In this document: positions 1 through 64,000 of the stretch, one piece after another
Layout of the letters: each line of letters opens with the position of its first letter
Position numbering within the stretch: position 1 is the stretch's first letter
From: an uncultured Pseudomonadota bacterium
GTDB lineage: Bacteria; Myxococcota_A; UBA796; SXON01
DNA: 64,000 bases
Assembly: GCA_903891165.1 (NCBI GenBank)
Contig: CAITDR010000289.1
Coordinates: 2,278-66,277, forward strand
Direction: 5' to 3'
Notes under the pieces: generated by a model
What the model saw: only the letters and a program-made list of their open reading frames with translations
Told to the model about the DNA's origin: nothing
Database searches by the model: none
Position numbers and translations under genes: made by a program

Positions 1-395
1 GTCACATCCAGCTTCTGCACGCCGTACTTCTGCAGCAGGTGCACCGCCTGGGAGTCGGCCTCCGAGTACATGGCCACCAGCACATTCACGCCGCGCACCT
101 CGGTTTTGCCTGAGGATTGCACGTGGCCAGCGGCACGGGAGAGGATGCGCTGGAAGGCGCGGGTCTGAGCCGGCTCCTCCACATCCTCCACTTTCTCCAG
201 TGTGGCGAAGAAGCTATCCAATTCCTTCTCCAGCTTCTTCAGATCTACACCACAGGCTTCCAGGCACTCCGCCGAGCTGGGATCGGTGAGCAGTGCATAG
301 AGCACATGCTCCAAGGTCAGGAATTCATGCTGCCGCTCCCGTGCAACCTCCACAGCGAGGTTCAGGGCGATGATCAGCTCTTTGGAGAGAGTCAT
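1..395 (-). CDS. clpA: ATP-dependent Clp protease ATP-binding subunit ClpA, N-terminal part only (gene runs off the left edge)
   Basis: Absent from the ORF track because it is truncated. The reverse complement from ATG (393-395) reads MTLSKELIIALNLAVEVARERQHEFLTLEHVLYALLTDPSSAECLEACGVDL...FQRILSRAAGHVQSSGKTEVRGVNVLVAMYSE. This is the double Clp_N repeat and is collinear with the E. coli ClpA N-terminus. It lies directly downstream of clpS. Confidence 0.9.
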   Translation of the reverse strand, partial: MTLSKELIIALNLAVEVARERQHEFLTLEHVLYALLTDPSSAECLEACGVDLKKLEKELDSFFATLEKVEDVEEPAQTRAFQRILSRAAGHVQSSGKTEVRGVNVLVAMYSEADSQAVHLLQKYGVQKLDV

Positions 396-501
396 TTCAA
401 AACTCCGTTGCGCCGGGGACAGGACGCAGACCTTACAGGAATATCCACCGGGGGGCCGTCGGCTACCCTCCGAATGGGCGGTTCAAAAAACGATGCACCT
501 G

Positions 502-873
502 CTATTCTGGCTCGGTGGTGGCCAGGAGCGGATAGCCCGCCGCACGGGCGTATTCGATGGCCATATTTGCCTTCTCTTCCGCAATTTCACGGGTATATAC
601 CCCCGCAATGCCCTTCCCGGCGTTGTGCACCAGGAGCATGATGCGTGTGGCCTCCACCCGGCTCTTCCGGAAGACCTGCATCAGCACTTCCACCACAAAC
701 TCCATGGTGGTGAAGTCGTCGTTATGCAGCAACACCTTGAAAAGACGCGGTTTTTCTACCCGCTCCTTGACGTCTGCGCCTGAGGATTCACGGGTTCCTG
801 GCCCCCCCGGAGGGGCTTTGGGCGGCTTGGGTGGCTGGTCGGGCGGATCGGTGGGGCCGAGGTGTGGACACAT
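502..873 (-). CDS. clpS: ATP-dependent Clp protease adaptor ClpS
   Basis: ORF 502..873 with ATG at 871-873. The core PRLFKVLLHNDDFTTMEFVVEVLMQVFRKSRVEATRIMLLVHNAGKGIAGVYTREIAEEK matches the ClpS signature. The N-terminal tail is Pro-rich. Canonical clpS-clpA order. Confidence 0.9.
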   Translation of the reverse strand: MCPHLGPTDPPDQPPKPPKAPPGGPGTRESSGADVKERVEKPRLFKVLLHNDDFTTMEFVVEVLMQVFRKSRVEATRIMLLVHNAGKGIAGVYTREIAEEKANMAIEYARAAGYPLLATTEPE

Positions 874-948
874 CCGAGCAAGGTAATCCCCGAAGGTCGC
901 TGTGGAAAGTTCTGTCTGCTTTCCGTTGTCACCACGGGTCCCAAAGGG

Positions 949-986
949 GAAAAAAAGAAGAAGGGAGGCCGAAACCTCCCTTCTTT
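949..986 (-). terminator. Rho-independent terminator downstream of tRNA-Gly
   Basis: On the minus strand: GAAGGGAGG-TTTCGG-CCTCCCTTC, extendable to an 11-12 bp stem, followed by TTCTTTTTTT. It sits between the tRNA 3' end (992) and the clpS start (873). Confidence 0.7.
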
Positions 987-991
987 CAGTG

Positions 992-1067
992 TGGAGCGGG
1001 CGACGAGACTCGGACTCGCGACATCAAGCTTGGGAAGCTTGTGCTCTACCAACTGAGCTACACCCGC
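992..1067 (-). tRNA. tRNA-Gly (anticodon CCC), 76 nt, CCA encoded
   Basis: The reverse complement folds as a cloverleaf: GCGGGTG TA GCTC AGTTGGTA GAGC A CAAGC TTCCCAA GCTTG ATGTC GCGAG TCCGAGT CTCGT CGCCCGC T CCA. Anticodon loop is TT-CCC-AA. G18 G19 and G53-C61 are present. The T-loop reads T54-C55-C56 rather than T-T-C (see findings). Confidence 0.9.
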
Positions 1068-1196
1068 AGTGGTCAGGAATGTAACGAAGCAATCCGGAGC
1101 CTGCAAGGCGATGCCCGGCGAATTTTCCGGGACGCATGGCGCTCCGGCGGGTGTCTATGCTTCAGGCGGGATAAAGCTGTGTCTCGCCCTCCTTCT

Positions 1197-4100
1197 ATGT
1201 CCAAAGCCCGCCGCCGCCGCTACATCTGGAGCCTGCCTGTCGTCCTGGTGGCGGGTACGCTACTCTTTTTGCGTACCGACGTGGCCGCCCGACTGGGACG
1301 CCAGTTGTTAGAGCAGATTTTAGAACAGCGCCTGGGCGAAGACTTTACGATCGGTCGCTTGTCCATCGAGTATTATCCGCTTCGTATCGGTGTAGTCGGT
1401 CTGGTCATCACCCATGCGGGGACAGGCGACACCATTGCCGTGGTTAAGGAACTCTCAGCGACGGCGGGGATGGAGGGCTGGCGGCCGATACTCCGGCGGG
1501 TGGAGATCCTGGATCCGGTGGTACATCTGCACCTGGACAAGGAGGGACTGCGCGAGTTCCGAGCCTTGAAGCGGGACCCAAACCGGGTGCCGACTCCACC
1601 GGCATCACGTTTGCCCTGGGAGGAGCTGCTGATCAGCGGGGGGGCCTTCCGCCTGGAAGCTCCCGATGCTGAACTGGGCCTGAATGGTATCTTTGTCAGC
1701 CCAGACGGGCCGGATCGCCTGGACATGGTGATCGGCTATGCGACGGTGACCGCCGGCCCCCTCACCCAGCATGCCTCAGGGGTGGTCTTTGAGAATGTGG
1801 TGCTGACCCCCCAGCGGCTGGTGCTGCCTTCGATCCGGCTGCGGACCGAGGCGATTGTGATCGAAGGTTCGTTGGCTGGTCAGCCCGGAGCCCAGGTTCA
1901 TGGGGATCTTTCCGTGGGAGTTGAGCTGCCGGCTCTGATGTTGGGGCTTGGGCATCCCGGGAAGGCCGATGGGAGGCTGGACCTGGATCTTTCCATCGAC
2001 GGCCCCTTCAGTCATCCTGGCCTGGGCGGTGTACTCTCGGGCAGCGGGTTGGCCTTGACTCCGGGTCCGGGCAAACACCACCGCTTTGGCGATGTTGTTG
2101 CTCCCTTTGAGATCGTACTTCCGGGGGAGGGAGAGGTGGGCTATGGCAGGATCTACGACCTTTCCTGGCCCTTTGCCACCGGCCGGGTGGATGCGGAGGC
2201 CCGCTACGATCTGGGCAGCCGCCTGCTGACCGCCACCGTGCGCGGGGAGAGTGTGGATCTGGCGACAATTCTGTCGGAAGTTGGCGTTGCCCCTACTCCC
2301 TGGGTGACCTTTGACGGTGATCTGGAGGCGACCCTGGTCGGCACGCTCTCCCCTCTTCGCCTGGAAGGTCCGTTGAAGGTGGCGATTCAGGATCTTTGGG
2401 TGAAATCCGGGCCGGTGCGCTCCAATGCGTCGATGGTCCTGGACATCCCCAAGGCCTGGCTGGAAGGCAGTGTCAAGCTGGATTCTGAGCACCTGATCTT
2501 TGTGGGGGACCACATCGTAAGTGGGCGGAGCCGGGGGCGGGCCTCGGCTTCCATCGGCATCGCGGGGAACACAAGACTGGTGGTAGATGCTGATTTTCCT
2601 GCCTTAGACCTTTCGATTCTCCAGCCTTTGGGAGGGGCGGGTTTGGGTGGGATGGCGGAGCTACACGGTCGCCTGGAGGGGCACTATGGTACGCTGTCCG
2701 CCCAGAGTAGCCTCCAGATTAAAGGGGCGCAGGTCCTTGGTTTTCCCATCGCCGATCAGCTCACGACCACGCTCATCAGCCCCGACCTCAAGCGGCTAAG
2801 ATTCCCGGACGCTCAGGCCCTGCGTGGAGACACCAGCTGGTCCGGGGTGGTGGAGATCGGCTTTCCGTCCACGGGGATGACCCTGGGTACCGGCATCGAT
2901 CTGCAGGGTCGCCTGCGTGATATCACCTCGATCTTCGCCGATCTGGGCGATCTGGACGGAGACATCGCCGGGCGGGTGGATCTGGCGGGAGAGGTCTATC
3001 ACCTGGACGGTGGCGGGCGGATGACACTTCGGAATGTAGGCCTGTATGGCGAACATTTTCTGGAAGGGCGCGCGATAGGCTGGATGCGGGATGGTCGCTT
3101 CTCCCTTGAAGAATTGCTATTGACGCGTCCAGGGAACCCTTCAGAGTCGCTTTTGGCGCACGGGAGTATCGGGGACGGCTGGAAGATGAACCTGGGGCTG
3201 CTCTGGGATGGGGCCACGCTGCAGAGCCTGGACCACCTGCGGACGCGTGATCTGCCGGTGGAGGGCAGGTTGATGCTGGATGCCCAGGTAGGAGGTACCC
3301 TTTTTGAGCCCGAACCACGGGGGCGACTGGAGCTGACCGATCTGCTCTGGCAGCGCCATCCGCTGGAGGACTCGCTGGTGGAGTTCCATACGGAAGCGGG
3401 CGTGCTTGGTTGGGAGGGATCCCTGGTAGGCAATAGCCTGGAAACGACAGGTACACTGGGACTTTGGGACGAGCAACCCTACCGGCTGCGGGGGCAGCTT
3501 GACGAGTTCCCCTTGGATGTCTTTTATCCCGAGGCGGCCGATGGCAAGCCGGTGCGGGCGCGGCTCTCGGGGGAGGTGGGTTTAGGGGGCTTCTTCGGGG
3601 ACAATCCGACACCGGTGGACATCGTCGCCAGCCTGCCGGGGGTGGATTTTTCCTGGGACGGCCACCACCTCACCGCACCAGAGCCCTGGTCTTTTGAGGT
3701 CCACGGCCGCTCGGTCCTAGTCCGCTCGCTGAGTCTCGCGGAGCCCGCTCGGGGAGATCATCCACCTTCACGCTTCTCTTTTTCAGGGGAAGCCCTGGCG
3801 AATGGTCGGGTAGATTTTGTGGGAGAGGGCAGCCTGGACCTGGACCTGATCCGCGCGGTGGCGCCGGGAATTCAGGAGGCGGAAGGTGCGGTTCCCGTGA
3901 AGCTCCGGCTTAGCCGGGCGCCGGGAGAGGAGGCCATCCGCAGTGTGGCCTCGGGCCGTCTCCAGAATGCCTACCTGGATACCGAGTATTTTCCGGCTCC
4001 TTTCGAGAAAGTGGTCGCGACCATTGAGGCCACCCCCGAGCAGTGGGCCATTCGCGACTTCCGGGCTACGGTGGGTGGGGGAACGGTCACTTCGGAGTTG

Positions 4101-5150
4101 AGCACGATCGGTGCGGAAAATTGGTGGCCGGTGCGCTTCTCGCTGAATGCGGTGGCCCGGTCGGCGCGGGTGCAGTACCTGGACTACCTGCCTCCGATGC
4201 TGGCCGATGCGGAGCTTTTCTTTGACGGTCCAGTGGACTCTTTGCTTCTTTCAGGGAAAATTCGCATCCTTGACATGCAATTCCGCGAGCGGGTGGACTG
4301 GGAGAGCACGGTGCTGTCGCTGCAAGCCGACTACCTGACCGACACGGCGCCGGAGGAGTCCAAGGCCTGGTTCGGCATGGATCTTTCTGTGGACGCAGAA
4401 GAAACCGTTCACCTGCGCAACAATGTGGCCGATGCCGATGCCAGTGCCGCACTACGCATTGTTGGTGACACCGCCCGACCAGGAATGACCGGCGAAATCC
4501 GTATGGTTCCCGGAGGTCGGGTCTACCTCCAGGATCGGGAATTTGAAGTCGCCCGTGGCGAGCTGCGCTACTTGGACCCCTACAGCTTCGACCCGGATCT
4601 CGATATCGAGCTGAATACCGAGATATCCTCGCAAGACCAGGACTATCGTATCCGCTACCTGGTCTCCGGCCCCTTCTCGGACTGGAGCACCACAGCATCA
4701 AGTGACCCCGGATTGTCGCAGGCCGACATCAATGCGCTGTTGCTCTTCGGCGTGACCCGGGAGGAGATGGAGCGGGGTGGCTACGGCAACCTCGGGACGG
4801 CGCTGGCTGTCGAGACGGGGGGGCTGCTCTCCGCCAGCCTGGCCTCGGCCAACCCCACGGCGGCGGTTCTGGACCGCTTCATCAACCGTTGGACCTTGGT
4901 AAGTGGGGTGACCGAACGGGGTAGCAAGACGGTGAGCAACGAACCCCGGCTGGTGGCGGAGTCCAGCCAGATCGGCGGCTTCACCTTTACCGGCGAATTC
5001 TCCTTCGGGGGGGACTGGTATGTGTCGGTGGAACGCCGGATTGCCAGCCGTCTCTATGCGGCTGCCTACGCGACCACCGATCAGGTCGGTCGCTCCATGC
5101 CCTTCGCCGCGGTAGGAACCGAGTTCAAGTTCCGTTTTGAGGGAGACTGA
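1197..5150 (+). CDS. tamB: TamB-like translocation/assembly module protein (AsmA-like, DUF490-type C-terminus), 1317 aa
   Basis: ORF 831..5150 trimmed to ATG 1197, because the upstream part overlaps the tRNA and its terminator. Signal-anchor is MSKARRRRYIWSLPVVLVAGTLLFL, followed by a long beta-rich body. The C-terminal block GEIRMVPGGRVYLQDREFEVARGELRYLDPYSFDPDLDIELNTE...YRIRYLVSGPFSDW...QADINALLLFG is typical of the TamB C-terminal domain. Confidence 0.8.
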   Translation: MSKARRRRYIWSLPVVLVAGTLLFLRTDVAARLGRQLLEQILEQRLGEDFTIGRLSIEYYPLRIGVVGLVITHAGTGDTIAVVKELSATAGMEGWRPILRRVEILDPVVHLHLDKEGLREFRALKRDPNRVPTPPASRLPWEELLISGGAFRLEAPDAELGLNGIFVSPDGPDRLDMVIGYATVTAGPLTQHASGVVFENVVLTPQRLVLPSIRLRTEAIVIEGSLAGQPGAQVHGDLSVGVELPALMLGLGHPGKADGRLDLDLSIDGPFSHPGLGGVLSGSGLALTPGPGKHHRFGDVVAPFEIVLPGEGEVGYGRIYDLSWPFATGRVDAEARYDLGSRLLTATVRGESVDLATILSEVGVAPTPWVTFDGDLEATLVGTLSPLRLEGPLKVAIQDLWVKSGPVRSNASMVLDIPKAWLEGSVKLDSEHLIFVGDHIVSGRSRGRASASIGIAGNTRLVVDADFPALDLSILQPLGGAGLGGMAELHGRLEGHYGTLSAQSSLQIKGAQVLGFPIADQLTTTLISPDLKRLRFPDAQALRGDTSWSGVVEIGFPSTGMTLGTGIDLQGRLRDITSIFADLGDLDGDIAGRVDLAGEVYHLDGGGRMTLRNVGLYGEHFLEGRAIGWMRDGRFSLEELLLTRPGNPSESLLAHGSIGDGWKMNLGLLWDGATLQSLDHLRTRDLPVEGRLMLDAQVGGTLFEPEPRGRLELTDLLWQRHPLEDSLVEFHTEAGVLGWEGSLVGNSLETTGTLGLWDEQPYRLRGQLDEFPLDVFYPEAADGKPVRARLSGEVGLGGFFGDNPTPVDIVASLPGVDFSWDGHHLTAPEPWSFEVHGRSVLVRSLSLAEPARGDHPPSRFSFSGEALANGRVDFVGEGSLDLDLIRAVAPGIQEAEGAVPVKLRLSRAPGEEAIRSVASGRLQNAYLDTEYFPAPFEKVVATIEATPEQWAIRDFRATVGGGTVTSELSTIGAENWWPVRFSLNAVARSARVQYLDYLPPMLADAELFFDGPVDSLLLSGKIRILDMQFRERVDWESTVLSLQADYLTDTAPEESKAWFGMDLSVDAEETVHLRNNVADADASAALRIVGDTARPGMTGEIRMVPGGRVYLQDREFEVARGELRYLDPYSFDPDLDIELNTEISSQDQDYRIRYLVSGPFSDWSTTASSDPGLSQADINALLLFGVTREEMERGGYGNLGTALAVETGGLLSASLASANPTAAVLDRFINRWTLVSGVTERGSKTVSNEPRLVAESSQIGGFTFTGEFSFGGDWYVSVERRIASRLYAAAYATTDQVGRSMPFAAVGTEFKFRFEGD

Positions 5151-8100
5151 GTGGGGACGGCCTTGGGCATACTCCTGGGACTGCTCTGGGCAGTCCACCC
5201 GGCCGCTGCGGAAGATCCACCGACGGGCGAAGCCGTGGTCGATCCCGTACTTTATACCGGCCGGCGGGTGCTTTCGCGTTCGCTGGTGGCGCCGTTAGGG
5301 GGGCTGCCCGACGAGGACCTGGAGCCGCTGCTGCGGGTGCAGCAGGATGGGCTCTATTCTCCCCAGGATGTACGCCAGGATATCGCGACGCTCACCCGTG
5401 TGGGTGACTTCGCGCAGGTCGAGGTGCTGGTGGAGCCCTGGGTGCAGCCCGGTCCCAACGGGGAACCTGAGGAAGGGGTCTATGTGACCTATCAGGTCTA
5501 CCCGCCGCCCCGACTGGAGCGCCTTTGGGTGGAAGGGAACCGGGCCATCGGAAAGGCCACGTTGCAGCGGCTTGCGGGCTTGGAGACGGGGCAGATCTTT
5601 TTCCCGGAGCAGGCGGCGGTGGTCCAGCAACGTATCACGGAGGCCTATGTCGAAAAAGGATGGGTAGACGCCGTGGTTCAGGTCAGTAGCTCTCAAAGTA
5701 CCGACCGGAAGGTTCAGCTCAAGGTCCGCGTGCAGGAGGGAGAGCCGCAGCGCACAAGCCACGTCGAAGTACGCCGTCGGGACGCATTGAGCCGTACGCG
5801 GGTGCGCCTGCTGCTGTGGAAGAATGGCATTTTTGTTGGGCGTCCATACAAAGATTCGGCATTACATGCCCTGGAAGAGGATCTGAAGGATGCTCTTTTG
5901 AAGAAGGGCTACTATGCCTCGCGGGCGCGGGTGACTCCGGTAAAAGAGGGGGCGCTCACTGAGCTGGTGGTGGTGCTCAACCCTCAGCGCCGCTACTACA
6001 TTCATCGGGAAGGAAGAGGACTTCCACCGAAAGCGGAGATCGTGAGTAGCCTGCGCCTGCAAGAGGGGGCGCTGCTATCGCGCTCCTTCGCCGCCGACGC
6101 TGCGGAACGTCTGGAAGCAAAATTGCATGAACGTGGCTATGCAGAGGCTTCCATCAAGGTAGCTCTCCACGAGGGCGAGGGACGTGTGGATCTGGAGGTG
6201 CGGGGTAGTCGCGGCCCGGCCTTCCGCTTGGGACACAGCACCTGGACTGGAACACCCCAGCGTAGTCCTGCCTTTTTGCGGGGGGCCCTGCGGGAAGCCA
6301 GCCCCAAGTTGCTGCAGGTGGGGCAGGCGACAAGAGGAGGGGTGGAGGATGCGCTGTTGGTGCTGCGGGAATACTATCGTTCCCAGGGCTTTTTGTCGGC
6401 GCAGCTCCAGCTGGAGCGCTACGAGCCGGGCCCGACACACTGGGTACCCCTGCGCGGTCAGGTGCGCCGGGTGGCTCTGGAAGTCAAGGTAGATCCTGGA
6501 CCTCAGGCGATGCTGATGGATGCGCGCGCGGAGGGGGGTGACCTGGATGTGTCCGCACTTTTGAACCCTCTTGTGGGTCAACCTTTGAATCCTTCGGCCA
6601 TGGATGAACGCTGTAGACTGATCGCACAGCGCTATCAGGAGGCAGGCTATCTGGAGGCAGATGCCCGTGCACAAACGACGGTCAGTGGCGATGGCTCAGA
6701 GGCCAGCGTGGTGGTGCAGGTGGTGCCCGGCCCGCAGGTCTATCTGCGTTCGGTGCTGATTTCCGGCTACCAGCGCACCCGTCGGCTGGTGATCGAGCGG
6801 GAAATCCCGCTTGGACCTGGAGATATCTTGTCACCTAGCGCGGTGTCCGAGATCCGGCGGCGGCTGTACCAACTGGATGTGTTTTCTCGCGTAGATGTGG
6901 GGGTTGTCGGGGACGAAGATCGTATCAAGGATATGGTGGTGCATGTGGAGGAGCGGCCTAACCTCTATGCGGAGGCGGGAGGCAGTGCCGCCACCGATCA
7001 GGGGGTGCAGTTCTTTGGAAGGGCAGGTCATCGTAACCTTTTTGGCCTGGGCCATCGCCTCACCTTTTTGGGGCAGGCCGGTCTGGGCTGGCGCGGGGAC
7101 GGCTGGACCCTGGACAGCACGACGGTGGAGTGGCGCGCGGCCGCCCGCTACGAGGCGCCGGACGTGCCCACGCCGGGCGAGCAGCTTGCGGGAGATCTTC
7201 TGTTCAACGCCCAGGATCAGGAACGGTGGTTTCGGCTGGGGCGCTCGGGTCTTGCGCTCAGTCTGAGGCTGTCTCTGGGTGGAAGATCCACGGCAGAGCT
7301 TGCCTATCGGCTTCAGGTCCGGCGGCTTCTGGACGCAGATCCGGCCCTGCTCATCGAGGGGGACCCATGGCGGGCGATTATGGGCCTGGATCGCGGGCTT
7401 CCGGTCGCCTTTCCCAGCGGGCAGCGTGCCCAGTCGGGTCTGGCGCTGTCGCTGTTGCTGGACTTCCGGGATGATGCCTTCAACCCCCGGAAAGGGGTGG
7501 CCGCCTCGGCGGAGGTGGTGGTCTCCGACGGGCTGGGCAGTATGTTGATGGTGGACGCGCCCGATGCCCCGGCCTGGCTGCGCGCGGAGGCGACACTATC
7601 TGGTTATGTACCGTTGGGAAAGTTGGGATTGCTTCTACGCCTGCGGGGGGGCACCTCATTTGTGGGGGGTGAGGGAACGCTGCCGGTGGAGGAGCGCTTT
7701 CGCCTGGGCGGTGGTTCCAACCTGCGCGGTTTTGATCTGGATGGCGTTGGACCTGCCAATCTCTCAGAGCCGGGCGACATTCCCTATCCGCCCTCGTTGG
7801 AGCCGCTGATTGCCTGGGCCAGCCGGAACGAGCAGCGCTGGGTGCCGACGGGAGGCGATAGCCTGGGACTGGCCAGTATCGAGTTGAAGATTCCGCTGGA
7901 TGCCCTTGGATTTCGATCTCTTTCTTCCTGGCAAGTGGCGCTTTTTTCCGATGTGGGCAACACCTGGTTTCTCAAAAAGCAGATCGTGACCGACTCGGCG
8001 CGGGCCGGGCTGGAGCCACTCCTGCGCTATTCGGTGGGCTTCGGGGTGCGGCGCGCTACTGTGGTCGGTCCGATCCAGCTTGATCTTGGCTTCAACCCCA

Positions 8101-8183
8101 GCCCGGTCGAAGCTTTTGGGGAGGCCGGCATCCTTCCCTTTCTTCCGCCGATGCGACTGCACCTGTCGCTGGGAGCCCTGTGA
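5151..8183 (+). CDS. Omp85-family outer-membrane protein (BamA/TamA-like) with an unusually long POTRA region, 1010 aa
   Basis: GTG 5151 immediately follows the tamB-like TGA (5148-5150). Signal peptide is MGTALGILLGLLWAVHPAAA. About 580 periplasmic residues of POTRA-like repeats precede a D15/Omp85 barrel (RPNLYAEAGGSAATDQGVQFFGRAGHRNLFGLGHRL...ERFRLGGGSNLRGFD...GFGVRRATVVGPIQLDLGFN). Confidence 0.8.
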   Translation: MGTALGILLGLLWAVHPAAAEDPPTGEAVVDPVLYTGRRVLSRSLVAPLGGLPDEDLEPLLRVQQDGLYSPQDVRQDIATLTRVGDFAQVEVLVEPWVQPGPNGEPEEGVYVTYQVYPPPRLERLWVEGNRAIGKATLQRLAGLETGQIFFPEQAAVVQQRITEAYVEKGWVDAVVQVSSSQSTDRKVQLKVRVQEGEPQRTSHVEVRRRDALSRTRVRLLLWKNGIFVGRPYKDSALHALEEDLKDALLKKGYYASRARVTPVKEGALTELVVVLNPQRRYYIHREGRGLPPKAEIVSSLRLQEGALLSRSFAADAAERLEAKLHERGYAEASIKVALHEGEGRVDLEVRGSRGPAFRLGHSTWTGTPQRSPAFLRGALREASPKLLQVGQATRGGVEDALLVLREYYRSQGFLSAQLQLERYEPGPTHWVPLRGQVRRVALEVKVDPGPQAMLMDARAEGGDLDVSALLNPLVGQPLNPSAMDERCRLIAQRYQEAGYLEADARAQTTVSGDGSEASVVVQVVPGPQVYLRSVLISGYQRTRRLVIEREIPLGPGDILSPSAVSEIRRRLYQLDVFSRVDVGVVGDEDRIKDMVVHVEERPNLYAEAGGSAATDQGVQFFGRAGHRNLFGLGHRLTFLGQAGLGWRGDGWTLDSTTVEWRAAARYEAPDVPTPGEQLAGDLLFNAQDQERWFRLGRSGLALSLRLSLGGRSTAELAYRLQVRRLLDADPALLIEGDPWRAIMGLDRGLPVAFPSGQRAQSGLALSLLLDFRDDAFNPRKGVAASAEVVVSDGLGSMLMVDAPDAPAWLRAEATLSGYVPLGKLGLLLRLRGGTSFVGGEGTLPVEERFRLGGGSNLRGFDLDGVGPANLSEPGDIPYPPSLEPLIAWASRNEQRWVPTGGDSLGLASIELKIPLDALGFRSLSSWQVALFSDVGNTWFLKKQIVTDSARAGLEPLLRYSVGFGVRRATVVGPIQLDLGFNPSPVEAFGEAGILPFLPPMRLHLSLGAL

Positions 8184-10276
8184 GACGCAGCTTCCTCCTC
8201 CTCTTTCTTTTCCTGCTTATCCTGGGGCCTGCCTTCTGGGCGCCGTGGCGTTGGGTGGTTGGGGTGCCCTGGGTGGATGGCTACGGCACGCAGTGGTTCT
8301 ACTGGTTTGCCGGCGAAGTGGCGGCCGGTCGTCAGGCTTTTGCCCACTCCGACCTGTTCTTTTACCCCTGGGGGAAGGACATCTATCTGCACACCGGCGG
8401 CAACCTCCTGGACGCGGCTCTGGCGCTGCCGCTACGCAGTGTGTTCGGGCCGATCCTGGGCTATAACCTATGGTGTCTGCTGATTCTGGTGGGCAATTAC
8501 TATGGCGGCTGTGCGGCTGCGGGCGCGCTGGGCGTACCGGCGGCGCGGCAGTGGCCGGCGGGGCTCTGCCTCGTTCTCAATCCCTATGTGCTCCAGGAGT
8601 TGCAGCAGGGGCGGCCCACTCAGGCGCTGCTGCTCTTTGTGGCATTGAGTAGCGCCGCACTGTGGAGGATGGATCAACGAGGATTTTTTGGCTGCCTGTG
8701 GTCCGGAGCGGCGGCTGGCTTTTGGATGGCGCTGGCCGGATTTCAATATTGGTACTACGGCCTGATGATGGGCGGACTCGCCCTGGCTTTTGGTTGCTGG
8801 ATCCTCTTCTTCCGCTTTCGGATCGGCATGTTGTTCGGGCTGAGTCTCGGCGGTGCGGTGGCGCTCTTGATGACGCTTCCGCTTGCCCTGTCGATGCTGC
8901 AGTCCTTGGATGCGGGCACCGTGCCAGGCCTTTTAACGATGGATGGAAGTGGATTGATCGCGCCATTGGCCCTCCGTTCGGCAGAGGGGGACGAGCTGGG
9001 GCTGTATGTGCTATCGCTATGGGATGGCACCGCCGGGTCGTTGTTGGGAGAGGGAGAACTTGGCTATTTCCCGAGCCACCCCATCCTGACCGGATGGTGG
9101 TGGGCGGCGCTGCCGCTGGGCCTCGCTCTACTCTTCCGTAGTCCAGATTACAAAAAATTGAGTGGAGGGCTGCTGCTCTGGGGGCTGCTGTGCCTGGGGG
9201 TGGCCAGCGGCCCGGCGCTGATCGCGGGGACACCGCAGCTGCCCAACAACCTGTATCTGGGCCTCCTGGAGGCGTTGCCGCTGATGCGCCGTTGGTGGTG
9301 GCCCGGCAGAGCGGTCGCAGCCTTCTGGCCGCTCCTGGGCGCCCTGGTGCCTCTGCTGATGTGGGGGCTGCCGGTGGCCGTGGTCGCCGCCGCTGATCCA
9401 AAGCCCCCGCGTAGCTGGAATTGGCGCTATCAGGTGCGCCTGAAGCGGGGGGAGGGGGAGCCGGAGCTGATCGCTGCCGACGCCACCACCCGGCGGCTTT
9501 TGACCGGGCCGGTGGAGACGCCGGAGGTCGGGGGTAGCGGGCCGGAGCCCACCCTGTTGGACAGCAGCGGGGAGCCGGTGTCCGGTACTGCCGAGGAAAC
9601 CAAGGATAACAACCAGGCGTCCCCGTCGTCCGGGGAAGTGCCGCCCCATCCGGACGCGGGGGGGAACACCCGCCCTCCCCTTGGAGGCCGGCTCACCCGC
9701 TTTCTTTGGCTTCGTCCCTATCTGATGGGGACTGTGCTCCTCTTTTCGACGCTGCTCTTGCTGCGTCAAGAGGGGTTGTTGCCGGTGGGGCGCTGGGACG
9801 GCCGAGCCGGGCCGGTGCTGGCCTGTCTGAAAGCCGCCCCGGCGGGAGCGGTGATCGACCTGCCCTATGTGATGCAGCAGGAGAACCTGTACTTTCAGAC
9901 CATCCACCAGAAGCCGCTGCTTGGGGGGATGTTGGTGACCAAAGCTGCTTTTGCCCCGCCGCAGCTTGCGGCGCTCAAGCAGAATGCGCCGCTGCTCCGA
10001 GCGCTGGTGGCGGTGGGCGAGCGGAACTACGGGGGTGTGGCGCCCGCCCCTGCGGTCGATCGTCAGCAGTTGCTGGACCTTGGCTATCGCTATGTGCTGG
10101 TTCAACAAACGGGATTTGACCGTCCCACCGAGGGGAATCGAGGGGAGGTCGCCTGGACCTCCGACTGGCCGCGCGCCCGGCGGATGCTCGTCCAGATCCT
10201 GGGATCGGAGCCGGGAAAAGAGGACGAACGCTTCGCGCTGTGGAGCCTGGACGGGAGCCCCCTGGCCTGCCCTTGA
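8180..10276 (+). CDS. Polytopic inner-membrane protein, possibly GT-C-like; function unknown (698 aa)
   Basis: GTG 8180 overlaps the Omp85 stop as GTGA. At least 10 hydrophobic segments occupy the first ~400 aa (MRRSFLLLFLFLLILGPAFW..., loop VPWVDGYGTQWFYWF). A ~110-aa P/G/E/S-rich linker follows, then one more TM segment (LMGTVLLFSTLLLL) and a ~190-aa C-terminal soluble domain. The GT-C assignment is tentative. Confidence 0.6.
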   Translation: MRRSFLLLFLFLLILGPAFWAPWRWVVGVPWVDGYGTQWFYWFAGEVAAGRQAFAHSDLFFYPWGKDIYLHTGGNLLDAALALPLRSVFGPILGYNLWCLLILVGNYYGGCAAAGALGVPAARQWPAGLCLVLNPYVLQELQQGRPTQALLLFVALSSAALWRMDQRGFFGCLWSGAAAGFWMALAGFQYWYYGLMMGGLALAFGCWILFFRFRIGMLFGLSLGGAVALLMTLPLALSMLQSLDAGTVPGLLTMDGSGLIAPLALRSAEGDELGLYVLSLWDGTAGSLLGEGELGYFPSHPILTGWWWAALPLGLALLFRSPDYKKLSGGLLLWGLLCLGVASGPALIAGTPQLPNNLYLGLLEALPLMRRWWWPGRAVAAFWPLLGALVPLLMWGLPVAVVAAADPKPPRSWNWRYQVRLKRGEGEPELIAADATTRRLLTGPVETPEVGGSGPEPTLLDSSGEPVSGTAEETKDNNQASPSSGEVPPHPDAGGNTRPPLGGRLTRFLWLRPYLMGTVLLFSTLLLLRQEGLLPVGRWDGRAGPVLACLKAAPAGAVIDLPYVMQQENLYFQTIHQKPLLGGMLVTKAAFAPPQLAALKQNAPLLRALVAVGERNYGGVAPAPAVDRQQLLDLGYRYVLVQQTGFDRPTEGNRGEVAWTSDWPRARRMLVQILGSEPGKEDERFALWSLDGSPLACP

Positions 10277-10290
10277 GGGGTCGGTGGGGC

Positions 10291-12336
10291 TCATCCGCGC
10301 CGCCGCAGGACCAGGCCCAGCCCCAGCAGGAGGCCACTCCAGGAAAGGGAGGACAATCCTGTAGAAGTGCAGCCGGTGGAGGAGGAGGCGGCGCGGATGG
10401 TGGCATGGCCGACGGGCAGGGGCATGGCCTCCGTCGCATAGTGGGTGGAGCTGCGCAGGTTGCCACCACGCCCATCCGTCGTGGTCAGGCGATAGTACAG
10501 GTCTGAAGAGGAAGAAAACTGCTCCCACACTTCGGGAGGCAGGGTCCACTCTTGCGACGCCACCCCGTTTGCCGCCGTTGTGATGCCGCTCATCGGGCCG
10601 GAGGACCAGCGATTTTCCGAAAAATCGGCGGTGCTGGACAGCTCCAGGACCCAGCTCGGGTTCCAGGCCTGACCCCGCACCAGACCGCCCTCATCCCACA
10701 AAAAGGCCTCGCCGCCCCAGATCGTAAAAGTGGGAGCTTCTTCCAGAATATCCGCATCGATGTCCACCACCGCTTCCTGAGCACTGGTGAAAAGGCCCAC
10801 CGCGGCGAAAGCCTGGAGGATTTCCAGGCTTTCCGGCCGATCTCCCACGCTCAAGAGCAGCTGCAACAGCAGCTCGCGCATGGCCAGCTGGGGCTTCTGC
10901 GGATCCCGCTCCCCCAGACCCACCCGACCCAGCGCATCGATCAGCCAGGGATCCAGCAATGCGGCATCCGCCCCCAGCTCTTCCCGGCAATTAAGGAGGG
11001 CACGCGCCAGGATCTGCCCGGTGGCATGTGGCTTGCCAGCCCCCTGGAGCCAGGCCAGAGGAAAGCTATCCTCCTGGCTCAAAAGCCGGGGGAGATCGGC
11101 GGTGGGCTCCGCCCAGGTCCAGGCTCCGATCTGCTCGATCCGATGACGAGAGGCTGAGAAATAGTCTGCAAAACCTTCCGCAATGGCGACATCCACCAAG
11201 CCCCCGCTGTTCTGCTGCTGCGCCCCCAGCAGCAGGTGGGCCAGCTCGTGGCTGACCAGGCTGCCGTCCAGGGCACTGTGGAAGGCCCCCCTCTCACCTT
11301 GGGTTGCTTCCCCCAGACCAAAATGCAGCTCGCCCGGCCAGGCACAGGCGCCATTGCTGTTGCCCAGCCCGCAGGGGTCCGCATCCGCGGTCCAGGCGCG
11401 AATCTCGCCGGGGTGACGCCCACCCCACTCCGTCCACACCCGCAGGTCCTCAAAGAGCTGAAAGTACACGTTAATCTGGGCAAAATATGGGTTGTAGGCA
11501 GGATCGTTCAGATCCTCCACCACCGGCATCCCAAAACTCCGAAAATCGGCCCAATCCGCCCCATTGTCGGGAATGGACAGCGGCTGCCAGCTCCCATCGG
11601 CACCGCCGGGGAGCACGATCAGGCTGCCCGACTGACGCAGGGTCCAGGCACCCTCCACTGGCCGATCCACAGCAAAGTGGCCTTCCTCCAGCTCTCCCAA
11701 GGGATCGGGGTGGAAAGCCATGCCCAGGGCCGAGGCGCCAAACACCCGCGACTGCCGCTCCAGCACCGCCCCATTTTCCGCATCTAACCAGAGCAGCTCG
11801 GTGGGGAGCTGAAGGCGCCAAGCGTGCCGGAGCCCGTCCTCTTCCAACCGCAGCACCGCCGTCTGCTCCTCTGCCTCGGGAAGCTCCTTCCAAAGCCGCC
11901 GATTCAGAATTGAACGATCGTTCAATAGTGCGCCGGAGAGGGAACGCATGCCGGTGTCGTCCACCACCACCAGCGCCCCCATGCCCTCCACCTCGGCGCC
12001 GTACAACATCTGTTGGTAGCGCAGGATCCGCCGATCCGGCAGTGCACCCGCCGCCGGAAGATCTTGTTCTCCGCGGAATTCCAGGCTCTCCACCCCGCCA
12101 TTCCAGCCAGTGGCGGGCAAAAGGCTGGCCAGCTGGGTGGGGATCAGATGCGCCGGCAAGGCCGGCAGGCTCGCCGGGGCCAGCTGGATGCTGAAGGGCT
12201 GGGCGCCGCGCACGGGGAGTACGGCGTGTGCACCGAGCGGCAGCAGTGCCGGTTGGGGTTGAACCAGGGGATTTGCAGAAGTGGACAAACAAAGCAGAGA
12301 AATGAACAGACTCATCGTTGCACCTTTCCTAGACAT
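10291..12336 (-). CDS. Secreted zinc metalloprotease (HExxH glu-zincin, M4/M36-like) with MYXO-CTERM-like C-terminal sorting tail
   Basis: Signal peptide MSRKGATMSLFISLLCLSTSANP. Active-site block is SHELAHLLLG followed by IAEGFADYF, which resembles the thermolysin/fungalysin third-ligand motif. The C-terminus is ...SSSTGCTSTGLSSLSWSGLLLGLGLVLRRRG: a Cys, a hydrophobic helix and an Arg cluster. Confidence 0.7.
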   Translation of the reverse strand: MSRKGATMSLFISLLCLSTSANPLVQPQPALLPLGAHAVLPVRGAQPFSIQLAPASLPALPAHLIPTQLASLLPATGWNGGVESLEFRGEQDLPAAGALPDRRILRYQQMLYGAEVEGMGALVVVDDTGMRSLSGALLNDRSILNRRLWKELPEAEEQTAVLRLEEDGLRHAWRLQLPTELLWLDAENGAVLERQSRVFGASALGMAFHPDPLGELEEGHFAVDRPVEGAWTLRQSGSLIVLPGGADGSWQPLSIPDNGADWADFRSFGMPVVEDLNDPAYNPYFAQINVYFQLFEDLRVWTEWGGRHPGEIRAWTADADPCGLGNSNGACAWPGELHFGLGEATQGERGAFHSALDGSLVSHELAHLLLGAQQQNSGGLVDVAIAEGFADYFSASRHRIEQIGAWTWAEPTADLPRLLSQEDSFPLAWLQGAGKPHATGQILARALLNCREELGADAALLDPWLIDALGRVGLGERDPQKPQLAMRELLLQLLLSVGDRPESLEILQAFAAVGLFTSAQEAVVDIDADILEEAPTFTIWGGEAFLWDEGGLVRGQAWNPSWVLELSSTADFSENRWSSGPMSGITTAANGVASQEWTLPPEVWEQFSSSSDLYYRLTTTDGRGGNLRSSTHYATEAMPLPVGHATIRAASSSTGCTSTGLSSLSWSGLLLGLGLVLRRRG

Positions 12337-12384
12337 CCTATCAGGTGTTCAGGAGAAATGCAAGAGCCTGTTCATAGTGGTCGG

Positions 12385-12415
12385 ACAGAAAATGTCCGCT
12401 TCGGACAGATTTTGG
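12385..12415 (-). terminator. Putative intrinsic terminator after thiD
   Basis: On the minus strand, immediately after the thiD stop: TGTCCG-AAG-CGGACA (6-bp stem, plus-strand 12393-12407) followed by TTTTCT. The plus strand carries a direct repeat TCGGACAGA x2. Confidence 0.55.
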
Positions 12416-13159
12416 TCAGGTGGGAAGGAGGCCGTGGAGCAGGGGACCGTGGCCGTGCCCCACACTCTGCAGTGAGCCCTTCAGGAGTGTGGCGACGTAG
12501 GCTACCCCCAGTGCACAGGCTTCGGGCAGGCTGCGGCCCCGGGCCAGCTGGGCGGTGATCGCCGCCGCCAGGGTACAACCGGTTCCATGTGTATTCTTGC
12601 TTACAACTCTTTCGTTCTGGAACACGTAGCGGCGGCCCTGCCACTCCAGGACATCCTCCACCTCAAAGCCCTCGGCGTGGCCGCCCTTCCGCAGCAGTGC
12701 CACGCCAGGAAGTTCACCCAGAACCTGGGCTTCCGGGATATTGGGGGTGACCAGGGTCGCCAAGGGCGCCAGACGTTCGCGCAGCACTGCCACCGCATCC
12801 GGGTGCAAAAGGGAAGCTCCTCCCTTGGCAATCATCACCGGGTCCAGAACTACCGGGGGCCGATCCGGCCAGGCTTCCAGAAAATCGGCGATCACCGTGG
12901 CCCGCGCTGCGTCGGCCACCATCCCGATCTTGATGGCATCCACCGGCAGATCGGCACGAATGCTGTGTAATTGCTCTCGCAAAAACGATGGAGAGACATC
13001 AAAGATCGACTGGACCCCCAGGGTATTCTGCGCAGTGAGTGCGGTGATGGCACTCATGCCGTAGACCCGGTGGTCGAGAAAAGTTTTGAGGTCGGCCTGG
13101 ATGCCGGCCCCGCCGCCGGAGTCCGATCCGGCGATGGTCAGTGCAGTGGGAGGTCGCAT
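12416..13159 (-). CDS. thiD: Hydroxymethylpyrimidine/phosphomethylpyrimidine kinase
   Basis: [27 protein letters not shown]...[15 protein letters not shown] is the classic ThiD N-terminal and anion-hole motif pair. ATG at 13157-13159. Confidence 0.9.
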
Positions 13160-13181
13160 CCGGACGGGATAATGCCCCGGC

Positions 13182-13658
13182 GTGGAAGATGTCCAGCCCC
13201 GGCCCCGTGCCTACGATATTCTGCCCGGCTGTGGCCTTGCGGCCTATGCCATGCTGCTGCTTTTTGTCTTCTGTGTGGGGGTTGCGGGTCTGACCTTGTG
13301 GACCCTTTCCATCATGAAAGCAGGCGATAATGTAGGTTTTTCGCAGCTCACCTACGGCGGAAATGTCAGCCCGGATGTGCTGGTGCCCTTGCACAAAGCC
13401 GGATTGCTGAAAGAGGGAGAGATCCCCGATGTCTACCATATGGAGACGCCGGACGCTCAGGTGGTCTGCGCGGTGGCCAATGGCGACTTTATCCGCCTCT
13501 CCCCGACCGAAAAGCTCCGGTTTCCGCTGAGCGAAATCCGGGAGATCCAAGGGGACGAGGAAGAAGTGATCGTCGTCGCCGGGCAGACCGTCCGCTGCTT
13601 TTTCTACCCGGACACCGGCGGTGACCGTTTCCGCCGGATCCTGGGCGCGAAGCGCTAG
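13182..13658 (+). CDS. Hypothetical membrane-anchored protein (158 aa)
   Basis: GTG start, one TM segment (LAAYAMLLLFVFCVGVAGLTLWTL) and GC-rich third positions. No recognisable domain. Confidence 0.45.
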   Translation: MEDVQPRPRAYDILPGCGLAAYAMLLLFVFCVGVAGLTLWTLSIMKAGDNVGFSQLTYGGNVSPDVLVPLHKAGLLKEGEIPDVYHMETPDAQVVCAVANGDFIRLSPTEKLRFPLSEIREIQGDEEEVIVVAGQTVRCFFYPDTGGDRFRRILGAKR

Positions 13659-13661
13659 GGC

Positions 13662-14348
13662 TCAGCCCAGCGCGGTGTAGATGCGCTGCACGTCGTCGCA
13701 GTCGTCCAGAAGCTCCAGGAAAGCCTGCACATCGGCCAGGGCGTCTCCTTCCAGGCTGACCCGGTTCTTGGGTACCCAGCCCAGCTCCATGGTGCTGACC
13801 ACCCAGCCCATACCCTGCAGGGCGCGGCTTACCGCGTCCAGATCGGTAGCATCACAGATGAACTCCACCCCGTCCTCGGAGGAGGAGACATCCTGAGCAC
13901 CCGCTTCGATCGCGGCTTCTTCAGGATCCAAGCCCTTGGGATGGGTGGCTTCAATCAGGCCGCGGCGGTCGTACATCCACTGTACCGCACCAAGCTGGCC
14001 CTTGCGGAAGATGGTACGGATATCCTGGGCAGTGCGGTTCCGGTTCTCGGTCACACACTCCACCATGATCGGCACCTGGTGGGGACAGAAGCCCTCATAG
14101 GTCACCGTCTCGTAGGTCACCCCTTCATCCAGCTCCCCCCGGCCCTTTTTCATCGCGCGCTCGATGGTGTCCTTGGGCATGGAGTTTTTGCGTGCATTCT
14201 CCAGTGCGGCGCGAAGGCGGGCGTTCGCGTCGGGGTGGTGATCCCCGCTCTTGCAGGCGATGATGATCTCTTTGGAGAGGCGCGTAAAAAGGGCTCCCTT
14301 TTTCGCGCCACCTTCAATACGGCCTTTATGTTTCCACTGAGCGCCCAT
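13662..14348 (-). CDS. yebC: YebC/PmpR-family DNA-binding transcriptional regulator
   Basis: MGAQWKHKGRIEGGAKKGALFTRLSKEIIIA...NMPKDTIERAMKKG is the highly conserved YebC N-terminus. Confidence 0.9.
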   Translation of the reverse strand: MGAQWKHKGRIEGGAKKGALFTRLSKEIIIACKSGDHHPDANARLRAALENARKNSMPKDTIERAMKKGRGELDEGVTYETVTYEGFCPHQVPIMVECVTENRNRTAQDIRTIFRKGQLGAVQWMYDRRGLIEATHPKGLDPEEAAIEAGAQDVSSSEDGVEFICDATDLDAVSRALQGMGWVVSTMELGWVPKNRVSLEGDALADVQAFLELLDDCDDVQRIYTALG

Positions 14349-14403
14349 ACGCGCGTTCTCCTGTAGCGGGGCGGCTAACCGATTCCGAGCCGAAGATCCA
14401 GGC

Positions 14404-15666
14404 TCAGAAGCAGGGATCGTTGGCGGCGCCGGGGGTGCCCGCCTCGGTCATGCCGCTCTGGATCGTGGTTTGTACGCACCAATTGCCCACATCGTCGTTC
14501 TCCACGCCGTCCATATGGCTGGGATCCAGGCCAAAGGACATGGCATCCTCGATGGGATCCGAATTGGTGTCGTTGTAGTCGAACAAGTCGATGTCGGTAC
14601 CGTCCGGGGCGGTCAGCTCCAGCTCGTCGTCGTTGTTGGCGATGGCCACACCACTGCCGTGGCCGGAGCCGGTGGGAGGTGCCTCCCCCATGGGCTGCCG
14701 ATAGAACCACCCGTCGCAAGAGATGCCGCCATTCTTACGGGGGTTCATGTTGGCACAAAGCACCATGTAGCCGTGTGGGGCCACCAGGACCGAGGCGTCA
14801 AAGACCCACTCGTCGCTGGCATCATCGTGGAAGGAGTAGCCCGCAATATCCAGGGTACGACCAGAGGTATTGTAGAGCTCCACCCACTCCCCGTCCTCAT
14901 CCGGGACCACCTGAGGGTTGACCATAAATTCCGAGAAGATCAGGTCGCCGGGCTCGGGCTGGGTGGTGCCGCCCTCCACAATCACGTGGATGGAGTCAGT
15001 TCCCACTTCCCCATCCAGGTCGGTCACAGAAAGAGTAATCAGATGCTCCCCTTCGGTGAGCTGGTCGGTGATCAAGATGCTCTCGCCACTGCCGGTCACC
15101 GCCCCGGAGATCGTCCCGTCCAGATCGGAGAACCACTCAAAAAAGAGGTCGTTGACGGCGGTGCTGGTGTCCGTGGCGCGGCCGCGAAAGGTGATGTCCT
15201 CGGCAATCCCGGAGGTGGTGCCGTCGTCGGGCGCGTAGAGGTCCACGATTGGTGCGCCGGGGGGGCCGGCCATGGTGAAGTGCCCGACCACACGGCCGGC
15301 CTCGCCATCCTGATCCAGGGCTTGAAGCACCAATTGGTGCTCGCCAAGAACCAGATCGCCGGGAACGCTGCCGTGGACGGTGCCGTCGCTGTCTACCGTG
15401 GCATCAACGGCCTCGCCGCCGTCCAGTACCCAGGTCACCTGCAGATCTTCAGGAAGATCGTACTCATCTTTTACACGACCGAGAAGGGGAATCTCGGTGT
15501 CGGACTGCCGAAGCACCTCCTCCTCGGCCGGGCTGTCGATCCACAGGGTCGGCGGGGTTTTTACCCGATTTAACCCGGACTGATCGTTGCATGCGAGGCT
15601 GACGAGGATGAGCAGCATGGCGAAACTCCGTGGGCGGACCTTACAGCGGCGAAGGGAAATCCGCAC
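14404..15666 (-). CDS. Lipoprotein with two Ig-like repeats and a C-terminal lamin-tail domain (LTD)
   Basis: GTG start. Leader MRISLRRCKVRPRSFAMLLILVSLAC carries a lipobox. Two ~95-aa repeats follow (…LVLGEHQLVLQALDQDGEAG… / …LTEGEHLITLSVTDLDGEVG…). The LTD signature is GDLIFSEFMVNPQVVPDEDGEWVELYNTSGRTLDIAGYSF. Confidence 0.75.
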   Translation of the reverse strand: MRISLRRCKVRPRSFAMLLILVSLACNDQSGLNRVKTPPTLWIDSPAEEEVLRQSDTEIPLLGRVKDEYDLPEDLQVTWVLDGGEAVDATVDSDGTVHGSVPGDLVLGEHQLVLQALDQDGEAGRVVGHFTMAGPPGAPIVDLYAPDDGTTSGIAEDITFRGRATDTSTAVNDLFFEWFSDLDGTISGAVTGSGESILITDQLTEGEHLITLSVTDLDGEVGTDSIHVIVEGGTTQPEPGDLIFSEFMVNPQVVPDEDGEWVELYNTSGRTLDIAGYSFHDDASDEWVFDASVLVAPHGYMVLCANMNPRKNGGISCDGWFYRQPMGEAPPTGSGHGSGVAIANNDDELELTAPDGTDIDLFDYNDTNSDPIEDAMSFGLDPSHMDGVENDDVGNWCVQTTIQSGMTEAGTPGAANDPCF

Positions 15667-15730
15667 CCACCCCCGCTGCCTTTTTTGCGGATCTGTCGCA
15701 CGGGGCGATAGAGGAGGGGGCGGAGGTCGA

Positions 15731-16087
15731 ATGGCACTGACGGTCTATGGGATCCCCACCTGCGGGACAGTAAAGAAGGCAAAATCCTGGTTAGACAGCC
15801 AGAAAATTACCTACACGTCGGTAGACCTGCGGGCCACCCCGCCCGCTCGTAGTCGTGTGCAAGCCTGGGTGGAGGCGGTCGGCAGCCGGGCGCTTCGCAA
15901 CACCAGCGGCGGCAGCTACCGTGCGCTCGGCCCGGAAAAAGAGAGCTGGACCGAGGCCGAGTGGGTGGAAGCCTTCAGCCGGGATCCCATGCTGATCAAG
16001 CGCCCGGTCATCGAGCGCGACGGGATTTTTTTGACCGTAGGCTTTGCCCAGTCGGAGGCGGAGCTGAAAAAAATCTTCGCTGAATGA
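15731..16087 (+). CDS. ArsC/Spx-family protein (YffB-like)
   Basis: ORF trimmed to ATG 15731 with a GGAGG Shine-Dalgarno upstream. MALTVYGIPTCGTVKKAKSWLDSQKITYTSVDL...NTSGGSYRALG...LIKRPVIE is typical of the YffB branch. Confidence 0.85.
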   Translation: MALTVYGIPTCGTVKKAKSWLDSQKITYTSVDLRATPPARSRVQAWVEAVGSRALRNTSGGSYRALGPEKESWTEAEWVEAFSRDPMLIKRPVIERDGIFLTVGFAQSEAELKKIFAE

Positions 16088-16101
16088 AGCTTCATTCAGC
16101 G
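16078..16101. repeat. Perfect 24-bp palindrome containing the stop codons of both convergent genes
   Basis: CGCTGAATGAAG|CTTCATTCAGCG, centred on AAGCTT. The ArsC-family TGA (16085-16087) and the ppx-like TGA (complement of 16096-16098) lie in opposite arms. Confidence 0.9.
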
Positions 16102-16995
16102 GGTGGGCTGCGCCAAAAGGCCGTAACGAAGTCCACGATCAGAGACCCGGAAGGACTGCCGACGGCTGCGCTCCAGCACATGGGACAAGATGATGGCGCC
16201 TGCGAGCACCGTGTCCGCACGCTCCGGAGAAACGGCGACCAGCTCCCGACGCTGCTCCGGGGTGGAGTCGATCAGGCGGTCGATCCAGCGGCGCAGGGCA
16301 GCCTGGGTCAGGGTGCTGCCATGTACCTTCGCGGGATCGTAGCTCTTCAAGCCCAATTCCATCGCGGCCAGGGTGGTTGCGGTACCGGCCACGGCCACCG
16401 CCGAGCGGGGCATGCCGGGCAGGTTCACCTGCTCCACCCCCAGCTCCACGGCGGCACGCAGACGCGAAAAGGCGCCCGCTTCTACACTTCCATAGCCTAA
16501 AAAGGCTTCGGTCAGCCGCACCGTACCCAGCTCGGTGGACACCCGGTACTGGATGCGGTCCCCCTCGCCCATGATCACTTCGGTGGAGCCGCCGCCGGGA
16601 TCGACCAGCATGGTGGGACCAGGCGGCAGATTCAGCCCGTCGATACTGCCGATCCAGGTCAGGCGTGCCTCCTCCTCTCCCGAGATCACCTCGACCTTCA
16701 GGCCGGTCTGGGTGCGGACCTGGGCATAGAAGGTGGTGGCATTCAGGGCGCGTCGGGAGGCAGAGGTGGCCACTGCTCGGATAGTTTCCGGGGAAACTCC
16801 AAGATTTCTCGCTTTCTCCGCGTATTCTTTGAGCACCTTCAGCGCCGCTTCCATCCGCTCGGGCCGGAAGACCCCGCGCTCCCCCAGGCCACGCCCCAGG
16901 CCGACCACGCGGGCCTCGTCGCTGACGACCTTGCCGGTGTCGTCGAGGATCAACATCAAAAGGGAGTTGGAGCCGATATCAATAGCTGCGCGCAT
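16096..16995 (-). CDS. Ppx/GppA-family phosphatase, short form without a C-terminal HD domain
   Basis: MRAAIDIGSNSLLMLI...VDPGGGSTEV...AVAGTATTLAA are ASKHA-fold phosphate-binding motifs of exopolyphosphatase/GppA. 299 aa. Confidence 0.85.
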   Translation of the reverse strand: MRAAIDIGSNSLLMLILDDTGKVVSDEARVVGLGRGLGERGVFRPERMEAALKVLKEYAEKARNLGVSPETIRAVATSASRRALNATTFYAQVRTQTGLKVEVISGEEEARLTWIGSIDGLNLPPGPTMLVDPGGGSTEVIMGEGDRIQYRVSTELGTVRLTEAFLGYGSVEAGAFSRLRAAVELGVEQVNLPGMPRSAVAVAGTATTLAAMELGLKSYDPAKVHGSTLTQAALRRWIDRLIDSTPEQRRELVAVSPERADTVLAGAIILSHVLERSRRQSFRVSDRGLRYGLLAQPTR

Positions 16996-16998
16996 CTT

Positions 16999-18303
16999 CT
17001 ACCAGGAGAGGTGAGGGGACCAGTGCGGATTGGTATATCCCCCGCCGCCGCTGGTGACCTGCACCTGGTGGCGACCGTCGGAAGATGCGATCCAGATGTG
17101 GGCGGCACCGCTGCGGGTGGAGGAGAAGGCGACGTAGCCGCCATCGGGCGACCAGCTTGGGTCTTCGTTGTCGCCTTGTCCCTGGGTGATCCGCTCCATT
17201 CCGGTACCGTCTGTCCGGACGGTGAAGACATCAAAACGTCCGTCTCTGCCGACGAAGGCGATACGATCGCCTTTGGGAGACCAGGAGGGGTCGGTATTGT
17301 GGCCACCCTGAAAGCTGACGCGGCGTGCCTCGCCGCCAGAGGCGGGCATCACGTAGATCTGGGGGCCACCGCCGCGTTCGGACACAAAAGCGATCTGGGA
17401 GCCGTCGGGGGACCAGGAGGGGGAGGTGTCGATGCCCGGGCTGTTGGTCAGCCGCGCAATCTGGCTGCCACTGTTGGCATCCAGGAGGTAGATATCGGCA
17501 TCTGAGCCCATGGTCAGCGTGAGTGCGATGCGTGTGCCGTCGGGAGAGAAGGCGCCGCTGGTGTTGATGCCAGCGCGACCGGAGACGCGCTTGATCTGCC
17601 CTTTTCCCAAGTCGGCGACGTAGAGATCGGGGTTGCCTGCAAAATAGCTGGTGAAGGCCAGGGCATTTCCGGCGGGGTTCCAGCGTGGCTTCAGGTTGAT
17701 ACTGCCGTTTTTGGTGATCTGGCGGCGGCCATAGCCATCCACGTCCATCACATAGATCTCTTTGTTCCCACTGAAATTGCCGACAAAGGCGAGGCGGGTA
17801 TCAAAAAAGCCGCGCTCTCCGGTCACCGCTATCATGATCTCGTTGGCGACCCGATGGGCCATGCCACGGGTGCCCGCCGCCGGTGCAGAAAATGCGCGAG
17901 ACGCCAGCTTTTCCCCGCCGCCCACATCATAGATCCACACTTCCGTGCGCACATCACTTCCCGATGAAACCACGCCGGTCTTGGCCAGCACCGCCGCCCC
18001 GACTGTGCGCCAGTCCGAAAACTGGAATTCCCCAGGCCGAAGGCCCGCAGTTGCGGGTTCGATACTGGCCTCTTGCGACAGAATGCGGAAATAGCCCGAA
18101 AGCTCCAGATCCCGGCGTACCACGTCCCAGAACTCCTGGGTCTGCGACGCTCCACCTTTGGGCGTCGGCAGTGCGATGGGTACCGCTCGGTCGCCGGGCT
18201 TGCCGATCTGCACCTCTACCAGGGTTCGGCCTTCCTCGGCCAGTCCGGTGAGGGTCCAGGCCAGAGCCAGCATGGAGACGCACAGGGGAATCAGGCGCTT
18301 CAA
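16999..18303 (-). CDS. tolB: Tol-Pal system beta-propeller protein TolB
   Basis: Repeated PDGxxIAF...IYxxD propeller blades (SPDGTRIALT, SPDGSQIAFVSERGGGPQIYVM, SPKGDRIAFVG, SPDGGYVAFSS). I start it at TTG 18303, which gives the signal peptide MKRLIPLCVSMLALAWTLTGLA and a TTGA overlap with the upstream gene. The longest ORF start is 18342. Confidence 0.9.
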   Translation of the reverse strand: MKRLIPLCVSMLALAWTLTGLAEEGRTLVEVQIGKPGDRAVPIALPTPKGGASQTQEFWDVVRRDLELSGYFRILSQEASIEPATAGLRPGEFQFSDWRTVGAAVLAKTGVVSSGSDVRTEVWIYDVGGGEKLASRAFSAPAAGTRGMAHRVANEIMIAVTGERGFFDTRLAFVGNFSGNKEIYVMDVDGYGRRQITKNGSINLKPRWNPAGNALAFTSYFAGNPDLYVADLGKGQIKRVSGRAGINTSGAFSPDGTRIALTLTMGSDADIYLLDANSGSQIARLTNSPGIDTSPSWSPDGSQIAFVSERGGGPQIYVMPASGGEARRVSFQGGHNTDPSWSPKGDRIAFVGRDGRFDVFTVRTDGTGMERITQGQGDNEDPSWSPDGGYVAFSSTRSGAAHIWIASSDGRHQVQVTSGGGGYTNPHWSPHLSW

Positions 18304-19085
18304 AGGGCCTCCTTGCAGGAAAATACCAGGTCCGCATCCCAACCATTGGGGTGGGTGGCCGGTGTAGGGGGCAGCTTGACCGTCGCCTCGACCGCACGCA
18401 GGCAGGATCCGTCAAAAGAGGCGTTTCCAGAAGGAGTACTCACCCGCGGATCCGCCTTCCGGCCGCCCTGGCCGTCCACCACCACCCGCACCTTGACCGT
18501 CAGGCCGGGCGAGGCCTGGCAGATGGAGAGGATCGGGTGCCAGTTGGGGTTGATGAGGTCACGGGCAGCTTTGGCCCACTTGGCCAGCTCGGCATTGGTG
18601 GGCTTTCCACTTCCCGTTCCCGCCAGCGAAGGATCGTCCACCCCGTCGGGAGAGGTAGCTGCACGGTCCTGCTTGCCGATGGGGGCATTCAGATCCTGGA
18701 GTAGCTGCTGCCGTCGCATCTCCGCCAGCATTTCTTCGCGCAATTTCTCGGCTTTGGGGTCCCCTTTGACCTTGGGGGCGTCGGGTACGGGAATGGCCAG
18801 ATCACTCTGCTTGGGCGGGGGTGGGGTAGGCGGAGTCGGAACGTCGGGACTGCCGGCATTGGGAGGAGGAGCACGCTCCGCCTTTTGCGGCATGGCACTT
18901 GACTGTTTGAGAGGAGGTGGGTTCATGTCCACCATCATCACCTCCTCAGGTTTGATGAAGGGCTGCACCTTGCCGTCGCCGCAGCGGGCCACCAGAAGAG
19001 TGGCAAACACCACCAGATGTGCACCGATCGAGGCCAGGATCTCCCAGCCAAGGCGGGGACCGGCTTGGAGGACAGCCACACTCAT
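18300..19085 (-). CDS. tolA: TolA-like protein (N-terminal TM anchor, Pro-rich spacer, TonB_C/TolA_C-type domain)
   Basis: Anchor ILASIGAHLVVFATLLVA. Spacer PPPNAGSPDVPTPPTPPPPKQ. C-terminal domain ...VKVRVVVDGQGGRKADPRVSTPSGNASFDGSCLRAV. It sits between tolR and tolB and has an ATGA overlap with tolR. Confidence 0.7.
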   Translation of the reverse strand: MSVAVLQAGPRLGWEILASIGAHLVVFATLLVARCGDGKVQPFIKPEEVMMVDMNPPPLKQSSAMPQKAERAPPPNAGSPDVPTPPTPPPPKQSDLAIPVPDAPKVKGDPKAEKLREEMLAEMRRQQLLQDLNAPIGKQDRAATSPDGVDDPSLAGTGSGKPTNAELAKWAKAARDLINPNWHPILSICQASPGLTVKVRVVVDGQGGRKADPRVSTPSGNASFDGSCLRAVEATVKLPPTPATHPNGWDADLVFSCKEAL

Positions 19086-19510
19086 GGGGTGGGCGCCCCC
19101 GGCTGGGTGACCAGACCCACCTTCACGATCCCGGCGTTGCGTGCCGCCGCAAGGAGCTGCAAGACTTTTTCATAGGGGAGGGCACCATCTGCCCGTACAA
19201 ACACCGGACGGTCGGGGTTTGCTTCCGCGATGGCCTTCAATTTGATCGCCAGCTCCTCCTTCAGAATCTGCCGATCCTGGCCGCTACCATCGCTCAGAAA
19301 GTACTCCTCCTTGCCGGTCATGGAGAGTACAAGCTGGTTTTCAGCCACCAGCGAGGGGGCCTCGGCGCGGGGCAGGTCCATCTCCACACCGGTGGTCATC
19401 AAGGGCGCGGTGACCATAAAGATGATCAACAGCACCAACATCACATCCACAAAAGGAGTGACGTTGATCTCGGACATCACACCGCCGGAGCGGGAGCTGG
19501 ACATTCCCAT
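19082..19510 (-). CDS. tolR: TolR (ExbD/TolR family)
   Basis: MSEINVTPFVDVMLVLLIIFMVTAPLM is the ExbD/TolR signature. Context is tolQ-tolR-tolA-tolB. Confidence 0.85.
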   Translation of the reverse strand: MGMSSSRSGGVMSEINVTPFVDVMLVLLIIFMVTAPLMTTGVEMDLPRAEAPSLVAENQLVLSMTGKEEYFLSDGSGQDRQILKEELAIKLKAIAEANPDRPVFVRADGALPYEKVLQLLAAARNAGIVKVGLVTQPGAPTP

Positions 19511-19513
19511 TTT

Positions 19514-20239
19514 TCAGCGCCCCCGGTAGTGACGCTTCACGATGTTCAAAAAGTCCGAGCCGAAGGCGTCCATCTCACTGGCCAGACCCTTGATGCTACT
19601 GGTAAAGTAGTTGTAGGCCATAACCGCCGGGATTGCGGCCAACAAGCCGACCGCAGTCGCGATGAGGGCGTGGGCGATGTCCGGGCCTACCGTCGCAACG
19701 GTGGCCTGTCCGGTCACGCCGATCTTCTGGAAGGCGCGGAGGATTCCCCACACCGTTCCAAAAAGTCCGATGAAGGGCGCCGTGGATCCGGTGGTCGCAA
19801 GAAAAGTGGTGAGGCGCTCCAGCTGGTTCAGCTCCACATTGGTGGTGCGTCGCAACGCGCGTTCGATATTCTCGGTGACGCCCAGATCCATGGCCACCGA
19901 GGCGGCATCGGTTCCGGTCAGGCGCTTCAGCTCGATGTAGCCCGCGGCAAAAACTGCAGCGACCGGCGAGTTGGGGTACTTGCCGGTGCGTTCGTAGACT
20001 TTATCGAGATCGGGAGACTTCCAGAACATCTCCAGGAAGGAGGCAGATTCCTGGGATGCCTTGCGCAGAGCCAGCCATTTGTTGAGGATGATGCCCCAGC
20101 AGACCACGCTCATGGAGAGCAGTCCAAAGAGGACCAGCTGCACGATGATGTCGGCGCCGGTGAGGAGCGAGAGCATGGAGAGATCGCCCTCGGGGGCGGC
20201 AGCGATACTCACCAGATGTACGGGAATGAAAGGGTCCAT
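19514..20239 (-). CDS. tolQ: TolQ (MotA/TolQ/ExbB proton channel)
   Basis: Three TM segments and the conserved block TAPFIGLFGTVWGILRAF...ATVGPDIAHALIATAVGLLAAIPAVMAYNYF. Confidence 0.85.
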   Translation of the reverse strand: MDPFIPVHLVSIAAAPEGDLSMLSLLTGADIIVQLVLFGLLSMSVVCWGIILNKWLALRKASQESASFLEMFWKSPDLDKVYERTGKYPNSPVAAVFAAGYIELKRLTGTDAASVAMDLGVTENIERALRRTTNVELNQLERLTTFLATTGSTAPFIGLFGTVWGILRAFQKIGVTGQATVATVGPDIAHALIATAVGLLAAIPAVMAYNYFTSSIKGLASEMDAFGSDFLNIVKRHYRGR

Positions 20240-20310
20240 CGGGTCCAGCCAGATCGACGTTGGATAACCGCAACGCCGCCACCGTGCCCGCCCTTACAGC
20301 CCCCGATCCG

Positions 20311-21552
20311 TCAAGAGTTTTCTGCGTCGCGTGGGCTGTCGCTGCGGCGACGGCGGCGGCGCTTCTTCCCGCCGCCCTCCGACTCCCGTCGGCTCTGAAC
20401 CTCGGCGATCAAGGCCAGGACTTCCTCGCCGAACTCGGCGATCTGCCAGCGACGGATCTCGGGGACGGACTCCAGCTCGGCCATGGTCTCCGGCGCAATA
20501 CGGGTCAGCGACTTCAGCAGGTTGTTGGAGAAGACGGCGACCGGCGGCAGGCCCTTCTCTTCGGTCTTCAAGTTTCGCCAGTCCCGAAGCTTTAGAAGAA
20601 GCAGCTCGGACTCGCGGGTGGAGAGTGCGGCGGGCAGGTTCTGGCGCTCGATGGGGGGCGGCACCGGCAGCTCGCTCTGGTCCTGGAGGCCATCCTTTAC
20701 GGCTTGCAAGAGGCCATCGCCATGACGACGCAAGAGTGGCGATCCCCGGCGGAAGAGTGGGGCCATTTCGTCCGGGGTCTGAGGGAGGGCGTCGGCAATG
20801 GCCAGCAGTACGTCGTCGGGAAGCACCTTGAAGGTGGGCCGGTCGTACTCCGCCGCCTGCAGCTCACGGTAGCGGTGCAAGGCACGCAGGGCACGCAGGC
20901 CATCCAAAGGCAGGCCACGGGAGCCCTTGATCCGCAGGAAATCTGCCGGATCGCGGGTGCGGCCCTGCCACTGCCGTCGGGAGAGCAGTGCACATTCCTC
21001 GGCGACCTGACCCAGGCGACCACTCTGCTGCAGGCGCAGGGTCAGAACTTCGCGAAGAGCAGGAAGGAAGTGTGTATCTCCACGTGCGTAGTCCAGATGT
21101 TCGGGCAATAGCGGGCGCGCCGACCAGTCGTGGCGTTGGTAGCGTTTGTCGATCACATGCCCGAACCAGCGGCGGATCAGATCGGCAAGTCCTACGCCGG
21201 GAAGGCCCAGAAATTGCGCAGCGATCATCGTGTCGAACATGTTGTTGAACTGAAAGCCGAAGTCGCGACGCAGGCTCACGATATCGTAGTCGGCCCCGTG
21301 CAGCACCTTGACCTGCTTTTCGTTCTCAAAAAGAGGGCCAAGCGGGCTCATATCCTCGATCACCAACGGATCGATGATGAAGTCGGCATCCAGGTCAGAG
21401 ATCTGGATCAGGCTGACTTTTTCCTGATAGCGGTGGAAGCCATCGGACTCGGTATCCACTCCGATCACCGGGGCCTGGGCGAGCTGTTCGACCGCACGCA
21501 GGAGACCCTCGCGGGTCTGAATCACATGGAGGGGGGTTTCTCCGAAAATCAT
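20311..21552 (-). CDS. rnd: Ribonuclease D (DEDD 3'-5' exonuclease plus HRDC), with a poly-Arg C-terminal tail
   Basis: VIGVDTESDGFHRYQEKVSLIQIS...VLHGADYDI...YARGDTHFL are the ExoI-III motifs. An HRDC-like region follows. The tail is GGGKKRRRRRRSDSPRDAENS. ATGA overlap with ridA. Confidence 0.85.
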   Translation of the reverse strand: MIFGETPLHVIQTREGLLRAVEQLAQAPVIGVDTESDGFHRYQEKVSLIQISDLDADFIIDPLVIEDMSPLGPLFENEKQVKVLHGADYDIVSLRRDFGFQFNNMFDTMIAAQFLGLPGVGLADLIRRWFGHVIDKRYQRHDWSARPLLPEHLDYARGDTHFLPALREVLTLRLQQSGRLGQVAEECALLSRRQWQGRTRDPADFLRIKGSRGLPLDGLRALRALHRYRELQAAEYDRPTFKVLPDDVLLAIADALPQTPDEMAPLFRRGSPLLRRHGDGLLQAVKDGLQDQSELPVPPPIERQNLPAALSTRESELLLLKLRDWRNLKTEEKGLPPVAVFSNNLLKSLTRIAPETMAELESVPEIRRWQIAEFGEEVLALIAEVQSRRESEGGGKKRRRRRRSDSPRDAENS

Positions 21553-21926
21553 GCGACCTTCGCGATGCAGTCGATCTCGACGCGGACATCGCGGGGGAGA
21601 CCGGCCACAGCCACGGTGGCGCGGGCGGGGCGGTGCTCGCCGAAAAAGGCAGCATAGACATCATTCATGGCCTTGAAGTCCGCCATGTCCCGCAAATAGA
21701 CTGTAGTCTTTATTACATTGCTTCGGCGGGAGCCAGCGCCCACTAGGACGGCGTCCAGGTTGGCGAGCACCTGCCGGGTCTGGGCGGCAACGTCGCCATC
21801 CAAAAGTGCTCCGGTGGTGGGAATCAGGGCGATCTGGCCGGAACAGTAGACCAGATCTCCATGGACTACGGCTTGGCTGTAGGGTCCGATGGCGGCGGGC
21901 GCGTCGGGAGTGGAGATAAACTGCAT
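21549..21926 (-). CDS. ridA: RidA/YjgF-family reactive-intermediate deaminase
   Basis: MQFISTPDAPAAIGPYSQAVVHGDLVYCSGQIAL...ARATVAVAGLPRDVRVEIDCIA. Confidence 0.9.
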   Translation of the reverse strand: MQFISTPDAPAAIGPYSQAVVHGDLVYCSGQIALIPTTGALLDGDVAAQTRQVLANLDAVLVGAGSRRSNVIKTTVYLRDMADFKAMNDVYAAFFGEHRPARATVAVAGLPRDVRVEIDCIAKVA

Positions 21927-21933
21927 CAGTTAC

Positions 21934-22455
21934 TCAGGGGGAATAGACGGCCACGTAGGGGAGGTTGCGATACAGTTCTCCGAGATCCAGCCCGTAGCCA
22001 ACCACAAACTCATCGGGAATGGTGAAGCCCACATAGTCCACCGGCACCGAGGTTTCCCGGTTGGAGGGCTTGTCGAGCAGCGAGACCAGCTTCAAGACTT
22101 TCGGGCCACGAACCTCTAACATTCGCAGGAGGTAGTCCATGGTCAGCCCGGTGTCCACGATATCTTCGACCAGAAGACAGACCTGGCCGCGGATTTCCGA
22201 GCGGAGATCCTGGGTGATCTGAACGGCACCGGAGGAGTGTGTGCCGCCGTGGTAGCTGGCCACCCCGAGAAATTCCACGCGGACATTGCCGGGAATCGCC
22301 CGGACCAAGTCGGCCAGGAAGATGAAGGAGCCCTTGAGCACCGCAATCACGGTGATGGTATCGTCGGGATGGTCGGCGCGAATCTGACGCCCCAGCTCGG
22401 CGATGCGGGCAGCAATTTCTTCGGCGGTGATCAAGGCTTTCAGCGTATCGGCCAT
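21934..22455 (-). CDS. hpt: Hypoxanthine phosphoribosyltransferase
   Basis: ORF 21934..22668 trimmed to ATG 22455. ...VIAVLKGSFIFLADLVR...VCLLVEDIVDTGLTMDYL...VGFTIPDEFVVGYGLDLGELYRNLPYV shows the PRPP-binding loop and the Hpt C-terminal motif. Confidence 0.9.
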   Translation of the reverse strand: MADTLKALITAEEIAARIAELGRQIRADHPDDTITVIAVLKGSFIFLADLVRAIPGNVRVEFLGVASYHGGTHSSGAVQITQDLRSEIRGQVCLLVEDIVDTGLTMDYLLRMLEVRGPKVLKLVSLLDKPSNRETSVPVDYVGFTIPDEFVVGYGLDLGELYRNLPYVAVYSP

Positions 22456-22456
22456 C

Positions 22457-23269
22457 TCATACCCAGGCGTTGTTGAGGACTTCCCCGAGGCCACCGGCGC
22501 CAGGGACGATGTACTGGTGCTCATCCAGACCACGCTCCTGCGATGGATGCAGGCCGGGGGAGGAGGAAAGAGCCTCAGGGGAGGAAAATCCGCGATCGAG
22601 GCGCAGAGCATGGATGTGGACGCTGGGATCGGCCGCCAGGATCCGCTGCACGTATTCGGGGGTGACAATCAGGTGCGCGCAGATCACCTTGATCGCCGAT
22701 CCGGCACCCGAGCGTCGGTAGTACTCTAATGCTTCCAGAAGAGAACCACCGGTTGCACCCATGGGATCGGGCACCACCAGGATCGCCCCATCCAGGGGGC
22801 CGCCCACTTTGGCGGCAGCCACCGAGGCCCCGGTCACCTGCCCGCCGGCATTCACCGAGCGACTGACAAAAAGGTGGTCCTGCCGGATGTTTTCGGGGTT
22901 GAGCAACTCGTTGAAGCGCTCGTAGAACAGCTGCGCGGGCACGATCCCCGCACGGGCCACGTCTACCACCACCACGCGGGTGTCGGGATGCAGGACCACA
23001 CCCTCGTAGGCGTGGTCGGGGTGGGCCTTGGTCATCCGCGTCGGGATGCGGCGTACATCGGTGGGAAGCTCGCGGCTGGCTACCTGCGTAAAAAGATACT
23101 CAAAAGCGCGCACACACAGGTTGCCTACCTCGGGCTGGCGGGTGGCCGGGTGTCCGAGACGCGCCAGCAGGGACAGCGCATAGGGGTGGCTGTGGAGGTG
23201 CAGGCGCTCGCCATAGTGGTGGGGCGCGGTACCCAGGTTCAGCTGGACATGGGCGCTATCGACGGTCAT
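22457..23269 (-). CDS. upp: Uracil phosphoribosyltransferase, long form (270 aa)
   Basis: ORF trimmed to ATG 23269, which forms an ATGA overlap with the upstream lipoprotein gene. PRPP loop is ILVVPDPMGATGGSL. The C-terminal motif is QYIVPGAGGLGEVLNN. N-terminal extension and an insertion before the C-terminal motif, compared with my recollection of ~208-aa Upp. Confidence 0.8.
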   Translation of the reverse strand: MTVDSAHVQLNLGTAPHHYGERLHLHSHPYALSLLARLGHPATRQPEVGNLCVRAFEYLFTQVASRELPTDVRRIPTRMTKAHPDHAYEGVVLHPDTRVVVVDVARAGIVPAQLFYERFNELLNPENIRQDHLFVSRSVNAGGQVTGASVAAAKVGGPLDGAILVVPDPMGATGGSLLEALEYYRRSGAGSAIKVICAHLIVTPEYVQRILAADPSVHIHALRLDRGFSSPEALSSSPGLHPSQERGLDEHQYIVPGAGGLGEVLNNAWV

Positions 23270-25179
23270 CCTTCCTCCGGAAGCAGGGTGAGGAGCGAGG
23301 AAATGGTATTGAGCACTACATCCAGGGTGCCACCCACCTGGAGGCGTGCGAACCAGGGCAGGGGTCCTTCGGCGGTCAGCTCGGTGCGGAAGGCTGCATC
23401 CCGGAGCGCATCGGACTCCACCAGGACCAGCAGCGGGCGTAGCTTGTCGTGGTCTGCCAGCAGGTCGGCAGCCTCCGGTGCCCAGGAAAAGGAGGGATCT
23501 TCCTGAAGGAGGGCATCCAACCGGGTCAGCACTGTGGGCAGCTCCGCCTCCCCCTCTCCCAAAAGCCTGCCCAGGTTGGCCATGGCTACCCAGGTGCCCT
23601 CCTGCGCCAGGGCGGCCTGCAGCGGGGGACCCAGGCGGTCCAGGGGCGTCAGACCGTCCTGATCGGGCGGGAGTACGGCACCCAGAATGTCCCAAACATC
23701 CTCAAAACTTAGAGGATTCACCCCAAAAGGAAAGTAGCCAGCATCAAAATAGTCGTCGGGCTCCAATAGCACCGCCACCATCGTAAGCAGATCCTGCACC
23801 AGCGACGCATCGGCAAGATCAATCAGCGCTTCTTCTACCGGCGGTAGCAGCTCCACCTCGTAGGCGACGTCGAGCAGGTTCACCATATCGGGAATATGCC
23901 CGTCCATTGCCCGTAAAAGTAAGATCAGCGAGCGCGACAGGCCGGGGGAATCATTAAGACGCTCGATGGAGTACAGGTCCTCGATCATCTGCGGGCTGAT
24001 ACCCGAGCAGACGTTGGGCACCAGATCCAACAGCGGCCCCGTGAGCCAGTCTACGTCCAGCACCCCACCCAGCAGCTCCACCACGGTGATGGCGGTGTTC
24101 GGGTTCCAGGTGGCGATCAGCTCCAAGAGCTGCACCGAGAGGTTCCCCAGGGAGATATGGATGGGAAAACCGATGATATTCCCATCGCAGCTGATGTCCT
24201 GGTTGCCGGCATGCAAAAGCCGTACCAGCGCCGTAAGTGCCGAGATGTCCGATGCGCCCAGGTTGTAGTTTCCTTGTGCATCTTTGCGTGCCATGTCCGC
24301 GAGCTGACCGGGGAGGTTCTGGAGCCGCCCCTCCGCCTCCACCAGCCAGCTCCGCAGCTCGGCCTCGATCACCGGATCGTCTAAGAGCGGCAACAGCGGA
24401 TCGGAGAGCCGGGAAAGACGCGGCCTCCCTGCAAAATCGCCCATCATCGCCACCACCAAGGCCCGGATGGAGTCCTGGGAGTGCAGCCGGTTGTTGGAGG
24501 TATCCCCGGCCTTTTCGAGGGCATCCGAAACATCGAAGGCCCAGCGCTGGTTCAGCGTGGACAGCGTCGGGTTGCTGGATTGTCCGATGGCGGAAACTGT
24601 CCAGGCAAGCTGTGGAAGTCGCTCGGAGCGCAGCAGGGAGTCCACAGGTTGTAGCGCCCGGTAGTCGTCGTCCAGTATGGCTGCACTGCCGACGCCCAGC
24701 GTGGAAGAAAGGGGCGTCAAAAGACCGCGATCGAGTTCAGTTTGCGAGTTCAGCTCTACGGAGCGCCCCAGCCAGCCGTAGGGCGAGCCATAGAGCAGCT
24801 CCAGACCCATGTGCAGGACCCAGCCCCACTCCTCGCGCTGGGAAAGCAGGCTACGCCCGCCGCTCAGCAGGCTGGGGATAGAGAAGGAGGTTCCTGCCAG
24901 TTTGTTGGCCTCCACCGCCACGACGTAGCCGACGGCACCGTCGCGGGTGCTGCCGTCCAGGGAGCGATCCAGGGGCTCCAGCGCGCGAAGCGCTCCCGTG
25001 TGGTTTAAGCAGGCAAAAACCTGATGAAGCTCCTCGGTGGAGCTTTCATCGATGCCGTCCAGCAGGTTCGCCTCGTAGCAGGGGCCTTCGGGGGAGAGCT
25101 GCTCCTGCCAGGCCGGGTTCGACGGGGCAAAATCACAGCCGCCCAAGCTGAAAATCAGCAGGGCAGCGAGCTTTCGCAT
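23266..25179 (-). CDS. Hypothetical lipoprotein, alpha-helical, 637 aa
   Basis: Started at ATG 25179, giving MRKLAALLIFSLGGC with a lipobox. No recognisable catalytic motif. It lies 4 nt downstream of the beta-barrel gene and overlaps upp. Confidence 0.6.
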   Translation of the reverse strand: MRKLAALLIFSLGGCDFAPSNPAWQEQLSPEGPCYEANLLDGIDESSTEELHQVFACLNHTGALRALEPLDRSLDGSTRDGAVGYVVAVEANKLAGTSFSIPSLLSGGRSLLSQREEWGWVLHMGLELLYGSPYGWLGRSVELNSQTELDRGLLTPLSSTLGVGSAAILDDDYRALQPVDSLLRSERLPQLAWTVSAIGQSSNPTLSTLNQRWAFDVSDALEKAGDTSNNRLHSQDSIRALVVAMMGDFAGRPRLSRLSDPLLPLLDDPVIEAELRSWLVEAEGRLQNLPGQLADMARKDAQGNYNLGASDISALTALVRLLHAGNQDISCDGNIIGFPIHISLGNLSVQLLELIATWNPNTAITVVELLGGVLDVDWLTGPLLDLVPNVCSGISPQMIEDLYSIERLNDSPGLSRSLILLLRAMDGHIPDMVNLLDVAYEVELLPPVEEALIDLADASLVQDLLTMVAVLLEPDDYFDAGYFPFGVNPLSFEDVWDILGAVLPPDQDGLTPLDRLGPPLQAALAQEGTWVAMANLGRLLGEGEAELPTVLTRLDALLQEDPSFSWAPEAADLLADHDKLRPLLVLVESDALRDAAFRTELTAEGPLPWFARLQVGGTLDVVLNTISSLLTLLPEEG

Positions 25180-25183
25180 CGGG

Positions 25184-25777
25184 TCAGTCGAAGAGGTAGC
25201 GAACGCCAAGGGTCAGGTTCTCGGTGTGGTAGAAGCGCTTCCGGTAGCGGAGCCCGCCGCTCACTTCGGCGTGTAGCTGGACATGCCGGGCCACGGTGTA
25301 GGTGGCACCTACACCGAGTTCGGCAGTGAGGAATTCGGTAAAGTCGCTGGTCAGAAAGCCAGAGCCGATGGTGGTGGTGAGCACCAGCTGCAGTCCGGTC
25401 GGATCGCCTACCAGACCCCACTGCAGGCCGCCGGTGACCATACCGATGTCACGGGGGACGGTACGCAGGTTGTAGGCGTAGGAGGGATCCTTCATCTCCT
25501 CCGTCGCGACCTGGGCGGTATCCATCAGGTAGTAGCCGCGGAAGACGCCCATGATCTTGTCGTCCCGGTCGCCCAGAACCAGCTCCAGACCACCGCCGAA
25601 GTTCGGACCGATCTGGTTGATGGGGGGCGCCTGCTCCAGCTCGCCGGTCGTTTCGTTGGGGACGTAGTAGTAGACCCGGTCCGAGTGGAGTCCGCCCGTG
25701 GCGATCAGGCCGAACCCACCGGCGAGGGCAGGGGCGGGAAGCAGCAGGGCGAGGGCGAACAGGGAGGGACGCATCAC
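25184..25777 (-). CDS. Small outer-membrane beta-barrel protein (hypothetical)
   Basis: Signal peptide M(M)RPSLFALALLLPAPALA. Alternating hydrophobic beta-strand pattern with a C-terminal ...LTLGVRYLFD. GTG 25777 or ATG 25774. Confidence 0.55.
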   Translation of the reverse strand: MMRPSLFALALLLPAPALAGGFGLIATGGLHSDRVYYYVPNETTGELEQAPPINQIGPNFGGGLELVLGDRDDKIMGVFRGYYLMDTAQVATEEMKDPSYAYNLRTVPRDIGMVTGGLQWGLVGDPTGLQLVLTTTIGSGFLTSDFTEFLTAELGVGATYTVARHVQLHAEVSGGLRYRKRFYHTENLTLGVRYLFD

Positions 25778-25932
25778 GGCTCCGGAGAGAGAGGGCTGAG
25801 ATACACCAGCCGGCGTCTTCTTTCAAGCGCTGGGCTCGCATTCCTCGCGCAAAGCGCAGGAAATCTCCCTCCCGGCTGCCCCGAGGGGAGGGGGGCGGCT
25901 GTGCGCGCAGATCCGACGGTCTGTACTGATTT

Positions 25933-25962
25933 TTGACATCTGTCGATTATCATAGATAGAAA
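25933..25962 (+). promoter_or_regulatory. Candidate sigma70-like promoter in an AT-rich island upstream of the HU gene
   Basis: TTGACA (25933-25938), an 18-nt spacer, then TAGAAA (25957-25962). This is the only AT-rich patch in a 345-nt intergenic region. It would give a ~155-nt leader. Not validated. Confidence 0.3.
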
Positions 25963-26122
25963 GTGCATAAATGTGGCTACTCCCCCCTCCCTCTGCCGCT
26001 CCCAAGCCTGGGGGGGGCGCTTTCTCTTTTGCTAAAGCATGTCAAGATTGGAGACGACGGCGGGTGCTTTGGCACGCGACGGGCACCCGAACAGACCCAA
26101 CCAAGCAATTGCGGGGAAATGA

Positions 26123-26422
26123 ATGAACAAGAAAGAGCTTGTAGCGAAACTCTCCAAGAAAACCGGCCTGTCGCAGGTGAAGACCATGGAAGTTGTGAAC
26201 GCACTTTTTTCAGTCGAGGGCGAGCAGGGAATCCTCGTGGAAGAGATCCTCGGCGGGAACAAGGTGACCGTGCCCGGTTTTGGTACCTTTTCCCAGCGCT
26301 CTCGTGCAGCACGTGAGGGGCGCCGCCCAGGAACGACCGAGGTGATCCAGATCGGGGCCACGCCGGTGGTCCACTTCAAGGTGGGCAAGAACCTGCGGGA
26401 CATGGTTCGTAAGGGACGCTGA
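26123..26422 (+). CDS. hup: HU/IHF-family nucleoid-associated DNA-binding protein
   Basis: MNKKELVAKLSKKTGLSQVKTMEVVNALF...VTVPGFGTFSQRSRAAREGRRPGTTEVIQIGATPVVHFKVGKNL is the canonical HU arm (RNPxT-like). Confidence 0.9.
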   Translation: MNKKELVAKLSKKTGLSQVKTMEVVNALFSVEGEQGILVEEILGGNKVTVPGFGTFSQRSRAAREGRRPGTTEVIQIGATPVVHFKVGKNLRDMVRKGR

Positions 26423-26425
26423 CGG

Positions 26426-26460
26426 CACCTGAGAAAAATCTGCCGGTGCGGTAGGTTTTT
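26426..26460 (+). terminator. Weak terminator-like element after the HU gene
   Basis: GCACC...GGTGC (5-bp stem, 15-nt loop), followed 6 nt later by a T6 run (26455-26460). Poor geometry. Confidence 0.3.
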
Positions 26461-26481
26461 TCGGTGTCTCCGAACGGAACC

Positions 26482-26916
26482 TCAGGGGCTGCTGTCTGTG
26501 CCACTGTCAGCAGCAGCTTCCACCGTGAAGTTCAGAACGGGGCTACGTCCATGGTGATTCACGATCTGAAGCGGCCAGGTGCCAGCCGGTACATAGGGAA
26601 TCTCTATGGATAGTGTCTCAATGCAAAGACTGCATAGCTCTGTACAGCTGCTGCAGGTCTGGCCGCAGGTCTGGCAGCCACTCTCCTCAATACATGCGTC
26701 ACAGCTGGCACATTCGCTGCGATCCAGGCTCAGCGGGGGAATGCGCTGATCGCCAAAAGTGACGGCGGTGTCCCAGAGTGTGGTGAGCGGTCGGGTGGTA
26801 AGGGTCACCACCTCGCCGGGCTGGACGGTGGTGGCAGTTGCGCTGGGCACCTCCAGACCACACATGGGCGTATAGACGACGGAGGACGTCTCACAGGACA
26901 GCAGGAGAAGTAGCAT
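26482..26916 (-). CDS. Small Cys-rich protein with an IPT/TIG-like Ig fold and a minimal lipobox leader (144 aa)
   Basis: ATG 26914-26916 shares one nucleotide with the PBP1A TGA (TGATG). Leader is MLLLLLSC. The Ig-like strands VQPGEVVTLTT...VTFGDQRIPP...LSIEIPYVPAGTWPLQIVNHHGRSPVLNFTV are interrupted by SECASCDACIEESGCQTCGQTCSSCTELCSLC (10 Cys in ~33 aa). Confidence 0.55.
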   Translation of the reverse strand: MLLLLLSCETSSVVYTPMCGLEVPSATATTVQPGEVVTLTTRPLTTLWDTAVTFGDQRIPPLSLDRSECASCDACIEESGCQTCGQTCSSCTELCSLCIETLSIEIPYVPAGTWPLQIVNHHGRSPVLNFTVEAAADSGTDSSP

Positions 26917-29792
26917 CAAAACTCCGTTGTAAGCATGTCCTGGGAGGTCTTCTGGTTGGCCTCCACATCGGACTCGCGCGGTGCGGTCCCGGAGAGGAAG
27001 GGCATGGAGCGCCCGCCCTTTACCGAGCGCCCGGTGGATTCGTCGATGCCCACCCAGGTCAGACCGGGGGCCGTAGGAAAGGGACGATTTTCGCTCTTGG
27101 GCACCGCTTCGCGGGTGTAGTCCATCCAGATCGGCAAGGCGATGGTTCCCCCTGTGGAGGAATTCCCGATGGATCGCGGTTGGTCATAGCCTACCCAGAC
27201 CGAAGTGGTGAGGCCCGGGGTGAAGCCCACAAACCAAGCATCCCGGAACTCATTGGTGGTTCCGGTCTTGCCCGCCACATGGAGGCCCAGAGACTGGGCT
27301 TTGGCGGCCGTACCATTGCTGGCCACCTCTTGAAGCAGCCAGGTCATCACGCCAGCCACGGAGGCATCAAGGACCTGAGGCCATTCGGGGGTCACCCACT
27401 GCTCCAACACCACGTTATCGCGATCGACCACCTTATTGACATAGTGGGGGTCTGCCCGCTTGCCCAGGTTCGCAAAAGTGGCGTAGGCGGTCGTCATCTC
27501 GGGCATGGTCAGCGAGGAGGCACCCAGTCCCATGGAAAGGTCCTCCTCCATCTTGGTCTGGATCCCAATCTTCCGGGCAATGTCGACCACGATGGGCAAC
27601 TTGATGGTGTCAAGCACCCGGATAGTGACGACATTCCGCGAGAGGGCCAGCGCTTTGCGGAGGGTGATGTCGCCCAGGTAGTCCTCGCCGTAATTTTCGG
27701 GCTTCCACAGTTCAGGACCGATGGTGCGAAAAACCAGCGGCGCGTCGGGCACGATCGTTGCAACAGTAAATCGCTTTGAGGCGATGGCTGCGGCGTAGAC
27801 GATAGGCTTGAAGGTACTTCCCACCTGGCGGTAGGCCTGGATTGCCCGGTTGAACTCGGTACCCCGGAAGTCCACTCCCCCCACCATGGCCACGACTGCA
27901 CCGGTATCGTTGCGCATGGAGTACAGTGCCCCCTGTAGCTCCGGCTCCTGGTAGAGCTTGGCGGCGTAGAAGGGACCTTCGCCTGCTTCTTTATATTCTT
28001 TCAGGCCTTCGACGTTGCGGAAGTCGCGGTTCATCAGCTCCACGGTGACGACGTCGCCGACGTTCAGGGCGCGGGTCAGGTCGTCCTGGCGGCGACCTTT
28101 GGCGGATCGTGCAGGATCGGGCTTATAGGCCCACTCTGTCCACATCAGCGGCACCAGGACCTTGGCTTCCCCCAGATCCACCACCGCGTGCTTTTTCTGT
28201 ACCTGGATGATGACACCCTTGTAGCGCTCACCCTCCAGCAAGGTGTCGTACTTCTCCGAAAGCTCGGCGACATAGGCGGGAATCTGCGCGGCATCCATGT
28301 GGTCGTGGGGGCCACGCCAGCCGGCCCGGGAGTCGGTGTGGGTGACTCCTTCGGTCACGGCCGCTTGGGCCACGGCCTGCAGGTGCAGATCGCAAGTGCT
28401 CTCGACCACCAACCCGTCGTTATAGACCTTGTTAAAGCCGTATTTTTCGACGAGATAGCGACGGATATGCTCAGTAAACCAGGGCGCTTTCAGCAGAAAT
28501 TCGTTGGTGCGCTCCACCACGACCGGCTTCTCGGCGTAGGCGGCATCGGCCTCTTCTCGGGTTGCAAGCCCCTTATCGACCATCTGCTCCAGCACATACT
28601 TCTGGCGGGCTTTGGCCTTGTCCAGGTGTCGGTGGGGGGAGTAGTCGCTGGGGCGCTGTGGGAGCCCGGCGATGATCGCGGCTTCTCCCAGGGTCAGCTC
28701 CTCCACATGTTTGCCGAAGTACACCCGCGCCGCTGCCTCCACGCCGTAGGCGCCCGAGCCCAGGTAGATCTGGTTCAGGTAGAGGTAGAGGATGTGGTCC
28801 TTCTCAAAGGCCTCTTCGATACGCCAAGCCAGGAGCGCCTCTCGGATCTTCCGGGAGAGCTTTTTCTCGTTGGTAAGGAGAAAATTCCGGGCTACCTGCT
28901 GAGTGATGGTGGAGGCGCCCTGCGCCATCCGCCCCTCCAGGGCGTTGCGACCAACAGCGCGGACAATGCCCATGTAGTCCACACCATTATGCTCATAAAA
29001 ACCCGCATCTTCTGCAGCGATGAAAGCGTTGTGCAGGTGCTTGGGCATCTGCTCCAGCGGCACCACATAGCGCCGCTTCTCGTAGATCTCCCCTAAAAGC
29101 TCGCCCTTGTCGTCGTAGACCACGGTGACCGTAGGGGGGCGGTACTGGGCCAGGGCCTCCAGCGAGGGCAGATCCCGAGAATAGTAGTAGAAAATCCCTG
29201 CGACGCCACCGATGCCGAGGATTGTAGCCACAAGTACAAAAACCGCCACCGCGGCCATGCCCCTACCCACCCAGAACATACGACTCGTAGGTTTTTGGGC
29301 AGCCTTGGGGGGGGCTTTCCGTCGGGGCTCGTAGCGGCGGGGAAGCGCGGTGCTGGAAGTCTGCACCACCTGACCGGTGGCACTGGAGCCGGGATCCACC
29401 TCGGTAGGCTCGCTGGAGCGGGGTATCTGCCGATCCAGCTCGGTCGCGGCGGTGGGTGGCTCGGTCGGGCGTCGCGGGGGCTCGGGGCGGCGCTGGACAT
29501 CGGGAGGTGGCACGCTGCGCAGGGCTTCGGCGGGCTGGCTGCGGGCAGGCGCTTCGGCGGGCAGGATGCTGCGGCGAGCGGCGGGCACGGGCGGCTCGGG
29601 GGGACGTGCAGGCGCCTCCGCCTCCTCCGCAAAGCGGCCTCCCCGGCGTTTGAGCTGCTCCATCATGCCCATGGGGTAGGTGATGGCCAGGGTCCGCCCG
29701 CAGGCACACTGCCGCTCTGCGCCGGGGAGAGGATAAGGTTCCTCCAGCCGGATAGGGCGACCGCAGTGGGGGCAGGTGATCTTCAGCGCCAT
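26916..29792 (-). CDS. Class A penicillin-binding protein (PBP1A-type glycosyltransferase/transpeptidase) with an N-terminal cytoplasmic zinc ribbon
   Basis: Started at ATG 29792. N-terminus MALKITCPHCGRPIRLEEPYPLPGAERQCACGRT, then a ~150-aa Pro-rich linker and a TM anchor. GT51 motifs: AAEDAGFYEHNGVD, GASTITQQVARN, RKIREA. Transpeptidase motifs: STFKP, SRN, KTGTT. Confidence 0.9.
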   Translation of the reverse strand: MALKITCPHCGRPIRLEEPYPLPGAERQCACGRTLAITYPMGMMEQLKRRGGRFAEEAEAPARPPEPPVPAARRSILPAEAPARSQPAEALRSVPPPDVQRRPEPPRRPTEPPTAATELDRQIPRSSEPTEVDPGSSATGQVVQTSSTALPRRYEPRRKAPPKAAQKPTSRMFWVGRGMAAVAVFVLVATILGIGGVAGIFYYYSRDLPSLEALAQYRPPTVTVVYDDKGELLGEIYEKRRYVVPLEQMPKHLHNAFIAAEDAGFYEHNGVDYMGIVRAVGRNALEGRMAQGASTITQQVARNFLLTNEKKLSRKIREALLAWRIEEAFEKDHILYLYLNQIYLGSGAYGVEAAARVYFGKHVEELTLGEAAIIAGLPQRPSDYSPHRHLDKAKARQKYVLEQMVDKGLATREEADAAYAEKPVVVERTNEFLLKAPWFTEHIRRYLVEKYGFNKVYNDGLVVESTCDLHLQAVAQAAVTEGVTHTDSRAGWRGPHDHMDAAQIPAYVAELSEKYDTLLEGERYKGVIIQVQKKHAVVDLGEAKVLVPLMWTEWAYKPDPARSAKGRRQDDLTRALNVGDVVTVELMNRDFRNVEGLKEYKEAGEGPFYAAKLYQEPELQGALYSMRNDTGAVVAMVGGVDFRGTEFNRAIQAYRQVGSTFKPIVYAAAIASKRFTVATIVPDAPLVFRTIGPELWKPENYGEDYLGDITLRKALALSRNVVTIRVLDTIKLPIVVDIARKIGIQTKMEEDLSMGLGASSLTMPEMTTAYATFANLGKRADPHYVNKVVDRDNVVLEQWVTPEWPQVLDASVAGVMTWLLQEVASNGTAAKAQSLGLHVAGKTGTTNEFRDAWFVGFTPGLTTSVWVGYDQPRSIGNSSTGGTIALPIWMDYTREAVPKSENRPFPTAPGLTWVGIDESTGRSVKGGRSMPFLSGTAPRESDVEANQKTSQDMLTTEF

Positions 29793-29903
29793 GGCAAAGC
29801 GGGGCGCCGTATCCTGTCCTACGCAGACCGCCACCCTCGCGGGGTGCGTAATATTTTTCGCAGGGGGTAGCGGCGCAGGGAGAACGGTGAGTAGGCTGTA
29901 GGC

Positions 29904-30407
29904 ATGTCCAAGAGTCGTCGGTCCTTCCTCGCTACCGGGCTTACCGTCGCGATGCTCGGGGCGGCTGGGGTGGTGCTGGTGCGGCTACCGGCGGCCGACC
30001 CGAGCCGTCGGGTGCTCTCCGCGGAGGAGGCGATCGTGGTGGCTGCACTTGGGGATGCGCTGTTTCCGGCGGGTTCCCCGATCGGAATCAGCGCGGCGGA
30101 CGTGGATATTGTCCATGCGGTGGACGAGCTGTTGGGAGAGTACCTGGAGCCGGTAGTGGCGGATGTATTCCGGCATACACTTCAGGCTTTAGAAGGAGGG
30201 ACCTTGGCTTCTCGGGGGACCCGCTTTTCGCTGCTGCCGCTGGAACAGCGTATTGAGGTGATGGAGACCTGGGGGGACCCGGCGGTGATGCCGCGTCGGA
30301 TGGCCAGCGACGCGCTGCGTCTGGTCATGGGAATGTCCTTCTTCAATGTACCGAAAGTGCGTCAGAGCCTAGGATGGGTACCCCCCTGTGGAGAGGGCAC
30401 TTCATGA
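29904..30407 (+). CDS. Gluconate 2-dehydrogenase subunit 3-family small subunit with a twin-arginine signal
   Basis: MSKSRRSFLATGLTVAMLGAAG is a TAT motif (SRRSFL). ATGA overlap with the downstream GMC oxidoreductase. Confidence 0.75.
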   Translation: MSKSRRSFLATGLTVAMLGAAGVVLVRLPAADPSRRVLSAEEAIVVAALGDALFPAGSPIGISAADVDIVHAVDELLGEYLEPVVADVFRHTLQALEGGTLASRGTRFSLLPLEQRIEVMETWGDPAVMPRRMASDALRLVMGMSFFNVPKVRQSLGWVPPCGEGTS

Positions 30408-31903
30408 CACCCGGTATCCATTCCTTTCCCGACTACCCGGCCGAGCTGGAGCTTGAAGCGGATGTCTGCGTGATCGGCGGGGGGGCGGGCGGCTGTGCCA
30501 CCGCGGCCGCGCTGGCCGAAACGGGCCACTCGGTGCTGGTGTTGGAAGAGGGGAGGGCGTGGAAGCCCAAGGATTTTCGCCCCATTGCCCCCTGGGCCTT
30601 CAAACATCTCTACGCGGGGCATGGCACCCGTGCCACGCGTGGCAACTGCATTATCCCGTTGCCCGGTGGCCGAGGATTGGGAGGAAGTACGCTGATTAAC
30701 AGTGCGATTTGCTTCCGTACCCCGCCAGAAGTGCTGGAGAGCTGGCGCGCGAAGTTTGGCTGTGTACACTTCACCGACGAATGGATGGGCACCTGTTTTG
30801 ACCGGGTGTGGCGTACCCTGGGGGTAGGCGTAAACCCTCCGTCGGTACAACGGAAGAACAACCTGATTTTCAAAGAAGGGGTTGAAAAACTGGGCTGGAA
30901 GGGCGGCGCCTTTATGGACCGATCGGCACCGGGTTGTAATGGCTGTGGGGTCTGCCAGCAGGGCTGCCCTTCAGGCGGAAAAATGTCGGCAGATCGCACC
31001 TTTCTGGCGGAAGCAGTGGCCAGGGGCACGGTGGGGGTCTATCCGGAGTGCCGGGTGGACGGGGTGCGGACGGAAGGGCGCAGGATTGTGGAGGTTGGCG
31101 GACGCACAATCGATCCGGAGGGCTATCGGACCGCAGGTCACTTCCGGGTGCGGGCGAAGGAATTTGTGCTGGCGGCGGGTTCTTTGGGCTCTCCCCGTTT
31201 CCTCCTCGCCAATGGCCTCTCAGCGGGTCCAGTAGGAACGCAGCTTTTTATTCACCCCACGTCGGGAGTTGTAGCGCGTTTTCCCTTCCCTATCGAGCCA
31301 TGGACCGGCGCAACGCAGGGCTACTATGTGGATCGGTGGCAGCAGGGCTACCTGCTTCAAACCTTCAATATGCCCCTGGACCAGTACTATGTAGCCCTTC
31401 CGTTGCCTCCCTCCCTTTCGCTGCAGTACCTCTCCCAGATCCGCGATATGGCCTCCGCTGGGGTGGTGGTTCACGACGAGGACTCTCACGGCAGTGTGGG
31501 AGAGGGAACCTTGACCTATCACCTCGGCGATCAGGATCGCCTCCGGATGCTGGAGGGGATCCGGGGCTGTGCAGAGGTCTTTTTTGCAGCCGGAGCGCTG
31601 GAGGTGGCCGTGGGTATCCAGGGCGCGGGCTTGATCCACAGTCCATCCGAAATCACAAAAATTGTCCGCGATGAAACTCCTGCCTGGGACATGGCGCTCT
31701 ATGCTTCCCACCCCATGGGCACCTGCCGGATGGGCGCCGACCCCAAGGACTCGGTGGTGAATCCCGAAGGTCGGGTCTGGGAGTGGGATAACCTCTCCAT
31801 CGCCGATGCCAGCATCTTTCCCAGCTCTCTGGGGGTAAATCCGCAGGTAACGGTGATGGCGGTGGGCCTGACGGTCGGCCGCATCGTCGGCCAGCGGCTC
31901 TGA
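30404..31903 (+). CDS. GMC-family FAD oxidoreductase (large subunit)
   Basis: Trimmed to ATG 30404. ADVCVIGGGAGGCATAAALAETGHSVLVLEEG is the FAD Rossmann motif. GGSTLINSAICFR and the C-terminal SHPMGTCRMG are also present. Confidence 0.85.
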   Translation: MTPGIHSFPDYPAELELEADVCVIGGGAGGCATAAALAETGHSVLVLEEGRAWKPKDFRPIAPWAFKHLYAGHGTRATRGNCIIPLPGGRGLGGSTLINSAICFRTPPEVLESWRAKFGCVHFTDEWMGTCFDRVWRTLGVGVNPPSVQRKNNLIFKEGVEKLGWKGGAFMDRSAPGCNGCGVCQQGCPSGGKMSADRTFLAEAVARGTVGVYPECRVDGVRTEGRRIVEVGGRTIDPEGYRTAGHFRVRAKEFVLAAGSLGSPRFLLANGLSAGPVGTQLFIHPTSGVVARFPFPIEPWTGATQGYYVDRWQQGYLLQTFNMPLDQYYVALPLPPSLSLQYLSQIRDMASAGVVVHDEDSHGSVGEGTLTYHLGDQDRLRMLEGIRGCAEVFFAAGALEVAVGIQGAGLIHSPSEITKIVRDETPAWDMALYASHPMGTCRMGADPKDSVVNPEGRVWEWDNLSIADASIFPSSLGVNPQVTVMAVGLTVGRIVGQRL

Positions 31904-31956
31904 GCGCTTGCGGTGTGGCCCCCCGGTGATATAGGCCGCGCCCTTTGGGAGCAGCG

Positions 31957-32565
31957 ATGTCTGAGGTCAAGAGCACCAATATCACCTGGCATGCAGCAGA
32001 AGTCAGCCACGAAGAGCGTCAGCAGGTTTTCGGCCAAAAAGGCGCGGTTGTCTGGTTTACCGGCCTCTCCGGTTCCGGAAAAAGCACCATCGCCCGCCGT
32101 ACCGAGCAGCTGTTGTTGGAGCGCCGTGCGCCCACCTATGTGCTGGATGGCGATAACATCCGCTTCGGCCTGAACAAAGATCTGGGCTTTTCTCCTGCGG
32201 ATCGCACCGAGAACATCCGCCGCATCGGCGAAGTCTCCAAGCTCTTCGCGGACGCCTGCGTCGTGGTGCTGACCGCCTTTATCTCGCCCTACCGCGCCGA
32301 TCGGGACAATGTGCGTGCCATCCTGCCGGCCGCCACTTTTGTGGAAGTCTACGTGAATGCACCCCTGGAAGTCTGCGAGCAGCGAGACCCCAAGGGGCTC
32401 TACGTGAAGGCCCGCGCGGGGAAGATTCCGGAGTTTACCGGGATCTCCGCTCCCTACGAAGAGCCCGCCAACGCCGAGCTGGTGCTGCATACCGACAAGC
32501 TCAGCGTGGACGAGTGCGCACAGGCCGTGGTGGACTACCTGGCGAAGAACGGCTATTTTCTCTAA
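31957..32565 (+). CDS. cysC: Adenylyl-sulfate (APS) kinase
   Basis: ATG 31957 is preceded by [23 protein letters not shown] is the P-loop, and [17 protein letters not shown] is also present. Confidence 0.9.
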
Positions 32566-32585
32566 GAGATAGGTCGTTGCACAAA

Positions 32586-32622
32586 TAAAAAGGGCGCAGG
32601 ATCCGATCCTGCGCCTTTTTTT
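32586..32622. terminator. Strong bidirectional rho-independent terminator between convergent cysC and mreB
   Basis: ATAAAAA-GGCGCAGGAT-CCG-ATCCTGCGCC-TTTTTTT: a 10-bp GC-rich stem and 3-nt loop, flanked by an A-run and a T-run. Confidence 0.8.
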
Positions 32623-32629
32623 CACCCGG

Positions 32630-35293
<2,664 letters not shown>

Positions 35294-36286
35294 TCAGCGC
35301 TTTGCCAGCGCCAAAAGGCCCTGGATCTCCCGACGCAGTCGCAGCACGTCGTCGTGATAGAAGGGGTAGGCGCGCTGGGATGCGTAGCGGCACTGGTGCT
35401 TCCGCAGGGCCAGGGTGGTGGCGGCTTTGATATAGGCATCTTGGGGCACACCATCGGGAATCCAGCCGCGCTTTTTGCGGCTGAAATAGCCGGCGATAGC
35501 GGTGGCATGGGCGAGTGGCAGCAGTCCTTGCTGCACCTCGTCCGCCAGCTCCCTCCGGATCAGCCGCCGCTCGTCCCAGATCGCGAGCTGGAAGATCCCA
35601 AAGAGCAACAGCACCTCCAGCGGGAAGAGTGCAAAGTTGAACCAGGAGAGCTCCCACTCGGTCACATAGGCATCCAGGGTGAGGAGCCCGTTCCACAGCG
35701 CGTGGATGCTCATGGCGGGAATAAAGGCCATCGGCAGCGCCAGGAGCTTGGCACCCCAGCCCCGGAAGCGCGCAAAACCCAGGACCGCCCCCACACAGGA
35801 GGTGGCGCAGGCATGCATCACCGCTGAGAAAAAGGTGCGGATCACCACCATTCCGAACCAGGTCATCGGGTCGGAGCCCATACTGGTGAAGTACAAAAAG
35901 TTCTCGGTCATCCCAAAGCCCAGCCCGGCCGCCGCCCCGTAGACAAAGCCATCCGCCGCATGGTCGAAATAACGAGAAAACATGATAACAAAGAGGATCA
36001 TCGCCTTGGTAGGCTCCTCCACCAACGGCGCGATGATCACCGCGGCGAGCTGCTCGGCCTGCTCAGGCCCCACGGCCATGGCCAGCGGCTCCATGGCCAG
36101 CGACGAGCCCAGGAGCGCAAAAAGCACCCCTCCCAGGGCTCCCCAGGCAAAGGTGAGCAGGACCAGCCAGATCGGCTCCCGATCATAGCGATCCAGCCAC
36201 CAGACCAGCCCCAGAAAGGCGACCATCGGAATGACCGCACACAGAAGCGAAAAGGGGAGCAGCACAAGCTGCCAGATGGACTCCAT
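35294..36286 (-). CDS. PrsW-family intramembrane protease
   Basis: ATG 36286 is preceded by AAGAGG; an alternative GTG is at 36304. Motifs: LVEEPTKAM (EExxK), FFSAVMHA (FxxxH), SIHALWNG (HxxxN). It is polytopic with a cytoplasmic C-terminal tail. Confidence 0.8.
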   Translation of the reverse strand: MESIWQLVLLPFSLLCAVIPMVAFLGLVWWLDRYDREPIWLVLLTFAWGALGGVLFALLGSSLAMEPLAMAVGPEQAEQLAAVIIAPLVEEPTKAMILFVIMFSRYFDHAADGFVYGAAAGLGFGMTENFLYFTSMGSDPMTWFGMVVIRTFFSAVMHACATSCVGAVLGFARFRGWGAKLLALPMAFIPAMSIHALWNGLLTLDAYVTEWELSWFNFALFPLEVLLLFGIFQLAIWDERRLIRRELADEVQQGLLPLAHATAIAGYFSRKKRGWIPDGVPQDAYIKAATTLALRKHQCRYASQRAYPFYHDDVLRLRREIQGLLALAKR

Positions 36287-36373
36287 GCCTCTTTCGTAGC
36301 CCACTCCGCGCTTGTTGGCACCGTCCTCTGACGTCGCCGCGCGCGGAGACTACATTGTCTTTTTGAGGATTCC

Positions 36374-36823
36374 ATGGGTCTGTTCGACCGGCTCAAGCGC
36401 CGCCTCCCCATCATCGGCTCCCGCCCGCCGGAAGCCACCTCCCGTCCCTATGTGCCGCCTCCCCGCGAGGAAGAGGAGCCGATTGCCCGCAGTCCACGCG
36501 GCGAAATGCCGGTGCGGGACTATATTGAGAAGACGGTACGGGAGAACCGGGTGGTTCTGTTCATGAAGGGCACTCCTCAGTCTCCCCAGTGCGGATTTTC
36601 CGCAACTGCTGCAGGAATTCTGGCTTCCTACGGCCAGCCTTTTGCGACGGTAGACGTGATCGCGGACATGGACGTGCGCGAGGGGGTCAAGGACTTCACC
36701 TCCTGGCCCACCATCCCCCAGATTTTTATCGGTGGGGAATTTGTCGGCGGTTCCGACATCCTGAAGGAGCTGCACGGCAACGGCGAGCTGAAGAAGCTCC
36801 TGGAAAGTCCTCCCGCGACCTGA
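36374..36823 (+). CDS. grxD: Monothiol (Grx4/GrxD-type) glutaredoxin with a ~45-aa N-terminal extension
   Basis: VVLFMKGTPQSPQCGFS is the CGFS active site, and WPTIPQIFIGGEFVGGSDI is also present. The extension starts MGLFDRLKRRLP. Confidence 0.85.
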   Translation: MGLFDRLKRRLPIIGSRPPEATSRPYVPPPREEEEPIARSPRGEMPVRDYIEKTVRENRVVLFMKGTPQSPQCGFSATAAGILASYGQPFATVDVIADMDVREGVKDFTSWPTIPQIFIGGEFVGGSDILKELHGNGELKKLLESPPAT

Positions 36824-36824
36824 T

Positions 36825-37040
36825 TCAGGTGGTGGGTGGATTGCTGAGGATGGCGCGCCCGGCGCGTCGTTGTTCTTCCTGCGGCCAGGGGCAGTGGCGA
36901 CAGCCTTTGCCGCAGCAGTGTGCCCGGCGCTTCAGGTAGCAGCTGGTCATGACAAAATAGCCCGTGACGGGGTCGAGGTAGCCATCCTTCCCCGCCGCGT
37001 TGGCAAGATCATGAGCGGCTTTTGCGCGGGGATCGATCAT
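36825..37040 (-). CDS. Small Cys-rich protein, DUF5522-like
   Basis: Trimmed to ATG 37040. ...GYLDPVTGYFVMTSCYLKRRAHCCGKGCRHCPW is a C-terminal Cys cluster resembling DUF5522. The family assignment is from memory. Confidence 0.55.
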   Translation of the reverse strand: MIDPRAKAAHDLANAAGKDGYLDPVTGYFVMTSCYLKRRAHCCGKGCRHCPWPQEEQRRAGRAILSNPPTT

Positions 37041-37082
37041 GTTTTGGATACTATTCCCGGGACCGGCAGATGACCACAAAAC

Positions 37083-38246
37083 TCAGCGTTCTGGAGGAGG
37101 AAGCAGGCGCCCGCCGACCCAGATCGCCAGGGCCAGACCGGGGAGGGAGAGCAAAAAGGTAAGGAAGAACCAGCCGGTATAGCCCCACTGCTCCACAGCC
37201 GAGCCGGAGAGCGCTCCTGCGAGGCTGCGTGTGAAGCCGACGATAGCGGTCAGGATTGCGAAGCGGGTGGCGGCCTGTGTGCCTCGCGCCGCCAGGGCGA
37301 AGCTGCCCAACAAGGCCGCTGTGCCCAGCCCGCCTGAAAAACTCTCCACCACCGATGCGGTGTAGATCGCAGGCACCCCACCGCCCAACGCCGCCAGGGC
37401 ATAGCCCAGATTTGATACCGCCTGTGCCAGCCCCAACAGCAGGATGCCCAGACGAGGCCCCATCCGGCTCATCAGGTCTCCCCCCGAGATCGCACCGATC
37501 ACCGTCAGCAATGCCCCAAAAGTAGTCGAAAATACAGCAGTCTCGGTGACGGTCATGCCGTAGTCCAGCCAGAAGGTCTTGACCATGGGGGCCATCGCCG
37601 CATCGCCGAGCTTAAAGAACAGGGCCATCGCGAATAAGCCCCATGCGGCGGGCTCGGTGGCCCAGCTCCCCAGGGCGCGAAACCAGTCCTGCAGCGGCTC
37701 CCGTTCGGGCACTCCGCCACGCAGGCTGCAGCGGGCCTGCCCCACCATCAACAGCGCCTGTACCCCCGCCATGGTCACAAAGGCCATTGGCCAACCCAGC
37801 TTTTCTCCCATCACCGCTGCCGCACCGCCGGTCAGTGCCATCGCCGCCCGGTAGGCCGCCACCCGCAGGCCGTTGGCCCGTGCCACCTCCTCCGCGGGCA
37901 GTGCCGTCGCAATCGTACCGTCGATCGCGATGTCCTGAGTTGCACTGCCGATGGCGATACCTAACAAAATTCCCATCAGGAGGCGGGAGTGTACGGGTAC
38001 CCAGGGCACCATCAGGCTGCCCAGGGTACAAAGCGCCAACCCTAGGATCATCCAGCCCTTTAGCGTACCCACCCGGTCCACCAGCGGCGCCCAGAGCGCC
38101 TTGAGGCTCCAGGGCAGCCCGATCAGGCTGGCCAATCCGATGGCCTCCAGGCCCAGGCCCTCACTGCGCAAATAGAGAGGAAGTAGCTCCTGGATCATCC
38201 CAAAGGGGAAACCCGAGGCGAAGGCCAGGAGCAGCACCCAGCTCAT
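37083..38246 (-). CDS. MFS transporter, AmpG-like
   Basis: 12-TM pattern. The N-terminal LAFASGFPFGMIQELLPLYLRSEGLGLEAIGLASLIGLPWSLKALWAPLVDR resembles the AmpG/acetyl-CoA-transporter family signature. Confidence 0.7.
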   Translation of the reverse strand: MSWVLLLAFASGFPFGMIQELLPLYLRSEGLGLEAIGLASLIGLPWSLKALWAPLVDRVGTLKGWMILGLALCTLGSLMVPWVPVHSRLLMGILLGIAIGSATQDIAIDGTIATALPAEEVARANGLRVAAYRAAMALTGGAAAVMGEKLGWPMAFVTMAGVQALLMVGQARCSLRGGVPEREPLQDWFRALGSWATEPAAWGLFAMALFFKLGDAAMAPMVKTFWLDYGMTVTETAVFSTTFGALLTVIGAISGGDLMSRMGPRLGILLLGLAQAVSNLGYALAALGGGVPAIYTASVVESFSGGLGTAALLGSFALAARGTQAATRFAILTAIVGFTRSLAGALSGSAVEQWGYTGWFFLTFLLSLPGLALAIWVGGRLLPPPER

Positions 38247-38265
38247 CCGCGTGGCACCACGCGAC

Positions 38266-38973
38266 TCAGGCAGGATACACCTCGATCAAGCGCCCAAAGG
38301 CACGGGGCAGAGGCATGTTTTCCGTTCGGGTCTGCAACAGGCCGTCAAGGCTCTGAAAAGGTGCATCCTTCCATGTGAGTGCCGCGATCCGTAGTAGCCG
38401 GAGGCCGTTGTTCAGGCGCTGCTTGGGGGGCAGGCGGAGCCAGAATTCGGGGAAGTCGGGCTGGTCCGAGAGACCCTCGGTGCAGAGGATCGTGCCGCTC
38501 AACTCTTCGCGCAGGCGCAGCTCGGCGGGAAGATCAAGGTCGGAGGGGAGAAAAACCAGGCGCTTGTCCTCTACACCGAAGTGAAGATCCAGAAAAGCCC
38601 GTCGGTATAGGCGCTGATGTTCGGCGTCGGCCTGGGGATCAGGCCAGGGGCCGGCCCAGCCCAAGGCAGCGGCCACACAGAGTCCATGGGCCTGGGCGCG
38701 GCGGGGAGGGATGGCCCGTTCTCCAAGAATCATGCTTATTTTTTGAGCAGGTACTTGACCTGTCAAGAGATTTTCCAGGTCCCCCGGGGCCAGCGTCAGG
38801 GTGGCATCTACCGGCCCGTCGATGCTCTCTTTCACCCCGGGAAGGCCCTCTTTTCCGTAGAGCAGCCAGTTGCGCTCTGCCGACAGGCCCACCCGCCAGT
38901 CTCCTTGGAGTGGGGCCGCATAGGGGCTCTGGTGCAGGCGGCGCAGCAGCCGTAATGTCAGCGGTTCGGGCAT
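38266..38973 (-). CDS. Hypothetical protein (235 aa)
   Basis: ATG start and coding-like GC3. The N-terminal stretch (DATLTLAPGDLENLLTGQV) is faintly SCP2-like. No confident assignment. Confidence 0.5.
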   Translation of the reverse strand: MPEPLTLRLLRRLHQSPYAAPLQGDWRVGLSAERNWLLYGKEGLPGVKESIDGPVDATLTLAPGDLENLLTGQVPAQKISMILGERAIPPRRAQAHGLCVAAALGWAGPWPDPQADAEHQRLYRRAFLDLHFGVEDKRLVFLPSDLDLPAELRLREELSGTILCTEGLSDQPDFPEFWLRLPPKQRLNNGLRLLRIAALTWKDAPFQSLDGLLQTRTENMPLPRAFGRLIEVYPA

Positions 38974-38993
38974 TCTTTTGGGAAGCTAACGTC

Positions 38994-39860
38994 TCAGGGG
39001 GCGGGCGGGAGGAGGGCATGGTCCACGTGCCGCTCCAGCATCGGGCTGCCGATGGCCTCCAACAGGTCAAAAATGGCGTTGGGCGCGGGCGAAGGACGGG
39101 GAGAGGCACCCCGCAGACCGGCCTCGATGGGCAGCACCTGGGCATCGATCAGGCGTGGACCCTCCAGTCGTACCCGTAGGATCAAGGAGTCTTTTTCGGC
39201 CGTGCAGTCGCAGGCCATGGCCAGGTTGCCCAGACCCCAGGCCACCACACTGTTGCCACGCCGCTCCACGGGTCCGGCCATATGGCTGCCGTGGGCCACA
39301 ATCACCTGAGCTTCGGCTGCGAGTGCGGTTTGGACCGCTGCACTCAGGGCCGGGTCGGGCAGGTAGGAGGGAGGTCCGCTGGTGTGAAAAGCGACGACCA
39401 CTACTTCTGCCTGCGTACGGAGGTCCCTCAGCTGTGTCTCCAGGTCAAAGGGTAGGCCGGCTTCCAGATCCCAGGCGGAGAGCACGACGTTTTTGTACCT
39501 CCCAACGCCCAGAGGTCCGGCCGCCTGCACCCCGGCTGCCTCAAGTGCAGCGACCGTCTGGGCGGGGCTGCCGCCGTCATTGGCGTGGTTGTTGGCGGTG
39601 CTGACGATCCGGATGCCTGCGGGGGCCAGAAGATCGAGGGAGGAGGCGGCGTTCAGCAGACGGGGGTGCAGCGGGTCCGGGGCGGGGCTGTGCGGGACAT
39701 CGGCGACGGCCCCCTCCAGGTTTACGATGCCCATGGCCCCCTCTGTGAGGGGCAACAGCGGAGAGAGGAGGTCAGTAGCCGGTTTTTCGCCCAGGTGCAG
39801 GTCGCCCGCCAACCAGAGCTCGGTGGGAGCAGGTGGGCAGCTCAACAGCAGCAGGATCAC
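38994..39860 (-). CDS. CapA-family (PGA_cap) metallophosphoesterase-like protein with a minimal lipobox leader
   Basis: GTG start with a GTGA overlap on the HD gene stop. Leader is MILLLLSC. Motifs: GDLHLGE, VNLEGAV, VSTANNHANDGG, VVVAFHTSG, VIVAHGSHMAGPVE. Confidence 0.75.
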   Translation of the reverse strand: MILLLLSCPPAPTELWLAGDLHLGEKPATDLLSPLLPLTEGAMGIVNLEGAVADVPHSPAPDPLHPRLLNAASSLDLLAPAGIRIVSTANNHANDGGSPAQTVAALEAAGVQAAGPLGVGRYKNVVLSAWDLEAGLPFDLETQLRDLRTQAEVVVVAFHTSGPPSYLPDPALSAAVQTALAAEAQVIVAHGSHMAGPVERRGNSVVAWGLGNLAMACDCTAEKDSLILRVRLEGPRLIDAQVLPIEAGLRGASPRPSPAPNAIFDLLEAIGSPMLERHVDHALLPPAP

Positions 39861-40324
39861 AGCAAGCTCAAGGCAGCCCGCGCCGAGGGCAGAAACTCCG
39901 AAGTATCCGCCTGAGCCGCGTAGGATTCGGCGGTCAGGCCCAGATCCAGCAGGTCCATCTCCTTCACAAAGAGCGCCTCGGCACTCTGGCGCTGCTCCGC
40001 CTCTTGCCAGATCGATAGAAGTTCAGGGTGGTCGCCTAAAAGATGCCGGATCGCCTCCTCCTCCCGCCGCCTCTTCTCCTCCTTGGACACCCCGTCATAG
40101 GGGGTGATATCCCCCACCGTCGCCTCCGCAAGATCGTGGAGAAGGGCCATGATCAGCACTTTTTCCCGGTCCAACCCAGGGGGACAACGTAGGAGGGCCG
40201 CAAAAGTGACTCCCCAGCTATGGGCGGCCACCGACTCGGGCCGCTCGATACCCACCCGCTTCCAACCTGCCCGATCCAGCCCTTTTAAAGCGAGGGCTGC
40301 CTGTAGCAAGGTCCGATCGGTCAC
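39857..40324 (-). CDS. HD-domain phosphohydrolase (YfbR-like)
   Basis: ESVAAHSWGVTFAAL...ALLHDLAEATVGDITPYD gives the H...HD...D metal motif. 4-nt overlaps at both ends. Confidence 0.8.
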   Translation of the reverse strand: MTDRTLLQAALALKGLDRAGWKRVGIERPESVAAHSWGVTFAALLRCPPGLDREKVLIMALLHDLAEATVGDITPYDGVSKEEKRRREEEAIRHLLGDHPELLSIWQEAEQRQSAEALFVKEMDLLDLGLTAESYAAQADTSEFLPSARAALSLL

Positions 40325-41322
40325 GACGTCAACAGGGCACGCTGCTCCGGCCGGGCCATGCTGATCAGGAAGGGGCGCTCTTTTTGTAAAGTCTGGAAGT
40401 CGGCACGGCTGCGAATTCCCCCCCAGCCCTCGGCGATCAGCACCTGCGCGATAGCGCCGCCCAGGTTGCCGCCGGGCCCCAGAAGGACCAGGTGATCGGG
40501 CGCATATTCCCGCAGCGCAACCCTGAGACTGAGGGTGAAGTCATAGGGTGCAACCACCTGATATCCCATGGTATAGTCGGCCAGCCCCCGGAGGTCGGTG
40601 TGGCGGGGACGCCAGATCTGGCCGCGTCCGTCCACCAGCGGAAATTGGGGCGCCTGGTAGGGCAGGTCGGCCAGCTCGGCCTGTGCACGCTGCGCGGTGG
40701 CGGCCATCAGCGGGGTGTGGAAGGCGGAGTGCAGGGGGAGGAGGAAGGGGGCATCCCGGTCCCCGATTTTTTTAGCAGGTAGGCGGCGTTGAGCCTCAGC
40801 CAACGCGGCTTCGGTGCCGCCGAGCACCGCCTGGCCGCCCAGGAGGATACTTTTGTAAAGTCCGGGGATAGTTTGAAGGCAGGCGTCCAGCTCAGGAGCA
40901 GGATCCGGGCGCCAGTCCTCGTCCATCCGCGGATAGACCAGCTGGCCGCCGATGACATTGTTGGCCTGATAGCTGCCCAAGGTCTCGATCAGGCGCAGGC
41001 CGGCCTGGAGCGGTAGCGCACCGGCCACGGTCAGCGCGGTGTACCAGCCCATCGAATTGCCGACCACAGCGGCCACTTCCACACTTCCAAGCTGGTCACG
41101 GTCGGCCAGCGAACAAGCCGCGGTCAGGATGGAGGCGTTCTCTCCGGCTACATGCAGGCGCGACTGGTAGGCGGGCGCACGATCCAGCTCCGAGGGCCCC
41201 GGGCGCCCCAAAGACGCGCGAAAAGCATCGGCGGCGGCCACCGAGGGGGTCTGGGCCAGCGTCGCAAGGCACTCCCGCGTATACGAACCTCGACCCGGGC
41301 AGATCAGGATGACACGCTTCAT
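40321..41322 (-). CDS. FabD-like acyltransferase (malonyl-CoA:ACP transacylase superfamily), divergent
   Basis: ICPGRGS, the nucleophile elbow VVGNSMGWYTAL (GxSxG) and LPLHSAFHTPLM (FabD His motif). 333 aa. Confidence 0.7.
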   Translation of the reverse strand: MKRVILICPGRGSYTRECLATLAQTPSVAAADAFRASLGRPGPSELDRAPAYQSRLHVAGENASILTAACSLADRDQLGSVEVAAVVGNSMGWYTALTVAGALPLQAGLRLIETLGSYQANNVIGGQLVYPRMDEDWRPDPAPELDACLQTIPGLYKSILLGGQAVLGGTEAALAEAQRRLPAKKIGDRDAPFLLPLHSAFHTPLMAATAQRAQAELADLPYQAPQFPLVDGRGQIWRPRHTDLRGLADYTMGYQVVAPYDFTLSLRVALREYAPDHLVLLGPGGNLGGAIAQVLIAEGWGGIRSRADFQTLQKERPFLISMARPEQRALLTS

Positions 41323-43565
41323 TTTTCCCCCTTCATCAGCCGCAGCGCGGCTGCACGCACATCCTCTTCCTGCACCAGCACCAGATTGGCCGCGGCTCCC
41401 AGCGGGATGTAGACATCCTCGCCTGCAACCCGCGCCATTTCAGCTTTGACGCCCGCATCCACCAGGGCCGTGTACACGGCTTCGCTCATGCCGCCGGTGC
41501 GTCGGCACTCATCCACCACCAGCACCCTGCCGGTTGCCTGCACCGCATCGACAATATCCTGGGTTGGAAGCGGGTTCAACCAGCGCAGATCCAGCACCCG
41601 GCAGCGGATTCCGTGCTCCTTTTCCAGCCAGCGGGCGGCGCGCAGGCTCATCCACAGGCCATTGGCCCAGCTGATCAGCGTCAGATCGGTCCCATCGCCA
41701 TAGAGGCGGCCCTTGCCAAGGGGAATATACTCTTCCGGCGCGGGATAGTTTGCAGCCCATTCGCCATCCCCGTCCGCGTAGAGATCGCGGGTCATGTACA
41801 GCGCGATGGGCTCGATGATCATCGACACCCGCCCATCCACCTTGGCCGCGGCCACGCAGGTGCGGAGCATACGCACCGCATCGTCGGGGCGACCGGGTGA
41901 AGCCAGGATCAAGCCGGGAATATCACGGAGTGCGGCGACGGAATTGTCGTTGTGGAAGTGCCCGCCAAAACCCTTCTGGTAGGCCAGACCCTGCACCCGC
42001 ACCACCATGGGGTTGCGGAACTGATCGTTGGAGAAATACTGGAGAGAGCAGGCTTCTCCGCGGATCTGATCGCAGGCATTGTGGAAGTAGGCGAGGTACT
42101 GGATCTCGGGCAGGGGGAGCTGTCCGGCCTGGGCGGCGCCGATGGCCAGCCCCAGGATGGTCTGCTCGTCCAGGAGTGTGTCAAAAACCCGCTCCGCGCC
42201 AAACTTTTTCTGGAGGTCGGCGGTGACATGGTAGACGCCGCCCTTCTTGGCGGTGTCCTCCCCAAAGATCAAGGATTCCGGGTACTTGAGGAGCAGATCG
42301 GTGAGCGCCCGGTTGATCTGGACGGCAAGGTGGCGTGGGCGGTCCTCTTCCGGCAGGCTACCGTGGAGAGCTTTCCGACGATCAGCGTCGGGAGGGCGTG
42401 CGCACTCGGCGGCAATGGCGTCGGGATGCAGAGGTGCAAGGGGAGCGATGACCTCGGCGGCGGTGCTGAGGCGGGGGCGACGGATGGCTTCTTCGCCCAG
42501 GGCGGTGACCCGCTGGCGGATCTCCTCGTACAAGCTGTTTACTTCCTCGGGAAGCATCCAGCCGTTCTCTATCAGGAGCGCCGCACTGGTCAGAAGCGGA
42601 TCCATCGCCTCCATCGCCGCGATCTCTTCGGGGCTGCGGTAGGTCAGCTCCACATCCGAGCCGGCGTGGCCCATCAGCCGCACCGTGCGCAGATGTAGCA
42701 GGCAGGGCCGCCGGTATTGACGTGTCCAGAGTACGGCAGCTTGGGCGGCATCCCAGGCATCGGCCAGATCCAGGCCATCCCCGTAGACATAGCCCAGGTT
42801 GGAGGCAGATCCCCAGGTGGTCTGCACCCAGGCATTCGGCGTGGGAACGGAGATGCCGATGCCGTTGTCCTCGCAGACAAAAAGGACGGGGCAAGGCCGA
42901 TCTTGATGCGCAAACCAACGTGCTGTATTCAGGGCGCCCTGAGCGGTGGAGTGGTTGAGCGAGGCGTCGCCAAAGGTGCAGAGCACGATACGGTCATCTT
43001 CGGCAGGGGCAAGGCCCAGCTTTTTGGCACGCTCGATGGCCACCGCCATGCCCAGTGCTTTGGGCAGGTGGGAGGCAATGGTGGAGGTCTGCGGCGGGAT
43101 CTGGAGGGGGAGGCTGCCAAAAACCTTGTGGCGGCCACCGGCGATGGGCTCTTCTTTGGAGGCGGTCAAGCCCAAGAGCACATCCATAATCGGCGTAGAA
43201 CCTGGAACCTGCCGCGCCCGGGCATTGAAGAAGGCGCCGGAGCGGTAGTGCAGGAAGGCGGGATCGTCGGGACGCGCTGATGCTGCAACGGCAGCATTTC
43301 CCTCATGCCCGGAAGATCCGATGGTGTAAAAACACTGGTCACGCGCCTTTAACGCGCGGGCGACCAGATCCAGGTGGCGACTCTCCAGTTGGCTCTCCAA
43401 GAGCGCCAGGGCTTGTCGAGCCGACAGCGAGGTGCCCGGCCGGACCGGATTTTCCCGGTCGGCACGAGGTGCGGGGGGAGGGGAGGAAAGAGAGGCTCCA
43501 AAGCGGAGTTTCTCTACTTTCTCCACAAAGTTCCGATCGACGATACCAGCGCGGTTGACGGCCAT
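41319..43565 (-). CDS. Fused alpha/beta E1 component of a 2-oxoacid (branched-chain-type) dehydrogenase, TPP-dependent, 748 aa
   Basis: The alpha-like half has GSSGHEGNAAV, TFGDASLNHSTAQGALN and VLFVCEDNGIGISVP. The beta-like half has ...IFGEDTAKKGGVYHVT...FDTLLDEQTILGLAIGAA...VRVQGLAY. No E2 or E3 gene is in the window. Confidence 0.8.
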   Translation of the reverse strand: MAVNRAGIVDRNFVEKVEKLRFGASLSSPPPAPRADRENPVRPGTSLSARQALALLESQLESRHLDLVARALKARDQCFYTIGSSGHEGNAAVAASARPDDPAFLHYRSGAFFNARARQVPGSTPIMDVLLGLTASKEEPIAGGRHKVFGSLPLQIPPQTSTIASHLPKALGMAVAIERAKKLGLAPAEDDRIVLCTFGDASLNHSTAQGALNTARWFAHQDRPCPVLFVCEDNGIGISVPTPNAWVQTTWGSASNLGYVYGDGLDLADAWDAAQAAVLWTRQYRRPCLLHLRTVRLMGHAGSDVELTYRSPEEIAAMEAMDPLLTSAALLIENGWMLPEEVNSLYEEIRQRVTALGEEAIRRPRLSTAAEVIAPLAPLHPDAIAAECARPPDADRRKALHGSLPEEDRPRHLAVQINRALTDLLLKYPESLIFGEDTAKKGGVYHVTADLQKKFGAERVFDTLLDEQTILGLAIGAAQAGQLPLPEIQYLAYFHNACDQIRGEACSLQYFSNDQFRNPMVVRVQGLAYQKGFGGHFHNDNSVAALRDIPGLILASPGRPDDAVRMLRTCVAAAKVDGRVSMIIEPIALYMTRDLYADGDGEWAANYPAPEEYIPLGKGRLYGDGTDLTLISWANGLWMSLRAARWLEKEHGIRCRVLDLRWLNPLPTQDIVDAVQATGRVLVVDECRRTGGMSEAVYTALVDAGVKAEMARVAGEDVYIPLGAAANLVLVQEEDVRAAALRLMKGEK

Positions 43566-43611
43566 AGGATTCCCGTCGCCGCGCTTAACCGGTGGCCGGG
43601 CTTTGCGGCGC

Positions 43612-44949
43612 TCAGATCCGTTCCACCCGCATTTTCATCCCTTTAATCCTACCATCTTCCAGGCCGCGCTGAGCCTTCCCCACCACCGCATGGGCCACGG
43701 CGAGGTAGGTCACCCGCTCCTGCACCTCGATCTTGCCCACGTCGCTCGACGGCAGGCCGCCCGCCTCGCCGGTGAGCGCCCCCAATACGTCGCCGGGTCG
43801 CAATTTATCCCGTCGTCCCGCCGAAATTTTCAGGCAGGCCCAGCGTGGGAGTGCCCCCTGGTGAAGGGCGGGCAGCAGGCCCAGGTCCAGCTTGGGCAGC
43901 TCCATCCCCGCGAGGCGATTGAGTTTTCCGCCGCGTCCACCTGCGGAAATTGCCAGACCCGGCTGCCCGGCGCGCCCGGTGCGGCCGATCCGGTGCAGGT
44001 AGAGATCGGGGGAGTGGGGCAGCTCCAGGTTCACCACCAGCTCCAGCCCGCTGATGTCCAGTCCCCGTGCCGCCACATCCGTCGCCACCAGGATACGGGC
44101 GACGCTGCTCCGAAAGCGAGCCAGTTCCTGGTCTCTCACCCACTGCTCCATGTCGCCCTGGAGGCAGCCCACCGGCAGACCCGCCTGGGCCAGCTCCTCT
44201 GCGAGTGCGGAGGCACTGGCCTTGAAGTTGCAGAAGATCAGGGCGGAGGCCGGGTTCAGGTGCAGGAGCAGGGGAATCAGCCCGATGGCGGCGGGATCCC
44301 AGGCCCAGGCCTGGATCTCCGGGGGCGGCTCGGGCGCCACCACACGCACCGGGGTGTTCAGGATGGTCTCGGACAGCCGCTCAATGTCGGGCGGAAAGGT
44401 GGCCGAAAACAGCGCGGTCTGGCGGGGGGAGGGGAGCTGCTCCAGGATCTTGCGCAGGTCTTCGGCAAAACCCATCTCCAGCATCCGATCCGCCTCGTCG
44501 AGCACCAGCACCTTGAGCATTCTCAGCGGCACGTTGTTGCGATCCAGGTGGTCCAACAAACGCCCTGGGGTGGCGACGAGGATGTGGGCCCCCTCTTCCA
44601 GGGCGCGGGTCTGGCCGAAGATGGGCTCTCCTCCGGCCAGGGGCAGGACCCTGAGGCCCGGAAAAGAACGTCCTACCTTGCGGATCTCGCGGGTAACCTG
44701 AGCCACCAGCTCGCGGGTGGGACCCAGAATCAGCGCTTGTGGACTACGTCTTGACACGTCAAGATTTTGAAGCAAAGGCAGCGCAAAAGCGAGGGTTTTT
44801 CCGGATCCCGTACGTGCCTGGCCTACCAGGTCTTCGCCACGCAAAAGCACGGGCAGCGCCAGCTCCTGAATGGGGGTGGCTTCGGTAAAACCCAGCTCCG
44901 TACATACCTGCGTAAGAGCGGGAAGCAGGCCGAGGGAGGAGAAATTCAT
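43612..44949 (-). CDS. dbpA: DEAD-box ATP-dependent RNA helicase, DbpA type
   Basis: ATPIQ, ARTGSGKT, DEADRMLEMGF, SAT and HRIGRTGRAG motifs. The C-terminal DbpA RNA-binding domain reads ISAGRRDKLRPGDVLGALTGEAGGLPSSDVGKIEV. Confidence 0.85.
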   Translation of the reverse strand: MNFSSLGLLPALTQVCTELGFTEATPIQELALPVLLRGEDLVGQARTGSGKTLAFALPLLQNLDVSRRSPQALILGPTRELVAQVTREIRKVGRSFPGLRVLPLAGGEPIFGQTRALEEGAHILVATPGRLLDHLDRNNVPLRMLKVLVLDEADRMLEMGFAEDLRKILEQLPSPRQTALFSATFPPDIERLSETILNTPVRVVAPEPPPEIQAWAWDPAAIGLIPLLLHLNPASALIFCNFKASASALAEELAQAGLPVGCLQGDMEQWVRDQELARFRSSVARILVATDVAARGLDISGLELVVNLELPHSPDLYLHRIGRTGRAGQPGLAISAGGRGGKLNRLAGMELPKLDLGLLPALHQGALPRWACLKISAGRRDKLRPGDVLGALTGEAGGLPSSDVGKIEVQERVTYLAVAHAVVGKAQRGLEDGRIKGMKMRVERI

Positions 44950-44983
44950 CCCAGGCTCTAACCCGTCCGGGCGATTGTGCCCC

Positions 44984-45454
44984 CTAGGGCCCGCCGGGCA
45001 GCCAGCGCGGCGACATCGAAAAGAGCAGCCGTGCCGGGCGGGTCAGTGGCAATCGCTCCACCTCAAACAGCGCAAAACCAGCGCGCTCCAGGGGAAAAGC
45101 CGACATCGGTGCCCCTAGGAGCCGCGCCCCAAAGGCGCCGAGGGTGGGCTCGTGTCCTACCAGGAGGGGATCGGGATGATCGGCGGCGATCCACTGGAAT
45201 GCCTCCGGGTCCCCCATCGCCAGCACCTCCGTGCAGATTCGGGGTACCGTAGGGAAGCGGTGGGCAACCATCTCCGCGGTCTGGTCGGCGCGAACCAGGG
45301 GGGAAGAGAGGATAATGCCGGGTTTCCACGGAATTCGAACGAGGTGGTCCAGCAGACGATCCAGCTCGTAGCGCCCGCGCGGGGTCAGGCGGCGGTGGTA
45401 GTCGGTGGGGGCGCGATCTTCGGCGATCCCATGGCGGAGGAGGGCGACAAACAT
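44984..45454 (-). CDS. sixA: Phosphohistidine phosphatase SixA
   Basis: MFVALLRHGIAEDR...LTPRGR...SSPLVRADQTAE is the histidine-phosphatase RHG motif at SixA size (156 aa). Confidence 0.8.
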   Translation of the reverse strand: MFVALLRHGIAEDRAPTDYHRRLTPRGRYELDRLLDHLVRIPWKPGIILSSPLVRADQTAEMVAHRFPTVPRICTEVLAMGDPEAFQWIAADHPDPLLVGHEPTLGAFGARLLGAPMSAFPLERAGFALFEVERLPLTRPARLLFSMSPRWLPGGP

Positions 45455-45467
45455 AAAGAGCTCTATC

Positions 45468-46118
45468 TCAATTCGGTGGCCGGAGCACCACCCCAGCGGC
45501 CTTTGCGGCGTGGGCCACGGCGGTGATCAGGTTGTGATCATCGGCGTCGTCGGCCACTTTCCAGGCCGAAAATATTGCCTCGGCCCCTCCACCGACCCGC
45601 GCCAACGAAAGCCAGGCCAGGACCCGGCTGCGGGGACTGGCAGCTTCGGCCAGGGCACGCTGGGCGGCCTGTCGGGCAGGTTCCGGCTCCCCCAAGGCGG
45701 CCCAAGCAGAGGATTGACGCGTCAAGAGGTCAATCCGTTCCTCGGGGGTCTTGGAGGATAGTTCCTCTTCTGACATCCCCAGGAGCTTGCGATCGTCTTC
45801 GGCTTGACTGGCCGCCAGCTGCAGGGCGGCGAGGCTGCCGGCGATGCGGTTGTGCAGCTCCCGCAGGGCCGCGAGTCCGTCGGTATCGCCCCCCTGTTTG
45901 GCAAGGCGGATGGCGTCCAGCACGGCGGTGCGCGCCTCCTCCAGCCGGTTCCGGCTCATCAAGGCTTGTGCTTTCCAGGCGAATAACCGCGCGACCAACA
46001 GGGGGCGTTCCTGACGCAGGGCCGGGCTGTCCACCTGCTCCACCCCTGCCACCACCTCTTCTACATTCCCTTCCCGCAAGGCGGAAAAGACCAAGGCCGC
46101 CCCCTCGTCCGGGCTCAA
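45468..46118 (-). CDS. Hypothetical helical-repeat (TPR-like) protein
   Basis: TTG start in a TTGA overlap with the upstream gene stop; the true start is uncertain. Ala/Leu-rich helical repeats with no catalytic motif. Confidence 0.45.
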   Translation of the reverse strand: MSPDEGAALVFSALREGNVEEVVAGVEQVDSPALRQERPLLVARLFAWKAQALMSRNRLEEARTAVLDAIRLAKQGGDTDGLAALRELHNRIAGSLAALQLAASQAEDDRKLLGMSEEELSSKTPEERIDLLTRQSSAWAALGEPEPARQAAQRALAEAASPRSRVLAWLSLARVGGGAEAIFSAWKVADDADDHNLITAVAHAAKAAGVVLRPPN

Positions 46119-47239
46119 CCCTTGCCCCGCGCGAAGAGCGCGCAGCGCGCCGCCTCCTCTTCGATGGATAGCGGTACGATGATCTCGCCCGGCCCCAGAT
46201 CATTCTGTTGGGCGAGCCACTCCAGGGCCAAGCCCAACACCGTGAAGTGCAACAACACCGGCTCCTGTGAACCCGAATTCATCACGATATTCAACGGATT
46301 TCCGCCCGCAAGCACCACCAACTGCCGCCCGCCCAGGGCGTAGCGTACCACCTGCGGCCCTACCTCATCTACTGCATCTGCTTCCCGACGCAATGCCTCG
46401 ACCGCGATCTCGTCGTTGTGGTGGCCCGCGTTCAGCAGGATGGCACCATCTCGGGCCTGCCGCAGCAGCTCTAACGAAAGTGCATCCCGACTGCCCGTAG
46501 CGGTGACCAGTACCTGGCTCTGCGCGACGGCCTCTTCAATTGTGGGCGTCTCAAAGCCATCATACTGGGCGATCAACCTGCGAATGGGCGAGCTATCTAC
46601 CACCGAGACGCAGGCGCCGTTGGCCCGTGCGCAGGCCGCCACACCGGCCCCCACCGGCCCATAGCCGACGACGGCCACCGGGCGTCCGGCGAGGTGTTTC
46701 CCGGTCAGCGCCGTAAAGCTGGCCCACAGGCCGTCGCCCACCCCATGCCTGCACTCAATCGCAGGCTTCAACCGGCCACTATCGATGTTCACCACCGGAA
46801 AAGTCAGCGGCAGCGAACGCAGCTTACTTACGCCGGAGCGGCTGATTTCCACCCCCCCGCGCAGCGGTCGGTTGCTGCGCAACAGGGCCGCCCCCAAAGC
46901 GAAGCCGACATCCGCAAAAAGATCGGGTTGCACCGATAAGGTTCCCGCGATTCCATCGTTGATGGAGCGGCCGGAGTACACGGTCAGCCCCAGATCACGC
47001 AGATAGTCTACCACCCCCGGATCCGTGGTTGCCGGATTGGCCGCTGAGATCACCCATTTTCCGCCCCCCAGCACCAGCTCGCGGATCAGCGCAGCGGTCA
47101 GCGTGGTCAGGTGCAGGTGCAGCCCCACGGTGAGCCCCTCCCAGGGCCGATCCACGGCAAAGCGATTGCCTGCTTGCGGCAGAATCGGAAAAAAAGTCTG
47201 GATCCGCCCCAATTCCTGGAGCACCCGCTCGGTGCCCAT
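46115..47239 (-). CDS. S-adenosylhomocysteine-hydrolase-like NAD-binding protein, divergent (374 aa)
   Basis: Trimmed to ATG 47239, which overlaps the MBL gene stop by one nucleotide (TGATG). GLTVGLHLHLTTLTAALIRELVLGGGKWVISAANPATTDPGVV parallels the AdoHcyase substrate domain. PVAVVGYGPVGAGVA is the Rossmann motif. The K-x-x-F-D-N-x-Y-G-C-R catalytic block is degenerate (RLKPAIECRHG). Confidence 0.65.
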   Translation of the reverse strand: MGTERVLQELGRIQTFFPILPQAGNRFAVDRPWEGLTVGLHLHLTTLTAALIRELVLGGGKWVISAANPATTDPGVVDYLRDLGLTVYSGRSINDGIAGTLSVQPDLFADVGFALGAALLRSNRPLRGGVEISRSGVSKLRSLPLTFPVVNIDSGRLKPAIECRHGVGDGLWASFTALTGKHLAGRPVAVVGYGPVGAGVAACARANGACVSVVDSSPIRRLIAQYDGFETPTIEEAVAQSQVLVTATGSRDALSLELLRQARDGAILLNAGHHNDEIAVEALRREADAVDEVGPQVVRYALGGRQLVVLAGGNPLNIVMNSGSQEPVLLHFTVLGLALEWLAQQNDLGPGEIIVPLSIEEEAARCALFARGKG

Positions 47240-48105
47240 CAGGCGACCATTCCCGCCAGGTGCGACTGGCCGGCCACCGAGCCATAGCGCCCCTTCTCGT
47301 CGCGGGTGACCCGCGCCAGCGCCCACTCCGGGTCATGGGTGAAGAAGATCCGGCCATTCTGCGGAATCAGGTAGTCCAGCAGTGCCCGCTTTTCGTCCAC
47401 CAGCAGCTCGGGGAAGCGGTCGTAGCCCATGGACACCGAAGTGTGGACCCAGGCGCGTCCGGGCACCAGATCGGAGCCAAAAACAATCGGTCCGTCTTTC
47501 CCAGGGATCTCCGCCAGCAACAGGCCGGGTGTATGCCCATCGGATAGATGAAAGCGGTATTCACCTCCGAGCGCCCGGGAAGCATCGCCGTCCAGCAGCT
47601 CCAGACGCCCCGACTCTTCCAGATATTGGTTCAGAAGCGGAATAAAGCTGGCGCGGTCGCGGGGGTGTGGCTGCCGGGCCCGATCCCAGGCGTCGCGACT
47701 GACAACAAAAGTTGCATTGGGGAAAAGAAGGCTTGGTGTCTGCCCTTCCTGCCAGGCGGAGAGGACACCGCCCGCGTGATCAAAATGCAGGTGCGACAGG
47801 ACCACCACCGAGATGTCCGCGTCGGTCAAACCCACCGCGGCGAGGGAGTCCAACAGGATGTGCTGCTCCTCGGTAATGCCGTAGCGGTCGCGATACATGG
47901 CGTCAAAAAAGGCGCCAATACCTGCCTCAAAGAGGATCCAGCGCTTGCCGTCCTGCACCAGCAGGCAGCGACAGGCCAGCTCGATCCGGTTGCGTTCATC
48001 GGGCGTGGCCCAGCGCTCCCAGAGCGCCTTGGGAGCATTTCCGAACATCGCCCCGCCGTCCAGTTTCTGGCGGTTGCCCTCAATGGACCATACACGTCGT
48101 TCCAT
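47239..48105 (-). CDS. MBL-fold metallo-hydrolase, lactonase-like
   Basis: [15 protein letters not shown] and [13 protein letters not shown] (HxHxDH zinc motif, identical in its core to the AiiA-type HLHFDHAGG). GHTPG and FTHD are also present. Confidence 0.85.
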
Positions 48106-48192
48106 CCCTCGATTCTATCTCATCCGGTGCGGCTTGTCCCTTTCTGCACTCCGGGCTTGAAAGGAGACGGCCTCCGGGCCATCTTGAGCAGG

Positions 48193-49437
48193 ATGCTCCT
48201 GGCTCTGCTCAACCTTGCTCTGGCTGCGCCCCCGAATGTGCTCCTGGTGGTGGTGGACGCCCTGCGTGCCGATCGGGTCTTGGGGGCGGAGGCGGAAAAA
48301 AATACGCCGAACCTACAACGTTTGATGCGACGTTCGGTGGTCTTTCCGCACGCCGTCAGCTCGGCCGCGTGGACGGTGCCGGCGATGGCGTCGCTGTTCA
48401 CCTCGCTGGATCCCCAGGTACATCGTACCCTGCGCTACAATTCAAATGATCGTCTGCCCGACGATAGCCTCGCTCCGCAGCTGCCCACCCTGGCGGAGAC
48501 TTTTGCGACCGGTGGCTACGAGACCGCGGCGCTGCTGAAGGCGGTAGTGTTGGCGAAAAACCGTGGTTTTGCGCAGGGGTTTTCGTCATGGCGGGTGGTA
48601 GAGGGGGACATGGCAGATCGCCAGAGTGCCAGCCAGTTGACCGATGCCGCGCTGGAGTGGGTCACGACGGAGCACGATAGAGAGCGTCCCTTTTTCCTCT
48701 ATCTTCACTACATGGATCCCCACTCGAACTACCTCGCACCCGAGCCATGGTATTCCGAGGCTCGGGGCGACTACAAGGGGCCCGTCACCGGGGTCTACAA
48801 CCAGATCCACGGGAGCTATCTGGAAAAGGGAGTGATTCCCACCCGAGCCGATCTGGGCCAACTTCGCCGCTACTACGACGCCGAAGTCCGGTACTGGGAC
48901 AGTGAGTTTGGTAGGTTGATAAAAGACCTTGCGGTGATGGGCGTGGATGCAAACACCATTGTTGTCGTGACGGCGGACCACGGCGAAGCGTTGTACGACC
49001 ACGGCAACTTCTTCGAAAGTAGTGTGTACCAGGAGAATATCGGCGTGCCGCTGGTGGTGAAGGTGCCCGGGGTGGCGGCGGCTCAGCGGAATGAGCTGGT
49101 ACAATTGCTGGATATCGCTCCCACCTTGGCGGATCTGGTCGGCCTTCCGGCGGCTGCGGCTTGGCAGGGGCGTAGTCTGGTGCCCGCCTTCCGCGGAGAA
49201 AGTACGGAACCACGAGCTGCGTACGCCGAATATGGGAATATACGGACGGTAATTGCTCCCGACGGACTGAAGCTGATCGAGGGTGACGGTGCGGCGAAGA
49301 TCTTTCAGATTTTCGAGGACCCTGGCGAACTTCGCGACAGGATGGGCGGTGGCTGGAAGGAGCTGCAGCGGCTCCGCGCCCTGTTGGCCGAGCGGGTGGC
49401 AGGGTGGGAGCCGCAGCGGCGGGGGCTGGGCCTGTAA
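48193..49437 (+). CDS. Secreted sulfatase-fold (alkaline-phosphatase superfamily) enzyme S1 with Thr in place of the formylglycine Cys/Ser
   Basis: ORF 47548..49437 trimmed to ATG 48193. An alternative TTG at 48184 gives the leader MSRMLLALLNLALA. Motifs: LLVVVDALRAD, SSAAWTVPAMASLFTS, YLHYMDPHSNY, TIVVVTADHGEA, LLDIAPTLADLVG. Confidence 0.8.
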   Translation: MLLALLNLALAAPPNVLLVVVDALRADRVLGAEAEKNTPNLQRLMRRSVVFPHAVSSAAWTVPAMASLFTSLDPQVHRTLRYNSNDRLPDDSLAPQLPTLAETFATGGYETAALLKAVVLAKNRGFAQGFSSWRVVEGDMADRQSASQLTDAALEWVTTEHDRERPFFLYLHYMDPHSNYLAPEPWYSEARGDYKGPVTGVYNQIHGSYLEKGVIPTRADLGQLRRYYDAEVRYWDSEFGRLIKDLAVMGVDANTIVVVTADHGEALYDHGNFFESSVYQENIGVPLVVKVPGVAAAQRNELVQLLDIAPTLADLVGLPAAAAWQGRSLVPAFRGESTEPRAAYAEYGNIRTVIAPDGLKLIEGDGAAKIFQIFEDPGELRDRMGGGWKELQRLRALLAERVAGWEPQRRGLGL

Positions 49438-49453
49438 GGCCGTCGCGTCCCGC

Positions 49454-49500
49454 CTGTGCATGAACTGTGCATGGCGCTCTGCACAGCAAGGTTCTGTGCG
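49454..49500 (+). promoter_or_regulatory. Phased direct repeats (CTGTGCA-like heptamers) upstream of the TPR gene
   Basis: CTGTGCATG at 49454-49462 and 49465-49473 (11-bp phasing), CTCTGCA at 49477-49483 and CTGTGCG at 49494-49500. All lie in the 154-nt gap between S1 and the TPR gene. Function unknown. Confidence 0.3.
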
Positions 49501-49590
49501 GGGAGGAGCGGATGGGCCTGCCGGACTCCGCAGAATTGTACAGCTTCCTCATTTTTTTGGGATTGGCATGAGTCTTGCATGCACGAAGGC

Positions 49591-50445
49591 ATGGAAACGC
49601 CCATCTTGTCCTGTTCCTCCGATGGTTGGACGACCGCTCTGCTGGACGACGTGCGCAGCCTGATGGATGCGACCCAGCTTTGGGAGGCCGAGTTACTCTG
49701 CCGTCAGGCCATCGTAGAGATTGAAGGCTGCTTTGGGGAGCAGACTTTGGCGGGAATTGAGGCGCGGATGTTGCTGGCAGAGCTTCGTTTTCAGGACGGT
49801 GATCTGTCCGAGGCACAGGCGCTGCTTCAGCAGGCCACCGGACTGCTGACCCGTCTCCCCGACCAGGGGCCTGTGGTGTGCAGGCTACGTGTGCAGGCCC
49901 TGGGTCGCCAGGGCCTGATCTGCGTGCTGGCGGGGAATCCGGAAGAGGGGCTGCCCTTGCTGCGTCAAGCCCTGCTTCGGGCCCGTCGGCAGCTGGGACC
50001 GACGGATGCGGAGGTTCGCTGCTGTCTCAATGCACTCGCTTTTGCGTCACGACGGATGGGGCGCCTGGGCCTTGCGGCCTCCCAGCTGCGGGAGGCGCTG
50101 CGCTGTGCGACGGGGGCCCCCCCGGCGCAGGTGGCGCTGCTGCACCGGAACCTCGCCTGCCTGGAGCTGGAGCGCGGTCGTCCTGAGCGCGGCGAGCCTC
50201 ATGCGCGTGCGGCGATTGTCCTTCTGCAACATTCAGAAAGCGCTACCGCTTCCGTCCAGCTTCTACTGGCTCGTCTGGTCCGGCGTCGCGATGCAGCAGA
50301 GGCCGAGCGGCTGCTGCGGGAGGCACTTCCGGCCCTGGAAGAGGCCGAGCGGCAGGAAGCCTGCCGTCTGATGGCCGATCTGTTGGCCCAGCAGGAGGAT
50401 CTGGCGCAGGCCGGGGCCAACCGGTGGCGCGCCGAGGCGGCATGA
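49591..50445 (+). CDS. TPR-repeat protein, cytoplasmic (about 285 aa)
   Basis: ORF 49456..50445. I prefer ATG 49591 (or 49579), because the first ~40 codons use AT-ending codons atypical for this genome. Repeated A/L-rich TPR-like helices (EAQALLQQATGLL, GLPLLRQALLRARRQLG, LREALRCATG, LLREALPALEEA). Confidence 0.6.
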   Translation: METPILSCSSDGWTTALLDDVRSLMDATQLWEAELLCRQAIVEIEGCFGEQTLAGIEARMLLAELRFQDGDLSEAQALLQQATGLLTRLPDQGPVVCRLRVQALGRQGLICVLAGNPEEGLPLLRQALLRARRQLGPTDAEVRCCLNALAFASRRMGRLGLAASQLREALRCATGAPPAQVALLHRNLACLELERGRPERGEPHARAAIVLLQHSESATASVQLLLARLVRRRDAAEAERLLREALPALEEAERQEACRLMADLLAQQEDLAQAGANRWRAEAA

Positions 50446-50481
50446 GACCTTTTATGACCCAGACAGGATAGGGGGGAAGGG

Positions 50482-52692
50482 ATGTCCAAGCGCCTCTTCC
50501 TCCTCCTCCCCCTGGCCGCACTGCTGTGGTGCTGGCCGCTTGGCTGGTCCCTTTGGCCGGACGAGGTTTTTACGGCCGGGGTGGTGGTGCGTGACATCCG
50601 GGGGATGATCCAAGGGGCCGCCAATGATCGGCATCCTCCCTTGTACTATCTCTTTGTCAGCCTGTTTGGCTTCCTGGGGAAATCGGATGCGGCGCTGAGG
50701 CTGCCTTCGGCGGTGGCGCTGCTGAGTATGTTGGCGGTGGGGCTGGGATCGGTACGACGCTGGGGGACCGAGGGCACTGCCTGGGTCATGGCCTTGGTCC
50801 TTGTTTTTTCGCCGGTGTGTTTCCTTTTTGCGCATACGGCGCGTATGTATGCCCTCTTGGCGGCCTTCGGAGCGATGTTGCTCGCCGGCTGTCTGGGCGT
50901 CGCAAAAGGGAGCCGTTGGGGGCTCCTTTTCCTGCTGGTAGGCGGTCTGGGAAGCCTGTACACCCACTATGCGGGGGCGGGGGGAGTCGCTGGCGCTCTT
51001 GCAGGCTCCTTTTTGGTCGCTGTCCAGCTGAAAAGGCGCGATCTTATTGGAGGAACGCTGATAGTGGGGATGGCAATCGGGCTGTGTTTTGCCCCCTGGG
51101 CGCTGGGACCGCTGCAGCAGCAGCTGGCCGAGAAGTCCAACCCCACTCAGCGTAGCTGGACGGTGCTTCTCTATCTGCTTTGGGGCGCCGATCCTCGCAT
51201 TTTTGTAGGGAGCTGGGGGATGCTGTGCCTCGCGCTGGTAGGCTGCTACCACAGCCGGGCGCAGCGCTGGCTCTGGCCCTGGTGGGGGGCGATGTTGCTT
51301 TTTCCAGTCCTTGCTTCATCCTCCGAACCTGCCCAGAACCCCAGGAATTATATCGGTTTTCTGCCGATGTCTGCCTACCTTGTCGCCGAAGGAATCGCCT
51401 ATCTACGGCTCAAAAAAGGCTTGCGCGGCGCCTGGGTGGATTATGCTCCGGTCATGTTGCTGCTCTGGCCCCTTTTGGAATTGAGCCGTCAGGAGACCAA
51501 CCCCCAGGACGTGGGCAATGGTCACGACTATCGTCGGGAAGCGCAACTATTGGATCGCCTGATACCGGCGGATGCAAATCTTCGCTTTGAGCCTTCCTAT
51601 GTGGTCAATCAGTTCTCCCGCTATGCGCCGGCTCTGGCGCTGCGCTCCGGTGGGGGAGAGCAGTGGTTGGGCAAGGCCACCGGAGCCCCTCGGGGAAATT
51701 GTACCTTCCTTTCTGCTTTTCGGGTGGCGCTGATCGTCCCCGAAGAGGCCTGCGACGAGGCGGTGGCGGTGCTGCGGAAGGAGGCCGAGCAAAGCGACTA
51801 TAGTCCCTTCCTCGTGGAGATCGGCAGGCGGGCCCTGGAGGCGAAAAATCTGGAAGAAGCTGAATCTTTTGCTGCACGGGCCGTGCAGGGGCCGCAGCGG
51901 CATTTTGCCGCCTGGGATCTGGTGGCCGATGTGGCCTTTGCGCAGGGGGACCTGGAAGGGGCGTTGAAGGCAACGGATCAGGCGCTGGGGCTGGCCCGGG
52001 GCTGGGGCTTTGGCGCCAACCAGATCGCCGGTCTTTGGGATCAGCGGGCCCGCATCTTGACGCGTCAAGAGAATGCGGCGGCAGCTCAGCAGGCCACCGC
52101 GGCGGGAGCCTGTGCACGAAGTCGCCACCCGGCTTGGCTCTGCGGTGGGGTTTTTTCCTGGTTATCGGCCGAGGAATCGGCAAGGGAAGAGGGCGGGGCG
52201 CCTGCCGAAAAACCGGCGGCCGGGGGAGGCCGAGGGGACTGGAAAGATCTGGAAGTTCGCCCGCTCCCACAGCGCTGGGACTTTGATGAGGTCGGCCTGT
52301 CCAAGGGCTGGGTGCGGACCGGCTTTGCGGAAAACACGGGTGGGGAACTGGTTGTCGGGGACTCGAAGGCGGAGATTGACGTGGCCTGCACACCGATCCT
52401 CGCGGTCCCCGGTCCGATGAAGATCCAGCTGCGCTGGACCCCCGACATCCTGAGCCTGGACCCGCCCACCTGGTCGGTGGTGGAGCTGCGCCCGGTACAA
52501 CAGGATGGCAAGCCCTTGCCGGATGTGGAGGTTGCCCGCTACTTTGCCACACGCCAGGGCCAACCGGCTCGTGAGGAGGAAGGCCTGTGGACGCCCCCGG
52601 CCGGGGTCAGCTACGCACGGCTCTGTGTCAAGACCGGGGGAGCCTCGGCGGGTAGCACCAAGGTGGACTGGCTCTCCCTGACCGCGGGTTGA
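50482..52692 (+). CDS. GT-C glycosyltransferase, family 39/ArnT-PMT-like, with C-terminal TPR and beta-rich domains (736 aa)
   Basis: GGGGAAGGG Shine-Dalgarno before ATG. The first loop has WPDEVFTA (acidic DE motif) and RHPPLYYLF. About 11 TM segments are followed by a TPR-like region (EAKNLEEAESFAARAV...GDLEGALKATDQALGLA) and a ~130-aa beta-rich C-terminal domain. Confidence 0.75.
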   Translation: MSKRLFLLLPLAALLWCWPLGWSLWPDEVFTAGVVVRDIRGMIQGAANDRHPPLYYLFVSLFGFLGKSDAALRLPSAVALLSMLAVGLGSVRRWGTEGTAWVMALVLVFSPVCFLFAHTARMYALLAAFGAMLLAGCLGVAKGSRWGLLFLLVGGLGSLYTHYAGAGGVAGALAGSFLVAVQLKRRDLIGGTLIVGMAIGLCFAPWALGPLQQQLAEKSNPTQRSWTVLLYLLWGADPRIFVGSWGMLCLALVGCYHSRAQRWLWPWWGAMLLFPVLASSSEPAQNPRNYIGFLPMSAYLVAEGIAYLRLKKGLRGAWVDYAPVMLLLWPLLELSRQETNPQDVGNGHDYRREAQLLDRLIPADANLRFEPSYVVNQFSRYAPALALRSGGGEQWLGKATGAPRGNCTFLSAFRVALIVPEEACDEAVAVLRKEAEQSDYSPFLVEIGRRALEAKNLEEAESFAARAVQGPQRHFAAWDLVADVAFAQGDLEGALKATDQALGLARGWGFGANQIAGLWDQRARILTRQENAAAAQQATAAGACARSRHPAWLCGGVFSWLSAEESAREEGGAPAEKPAAGGGRGDWKDLEVRPLPQRWDFDEVGLSKGWVRTGFAENTGGELVVGDSKAEIDVACTPILAVPGPMKIQLRWTPDILSLDPPTWSVVELRPVQQDGKPLPDVEVARYFATRQGQPAREEEGLWTPPAGVSYARLCVKTGGASAGSTKVDWLSLTAG

Positions 52693-52790
52693 GGGGAAGA
52701 TTTTCGACGCTGAGGTATTTGCTTACACACCGTGAAAGATGAGGGCTGGGCATGGGTCCTCCTTTCCGCTACAAGAACGATGAGGTCTGT

Positions 52791-54194
52791 ATGCTCCGCT
52801 CTCTGTCTCTGCTCGGTCTGGCCCTGGCTGCGGTGGCCAGCGTTTTGATGCTCAGTCCTGCCCGCGCGGCGGCGCCGGCCCCCAATGTCATCCTGATACT
52901 CGTGGATGCGATGCGGGCGGATAAGCTCGGTCCCTACGGCTATACTGCGCGGGCGACCACCCCGAACCTGAGCCGCTTTGCCAGCCGTGGTGTTGTATTC
53001 GAAAATACAATCAGCCAGGCCGGCTGGACGGTCCCCTCAGTGGCCAGTCTGTTCACCGGGGTGGATCCCCAGGCCCACCGGGTGCTGCGCTACCAGCAGA
53101 CCAGCCGGGTGGAGATGGATGCGCTCTCGCTGGGCCACCAGACCATTGCCGAGCAGTTCAAAAATGCGGGCTACAGCACGGCTGCAATTATGAAGTCCAT
53201 CGTGGTGGATTCTGGTCGCGGCTTCTCGCAGGGTTTTGATACCTTCAACGTGATAAATCCCAAGCAGAACCAGGCGGATGGGGACTCCGGCCGCGAGCTG
53301 ACGGATGCAGCGGTGGCGTGGTTGGAGCAACAGAAGACCGCTGGAAAGCCCTTCTTTGGCTACCTCCACTACATGGATACCCACTCTCCCTACAAGGCGC
53401 CGGAGCCCTACTACAGCAAATATCGGGCTCCAGGCTACGCAGGTCCGGTCTCGGGCGCCCATATGCAGATCGAAAATGACTACAAGAAGCCGGGGGTGGT
53501 GCCTGCCGCGGCGGACATCCAGCAGGCCCTAGCTCTGTACGACTCGGAAGTGGAGTACTGGGATGCCCAGTTTGGTCGGTTGATGCAGGTATTGGTCAGC
53601 ACCGGCTTGGACGCAAACACCATCGTGGTGGTGACGGCCGACCATGGGGAAGCCTTCTGGGAGCATGGAACCAATGTGTTTCATGAGCACCTGTATCAAG
53701 AAAATATCCACATTCCATTTATTGTAAAGGCGCCGGGTGTGAAGCCGGGGCGTCTGTCTCACTGGACCCAGAGTATCGACATTGCCCCGACACTCGCCGA
53801 TCTGGCCGGAGTGCCCAAGGGGGCGCATTGGCAGGGCCGTTCGCAGGCGGCGGTGTTGAAGGGCACCGGGCCTGCAACAGTATTGCCGGTCTATGCAGAA
53901 TATTCGGAGCGCCGGACGATCATTGAGCCCTCGGGCATGAAGCTGTTGTTGGGGGATCCCTCCGGCCCGATGCTCTTCGATCTGAAGAAGGATCCGGGCG
54001 AGAAGACCAACCTCGCGGCCGCTCAGCCCGACGTGGTGAATCGCCTGAAGGGTCTTTTGGAGGTCCGTTCTTCCGAAGGAAAGGCGCTTGCAGCATCTTT
54101 CCCGATGGAGGAGAAAAACGAGATGAGCCCCGAGCAGGTGCAGCAGCTCTGCGCGCTGGGCTACCTCTCCGGGGCGGTCTGCGAAGGAAAGTGA
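52791..54194 (+). CDS. Secreted sulfatase-fold enzyme S2, paralogue of S1, Thr in place of the formylglycine Cys/Ser
   Basis: Trimmed to ATG 52791. Signal peptide MLRSLSLLGLALAAVASVLMLSPARAAA. Motifs: ILILVDAMRAD, SQAGWTVPSVASLFTG, YLHYMDTHSPY, TIVVVTADHGEA, SIDIAPTLADLAG. Confidence 0.85.
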   Translation: MLRSLSLLGLALAAVASVLMLSPARAAAPAPNVILILVDAMRADKLGPYGYTARATTPNLSRFASRGVVFENTISQAGWTVPSVASLFTGVDPQAHRVLRYQQTSRVEMDALSLGHQTIAEQFKNAGYSTAAIMKSIVVDSGRGFSQGFDTFNVINPKQNQADGDSGRELTDAAVAWLEQQKTAGKPFFGYLHYMDTHSPYKAPEPYYSKYRAPGYAGPVSGAHMQIENDYKKPGVVPAAADIQQALALYDSEVEYWDAQFGRLMQVLVSTGLDANTIVVVTADHGEAFWEHGTNVFHEHLYQENIHIPFIVKAPGVKPGRLSHWTQSIDIAPTLADLAGVPKGAHWQGRSQAAVLKGTGPATVLPVYAEYSERRTIIEPSGMKLLLGDPSGPMLFDLKKDPGEKTNLAAAQPDVVNRLKGLLEVRSSEGKALAASFPMEEKNEMSPEQVQQLCALGYLSGAVCEGK

Positions 54195-54198
54195 GTCG

Positions 54199-55323
54199 AT
54201 GAGCTGGTTTTTGGGCTGGCGGAGCTGGTTGCTGGCCCTGGTGCTATTGGCCACCAATTGGGGGCTTGGGAGGCTGCACGCCCTGGTGGAGTGGTGGGCG
54301 GAGCGGCTGTCGGCTCCCCTCGGGCTCGGGCTGGCCCGACTGGTGTCGGTGGTGGACCTCAGCGTCGCAGAAGTGCTGATCTACCTCGGGGTTTTGGGGC
54401 TGGTACCGCTGCTGGTCCACCAACGCCGCTCGCTACCCCGCCTGCTTCGTGTGGTGATCAGCATGGCGCTCTGGGGTGCCGTCATTTTTGTGAATCTGTG
54501 GGGAATGCAGTACCGGCGGCCACCGATGTTGGAGCGTCTGGGCTGGGAGGATCCCGGTCCCACCACCGCTGAGGAGCTGAGCAGGCTTGGGAAAATCGCT
54601 GCGTTGCAAGCGGGGACTGCGTACAAGCAGGCGCTGGGCACCGACGACCTGGGCCAGGCCACTACGGGGATGCCGATGGCAATGCTCCATCCGGCGGTGG
54701 AGCAGGGCTACGCGGTGGTGGCGACCGAGGCCCCGCAGTTAGGTGCGAGTTTTGCCTGGCCGCGGCCCTCTCCGAAGCCCCTGGCCTCCACCTTTGCCCT
54801 GGTTCGTTTCGGTTTATTAGGTTTCTACTTCCCCTTTACGGGAGAAGCCAGCCTGACCATTGATGCGCCCGGCCAGCAGGTGCCCCATGCGGCGGCGCAT
54901 GAGATGGCCCACCAGCGTGGGGTTGCAAGGGAGGACGAGGCGAATTTTATGGGCTTCTGGGTGTGCATCCGGTCGGACGACGCCTATGTGCGCTACTCGG
55001 GGTGGCTTTTCCTGTGGAAGCAGGTCTACTATGAGCTGAGTGAGCAGCGGGAGGATGCCCTGGCGCGGACTCTGGTTCGGCAGGTGGGGCCAGGGCCGCT
55101 GCGCGACATGGAAGAGGCCTGGAAGTGGTGGCACGCCGGGGAGGGCAGGATGCGGGAGCTGGGACAGGCGGTGAATGATACCTACCTGAAGGTGAATGGT
55201 CAGGATGGTATTGTCAGCTACAATCAGAGCCTGCGGCTGATGTTGGCCATGGGACGTCGGGGCGGCGCGGAGTGGGCCATCGGCGATGACCCCCAACCTG
55301 CCGACCCCCTACCCGAAAATTGA
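54199..55323 (+). CDS. DUF3810-like membrane protein with an HExxH zinc-protease-like motif
   Basis: Starts 4 nt after S2. N-terminal TM segments, then AAHEMAHQRGVAREDEANFMGFWVC, which matches my recollection of the DUF3810 signature (HExxHQ...E.EANF). Confidence 0.7.
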   Translation: MSWFLGWRSWLLALVLLATNWGLGRLHALVEWWAERLSAPLGLGLARLVSVVDLSVAEVLIYLGVLGLVPLLVHQRRSLPRLLRVVISMALWGAVIFVNLWGMQYRRPPMLERLGWEDPGPTTAEELSRLGKIAALQAGTAYKQALGTDDLGQATTGMPMAMLHPAVEQGYAVVATEAPQLGASFAWPRPSPKPLASTFALVRFGLLGFYFPFTGEASLTIDAPGQQVPHAAAHEMAHQRGVAREDEANFMGFWVCIRSDDAYVRYSGWLFLWKQVYYELSEQREDALARTLVRQVGPGPLRDMEEAWKWWHAGEGRMRELGQAVNDTYLKVNGQDGIVSYNQSLRLMLAMGRRGGAEWAIGDDPQPADPLPEN

Positions 55324-55347
55324 GTTAGGGCGGCGCGGGGAGGGGGG

Positions 55348-56961
55348 ATGGAGACAACCACAATCCGTTGGCTGCGTCGGGGGGCCGAGCTGCTGGCTCT
55401 GGTGCTGGGGCTCTGGCAGCTGAGTGTGGTGGGTCAGGCCATGGCCCGGCGTTGGGACTACAATTTTGACATCGAGTGGATGGAGGGAGGAACCCTCCTT
55501 TCAGCGATGCGTGTCCTTGAAGGACAACCCATCCACGGGGCACCAGACACCGAGTACATCCCCTTTATCTACCCGCCCCTCTATGCCTGGCTGGTGGGCC
55601 TTTTGGGGCATCTGTTCCCGATGGGCTACGCTCTGGGAAGAGGCACATCCATTGCCTGTTTTTCGTTGGCATGCTTGGCGCTCCTCTATGGTGCACGCCA
55701 GGCAAAGGCCTCCTGGCCCGTGGCCATTGCATTGATGGGTGTTTTTGCAGGAACCTATGATGAAGCTGGGACTTTCTACGATCTGATCCGGGTGGACTCG
55801 CTGACGATCGCGCTGTTGGGCTGGGCGGTGGTGCTGGGCGCTGGCGCAAAGCCTTGGCAGCAGGTGGTCTCGGGCCTGTTATTGGCCAGTGCCTTTATGG
55901 CAAAGCACAATGCCGCTGCATTTGGCCTGCCGATGATCGTGGGGATCTGGAGGCTTCAGGGGCGGGCGGCGGCTCTGCGCTTCGGGCTGGCCTCGGTATT
56001 GCCGGCGCTGGGCTTTGTGGGCGTGGAGCAGATCGCGACGGGCGGCCATTTTCTCTCTTGGATCCTGGGGGTTCCTGCAGAGCATGGGGTGGTGGGGGAG
56101 CGGTTGATCTCGGGTCTGGGCCTGAAATTCGAGCCACGTCTGCGCCTGCCCACCCGGGGTGCCCAGCTGGAGTTCTGGGACGCGCTGCCGGTGACCACCA
56201 CCGTGGCGCTGCTGGCTCCGGCCTGGTTTCGTCGTCACGCACAGGCACTTTACTGGAGTGGTGTTTCGGCGATGGGGGTGGTGATCTGCTCGCTCATGCG
56301 GGGGCATGTGGGGGGCTTCATCAACGTGTTGATCCCCATGTACTGGATCCTGTGTCTGTGGCCGGTCCTTCAAGCGCAAGTGTTAGAGGAACGCTGGGGA
56401 AAGCCGGAAGCGGGGCGGATTTTCAGCAAGGTACCTGCCTGGCCGGTGCGGGTCCTGCTGCCGCTCTGTCTCGCGGGGCAGCTCTGGGTGGGCCACAAAG
56501 ATCTGAAGCGCTACATTCCCACCGAGGCCAACCGGAAGGCGGCGGCTGCTTTTATCGAGGAGATTCGCGCACTTCCGGATCCGGTCCTCTCCCCCTACGC
56601 ACCCTATGCCATGGTGCAGGCAGGCAAAGATCCTACCTTTTCCTTGATCTGCCTCTGGGACATCGACTACAAGGGGGGGCCCTATCGCCCCTTTGTGCGC
56701 AAGGTGGAGCGTAGCCTTGCCCAGCAGAAGTGGGCGGTGATCCTCGCTCCAAACGATAAGCTGGGCTACGGCCAGAAAAAATACTACAAAAAGGACCATA
56801 TGGTCAAAAATACGCCGCCGGAGACGATTGTGGGCTGGCGGGTACGGCTGAACCAGGTCTGGGTGCCTATCGCCGGTGAAGCGATGGGCGAAGATGCCGC
56901 CGAGGAGAGTTTGGAGGAGGAGGCAGCGGGTTCCGCCGAACAGGGGGCGGCTGCCGACTGA
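55348..56961 (+). CDS. Polytopic membrane protein, GT-C-like (tentative), 537 aa
   Basis: GGAGG Shine-Dalgarno before ATG. First loop is DYNFDIEWMEGGTL...IPFIYPPLYAW. About 10-11 TM segments with a C-terminal soluble region and an acidic tail. The GT-C assignment rests on architecture only. Confidence 0.55.
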   Translation: METTTIRWLRRGAELLALVLGLWQLSVVGQAMARRWDYNFDIEWMEGGTLLSAMRVLEGQPIHGAPDTEYIPFIYPPLYAWLVGLLGHLFPMGYALGRGTSIACFSLACLALLYGARQAKASWPVAIALMGVFAGTYDEAGTFYDLIRVDSLTIALLGWAVVLGAGAKPWQQVVSGLLLASAFMAKHNAAAFGLPMIVGIWRLQGRAAALRFGLASVLPALGFVGVEQIATGGHFLSWILGVPAEHGVVGERLISGLGLKFEPRLRLPTRGAQLEFWDALPVTTTVALLAPAWFRRHAQALYWSGVSAMGVVICSLMRGHVGGFINVLIPMYWILCLWPVLQAQVLEERWGKPEAGRIFSKVPAWPVRVLLPLCLAGQLWVGHKDLKRYIPTEANRKAAAAFIEEIRALPDPVLSPYAPYAMVQAGKDPTFSLICLWDIDYKGGPYRPFVRKVERSLAQQKWAVILAPNDKLGYGQKKYYKKDHMVKNTPPETIVGWRVRLNQVWVPIAGEAMGEDAAEESLEEEAAGSAEQGAAAD

Positions 56962-56966
56962 GCGTG

Positions 56967-58211
56967 CTACTTCAGCTTGCGGAGGAGCCGCTCCAATTCA
57001 GGCGCAAAATCTGTGTCCTTCCTCCATTCCAGGGCCTCCACCTGGCCGCGCAGGCGGCTGCGCAACAGGCCGTGAAAGCCCTCAAAATCGGTCAGTCCCT
57101 CATGACCCAACAGGCGGCTCAGCGATAGCAGGCTCGCACTGTCGGGCTGGGGGAACACCAGAAGGCGCGCATCGGGATGGAGGGTTCCGGTGAGCCACTC
57201 CACGAGGTGATCCTGCGCGTAGATGGCGCTGGGACGGCCCCAGGCGACTTCAAAATGATCGAGGAGATCCTTCCCGACGATCACCTCCCAAAGGGCCGCC
57301 TCCGCGCCCGCACCCCAGCGCCGCGGCGCTTGGAGGGCCAGACCACGATCCAGGCCCCCACAGGGCAGATCGGGGCAGCCCTCCCGCCAGCGTAGTGCGA
57401 CCTGGGCCACGAGTGCCTGCCCGACAGAGCGGTCATTCCCCGCATCTGCAGAGAGTTTTTGCTGGGCATCCTGCAGCAGGTAGTCCACCGGATCGCCCTG
57501 TACGCCCAGCGTCTCTCGCAGCTGCTCCCGCTCCTTCCGCCAGCTTGCCTGCTCGGCATCGCTGTCCGCGATCACCTGCCGCAGCGCCCGCAGGCTGGCT
57601 TCTCTCAGGGCCTTGGAACCTTCTTCGCCTTTTCCCTCCTCTTTTTTGTTTTGTATCCTGGAATACAAAGTGATCCCGGCAGGGCTTTGCACCAACCTGC
57701 TGTAGCGGGGATCGTCCAAAAGACGCTGGAGCGGCTGAAGATCGATGGCCGGGCCATCCATCCAGCCTAAGAGCACCTGCCGCTCCGACATGGTCAACAG
57801 GCCGTCGGCGTCGGGGCCACCCAGGGCATCCAGGATGGGTCGCGCCCCCTCGGGGGGTACGGCGGTGGGCGGGGAAAGGGGGGCCAGAAGCCCGAGATCG
57901 GCGATGGGCAAGGTCTGGCCCCCACGCTGCTCCAGCTCCAACAGGCGCGCACCCCGCAGCAGAGGAACAGTGATCGTCCCTGCATATTCCTCCTCCACTT
58001 CCCAAGCGGGCAGGCTTGCTGCCAGCCACGCGGCGATAGGCGCGGGCAGGCTTGCGGCGGGCTCGGGGCGGCGTACATGGCGCAGCAGTGGATCTTCGGC
58101 GATGATCCAGGTGATCAGTGCGTCCGGATCCTCGGGCTGAGGCGGGGGAGGCGGCGGTGCCACCGGTGCGCTGGGCACCCGCGCCACCCAACATGCAAGC
58201 AGCAGGAGCAT
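56967..58211 (-). CDS. Hypothetical protein with a minimal lipobox leader and a poly-Pro segment (414 aa)
   Basis: ORF trimmed to ATG 58211. MLLLLACWVARVPSAPVAPPPPPPQPEDP... No recognisable domain. Confidence 0.5.
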   Translation of the reverse strand: MLLLLACWVARVPSAPVAPPPPPPQPEDPDALITWIIAEDPLLRHVRRPEPAASLPAPIAAWLAASLPAWEVEEEYAGTITVPLLRGARLLELEQRGGQTLPIADLGLLAPLSPPTAVPPEGARPILDALGGPDADGLLTMSERQVLLGWMDGPAIDLQPLQRLLDDPRYSRLVQSPAGITLYSRIQNKKEEGKGEEGSKALREASLRALRQVIADSDAEQASWRKEREQLRETLGVQGDPVDYLLQDAQQKLSADAGNDRSVGQALVAQVALRWREGCPDLPCGGLDRGLALQAPRRWGAGAEAALWEVIVGKDLLDHFEVAWGRPSAIYAQDHLVEWLTGTLHPDARLLVFPQPDSASLLSLSRLLGHEGLTDFEGFHGLLRSRLRGQVEALEWRKDTDFAPELERLLRKLK

Positions 58212-58261
58212 TTTTGCGAAGCTATCCGATTTCGACTGGTTAGGCTGCGGCGGAGGATGAG

Positions 58262-59156
58262 ATGCTCCAAGCGGTTGGTAAGCTGCGTGCGGTGATCCAG
58301 GGCCCGGCTCAGCCGGTGGCCACCCTGGTCCTGATCCATGGAATCGGCCTGGGACCTTGGTTCTGGGAGCCCTGGATGGAGAAACTCTCCGAGCGCTTTC
58401 GGGTGCTGGCGCTGAGCCTGCCCGGTCACGGGGAGCCGCCGGAGGACGCGGGCCTGGAGGAGGTGATCGCAGGGGTTGAATCGGTCCTTTCCACACTTCC
58501 CGAGCCGCCGATCCTGGTGGGGCACTCCATGGGTGCCCTGGTGGCGCAGATCCTGGCCACCCGCCATCCGCTGCGGGGGCTGATCCTGATGAGCCCCCTG
58601 CCACCGGGCCAGATTTTTGTACGGCCTGACCGAAACATGATCCGGCATAGCCTGGGGCTGCTCCCCCGCCTTCCTGCAGAAGAAGCCGCTGCACATCGGT
58701 CAGGCGGGCTACCAGGCCTTGGGCCTGAATCTTCTGTCAGAAGAGGAGGTGCAACGCTGGTATCCAAAAATCTGTCCCTGGCCCTGGGCGCTGGCCCGCG
58801 ACCTGCTGCGGCCACCGCGGGTGGATCCCATGGCGGTGCGTTGTCCGGTTTTGGTGCTGCTGGGCAAAGAGGATCGGCTGGTCCCGTGGCAGAAGGGGAG
58901 GATCCTCGGGGATCTCTACGAAGCCGTGGTCTGGCGCTACGACAACCTCGCCCACTCTCCTCCGCTGGAACCCGGTGGTCAGCGGATGCTCCAGGATCTC
59001 CTAGGCTGGGCCGAAAATCCGGTACGGCCGGAGGTGCTGGAGAGTGAAGGTTTTGGACCGGAGGAAGGGGTGGGGCACAGCCTCCGGCGGCTGCGTCGGG
59101 GCGAGGCGATGAAGCGTCGGAGTGCCTACGGGCAGAAGCAGAGTGCCCGGAAGTAG
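58262..59156 (+). pseudogene. Alpha/beta-hydrolase gene interrupted by a +1 frameshift in a C5 run (or a sequencing error)
   Basis: The frame starting at 58262 gives ATLVLIHGIGLGPWFW...ILVGHSMGALVAQ (nucleophile elbow) up to ...GLLP. Sensible sequence then continues in another frame from ~58668 (AFLQKKPLHIGQAGYQALGLNLLSEEEVQRWY...PVLVLLGKEDRLVP...NLAHSP). The switch point is CCCCC at 58663-58667. Confidence 0.65.
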
Positions 59157-60518
59157 CTATTTCCCCCAGTCGCCCCGGAGAATCCAGCGTCGGGCCGCCT
59201 CTGGCAGTCCCGCATTCTGCTCGGCCAGCACCCCGGTATGGTCGCCCGGATAGACCGGAAAATGGGCGGATAGCGCGGCTTCTACCTCGGCACGGCTGTG
59301 AGAGCTGCGAAGGGCGCCGGCGAAGGCCGGATAGTCCCGACTGGACTGCAGGGCCTTCCAATAGTTCTCCACCTGCGGATCCTTGGCTTTATAGCTGGGT
59401 CCAACGCTGGTCAGACCTTCGACGAGTTCCAGGAGCTTGCCCTCGCCCCAGTACAGGATCCCGTCGCCCTCGGCCGCAAAGGCCAGGCGCAGCTCGGTAT
59501 CAGCAGGAAGATCGTTATCATAGAGCGTTTGGAACATATCCGACTCCGCACGCATGTCTTCCAGGCCATCGGGCAACATCGGGCGCACCATCGCCATCAT
59601 CAGACGCGAAAGTCCCCGGTCGGGCGGCCCGGAAAATCCATGCCAGGGGCTATCTACCGTCAGCACGCGCAGGTGTGGGCGTTGCGCGGGCGGCAGCCGC
59701 TCCAGGGCCGGCCCCAGCTGATTGAGTGCCACGCGGGTTACCAGCCCTCCCATGGAGTGGGCGATGATGACCAGCTCCCCGGTGGTGTGGGAGGCGATCT
59801 GCTCCAATTCTCTTGACAGGTCAAGGCCATTTTCGGAGGTTCGCCGACCCATATCGTCGTAAGCAAAAATGTAGAGCTGATAGCGTTTGTCGGTACGGAA
59901 GCGCTGTACCAGGGCCTGCATGTCCTGCGGGCGCCCGTTGATCCCGTGCACCAGGACCAGGGGAATTGCCTGGGTAGAAGGTTCCTCTTCCTCGCCTCCC
60001 AAGGGCAGGATCACGCCCTGCTTCCCCTCCTTCAAGAGAGGTTCATCTTCGATCATGGTCAGGTTGTAGCTGACGCCCAGAGTTTTCCCGGCTTTCGCCC
60101 AGATTTTCCCCTCTCCTATCTCTACTCTTTCGGGAACGGGCTCCGGTGGGGTCACTACACCGCCCCCGCCGCCCCCGCCGCTGCCATAGCCGCTGCCACT
60201 GCCGCGCCCCAGCGTGCCGATGCTGCCGATCCCGATGGTCCCTTCGCCACTTCCTCCGTCGCCCATGCCGGTTCCGGAAAGGCCAAGTCCCTCGGTGCTT
60301 CCTCCCTCTCCCAACCCGTCGCCGGACAGCTGGCCCCGGTCATTCTGGCCATCCGGCGGCGTGCGGCTGCCCATCCCCCCCTCGGCGACGGGCTCCGTGT
60401 AGGCAAGAATGCCAAGGAGGTCCTTGGCAATCTGCATCGTATAGATACGCAGGCCAAGCGCGATCAGGCTGAAAAGCAGCAACCCAATCAGGACACGCGG
60501 GCCATAGCGTTTGAACAT
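59157..60518 (-). CDS. Membrane-anchored lipase/esterase-like alpha/beta hydrolase with a Gly-rich linker
   Basis: Anchor VLIGLLLFSLIALGL. Gly-rich low-complexity region ending in GSGGGGGGG. Hydrolase core is PLVLVHGINGRPQDM...LVIIAHSMGGLVTR. The start shares one nucleotide with the upstream cytochrome stop (TAATG). Confidence 0.7.
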   Translation of the reverse strand: MFKRYGPRVLIGLLLFSLIALGLRIYTMQIAKDLLGILAYTEPVAEGGMGSRTPPDGQNDRGQLSGDGLGEGGSTEGLGLSGTGMGDGGSGEGTIGIGSIGTLGRGSGSGYGSGGGGGGGVVTPPEPVPERVEIGEGKIWAKAGKTLGVSYNLTMIEDEPLLKEGKQGVILPLGGEEEEPSTQAIPLVLVHGINGRPQDMQALVQRFRTDKRYQLYIFAYDDMGRRTSENGLDLSRELEQIASHTTGELVIIAHSMGGLVTRVALNQLGPALERLPPAQRPHLRVLTVDSPWHGFSGPPDRGLSRLMMAMVRPMLPDGLEDMRAESDMFQTLYDNDLPADTELRLAFAAEGDGILYWGEGKLLELVEGLTSVGPSYKAKDPQVENYWKALQSSRDYPAFAGALRSSHSRAEVEAALSAHFPVYPGDHTGVLAEQNAGLPEAARRWILRGDWGK

Positions 60519-60844
60519 TACGGGAAGGTAAGGCGCAGGTAGGCGATCACATCCGCGATCTCTTGGGCATCACTGTACTGGCCGGGCATAGCATAACCAT
60601 ATCCATTTTTGATAATGTCTTCGAGTTCGGCGTCGGTCTTGGCGGGCACACTCACCGTGAGATCGGTGGAAGGGGTGCCGCCGATGTCGATGCCGCCGGT
60701 GCCATCGGCCCCGTGGCAGCCCGCGCAGCTACCGAAGAGGGCTTCGCCATTGGTGGCGTCGCCGCCACCACCGGTGCTGGAGTCATCCGTCTTTCCCGAG
60801 TCCGCCGTACCGGTACATGCCACCATAAACAGCAACGTCAACAT
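60518..60844 (-). CDS. Lipoprotein monohaem c-type cytochrome (class I)
   Basis: Trimmed to ATG 60844. Leader MLTLLFMVAC. Haem site is CAGCHG with a distal Met in YAMPG. It ends VIAYLRLTFP. Confidence 0.8.
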   Translation of the reverse strand: MLTLLFMVACTGTADSGKTDDSSTGGGGDATNGEALFGSCAGCHGADGTGGIDIGGTPSTDLTVSVPAKTDAELEDIIKNGYGYAMPGQYSDAQEIADVIAYLRLTFP

Positions 60845-61145
60845 ATGCTTCTCCTCCTTGATACCAACCGAATTTTGTGCGAAGCCAGGCCACAATGTCC
60901 AGGGCTTCCTCTTCCTCCAGGCCAAGCGGGGGCATGGCCTGAAAGCCCTTTTGGATCGCCCCGACCAGCTCGTCGTCGCGTAGCTCCGGCACCCGAAAGT
61001 TCAGGTTGGCCGACTCTACTTCGAACACCGGCTTGCCGAGGGTACCATCCTCGCCGTGGCAGGAGGCGCAGTGCTGCACATAGAGATCGGCGCCCACCGC
61101 CGGATCTCCCTTGGCTGCCTGACAACCTACCAACAACCAGAACAT
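60783..61145 (-). CDS. Lipoprotein monohaem c-type cytochrome (class I), paralogue of the downstream gene
   Basis: Trimmed to ATG 61145. Leader MFWLLVGC. Haem site is CASCHG with a distal Met in QAMPP. After AWLRTKF a ~30-aa tail overlaps the next gene by 62 nt. Confidence 0.75.
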   Translation of the reverse strand: MFWLLVGCQAAKGDPAVGADLYVQHCASCHGEDGTLGKPVFEVESANLNFRVPELRDDELVGAIQKGFQAMPPLGLEEEEALDIVAWLRTKFGWYQGGEAYVDVAVYGGMYRYGGLGKDG

Positions 61146-61196
61146 CGATCCCTCCGCTGGGAACGATAGCAGAAGGGGCACTCCGCTGCAAGCGGC

Positions 61197-63014
61197 TCAG
61201 CTCGCCGCCAATTTCTCAGCGATGATCTCTGCAAGCGCCGCACCGATGCCGGGCACCTCCGCGATCTGGGCGGTGGTGGCCTTCTTCAGACCAGTCATGG
61301 AGCCGAAGTGCGTGAGCAGCGCCTTACGACGGGTGGGACCGATGCCCGGTACGTCGTCCAGCGCCGAGTGCAGCTTGGATTTGGAGCGTTGTTTGCGGTG
61401 AAAACCCACCGCCTCGCGGTGTGCTTCGTCGCGGATGTGCTGCAAGAGCCGCAGGGAGGGATGATCGTGGCGCAGGACCACTGGCTCCGGCTGGCCGCGA
61501 AGGATCAGCTTGTCCACGGCATCCCACTCGCCCCGGCGACGTTCGGTGCGCGGCTTGGAGATGCCGATCACCGGCTGATCGCCCAGGCCCAGCTCGGCGA
61601 GCACATCTTCGGCGGCGGAGAGCTGACCTCGTCCACCATCGACCACCAGAAGATCGGGAAAATCTCCCTCAGCCAACGCACGTTTCATACGACGGCCGAG
61701 GATCTCCCGCATGGTGGCATAGTCGTCCGCACCGACCACCGTCTTCACCTTGTAGCGGCGATATTCGCTGCGATCCGGGCGGCCGTCGATAAAAACCACC
61801 TGGGAAGCAACAGGATCTTCGCCCAAAAGATTGGAGTTGTCATAACATTCAATTCGCGTGGGTGGCGCCGGGAGTCCCACGATCTCGGCGATACCCTCCA
61901 GGGCCCGGGTGACCCGCTCCTCCTCCGAATTATTGAGGAGAAAGTGGGCTTTGGCGCTCTCCTCGGCGATCTGCAGCACCCGGACTTTTTCGCCGCGCTG
62001 CGGAATCCTCAGCTCCACCTTGCTGCCGCGCCGTTCACTCAACAGCTCGGCCAGGGCTTCTGCGGCATCCGGTAGGGAGGAGGCCAGGATCTCCGGCGGC
62101 ACCGGCACCTGATCGTAGACCGCATTCAGAAGGGACGACAGGATCTCCCCCGCCTCGCCGATCTCACCATCGAAGGGAAAAAGCTGGGGATCACGCGCCA
62201 GACCCTCGCGCACCGGCAAGCAGACCACCACCCCCCGGTCCCCTTCGCGGTAGAGCCCCCACACATCCCGATCGCCCAGGCGGGTGTCCACCACCGACTG
62301 CCGATCCAGCGCCCCCTCCAGCATCCGCAACAGATCGCGCAGTCGTGCGGCCTCCTCAAAACGTTCTTCCTCCGCAAAGCTGGTCATCCGCTCGGAGGTG
62401 CGTCGTAAGAGTTCCTTGTTCTTTCCCGAGAGGAAGAGCAGGGCGTCCGAGGCGATGGTGCTGTAGTCTTCCTTACTGACTTTGCCCACACAGGGGGCGG
62501 AGCAGCGGTGGAGCTGAAAAAGGACGCAGGGACGACGGCGCGCCGCGAGTGCCTTGTCGGTACAGGTGCGGAGTGCAAAATTCCGCGAAAGGAAGCTCAA
62601 GGTGCGGCGGGCCGTGGTGGCAGAGTGGTAGGGGCCAAAATAGCGTGCCCCGTCGTCACGCACCCGACGCACCAGCGTAAAGCGTGGCCATTCGCTCGTC
62701 GGATCCAGGCGGAGATGGAGGAAGTTTTTGTCATCGCGCCACTTAGTATTGTAGCGGGGGTGGTGCTGCTTGATCAGGGTGCTCTCCATCAGCAGCGCCT
62801 CCCGCTCGGAGCTGACCGGCACCACATCCACCGACGCCGCCGCCGCCACGAGGTAGCGCACCATATAGCGTTCGTCGTGACCTCCAAGGTATTGACGAAC
62901 CCGAACCCGAAGGTTGTTCGCCTTACCAACGTAGATCACCTGCCCGCGGCTATCCTTGAAGAGGTACACCCCCGGCACCAGCGGAAGAGCCTCGACCTGT
63001 TCCTGCAGATCCAT
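61197..63014 (-). CDS. uvrC: Excinuclease ABC subunit C
   Basis: GIY-YIG motif PGVYLFKDSRGQVIYVGKANNLRVRVRQY, a UVR domain, an RNase-H-like endonuclease domain and a C-terminal (HhH)2 (PGIGPTRRKALLTHFGS...VPGIGAALAE). Confidence 0.92.
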   Translation of the reverse strand: MDLQEQVEALPLVPGVYLFKDSRGQVIYVGKANNLRVRVRQYLGGHDERYMVRYLVAAAASVDVVPVSSEREALLMESTLIKQHHPRYNTKWRDDKNFLHLRLDPTSEWPRFTLVRRVRDDGARYFGPYHSATTARRTLSFLSRNFALRTCTDKALAARRRPCVLFQLHRCSAPCVGKVSKEDYSTIASDALLFLSGKNKELLRRTSERMTSFAEEERFEEAARLRDLLRMLEGALDRQSVVDTRLGDRDVWGLYREGDRGVVVCLPVREGLARDPQLFPFDGEIGEAGEILSSLLNAVYDQVPVPPEILASSLPDAAEALAELLSERRGSKVELRIPQRGEKVRVLQIAEESAKAHFLLNNSEEERVTRALEGIAEIVGLPAPPTRIECYDNSNLLGEDPVASQVVFIDGRPDRSEYRRYKVKTVVGADDYATMREILGRRMKRALAEGDFPDLLVVDGGRGQLSAAEDVLAELGLGDQPVIGISKPRTERRRGEWDAVDKLILRGQPEPVVLRHDHPSLRLLQHIRDEAHREAVGFHRKQRSKSKLHSALDDVPGIGPTRRKALLTHFGSMTGLKKATTAQIAEVPGIGAALAEIIAEKLAAS

Positions 63015-63104
63015 GCCCTCGGGCTAACCTGCTGCCGAAAACTGCGGCGGGGCTATCGCCGAGGGGGCGGCTGCGGCTACACTGGCAACGTCTTGGGAGT
63101 GCCG

Positions 63105-64000
63105 ATGCTGGGATGGGTCTTGTCGGGAGGTGGCGCGCGGGGAGCCTACGAGGCCGGGGTGCTGCGGTACATTTGCGATGTTCTCGGGCCACGGCTGGGG
63201 CATTCGGTTTTTCCCAAGGTGATCTGCGGCACTTCTATCGGGGCGCTGACCGGTGCATGGCTGGGGGCGTGGGGAGAGCCGGGCGCTGCCTTACTCTCCG
63301 ACATCTGGCAGCAGATGGAACCAAGCCATGTATTTCGACTGAATACTCTTGACCTGGCAAGAGCCCCGCTGAAACTGCTACGGAACCAGGTTCCTCTTGG
63401 GGAAAAGCTTTCGCTTCTGGACCCGACACCGGTGTACGAACTGGTCAAAAATACCCTGCCCTGGGACCAGCTCTACAACCGTCTCGCCCGCCGGGATCTG
63501 CACTCTTTGGTAGTGGCTGCTACCGAAGTGGCCAATGGGCGCTGTACACTTTTTGCAGATGGGATGGTTCCCCGTCCCAAAAAGACGGCTACCAGCCGTT
63601 TTCACCCGACGCGGGTGCGCGCCGAGCATGTGCTGGCCAGCGCCGCCATCCCCTTTGTTTTTCCGGTGGTGGAGGCGGAGGGGCGCTGGTATGTGGACGG
63701 GGCCCTGAGGCAGAATACACCGCTTTCTCCCGCCATAGAGTTGGGGGTGACCCGGGCATTGGTGGTGGGCTGCAAGCCAGCCGACCTGAGCGATCAGCAG
63801 CCCCCGGTCCAGGTGGAGCCCACTCCGGCATTCCTGGCGGGAAAAGCCCTTTCTGCCATGCTTCTGGACCCGGTAGAGGAAGACATCCGGCGGCTGGAGG
63901 CCTTCAACCGGATCCTGGCCTGGGGAGAGCGCGCCTACCCCGACTTCAACCAGCGGCTTGCGGCAGAGCTGCGTCCGTACCGGCAGGTCCGCACGGTGTA
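63105..64000 (+). CDS. Patatin-like phospholipase (partial; runs off the right edge)
   Basis: Absent from the ORF track (no stop in the window). From ATG 63105: MLGWVLSGGGARGAYEAGVL (oxyanion GGGxRG), CGTSIGALTG (GxSxG) and WYVDGALRQNTP (catalytic DGA). Confidence 0.85.
   Translation, partial: MLGWVLSGGGARGAYEAGVLRYICDVLGPRLGHSVFPKVICGTSIGALTGAWLGAWGEPGAALLSDIWQQMEPSHVFRLNTLDLARAPLKLLRNQVPLGEKLSLLDPTPVYELVKNTLPWDQLYNRLARRDLHSLVVAATEVANGRCTLFADGMVPRPKKTATSRFHPTRVRAEHVLASAAIPFVFPVVEAEGRWYVDGALRQNTPLSPAIELGVTRALVVGCKPADLSDQQPPVQVEPTPAFLAGKALSAMLLDPVEEDIRRLEAFNRILAWGERAYPDFNQRLAAELRPYRQVRTV

Follow-up and report, generated by a model that had tools for sequence, protein, structure and literature searches.

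Among six clustered genes of an uncultured Myxococcota bacterium, which possesses an outer membrane, two encode proteins (S1 and S2) that carry the fold of sulfatases and, as judged from their sequences, have been misnamed: they are not formylglycine sulfatases, because threonine occupies the nucleophile position. Both belong to the large Thr-nucleophile branch of the sulfatase-fold alkaline-phosphatase superfamily, and the Thr active site implies that they probably act on phosphate esters. For the cluster as a whole, we give a probability of about one in two to a role as machinery that acts, from within the periplasm, on a glycoconjugate of the envelope, with the S enzymes responsible for phosphoester chemistry. 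The gene structure, the families and folds, the position of the Thr, the fusions and the reach of the synteny are shown directly; we infer the chemistry, the coupling of the S enzymes to the GT-C membrane proteins encoded beside them, and the substrate.

Organisation of the gene cluster

The window is a stretch of 64,000 nucleotides, in which six co-directional open reading frames on the plus strand are bounded by minus-strand genes at 47239-48105 and 56967-58694. They encode, in order, S1 (48193..49437, 414 aa), a TPR protein (49591..50445, 284 aa), the GT39/PMT_2-like GT-C membrane protein G3 (50482..52692, 736 aa), S2 (52791..54194, 467 aa), a DUF3810 membrane protein (gene 5; 54199..55323, 374 aa) and the GT-C-fold, GT87/ArnT-like membrane protein G6 (55348..56961, 537 aa). 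The reading frames confirm the six-gene plus-strand arrangement of the initial annotation with small coordinate changes. The last four of its intergenic gaps (36, 98, 4 and 24 nt) stand, while the first is 153 nt rather than 154, and its start for S1 at 48184 had to be corrected to 48193, as the TTG found there is TTA in the orthologous contig L089. The start of the TPR gene was likewise set by conservation, with candidates upstream of 49591 not being conserved, and the same is true of an ATG at 52752 ahead of the S2 start. Gaps of 4, 24 and 36 nt, together with the lack of terminator-like sites between the cluster genes, fit a model in which the genes are co-transcribed.

Two of the spacers carry possible regulatory elements. 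A candidate sigma-54 -24/-12 promoter element on the plus strand (49564..49578, TGGCAT-N5-TTGC) ends 12 nt 5' of the TPR start codon and has one mismatch against TGGCAC-N5-TTGC; the orthologous site in L089 is a perfect consensus within an S1–TPR spacer that is otherwise only 56% identical. The intergenic region between G3 and S2 (52693..52790, plus strand) is unusually highly conserved, being 89% identical to L089 with a mean column identity of 95% across three relatives, compared with 77-87% identity in coding regions and the 56% of the S1–TPR spacer. It has no match in Rfam and, from its conservation, may be a regulatory or leader element.

Family, fold and active site of S1 and S2

Both proteins match the Pfam Sulfatase family (PF00884; 8e-42 for S1 and 1.5e-52 for S2). 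They had been proposed to be paralogues, which agrees with their 48% identity over 397 residues (E = 2e-127), and the shared blocks described for them (VDAxRAD, YLHYMD(P/T)HS, NTIVVVTADHGEA and DIAPTLADL) were all recovered. S2 has a signal peptide ending ARA|AA and a C-terminal LCALGYL tail. S1 has a very short and hydrophobic leader (MLLALLNLALAA), the shortness of which is kept across its clade, and a degenerate C-terminal tail (RRGLGL).

In phmmer alignments with four solved sulfatases, the threonine of W-T-V-P-S, which is T80 and the putative nucleophile in S2, aligns with the Cys or Ser that becomes formylglycine, and V84 aligns with the motif Arg. These alignments uphold the threonine register and the Met or Val in place of the motif Arg that had been read from the sequence before. 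They also reveal changes at five of the ten canonical sulfatase positions: the second Asp, a metal ligand, is Ala; the formylglycine residue is Thr; the Arg is Val or Met; and of two residues that bind sulfate in sulfatases, the His is Ile and the Lys is His. Across 17 diverse sequences of the S family, D39, R42, D44, W79, P82, K135, D196, H198, D284, H285 and H292 are invariant, all of which S1 keeps, and T80 is nearly invariant. Threonine occupies the nucleophile position in 106 of 141 S-family reading frames (93 loci), and Cys or Ser in none of the 141. That Thr occurs at this position of PF00884 is already common knowledge, as it is found in 30 of the 59 Pfam seed sequences (PMC5066984). 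In the AF2 model of S2 (pLDDT 86.8), T80 lies at the N-terminus of a helix, and the best Foldseek matches of the model are choline sulfatase, S1-family sulfatases, aryl sulfatases and PMH, with a TM-score of about 0.7.

GT-C membrane proteins and accessory proteins

Both polytopic proteins had been described as GT-C-like, which is supported for G3 by its PMT_2 and GT39 homologues and for G6 by its structural model and a GT87 homologue. The match of G3 itself to PMT_2 (5.3e-5, 23.9 bits) falls under the Pfam cut-off of 26.1, and a weak MalT-type TPR match is also present; full-length homologues with 32-40% identity carry PF13231 and are named GT39 by NCBI. The architecture of G3 consists of a D27-E28 motif past the first transmembrane helix, within a family in which W-S-L-W-x-D-E is invariant, a TPR region at about 440-540 and a C-terminal beta-rich domain. 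G6 has no Pfam match, while its homologues carry PF09594 or PF13231, with one of them being named GT87. Its AF2 model (pLDDT 87.4) is matched best in Foldseek by ArnT (TM 0.51), followed by STT3, AftA, PimE and PglB. The first outer loop of G6 contains the invariant D41-x-E43-W-M-E46-G, and the protein has a C-terminal soluble domain. Acidic first-loop motifs are kept in both G3 and G6, which are members of different GT-C families.

The TPR protein matches Pfam TPR_12 (3.8e-15). As a hydropathy scan found no hydrophobic segment in it, and it has neither signal peptide nor transmembrane segment, it is probably cytoplasmic, and the periplasmic role first assigned to this accessory is not supported. 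Gene 5 had been recognised as a DUF3810-like protein with a HEMAH motif, and indeed it matches Pfam DUF3810 (5.9e-65) and has N-terminal transmembrane helices followed by a domain with HEMAH at residue 234 and EDE at 245-247. The DUF3810 family is large and nearly always single-domain, and no solved relative was found; the protein is a candidate membrane-anchored zincin-type metallopeptidase.

Genomic context and proposed role

The initial annotation expected a conserved triplet of S, accessory and GT-C genes. Only relatives with 79-96% protein identity share the order of the six genes, and the triplet is absent around the homologues of S, G3 and G6 elsewhere, which mostly sit in other contexts. 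No GT-C or DUF3810 gene was found near the S homologues P0008, P0045 and P0060 (52-59% identity) or near P0048 of the S1-side clade, and in 80 GTDB loci searched up to 10 kb from S, profile HMMs of G3 and G6 gave no match. Homologues of G6 at 45-51% identity stand alone, and in one MAG the locus tags of the S and G6 homologues are far apart.

The functional link between S and GT-C proteins that had been suggested finds independent support in fusions and in a few cases of adjacency. On the Myxococcota contig L011, the reading frame 231-2972 encodes a protein of 913 aa in which an AftB-like GT-C membrane domain is fused in frame to an S domain, without a signal peptide ahead of the latter, and in L010 an S gene is followed by an AftB-like reading frame; S adjoins GT-C-like genes in a few other lineages. 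Fusions of S with TPR are common among relatives, some of which have five transmembrane helices N-terminal to the S domain. In L005, a full-length G3 homologue is found 5 kb from an S2-like gene, and a double beta-domain protein (335-365 aa) is encoded 3' of S2-like genes in L001, L005 and L007 and occurs again in L115, where its gene stands third in a G3-like operon. As relatives fuse these parts into single proteins, S and GT-C proteins probably work together on the cell envelope.

By family precedent, G3 and G6 would move a sugar from a polyprenyl-phosphate carrier to an acceptor, and this transfer would be sited at the outer face of the inner membrane. The S proteins are predicted to be exported and soluble, and their most likely chemistry is a metal-assisted attack of the threonine on a phosphoester, leading to a phospho-Thr intermediate. 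This would either be hydrolysed, as by a phosphodiesterase, or handed on to a sugar hydroxyl, as by a phosphotransferase. A precedent for the latter route is the soluble phosphoglycerol transferase II derived from OpgB (PMC3818809). The S enzymes probably act at the membrane beside a GT-C and/or TPR partner, since relatives elsewhere are fused to such partners, and the DUF3810 HEXXH protein and the cytoplasmic TPR protein would be co-encoded accessories. The confinement of synteny to close relatives and the TPR protein without an export signal count against a shared envelope machinery.

Alternative interpretations

A possible but distinctly less probable explanation is that the genes are neighbours without a shared pathway, with S1 and S2 being secreted phosphate-scavenging phosphoesterases like NPP, PafA or PhoD, and the GT-C and DUF3810 proteins having unrelated envelope jobs. 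This would account for the fact that most homologues of S, G3 and G6 do not co-localise, and also for the neighbours of the broader S family: of 84 loci, 15 have NPP-type Phosphodiest genes beside S and 14 have genes for TonB/CarboxypepD_reg outer-membrane proteins, frequencies that fit nutrient scavenging. PhoD is found near the S2-like gene P0008. By contrast, the GT-C–S fusion and the tight gaps (4-36 nt) in the window argue against it, the S–TPR and five-helix forms are ill-suited to free scavenging enzymes, and the operon partners of S2-like genes are sigma-54 response regulators rather than Pho-type genes. We prefer the envelope machinery over separate scavenging enzymes.

It is unlikely that S1 and S2 have little or no catalytic activity and serve as binding or sensor domains which regulate or scaffold membrane partners, as has been proposed for the periplasmic domain of YejM/PbgA. 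Weak NCBIfam matches to LapC/YejM over the DHG region would be consistent with such a function, and docking to other proteins is suggested by the conserved LGY tail at the C-terminus and by the frequency of TPR fusions. However, in the 17 sequences and the wider family the putative nucleophile hardly varies and the putative metal ligands do not vary at all, a pattern typical of active enzymes.

The cluster had also been regarded as a tandemly duplicated module of enzyme, accessory and GT-C protein, as each S paralogue precedes two genes, the last of which encodes a polytopic GT-C-like protein. A recent duplication of this kind, since diverged, is already contradicted and very improbable: only S is duplicated, the G3 and G6 profiles show no detectable paralogy (hhalign probability 1.3%), and TPR and DUF3810 differ in fold and family. 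A neighbour-joining tree places S1 and S2 in two different subclades that both include proteins of other lineages, and in one sample the S1-side P0048 and the S2-side P0008 are on different contigs; the split between S1 and S2 is ancient. Least probable of all are genuine sulfate esterases with an unusual nucleophile, which the fold, the best sequence matches (S1-family sulfatases, choline sulfatase and PMH) and the names in source databases ('arylsulfatase A-like' or 'choline-sulfatase') would suggest, as other residues stand in place of the motif Arg, the second metal Asp and the sulfate-binding His and Lys, the formylglycine position holds no Cys or Ser in any sampled member except for a few Ser variants in an Arg-less motif, and the SulfAtlas authors do not count Thr-type PF00884 members as sulfatases because Thr cannot yield formylglycine (PMC5066984).

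Comparison with known systems

S1-family formylglycine sulfatases, choline sulfatase and phosphonate monoester hydrolases share PF00884 and the same two-subdomain fold with the S proteins, in which the first metal Asp and the D-H pair are retained, as are the residues equivalent to K123 and H229. The S proteins differ in that Thr takes the place of the Cys- or Ser-derived formylglycine and that other residues stand where sulfatases have the motif Arg, the second Asp, H125 and K302. They also have invariant residues of their own in R42, D44 and D196.

With LtaS, EptA/MCR, OpgB/OpgE and CptA, the S proteins have in common the Thr nucleophile, the PF00884 domain and action on envelope glycans or lipids in the periplasm, the last of these being part of the proposed role. 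The five N-terminal transmembrane helices of LtaS/EptA-type transferases recur in some S-family relatives; these transferases are tethered, whereas S1 and S2 are predicted to be soluble, for which a soluble periplasmic precedent exists (PMC3818809). S1 and S2 score weakly against the LtaS/EptA-type models (E 1e-3 to 1e-6, far under the cut-offs), the closest structural matches of S2 in Foldseek are true sulfatases instead, and the S proteins carry a sulfatase-type C-terminal subdomain and the LGY tail.

With NPP and other type I phosphodiesterases (PF01663), the S proteins have in common a match to the Phosphodiest model that passes its cut-off (50-53 bits vs 23; 5.4e-13 for S1). The motifs DxxRxD and T-x-P-x-x-x-S-x-x-T-G of S presumably correspond to NPP motifs, which we take them to resemble. 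The difference lies in the far higher Sulfatase score (144-179 bits) and in a sulfatase-like C-terminal half (SGSH_C).

ArnT and PMT (GT83/GT39) and PimE (GT87) are the counterparts of the membrane proteins: the predicted structure of G6 is a GT-C fold closest to ArnT, G3 is PMT_2-like with its D-E motif past the first transmembrane helix, and homologues of the two are annotated as GT39 or GT87. Both are below or outside Pfam thresholds, G3 has extra TPR and beta-sandwich domains, and neither is located in an arn-type or LPS locus. Lipid A modification under PmrAB, which combines ArnT with EptA, differs by the transmembrane domain that S1 and S2 lack, by an Ara4N synthesis operon, of which there is none nearby, and by the protein families involved; nothing indicates that lipid A is what the cluster modifies. 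The likeness to this system is a functional analogy, in which a GT-C protein and a Thr-type enzyme decorate one envelope molecule on the periplasmic side.

Gene cluster and genomic setting

The cluster consists of six plus-strand ORFs in the order S1, a TPR gene, G3, S2, a DUF3810 gene (gene 5) and G6, where S1 and S2 are paralogous sulfatase-fold enzymes with a Thr at the nucleophile position and G3 and G6 are polytopic GT-C-like membrane proteins. It is flanked by minus-strand genes, namely an MBL-fold gene upstream (47239-48105) and a 575-aa ORF without a Pfam match downstream (56967-58694), and the GC pattern by codon position is that of real genes. The downstream ORF converges on G6, and its N-terminal third is rich in Pro, Ala and Gly.

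Gene starts were set by comparison with L089 and L087, two contigs of close relatives with about 82% DNA identity. This places the start of S1 at ATG 48193, giving a protein of 414 aa, that of the TPR gene at ATG 49591, upstream of which the sequence has diverged, and that of S2 at ATG 52791. The alternative starts TTG 48184 for S1 (TTA in L089), GTG 49456 for the TPR gene and ATG 52752 for S2 are not conserved in the orthologues. The gaps between the six genes are 153, 36, 98, 4 and 24 nt in order, and a terminator scan found no terminator-like site between them; the matches returned by the terminator and sigma-70 promoter scans were intragenic only and uninformative. The six-gene arrangement described in the initial annotation is borne out, with the start of S1 moved from 48184 to 48193.

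Outside the cluster the window consists of core chromosome, with genes for TamB, a BamA-like protein, TolB, PBP1, MreB, UvrC and DbpA, and the host is, judging from these core genes, a bacterium with an outer membrane. Close homologues derive from MAGs labelled Myxococcota. No further glycan-synthesis genes are found elsewhere in the window, and an Rfam search of the window returned one tRNA and nothing else. The MreB homologue (32630-34117, minus strand) is extended at its N-terminus by about 165 aa that have no Pfam match. A block at 39857-47326, comprising an HD hydrolase, an acyltransferase-like protein, an E1 dehydrogenase, a SixA-like protein, a 216-aa protein and an AdoHcyase-like protein, is syntenic with the contig that encodes the S homologue P0045; there the S gene lies at the opposite end of the block without GT-C genes, while in the window the DbpA helicase is inserted into the block.

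Possible regulatory elements

A candidate sigma-54-type -24/-12 element (TGGCAT-N5-TTGC) occupies 49564-49578 on the plus strand, its end lying 12 nt ahead of the TPR start codon. L089 has the perfect consensus TGGCAC-N5-TTGC at the corresponding position of a spacer whose remaining sequence is only 56% identical. If real, the element would have S1 transcribed separately from the five genes that follow, and it would imply a near-leaderless transcript. The window genes that were scanned include none for a sigma-54 activator. The spacer between G3 and S2 (52693-52790) is 89% identical to its counterpart in L089, which is on par with coding sequence, and its mean column identity across three relatives is 95%; it surpasses most of the flanking coding sequence in conservation and, by a wide margin, the S1–TPR spacer (56%). 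It has no Rfam match and, on conservation, may be a leader or an operator.

Active site and fold of the S enzymes

S1 and S2 share 48% identity (E = 2e-127). Both match the Pfam families Sulfatase PF00884 (8e-42 and 144 bits for S1, 1.5e-52 and 179 bits for S2; cut-off 25), Phosphodiest PF01663 (49.7 and 53 bits; cut-off 23) and SGSH_C. All matches to NCBIfam are sub-threshold, the strongest being to arylsulfatase, choline sulfatase and PehA, with YejM, LtaS, CptA, EptA and MCR far weaker. In phmmer alignments with four solved sulfatases (3b5q, 5g2t, 7lha and 7oz8), T80 of S2 aligns with the formylglycine Cys/Ser and V84, which is Met in S1, falls on the Arg of the sulfatase motif. Ala (A40 in S2) stands in place of the second Asp in the D-D pair of sulfatases, and the equivalents of H125 and K302 are I137 and H298, while the first Asp, the K123 and H229 equivalents and the D-H pair are retained.

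Within the family, T80 is conserved in at least 90% of members, with Ser in a few, and pattern matching in the fetched loci finds Thr at the nucleophile position in 106 of 141 family ORFs and Cys or Ser in none. Across 17 diverse members D39, R42, D44, W79, P82, K135, H193, D196, H198, D284, H285, E287, H292 and N305 are invariant. This set includes the putative metal ligands D39, D284 and H285; D196, H198 and H292 could form a second metal site. The AlphaFold (AF2) model of S2 (pLDDT 86.8) has T80 as the first residue of helix 80-89, and its best Foldseek matches are choline sulfatase, S1-family sulfatases and phosphonate monoester hydrolases (E about 1e-26, TM 0.65-0.70). This ranking, together with the active-site changes, implies a fold of the sulfatase branch with an active site that is not of the sulfatase type.

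The proposal that S1 and S2 are Thr-type enzymes is therefore supported by the alignments, the conservation and the position of T80 at the helix start, although it is not new in principle. Thr occupies this position in 30 of the 59 PF00884 seed sequences, and such proteins are not to be presumed sulfatases (PMC5066984), so that Thr in S1 and S2 is by itself unsurprising. What is less usual is that this Thr clade is placed closer to true sulfatases than to LtaS or EptA. The clade is large: a GTDB scan confirmed at least 574 relatives, spread over Myxococcota, Acidobacteriota, Planctomycetota and other phyla. The signal peptide of S2 is a normal one; in the S1 clade the hydrophobic leader is very short yet conserved.

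The GT-C proteins G3 and G6

G3 scores 23.9 bits against PMT_2 (PF13231), under the cut-off of 26.1, and also contains a TPR stretch. It has about 30 clusters of full-length homologues (32-40% identity, 750-860 aa), many of which carry PF13231, and the NCBI name is GT39. The motif W-S-L-W-x-D27-E28, which follows the first transmembrane helix, is invariant in three sequences. G6 has no Pfam match but belongs to a family of more than 200 homologue clusters in which PF09594 (GT87/DUF2029) occurs in about one sixth of the homologues, one of them named GT87 by NCBI, and PF13231 in some others. Its AF2 model (pLDDT 87.4) is most similar in Foldseek to ArnT (5f15, E 8e-7, TM 0.51), followed by STT3, AftA, PimE, PglB, ALG3 and Pmt4, and in 22 homologues the first extracytoplasmic loop keeps the acidic residues of D41-x-E43-W-M-E46-G without exception. 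The annotations and motif of the G3 homologues and the fold and motif of G6 thus indicate that both proteins are GT-C-type. Alignment of the two profiles with hhalign gives a probability of 1.3%, which shows that G3 and G6 are members of different GT-C families.

The DUF3810 and TPR proteins

Gene 5 matches Pfam DUF3810 (PF12725) with 5.9e-65 and 220 bits (cut-off 28). N-terminal transmembrane helices are followed by the HEXXH motif HEMAH at residue 234 and by EDE at residues 245-247, and a positively charged loop ahead of the last helix suggests that the putative catalytic domain faces the periplasm. The DUF3810 family comprises 3,902 representative clusters, nearly always with a single domain, and among 150 representatives the only fusion is one weak Polysacc_deac_1 extension. 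This is found in P0354, a rare DUF3810 protein of 725 aa encoded outside the window, whose C-terminal match (20.4 bits) is below the cut-off and gives a faint hint of cell-wall or polysaccharide substrates for DUF3810 proteins. A PDB sequence search with DUF3810 returned no relative, and nothing specific was found in the literature on DUF3810 or on Thr-type sulfatase-like enzymes paired with GT-C proteins. The product of gene 2 matches Pfam TPR_12 and is probably cytoplasmic, as it has no hydrophobic segment.

Duplication and conservation of the neighbourhood

The cluster had been read as a tandemly duplicated module of S enzyme, accessory protein and GT-C protein. This has to be rejected, since S alone is duplicated: hhalign shows no relationship that would make G3 and G6 a duplicated pair, and the TPR and DUF3810 proteins, considered as duplicated accessories, are unrelated to each other. 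In a neighbour-joining tree, S1 clusters with the homologues P0095, P0100, P0048 and P0041 and S2 with P0001-P0008. Both groups include sequences from other lineages, and in one sample the S1-side paralogue and its S2-side counterpart are encoded on separate contigs.

The six-gene order is kept only in L087 and L089, with protein identities of 79-96%. Beyond this immediate clade, the conserved triplet of S, accessory and GT-C genes that the initial annotation had looked to is absent from 12 context look-ups and 80 GTDB loci. Searches of these 80 S-family loci by tblastn and with profile HMMs of G3, G6, DUF3810 and TPR gave no match, nor did the G3 and G6 profile HMMs match within 10 kb of S; in a metagenome scan with the G3 alignment the contigs were mostly too short to reveal neighbours. 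The genes for P0008 (59% identity), P0045 and P0048 have other neighbours, three G6 homologues with 45-51% identity stand alone, and the S and G6 homologues of one MAG have locus tags that are far apart.

A different neighbourhood is seen for S2-like genes with 52-57% identity in other Myxococcota (loci L001 8548-12507, L005 8519-12369 and L007), which follow a sigma-54-dependent response regulator after a gap of about 20-40 nt and immediately precede a protein of 335-365 aa with two beta domains. Considered as possible DUF3810 relatives, the proteins encoded after S in L001 and L005 proved unrelated to that family, and neither is related to the protein that follows S in a further locus, L113. 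Tandem arrays are common among genes of the broader S family, as in the Acidobacteriota loci L024, L034, L055, L085 and others. L004 (1759-18156), in a 'Multivoradales' MAG, has a polysaccharide-type cluster without GT-C genes, in which P0082 and two further S paralogues, one of the three being 921 aa long, are surrounded by glycosyltransferases of GT2 and GT4 and by a methyltransferase.

S domains linked to GT-C and TPR domains in other genomes

One connection between S and GT-C proteins comes from L011, a Myxococcota MAG contig, on which a single ORF of 913 aa combines both domains. A match to AftB, a GT-C enzyme (NCBIfam, 3e-8), covers residues 36-256, with the motif VDDAYIAYRY and seven hydrophobic segments, and residues 490-913 make up an entire S domain that contains APWTKPAVASIFTG and ADHGEAFLEHG and closes with the tail LEALGYGSP. 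The fusion has no signal peptide ahead of its S domain, and the next ORF encodes a second AftB-like protein. At L010 an S gene is likewise followed by an AftB-like ORF. In L005 the S2-like gene and a G3 homologue of full length (34% identity over 758 residues) are 5 kb apart and flank an NPP-type gene, and in a sister lineage the longest contigs of S-like and G3-like proteins are both 52,002 bp. The L115 operon encodes a G3-like protein, an AftB-like protein and a double beta-domain protein, the last of which matches the beta protein next to S2-like genes (E = 8e-40); the C-terminal beta domain of G3 is weakly similar to the double beta-domain protein (E = 1e-4, a single pairwise comparison).

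S domains are also fused to other partners. About 40 of the 141 wider-family ORFs have C-terminal extensions of 150-330 aa, and all four of those tested were TPR, while P0111, P0113, P0114 and ORFs in L019 and L045 have four to five N-terminal transmembrane helices before the S domain, a place taken by the GT-C domain in L011. In 81 of the 141 ORFs the S domain closes with the tail L-x-x-L-G-Y-(V/I/L)-x, which in S2 forms the C-terminus (about 54120-54194). This LGY tail is present in soluble, TPR-fused, transmembrane-fused and GT-C-fused forms (L011, P0072, P0106, P0107, P0111-P0114 and P0120), is reduced by decay to GLGL in the S1 clade, and may be a peptide for docking to partners such as TPR domains.

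The domain fusions suggest that S domains normally act tethered to a membrane or TPR partner, and on that view the window would hold a split arrangement. The split periplasmic modification machine of the initial annotation is plausible on this evidence from other genomes, and unproven.

Proposed role and its main alternative

The main alternative is that the six genes are neighbours without a shared pathway and that S1 and S2 scavenge phosphate. In the wider S family, this is favoured by NPP-type Phosphodiest neighbours in 15 of 84 loci and by CarboxypepD_reg/TonB-type outer-membrane protein neighbours in 14 of 84, to be weighed against the fusion of S and GT-C domains in L011. A farther-reaching reading is that S1 and S2 represent a widespread sulfatase-fold family retooled with a Thr nucleophile, which docks on GT-C proteins, perhaps via TPR domains and the LGY tail, and adds or removes a phosphoester on a surface glycan or glycoprotein. 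This would be a new bipartite envelope-modification system of Myxococcota, Acidobacteriota and Planctomycetota that exists in split (window) and fused (L011) forms; it is a tentative proposal with a probability of roughly 0.3.

In the proposed mechanism, family precedent would have G3 and G6 glycosylate an acceptor at the periplasmic face with polyprenyl-phosphate sugars. The S enzymes would form a phospho-Thr intermediate via T80 and the D39/D284/H285 metal site, with D196, H198 and H292 possibly supplying a second site, and the intermediate would be hydrolysed or the phospho-substituent moved onto the same glycoconjugate.

In hundreds of environmental genomes the annotation of this clade's proteins reads "sulfatase", "arylsulfatase A-like" or "choline-sulfatase". 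Evidence from the active site indicates that the sulfatase label is wrong, which matters when sulfur and glycan cycling are estimated from metagenomes. Should the link to GT-C proteins be true, Myxococcota and other soil and sediment phyla would have an unstudied phosphoester decoration of the cell surface. As the S proteins are soluble, their expression should be easy, which offers a concrete entry for biochemistry.

Comparison with known enzymes

The S2 model shares with sulfatases the alpha/beta fold with a C-terminal subdomain. By contrast, S1 and S2 lack the (C/S)-x-(P/A)-x-R motif of formylglycine sulfatases (SulfAtlas S1), as well as their intact Asp-Asp pair of metal ligands and the complete K/H and H/K pairs that bind sulfate. 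In membrane-acting enzymes of the LtaS/EptA/OpgB type the catalytic domain is joined to an N-terminal domain with several transmembrane helices, whereas a signal-type N-terminus is all that S1 and S2 possess; the transmembrane helices before the catalytic domain of LtaS, EptA and OpgB do have a counterpart in several S relatives. For a soluble periplasmic transferase of this superfamily, precedent exists in phosphoglycerol transferase II (PMC3818809). With the Thr-type phosphoryl-transfer enzymes LtaS, EptA, OpgB and NPP, S2 shares, by alignment and model, a Thr at the nucleophile position that begins a helix.
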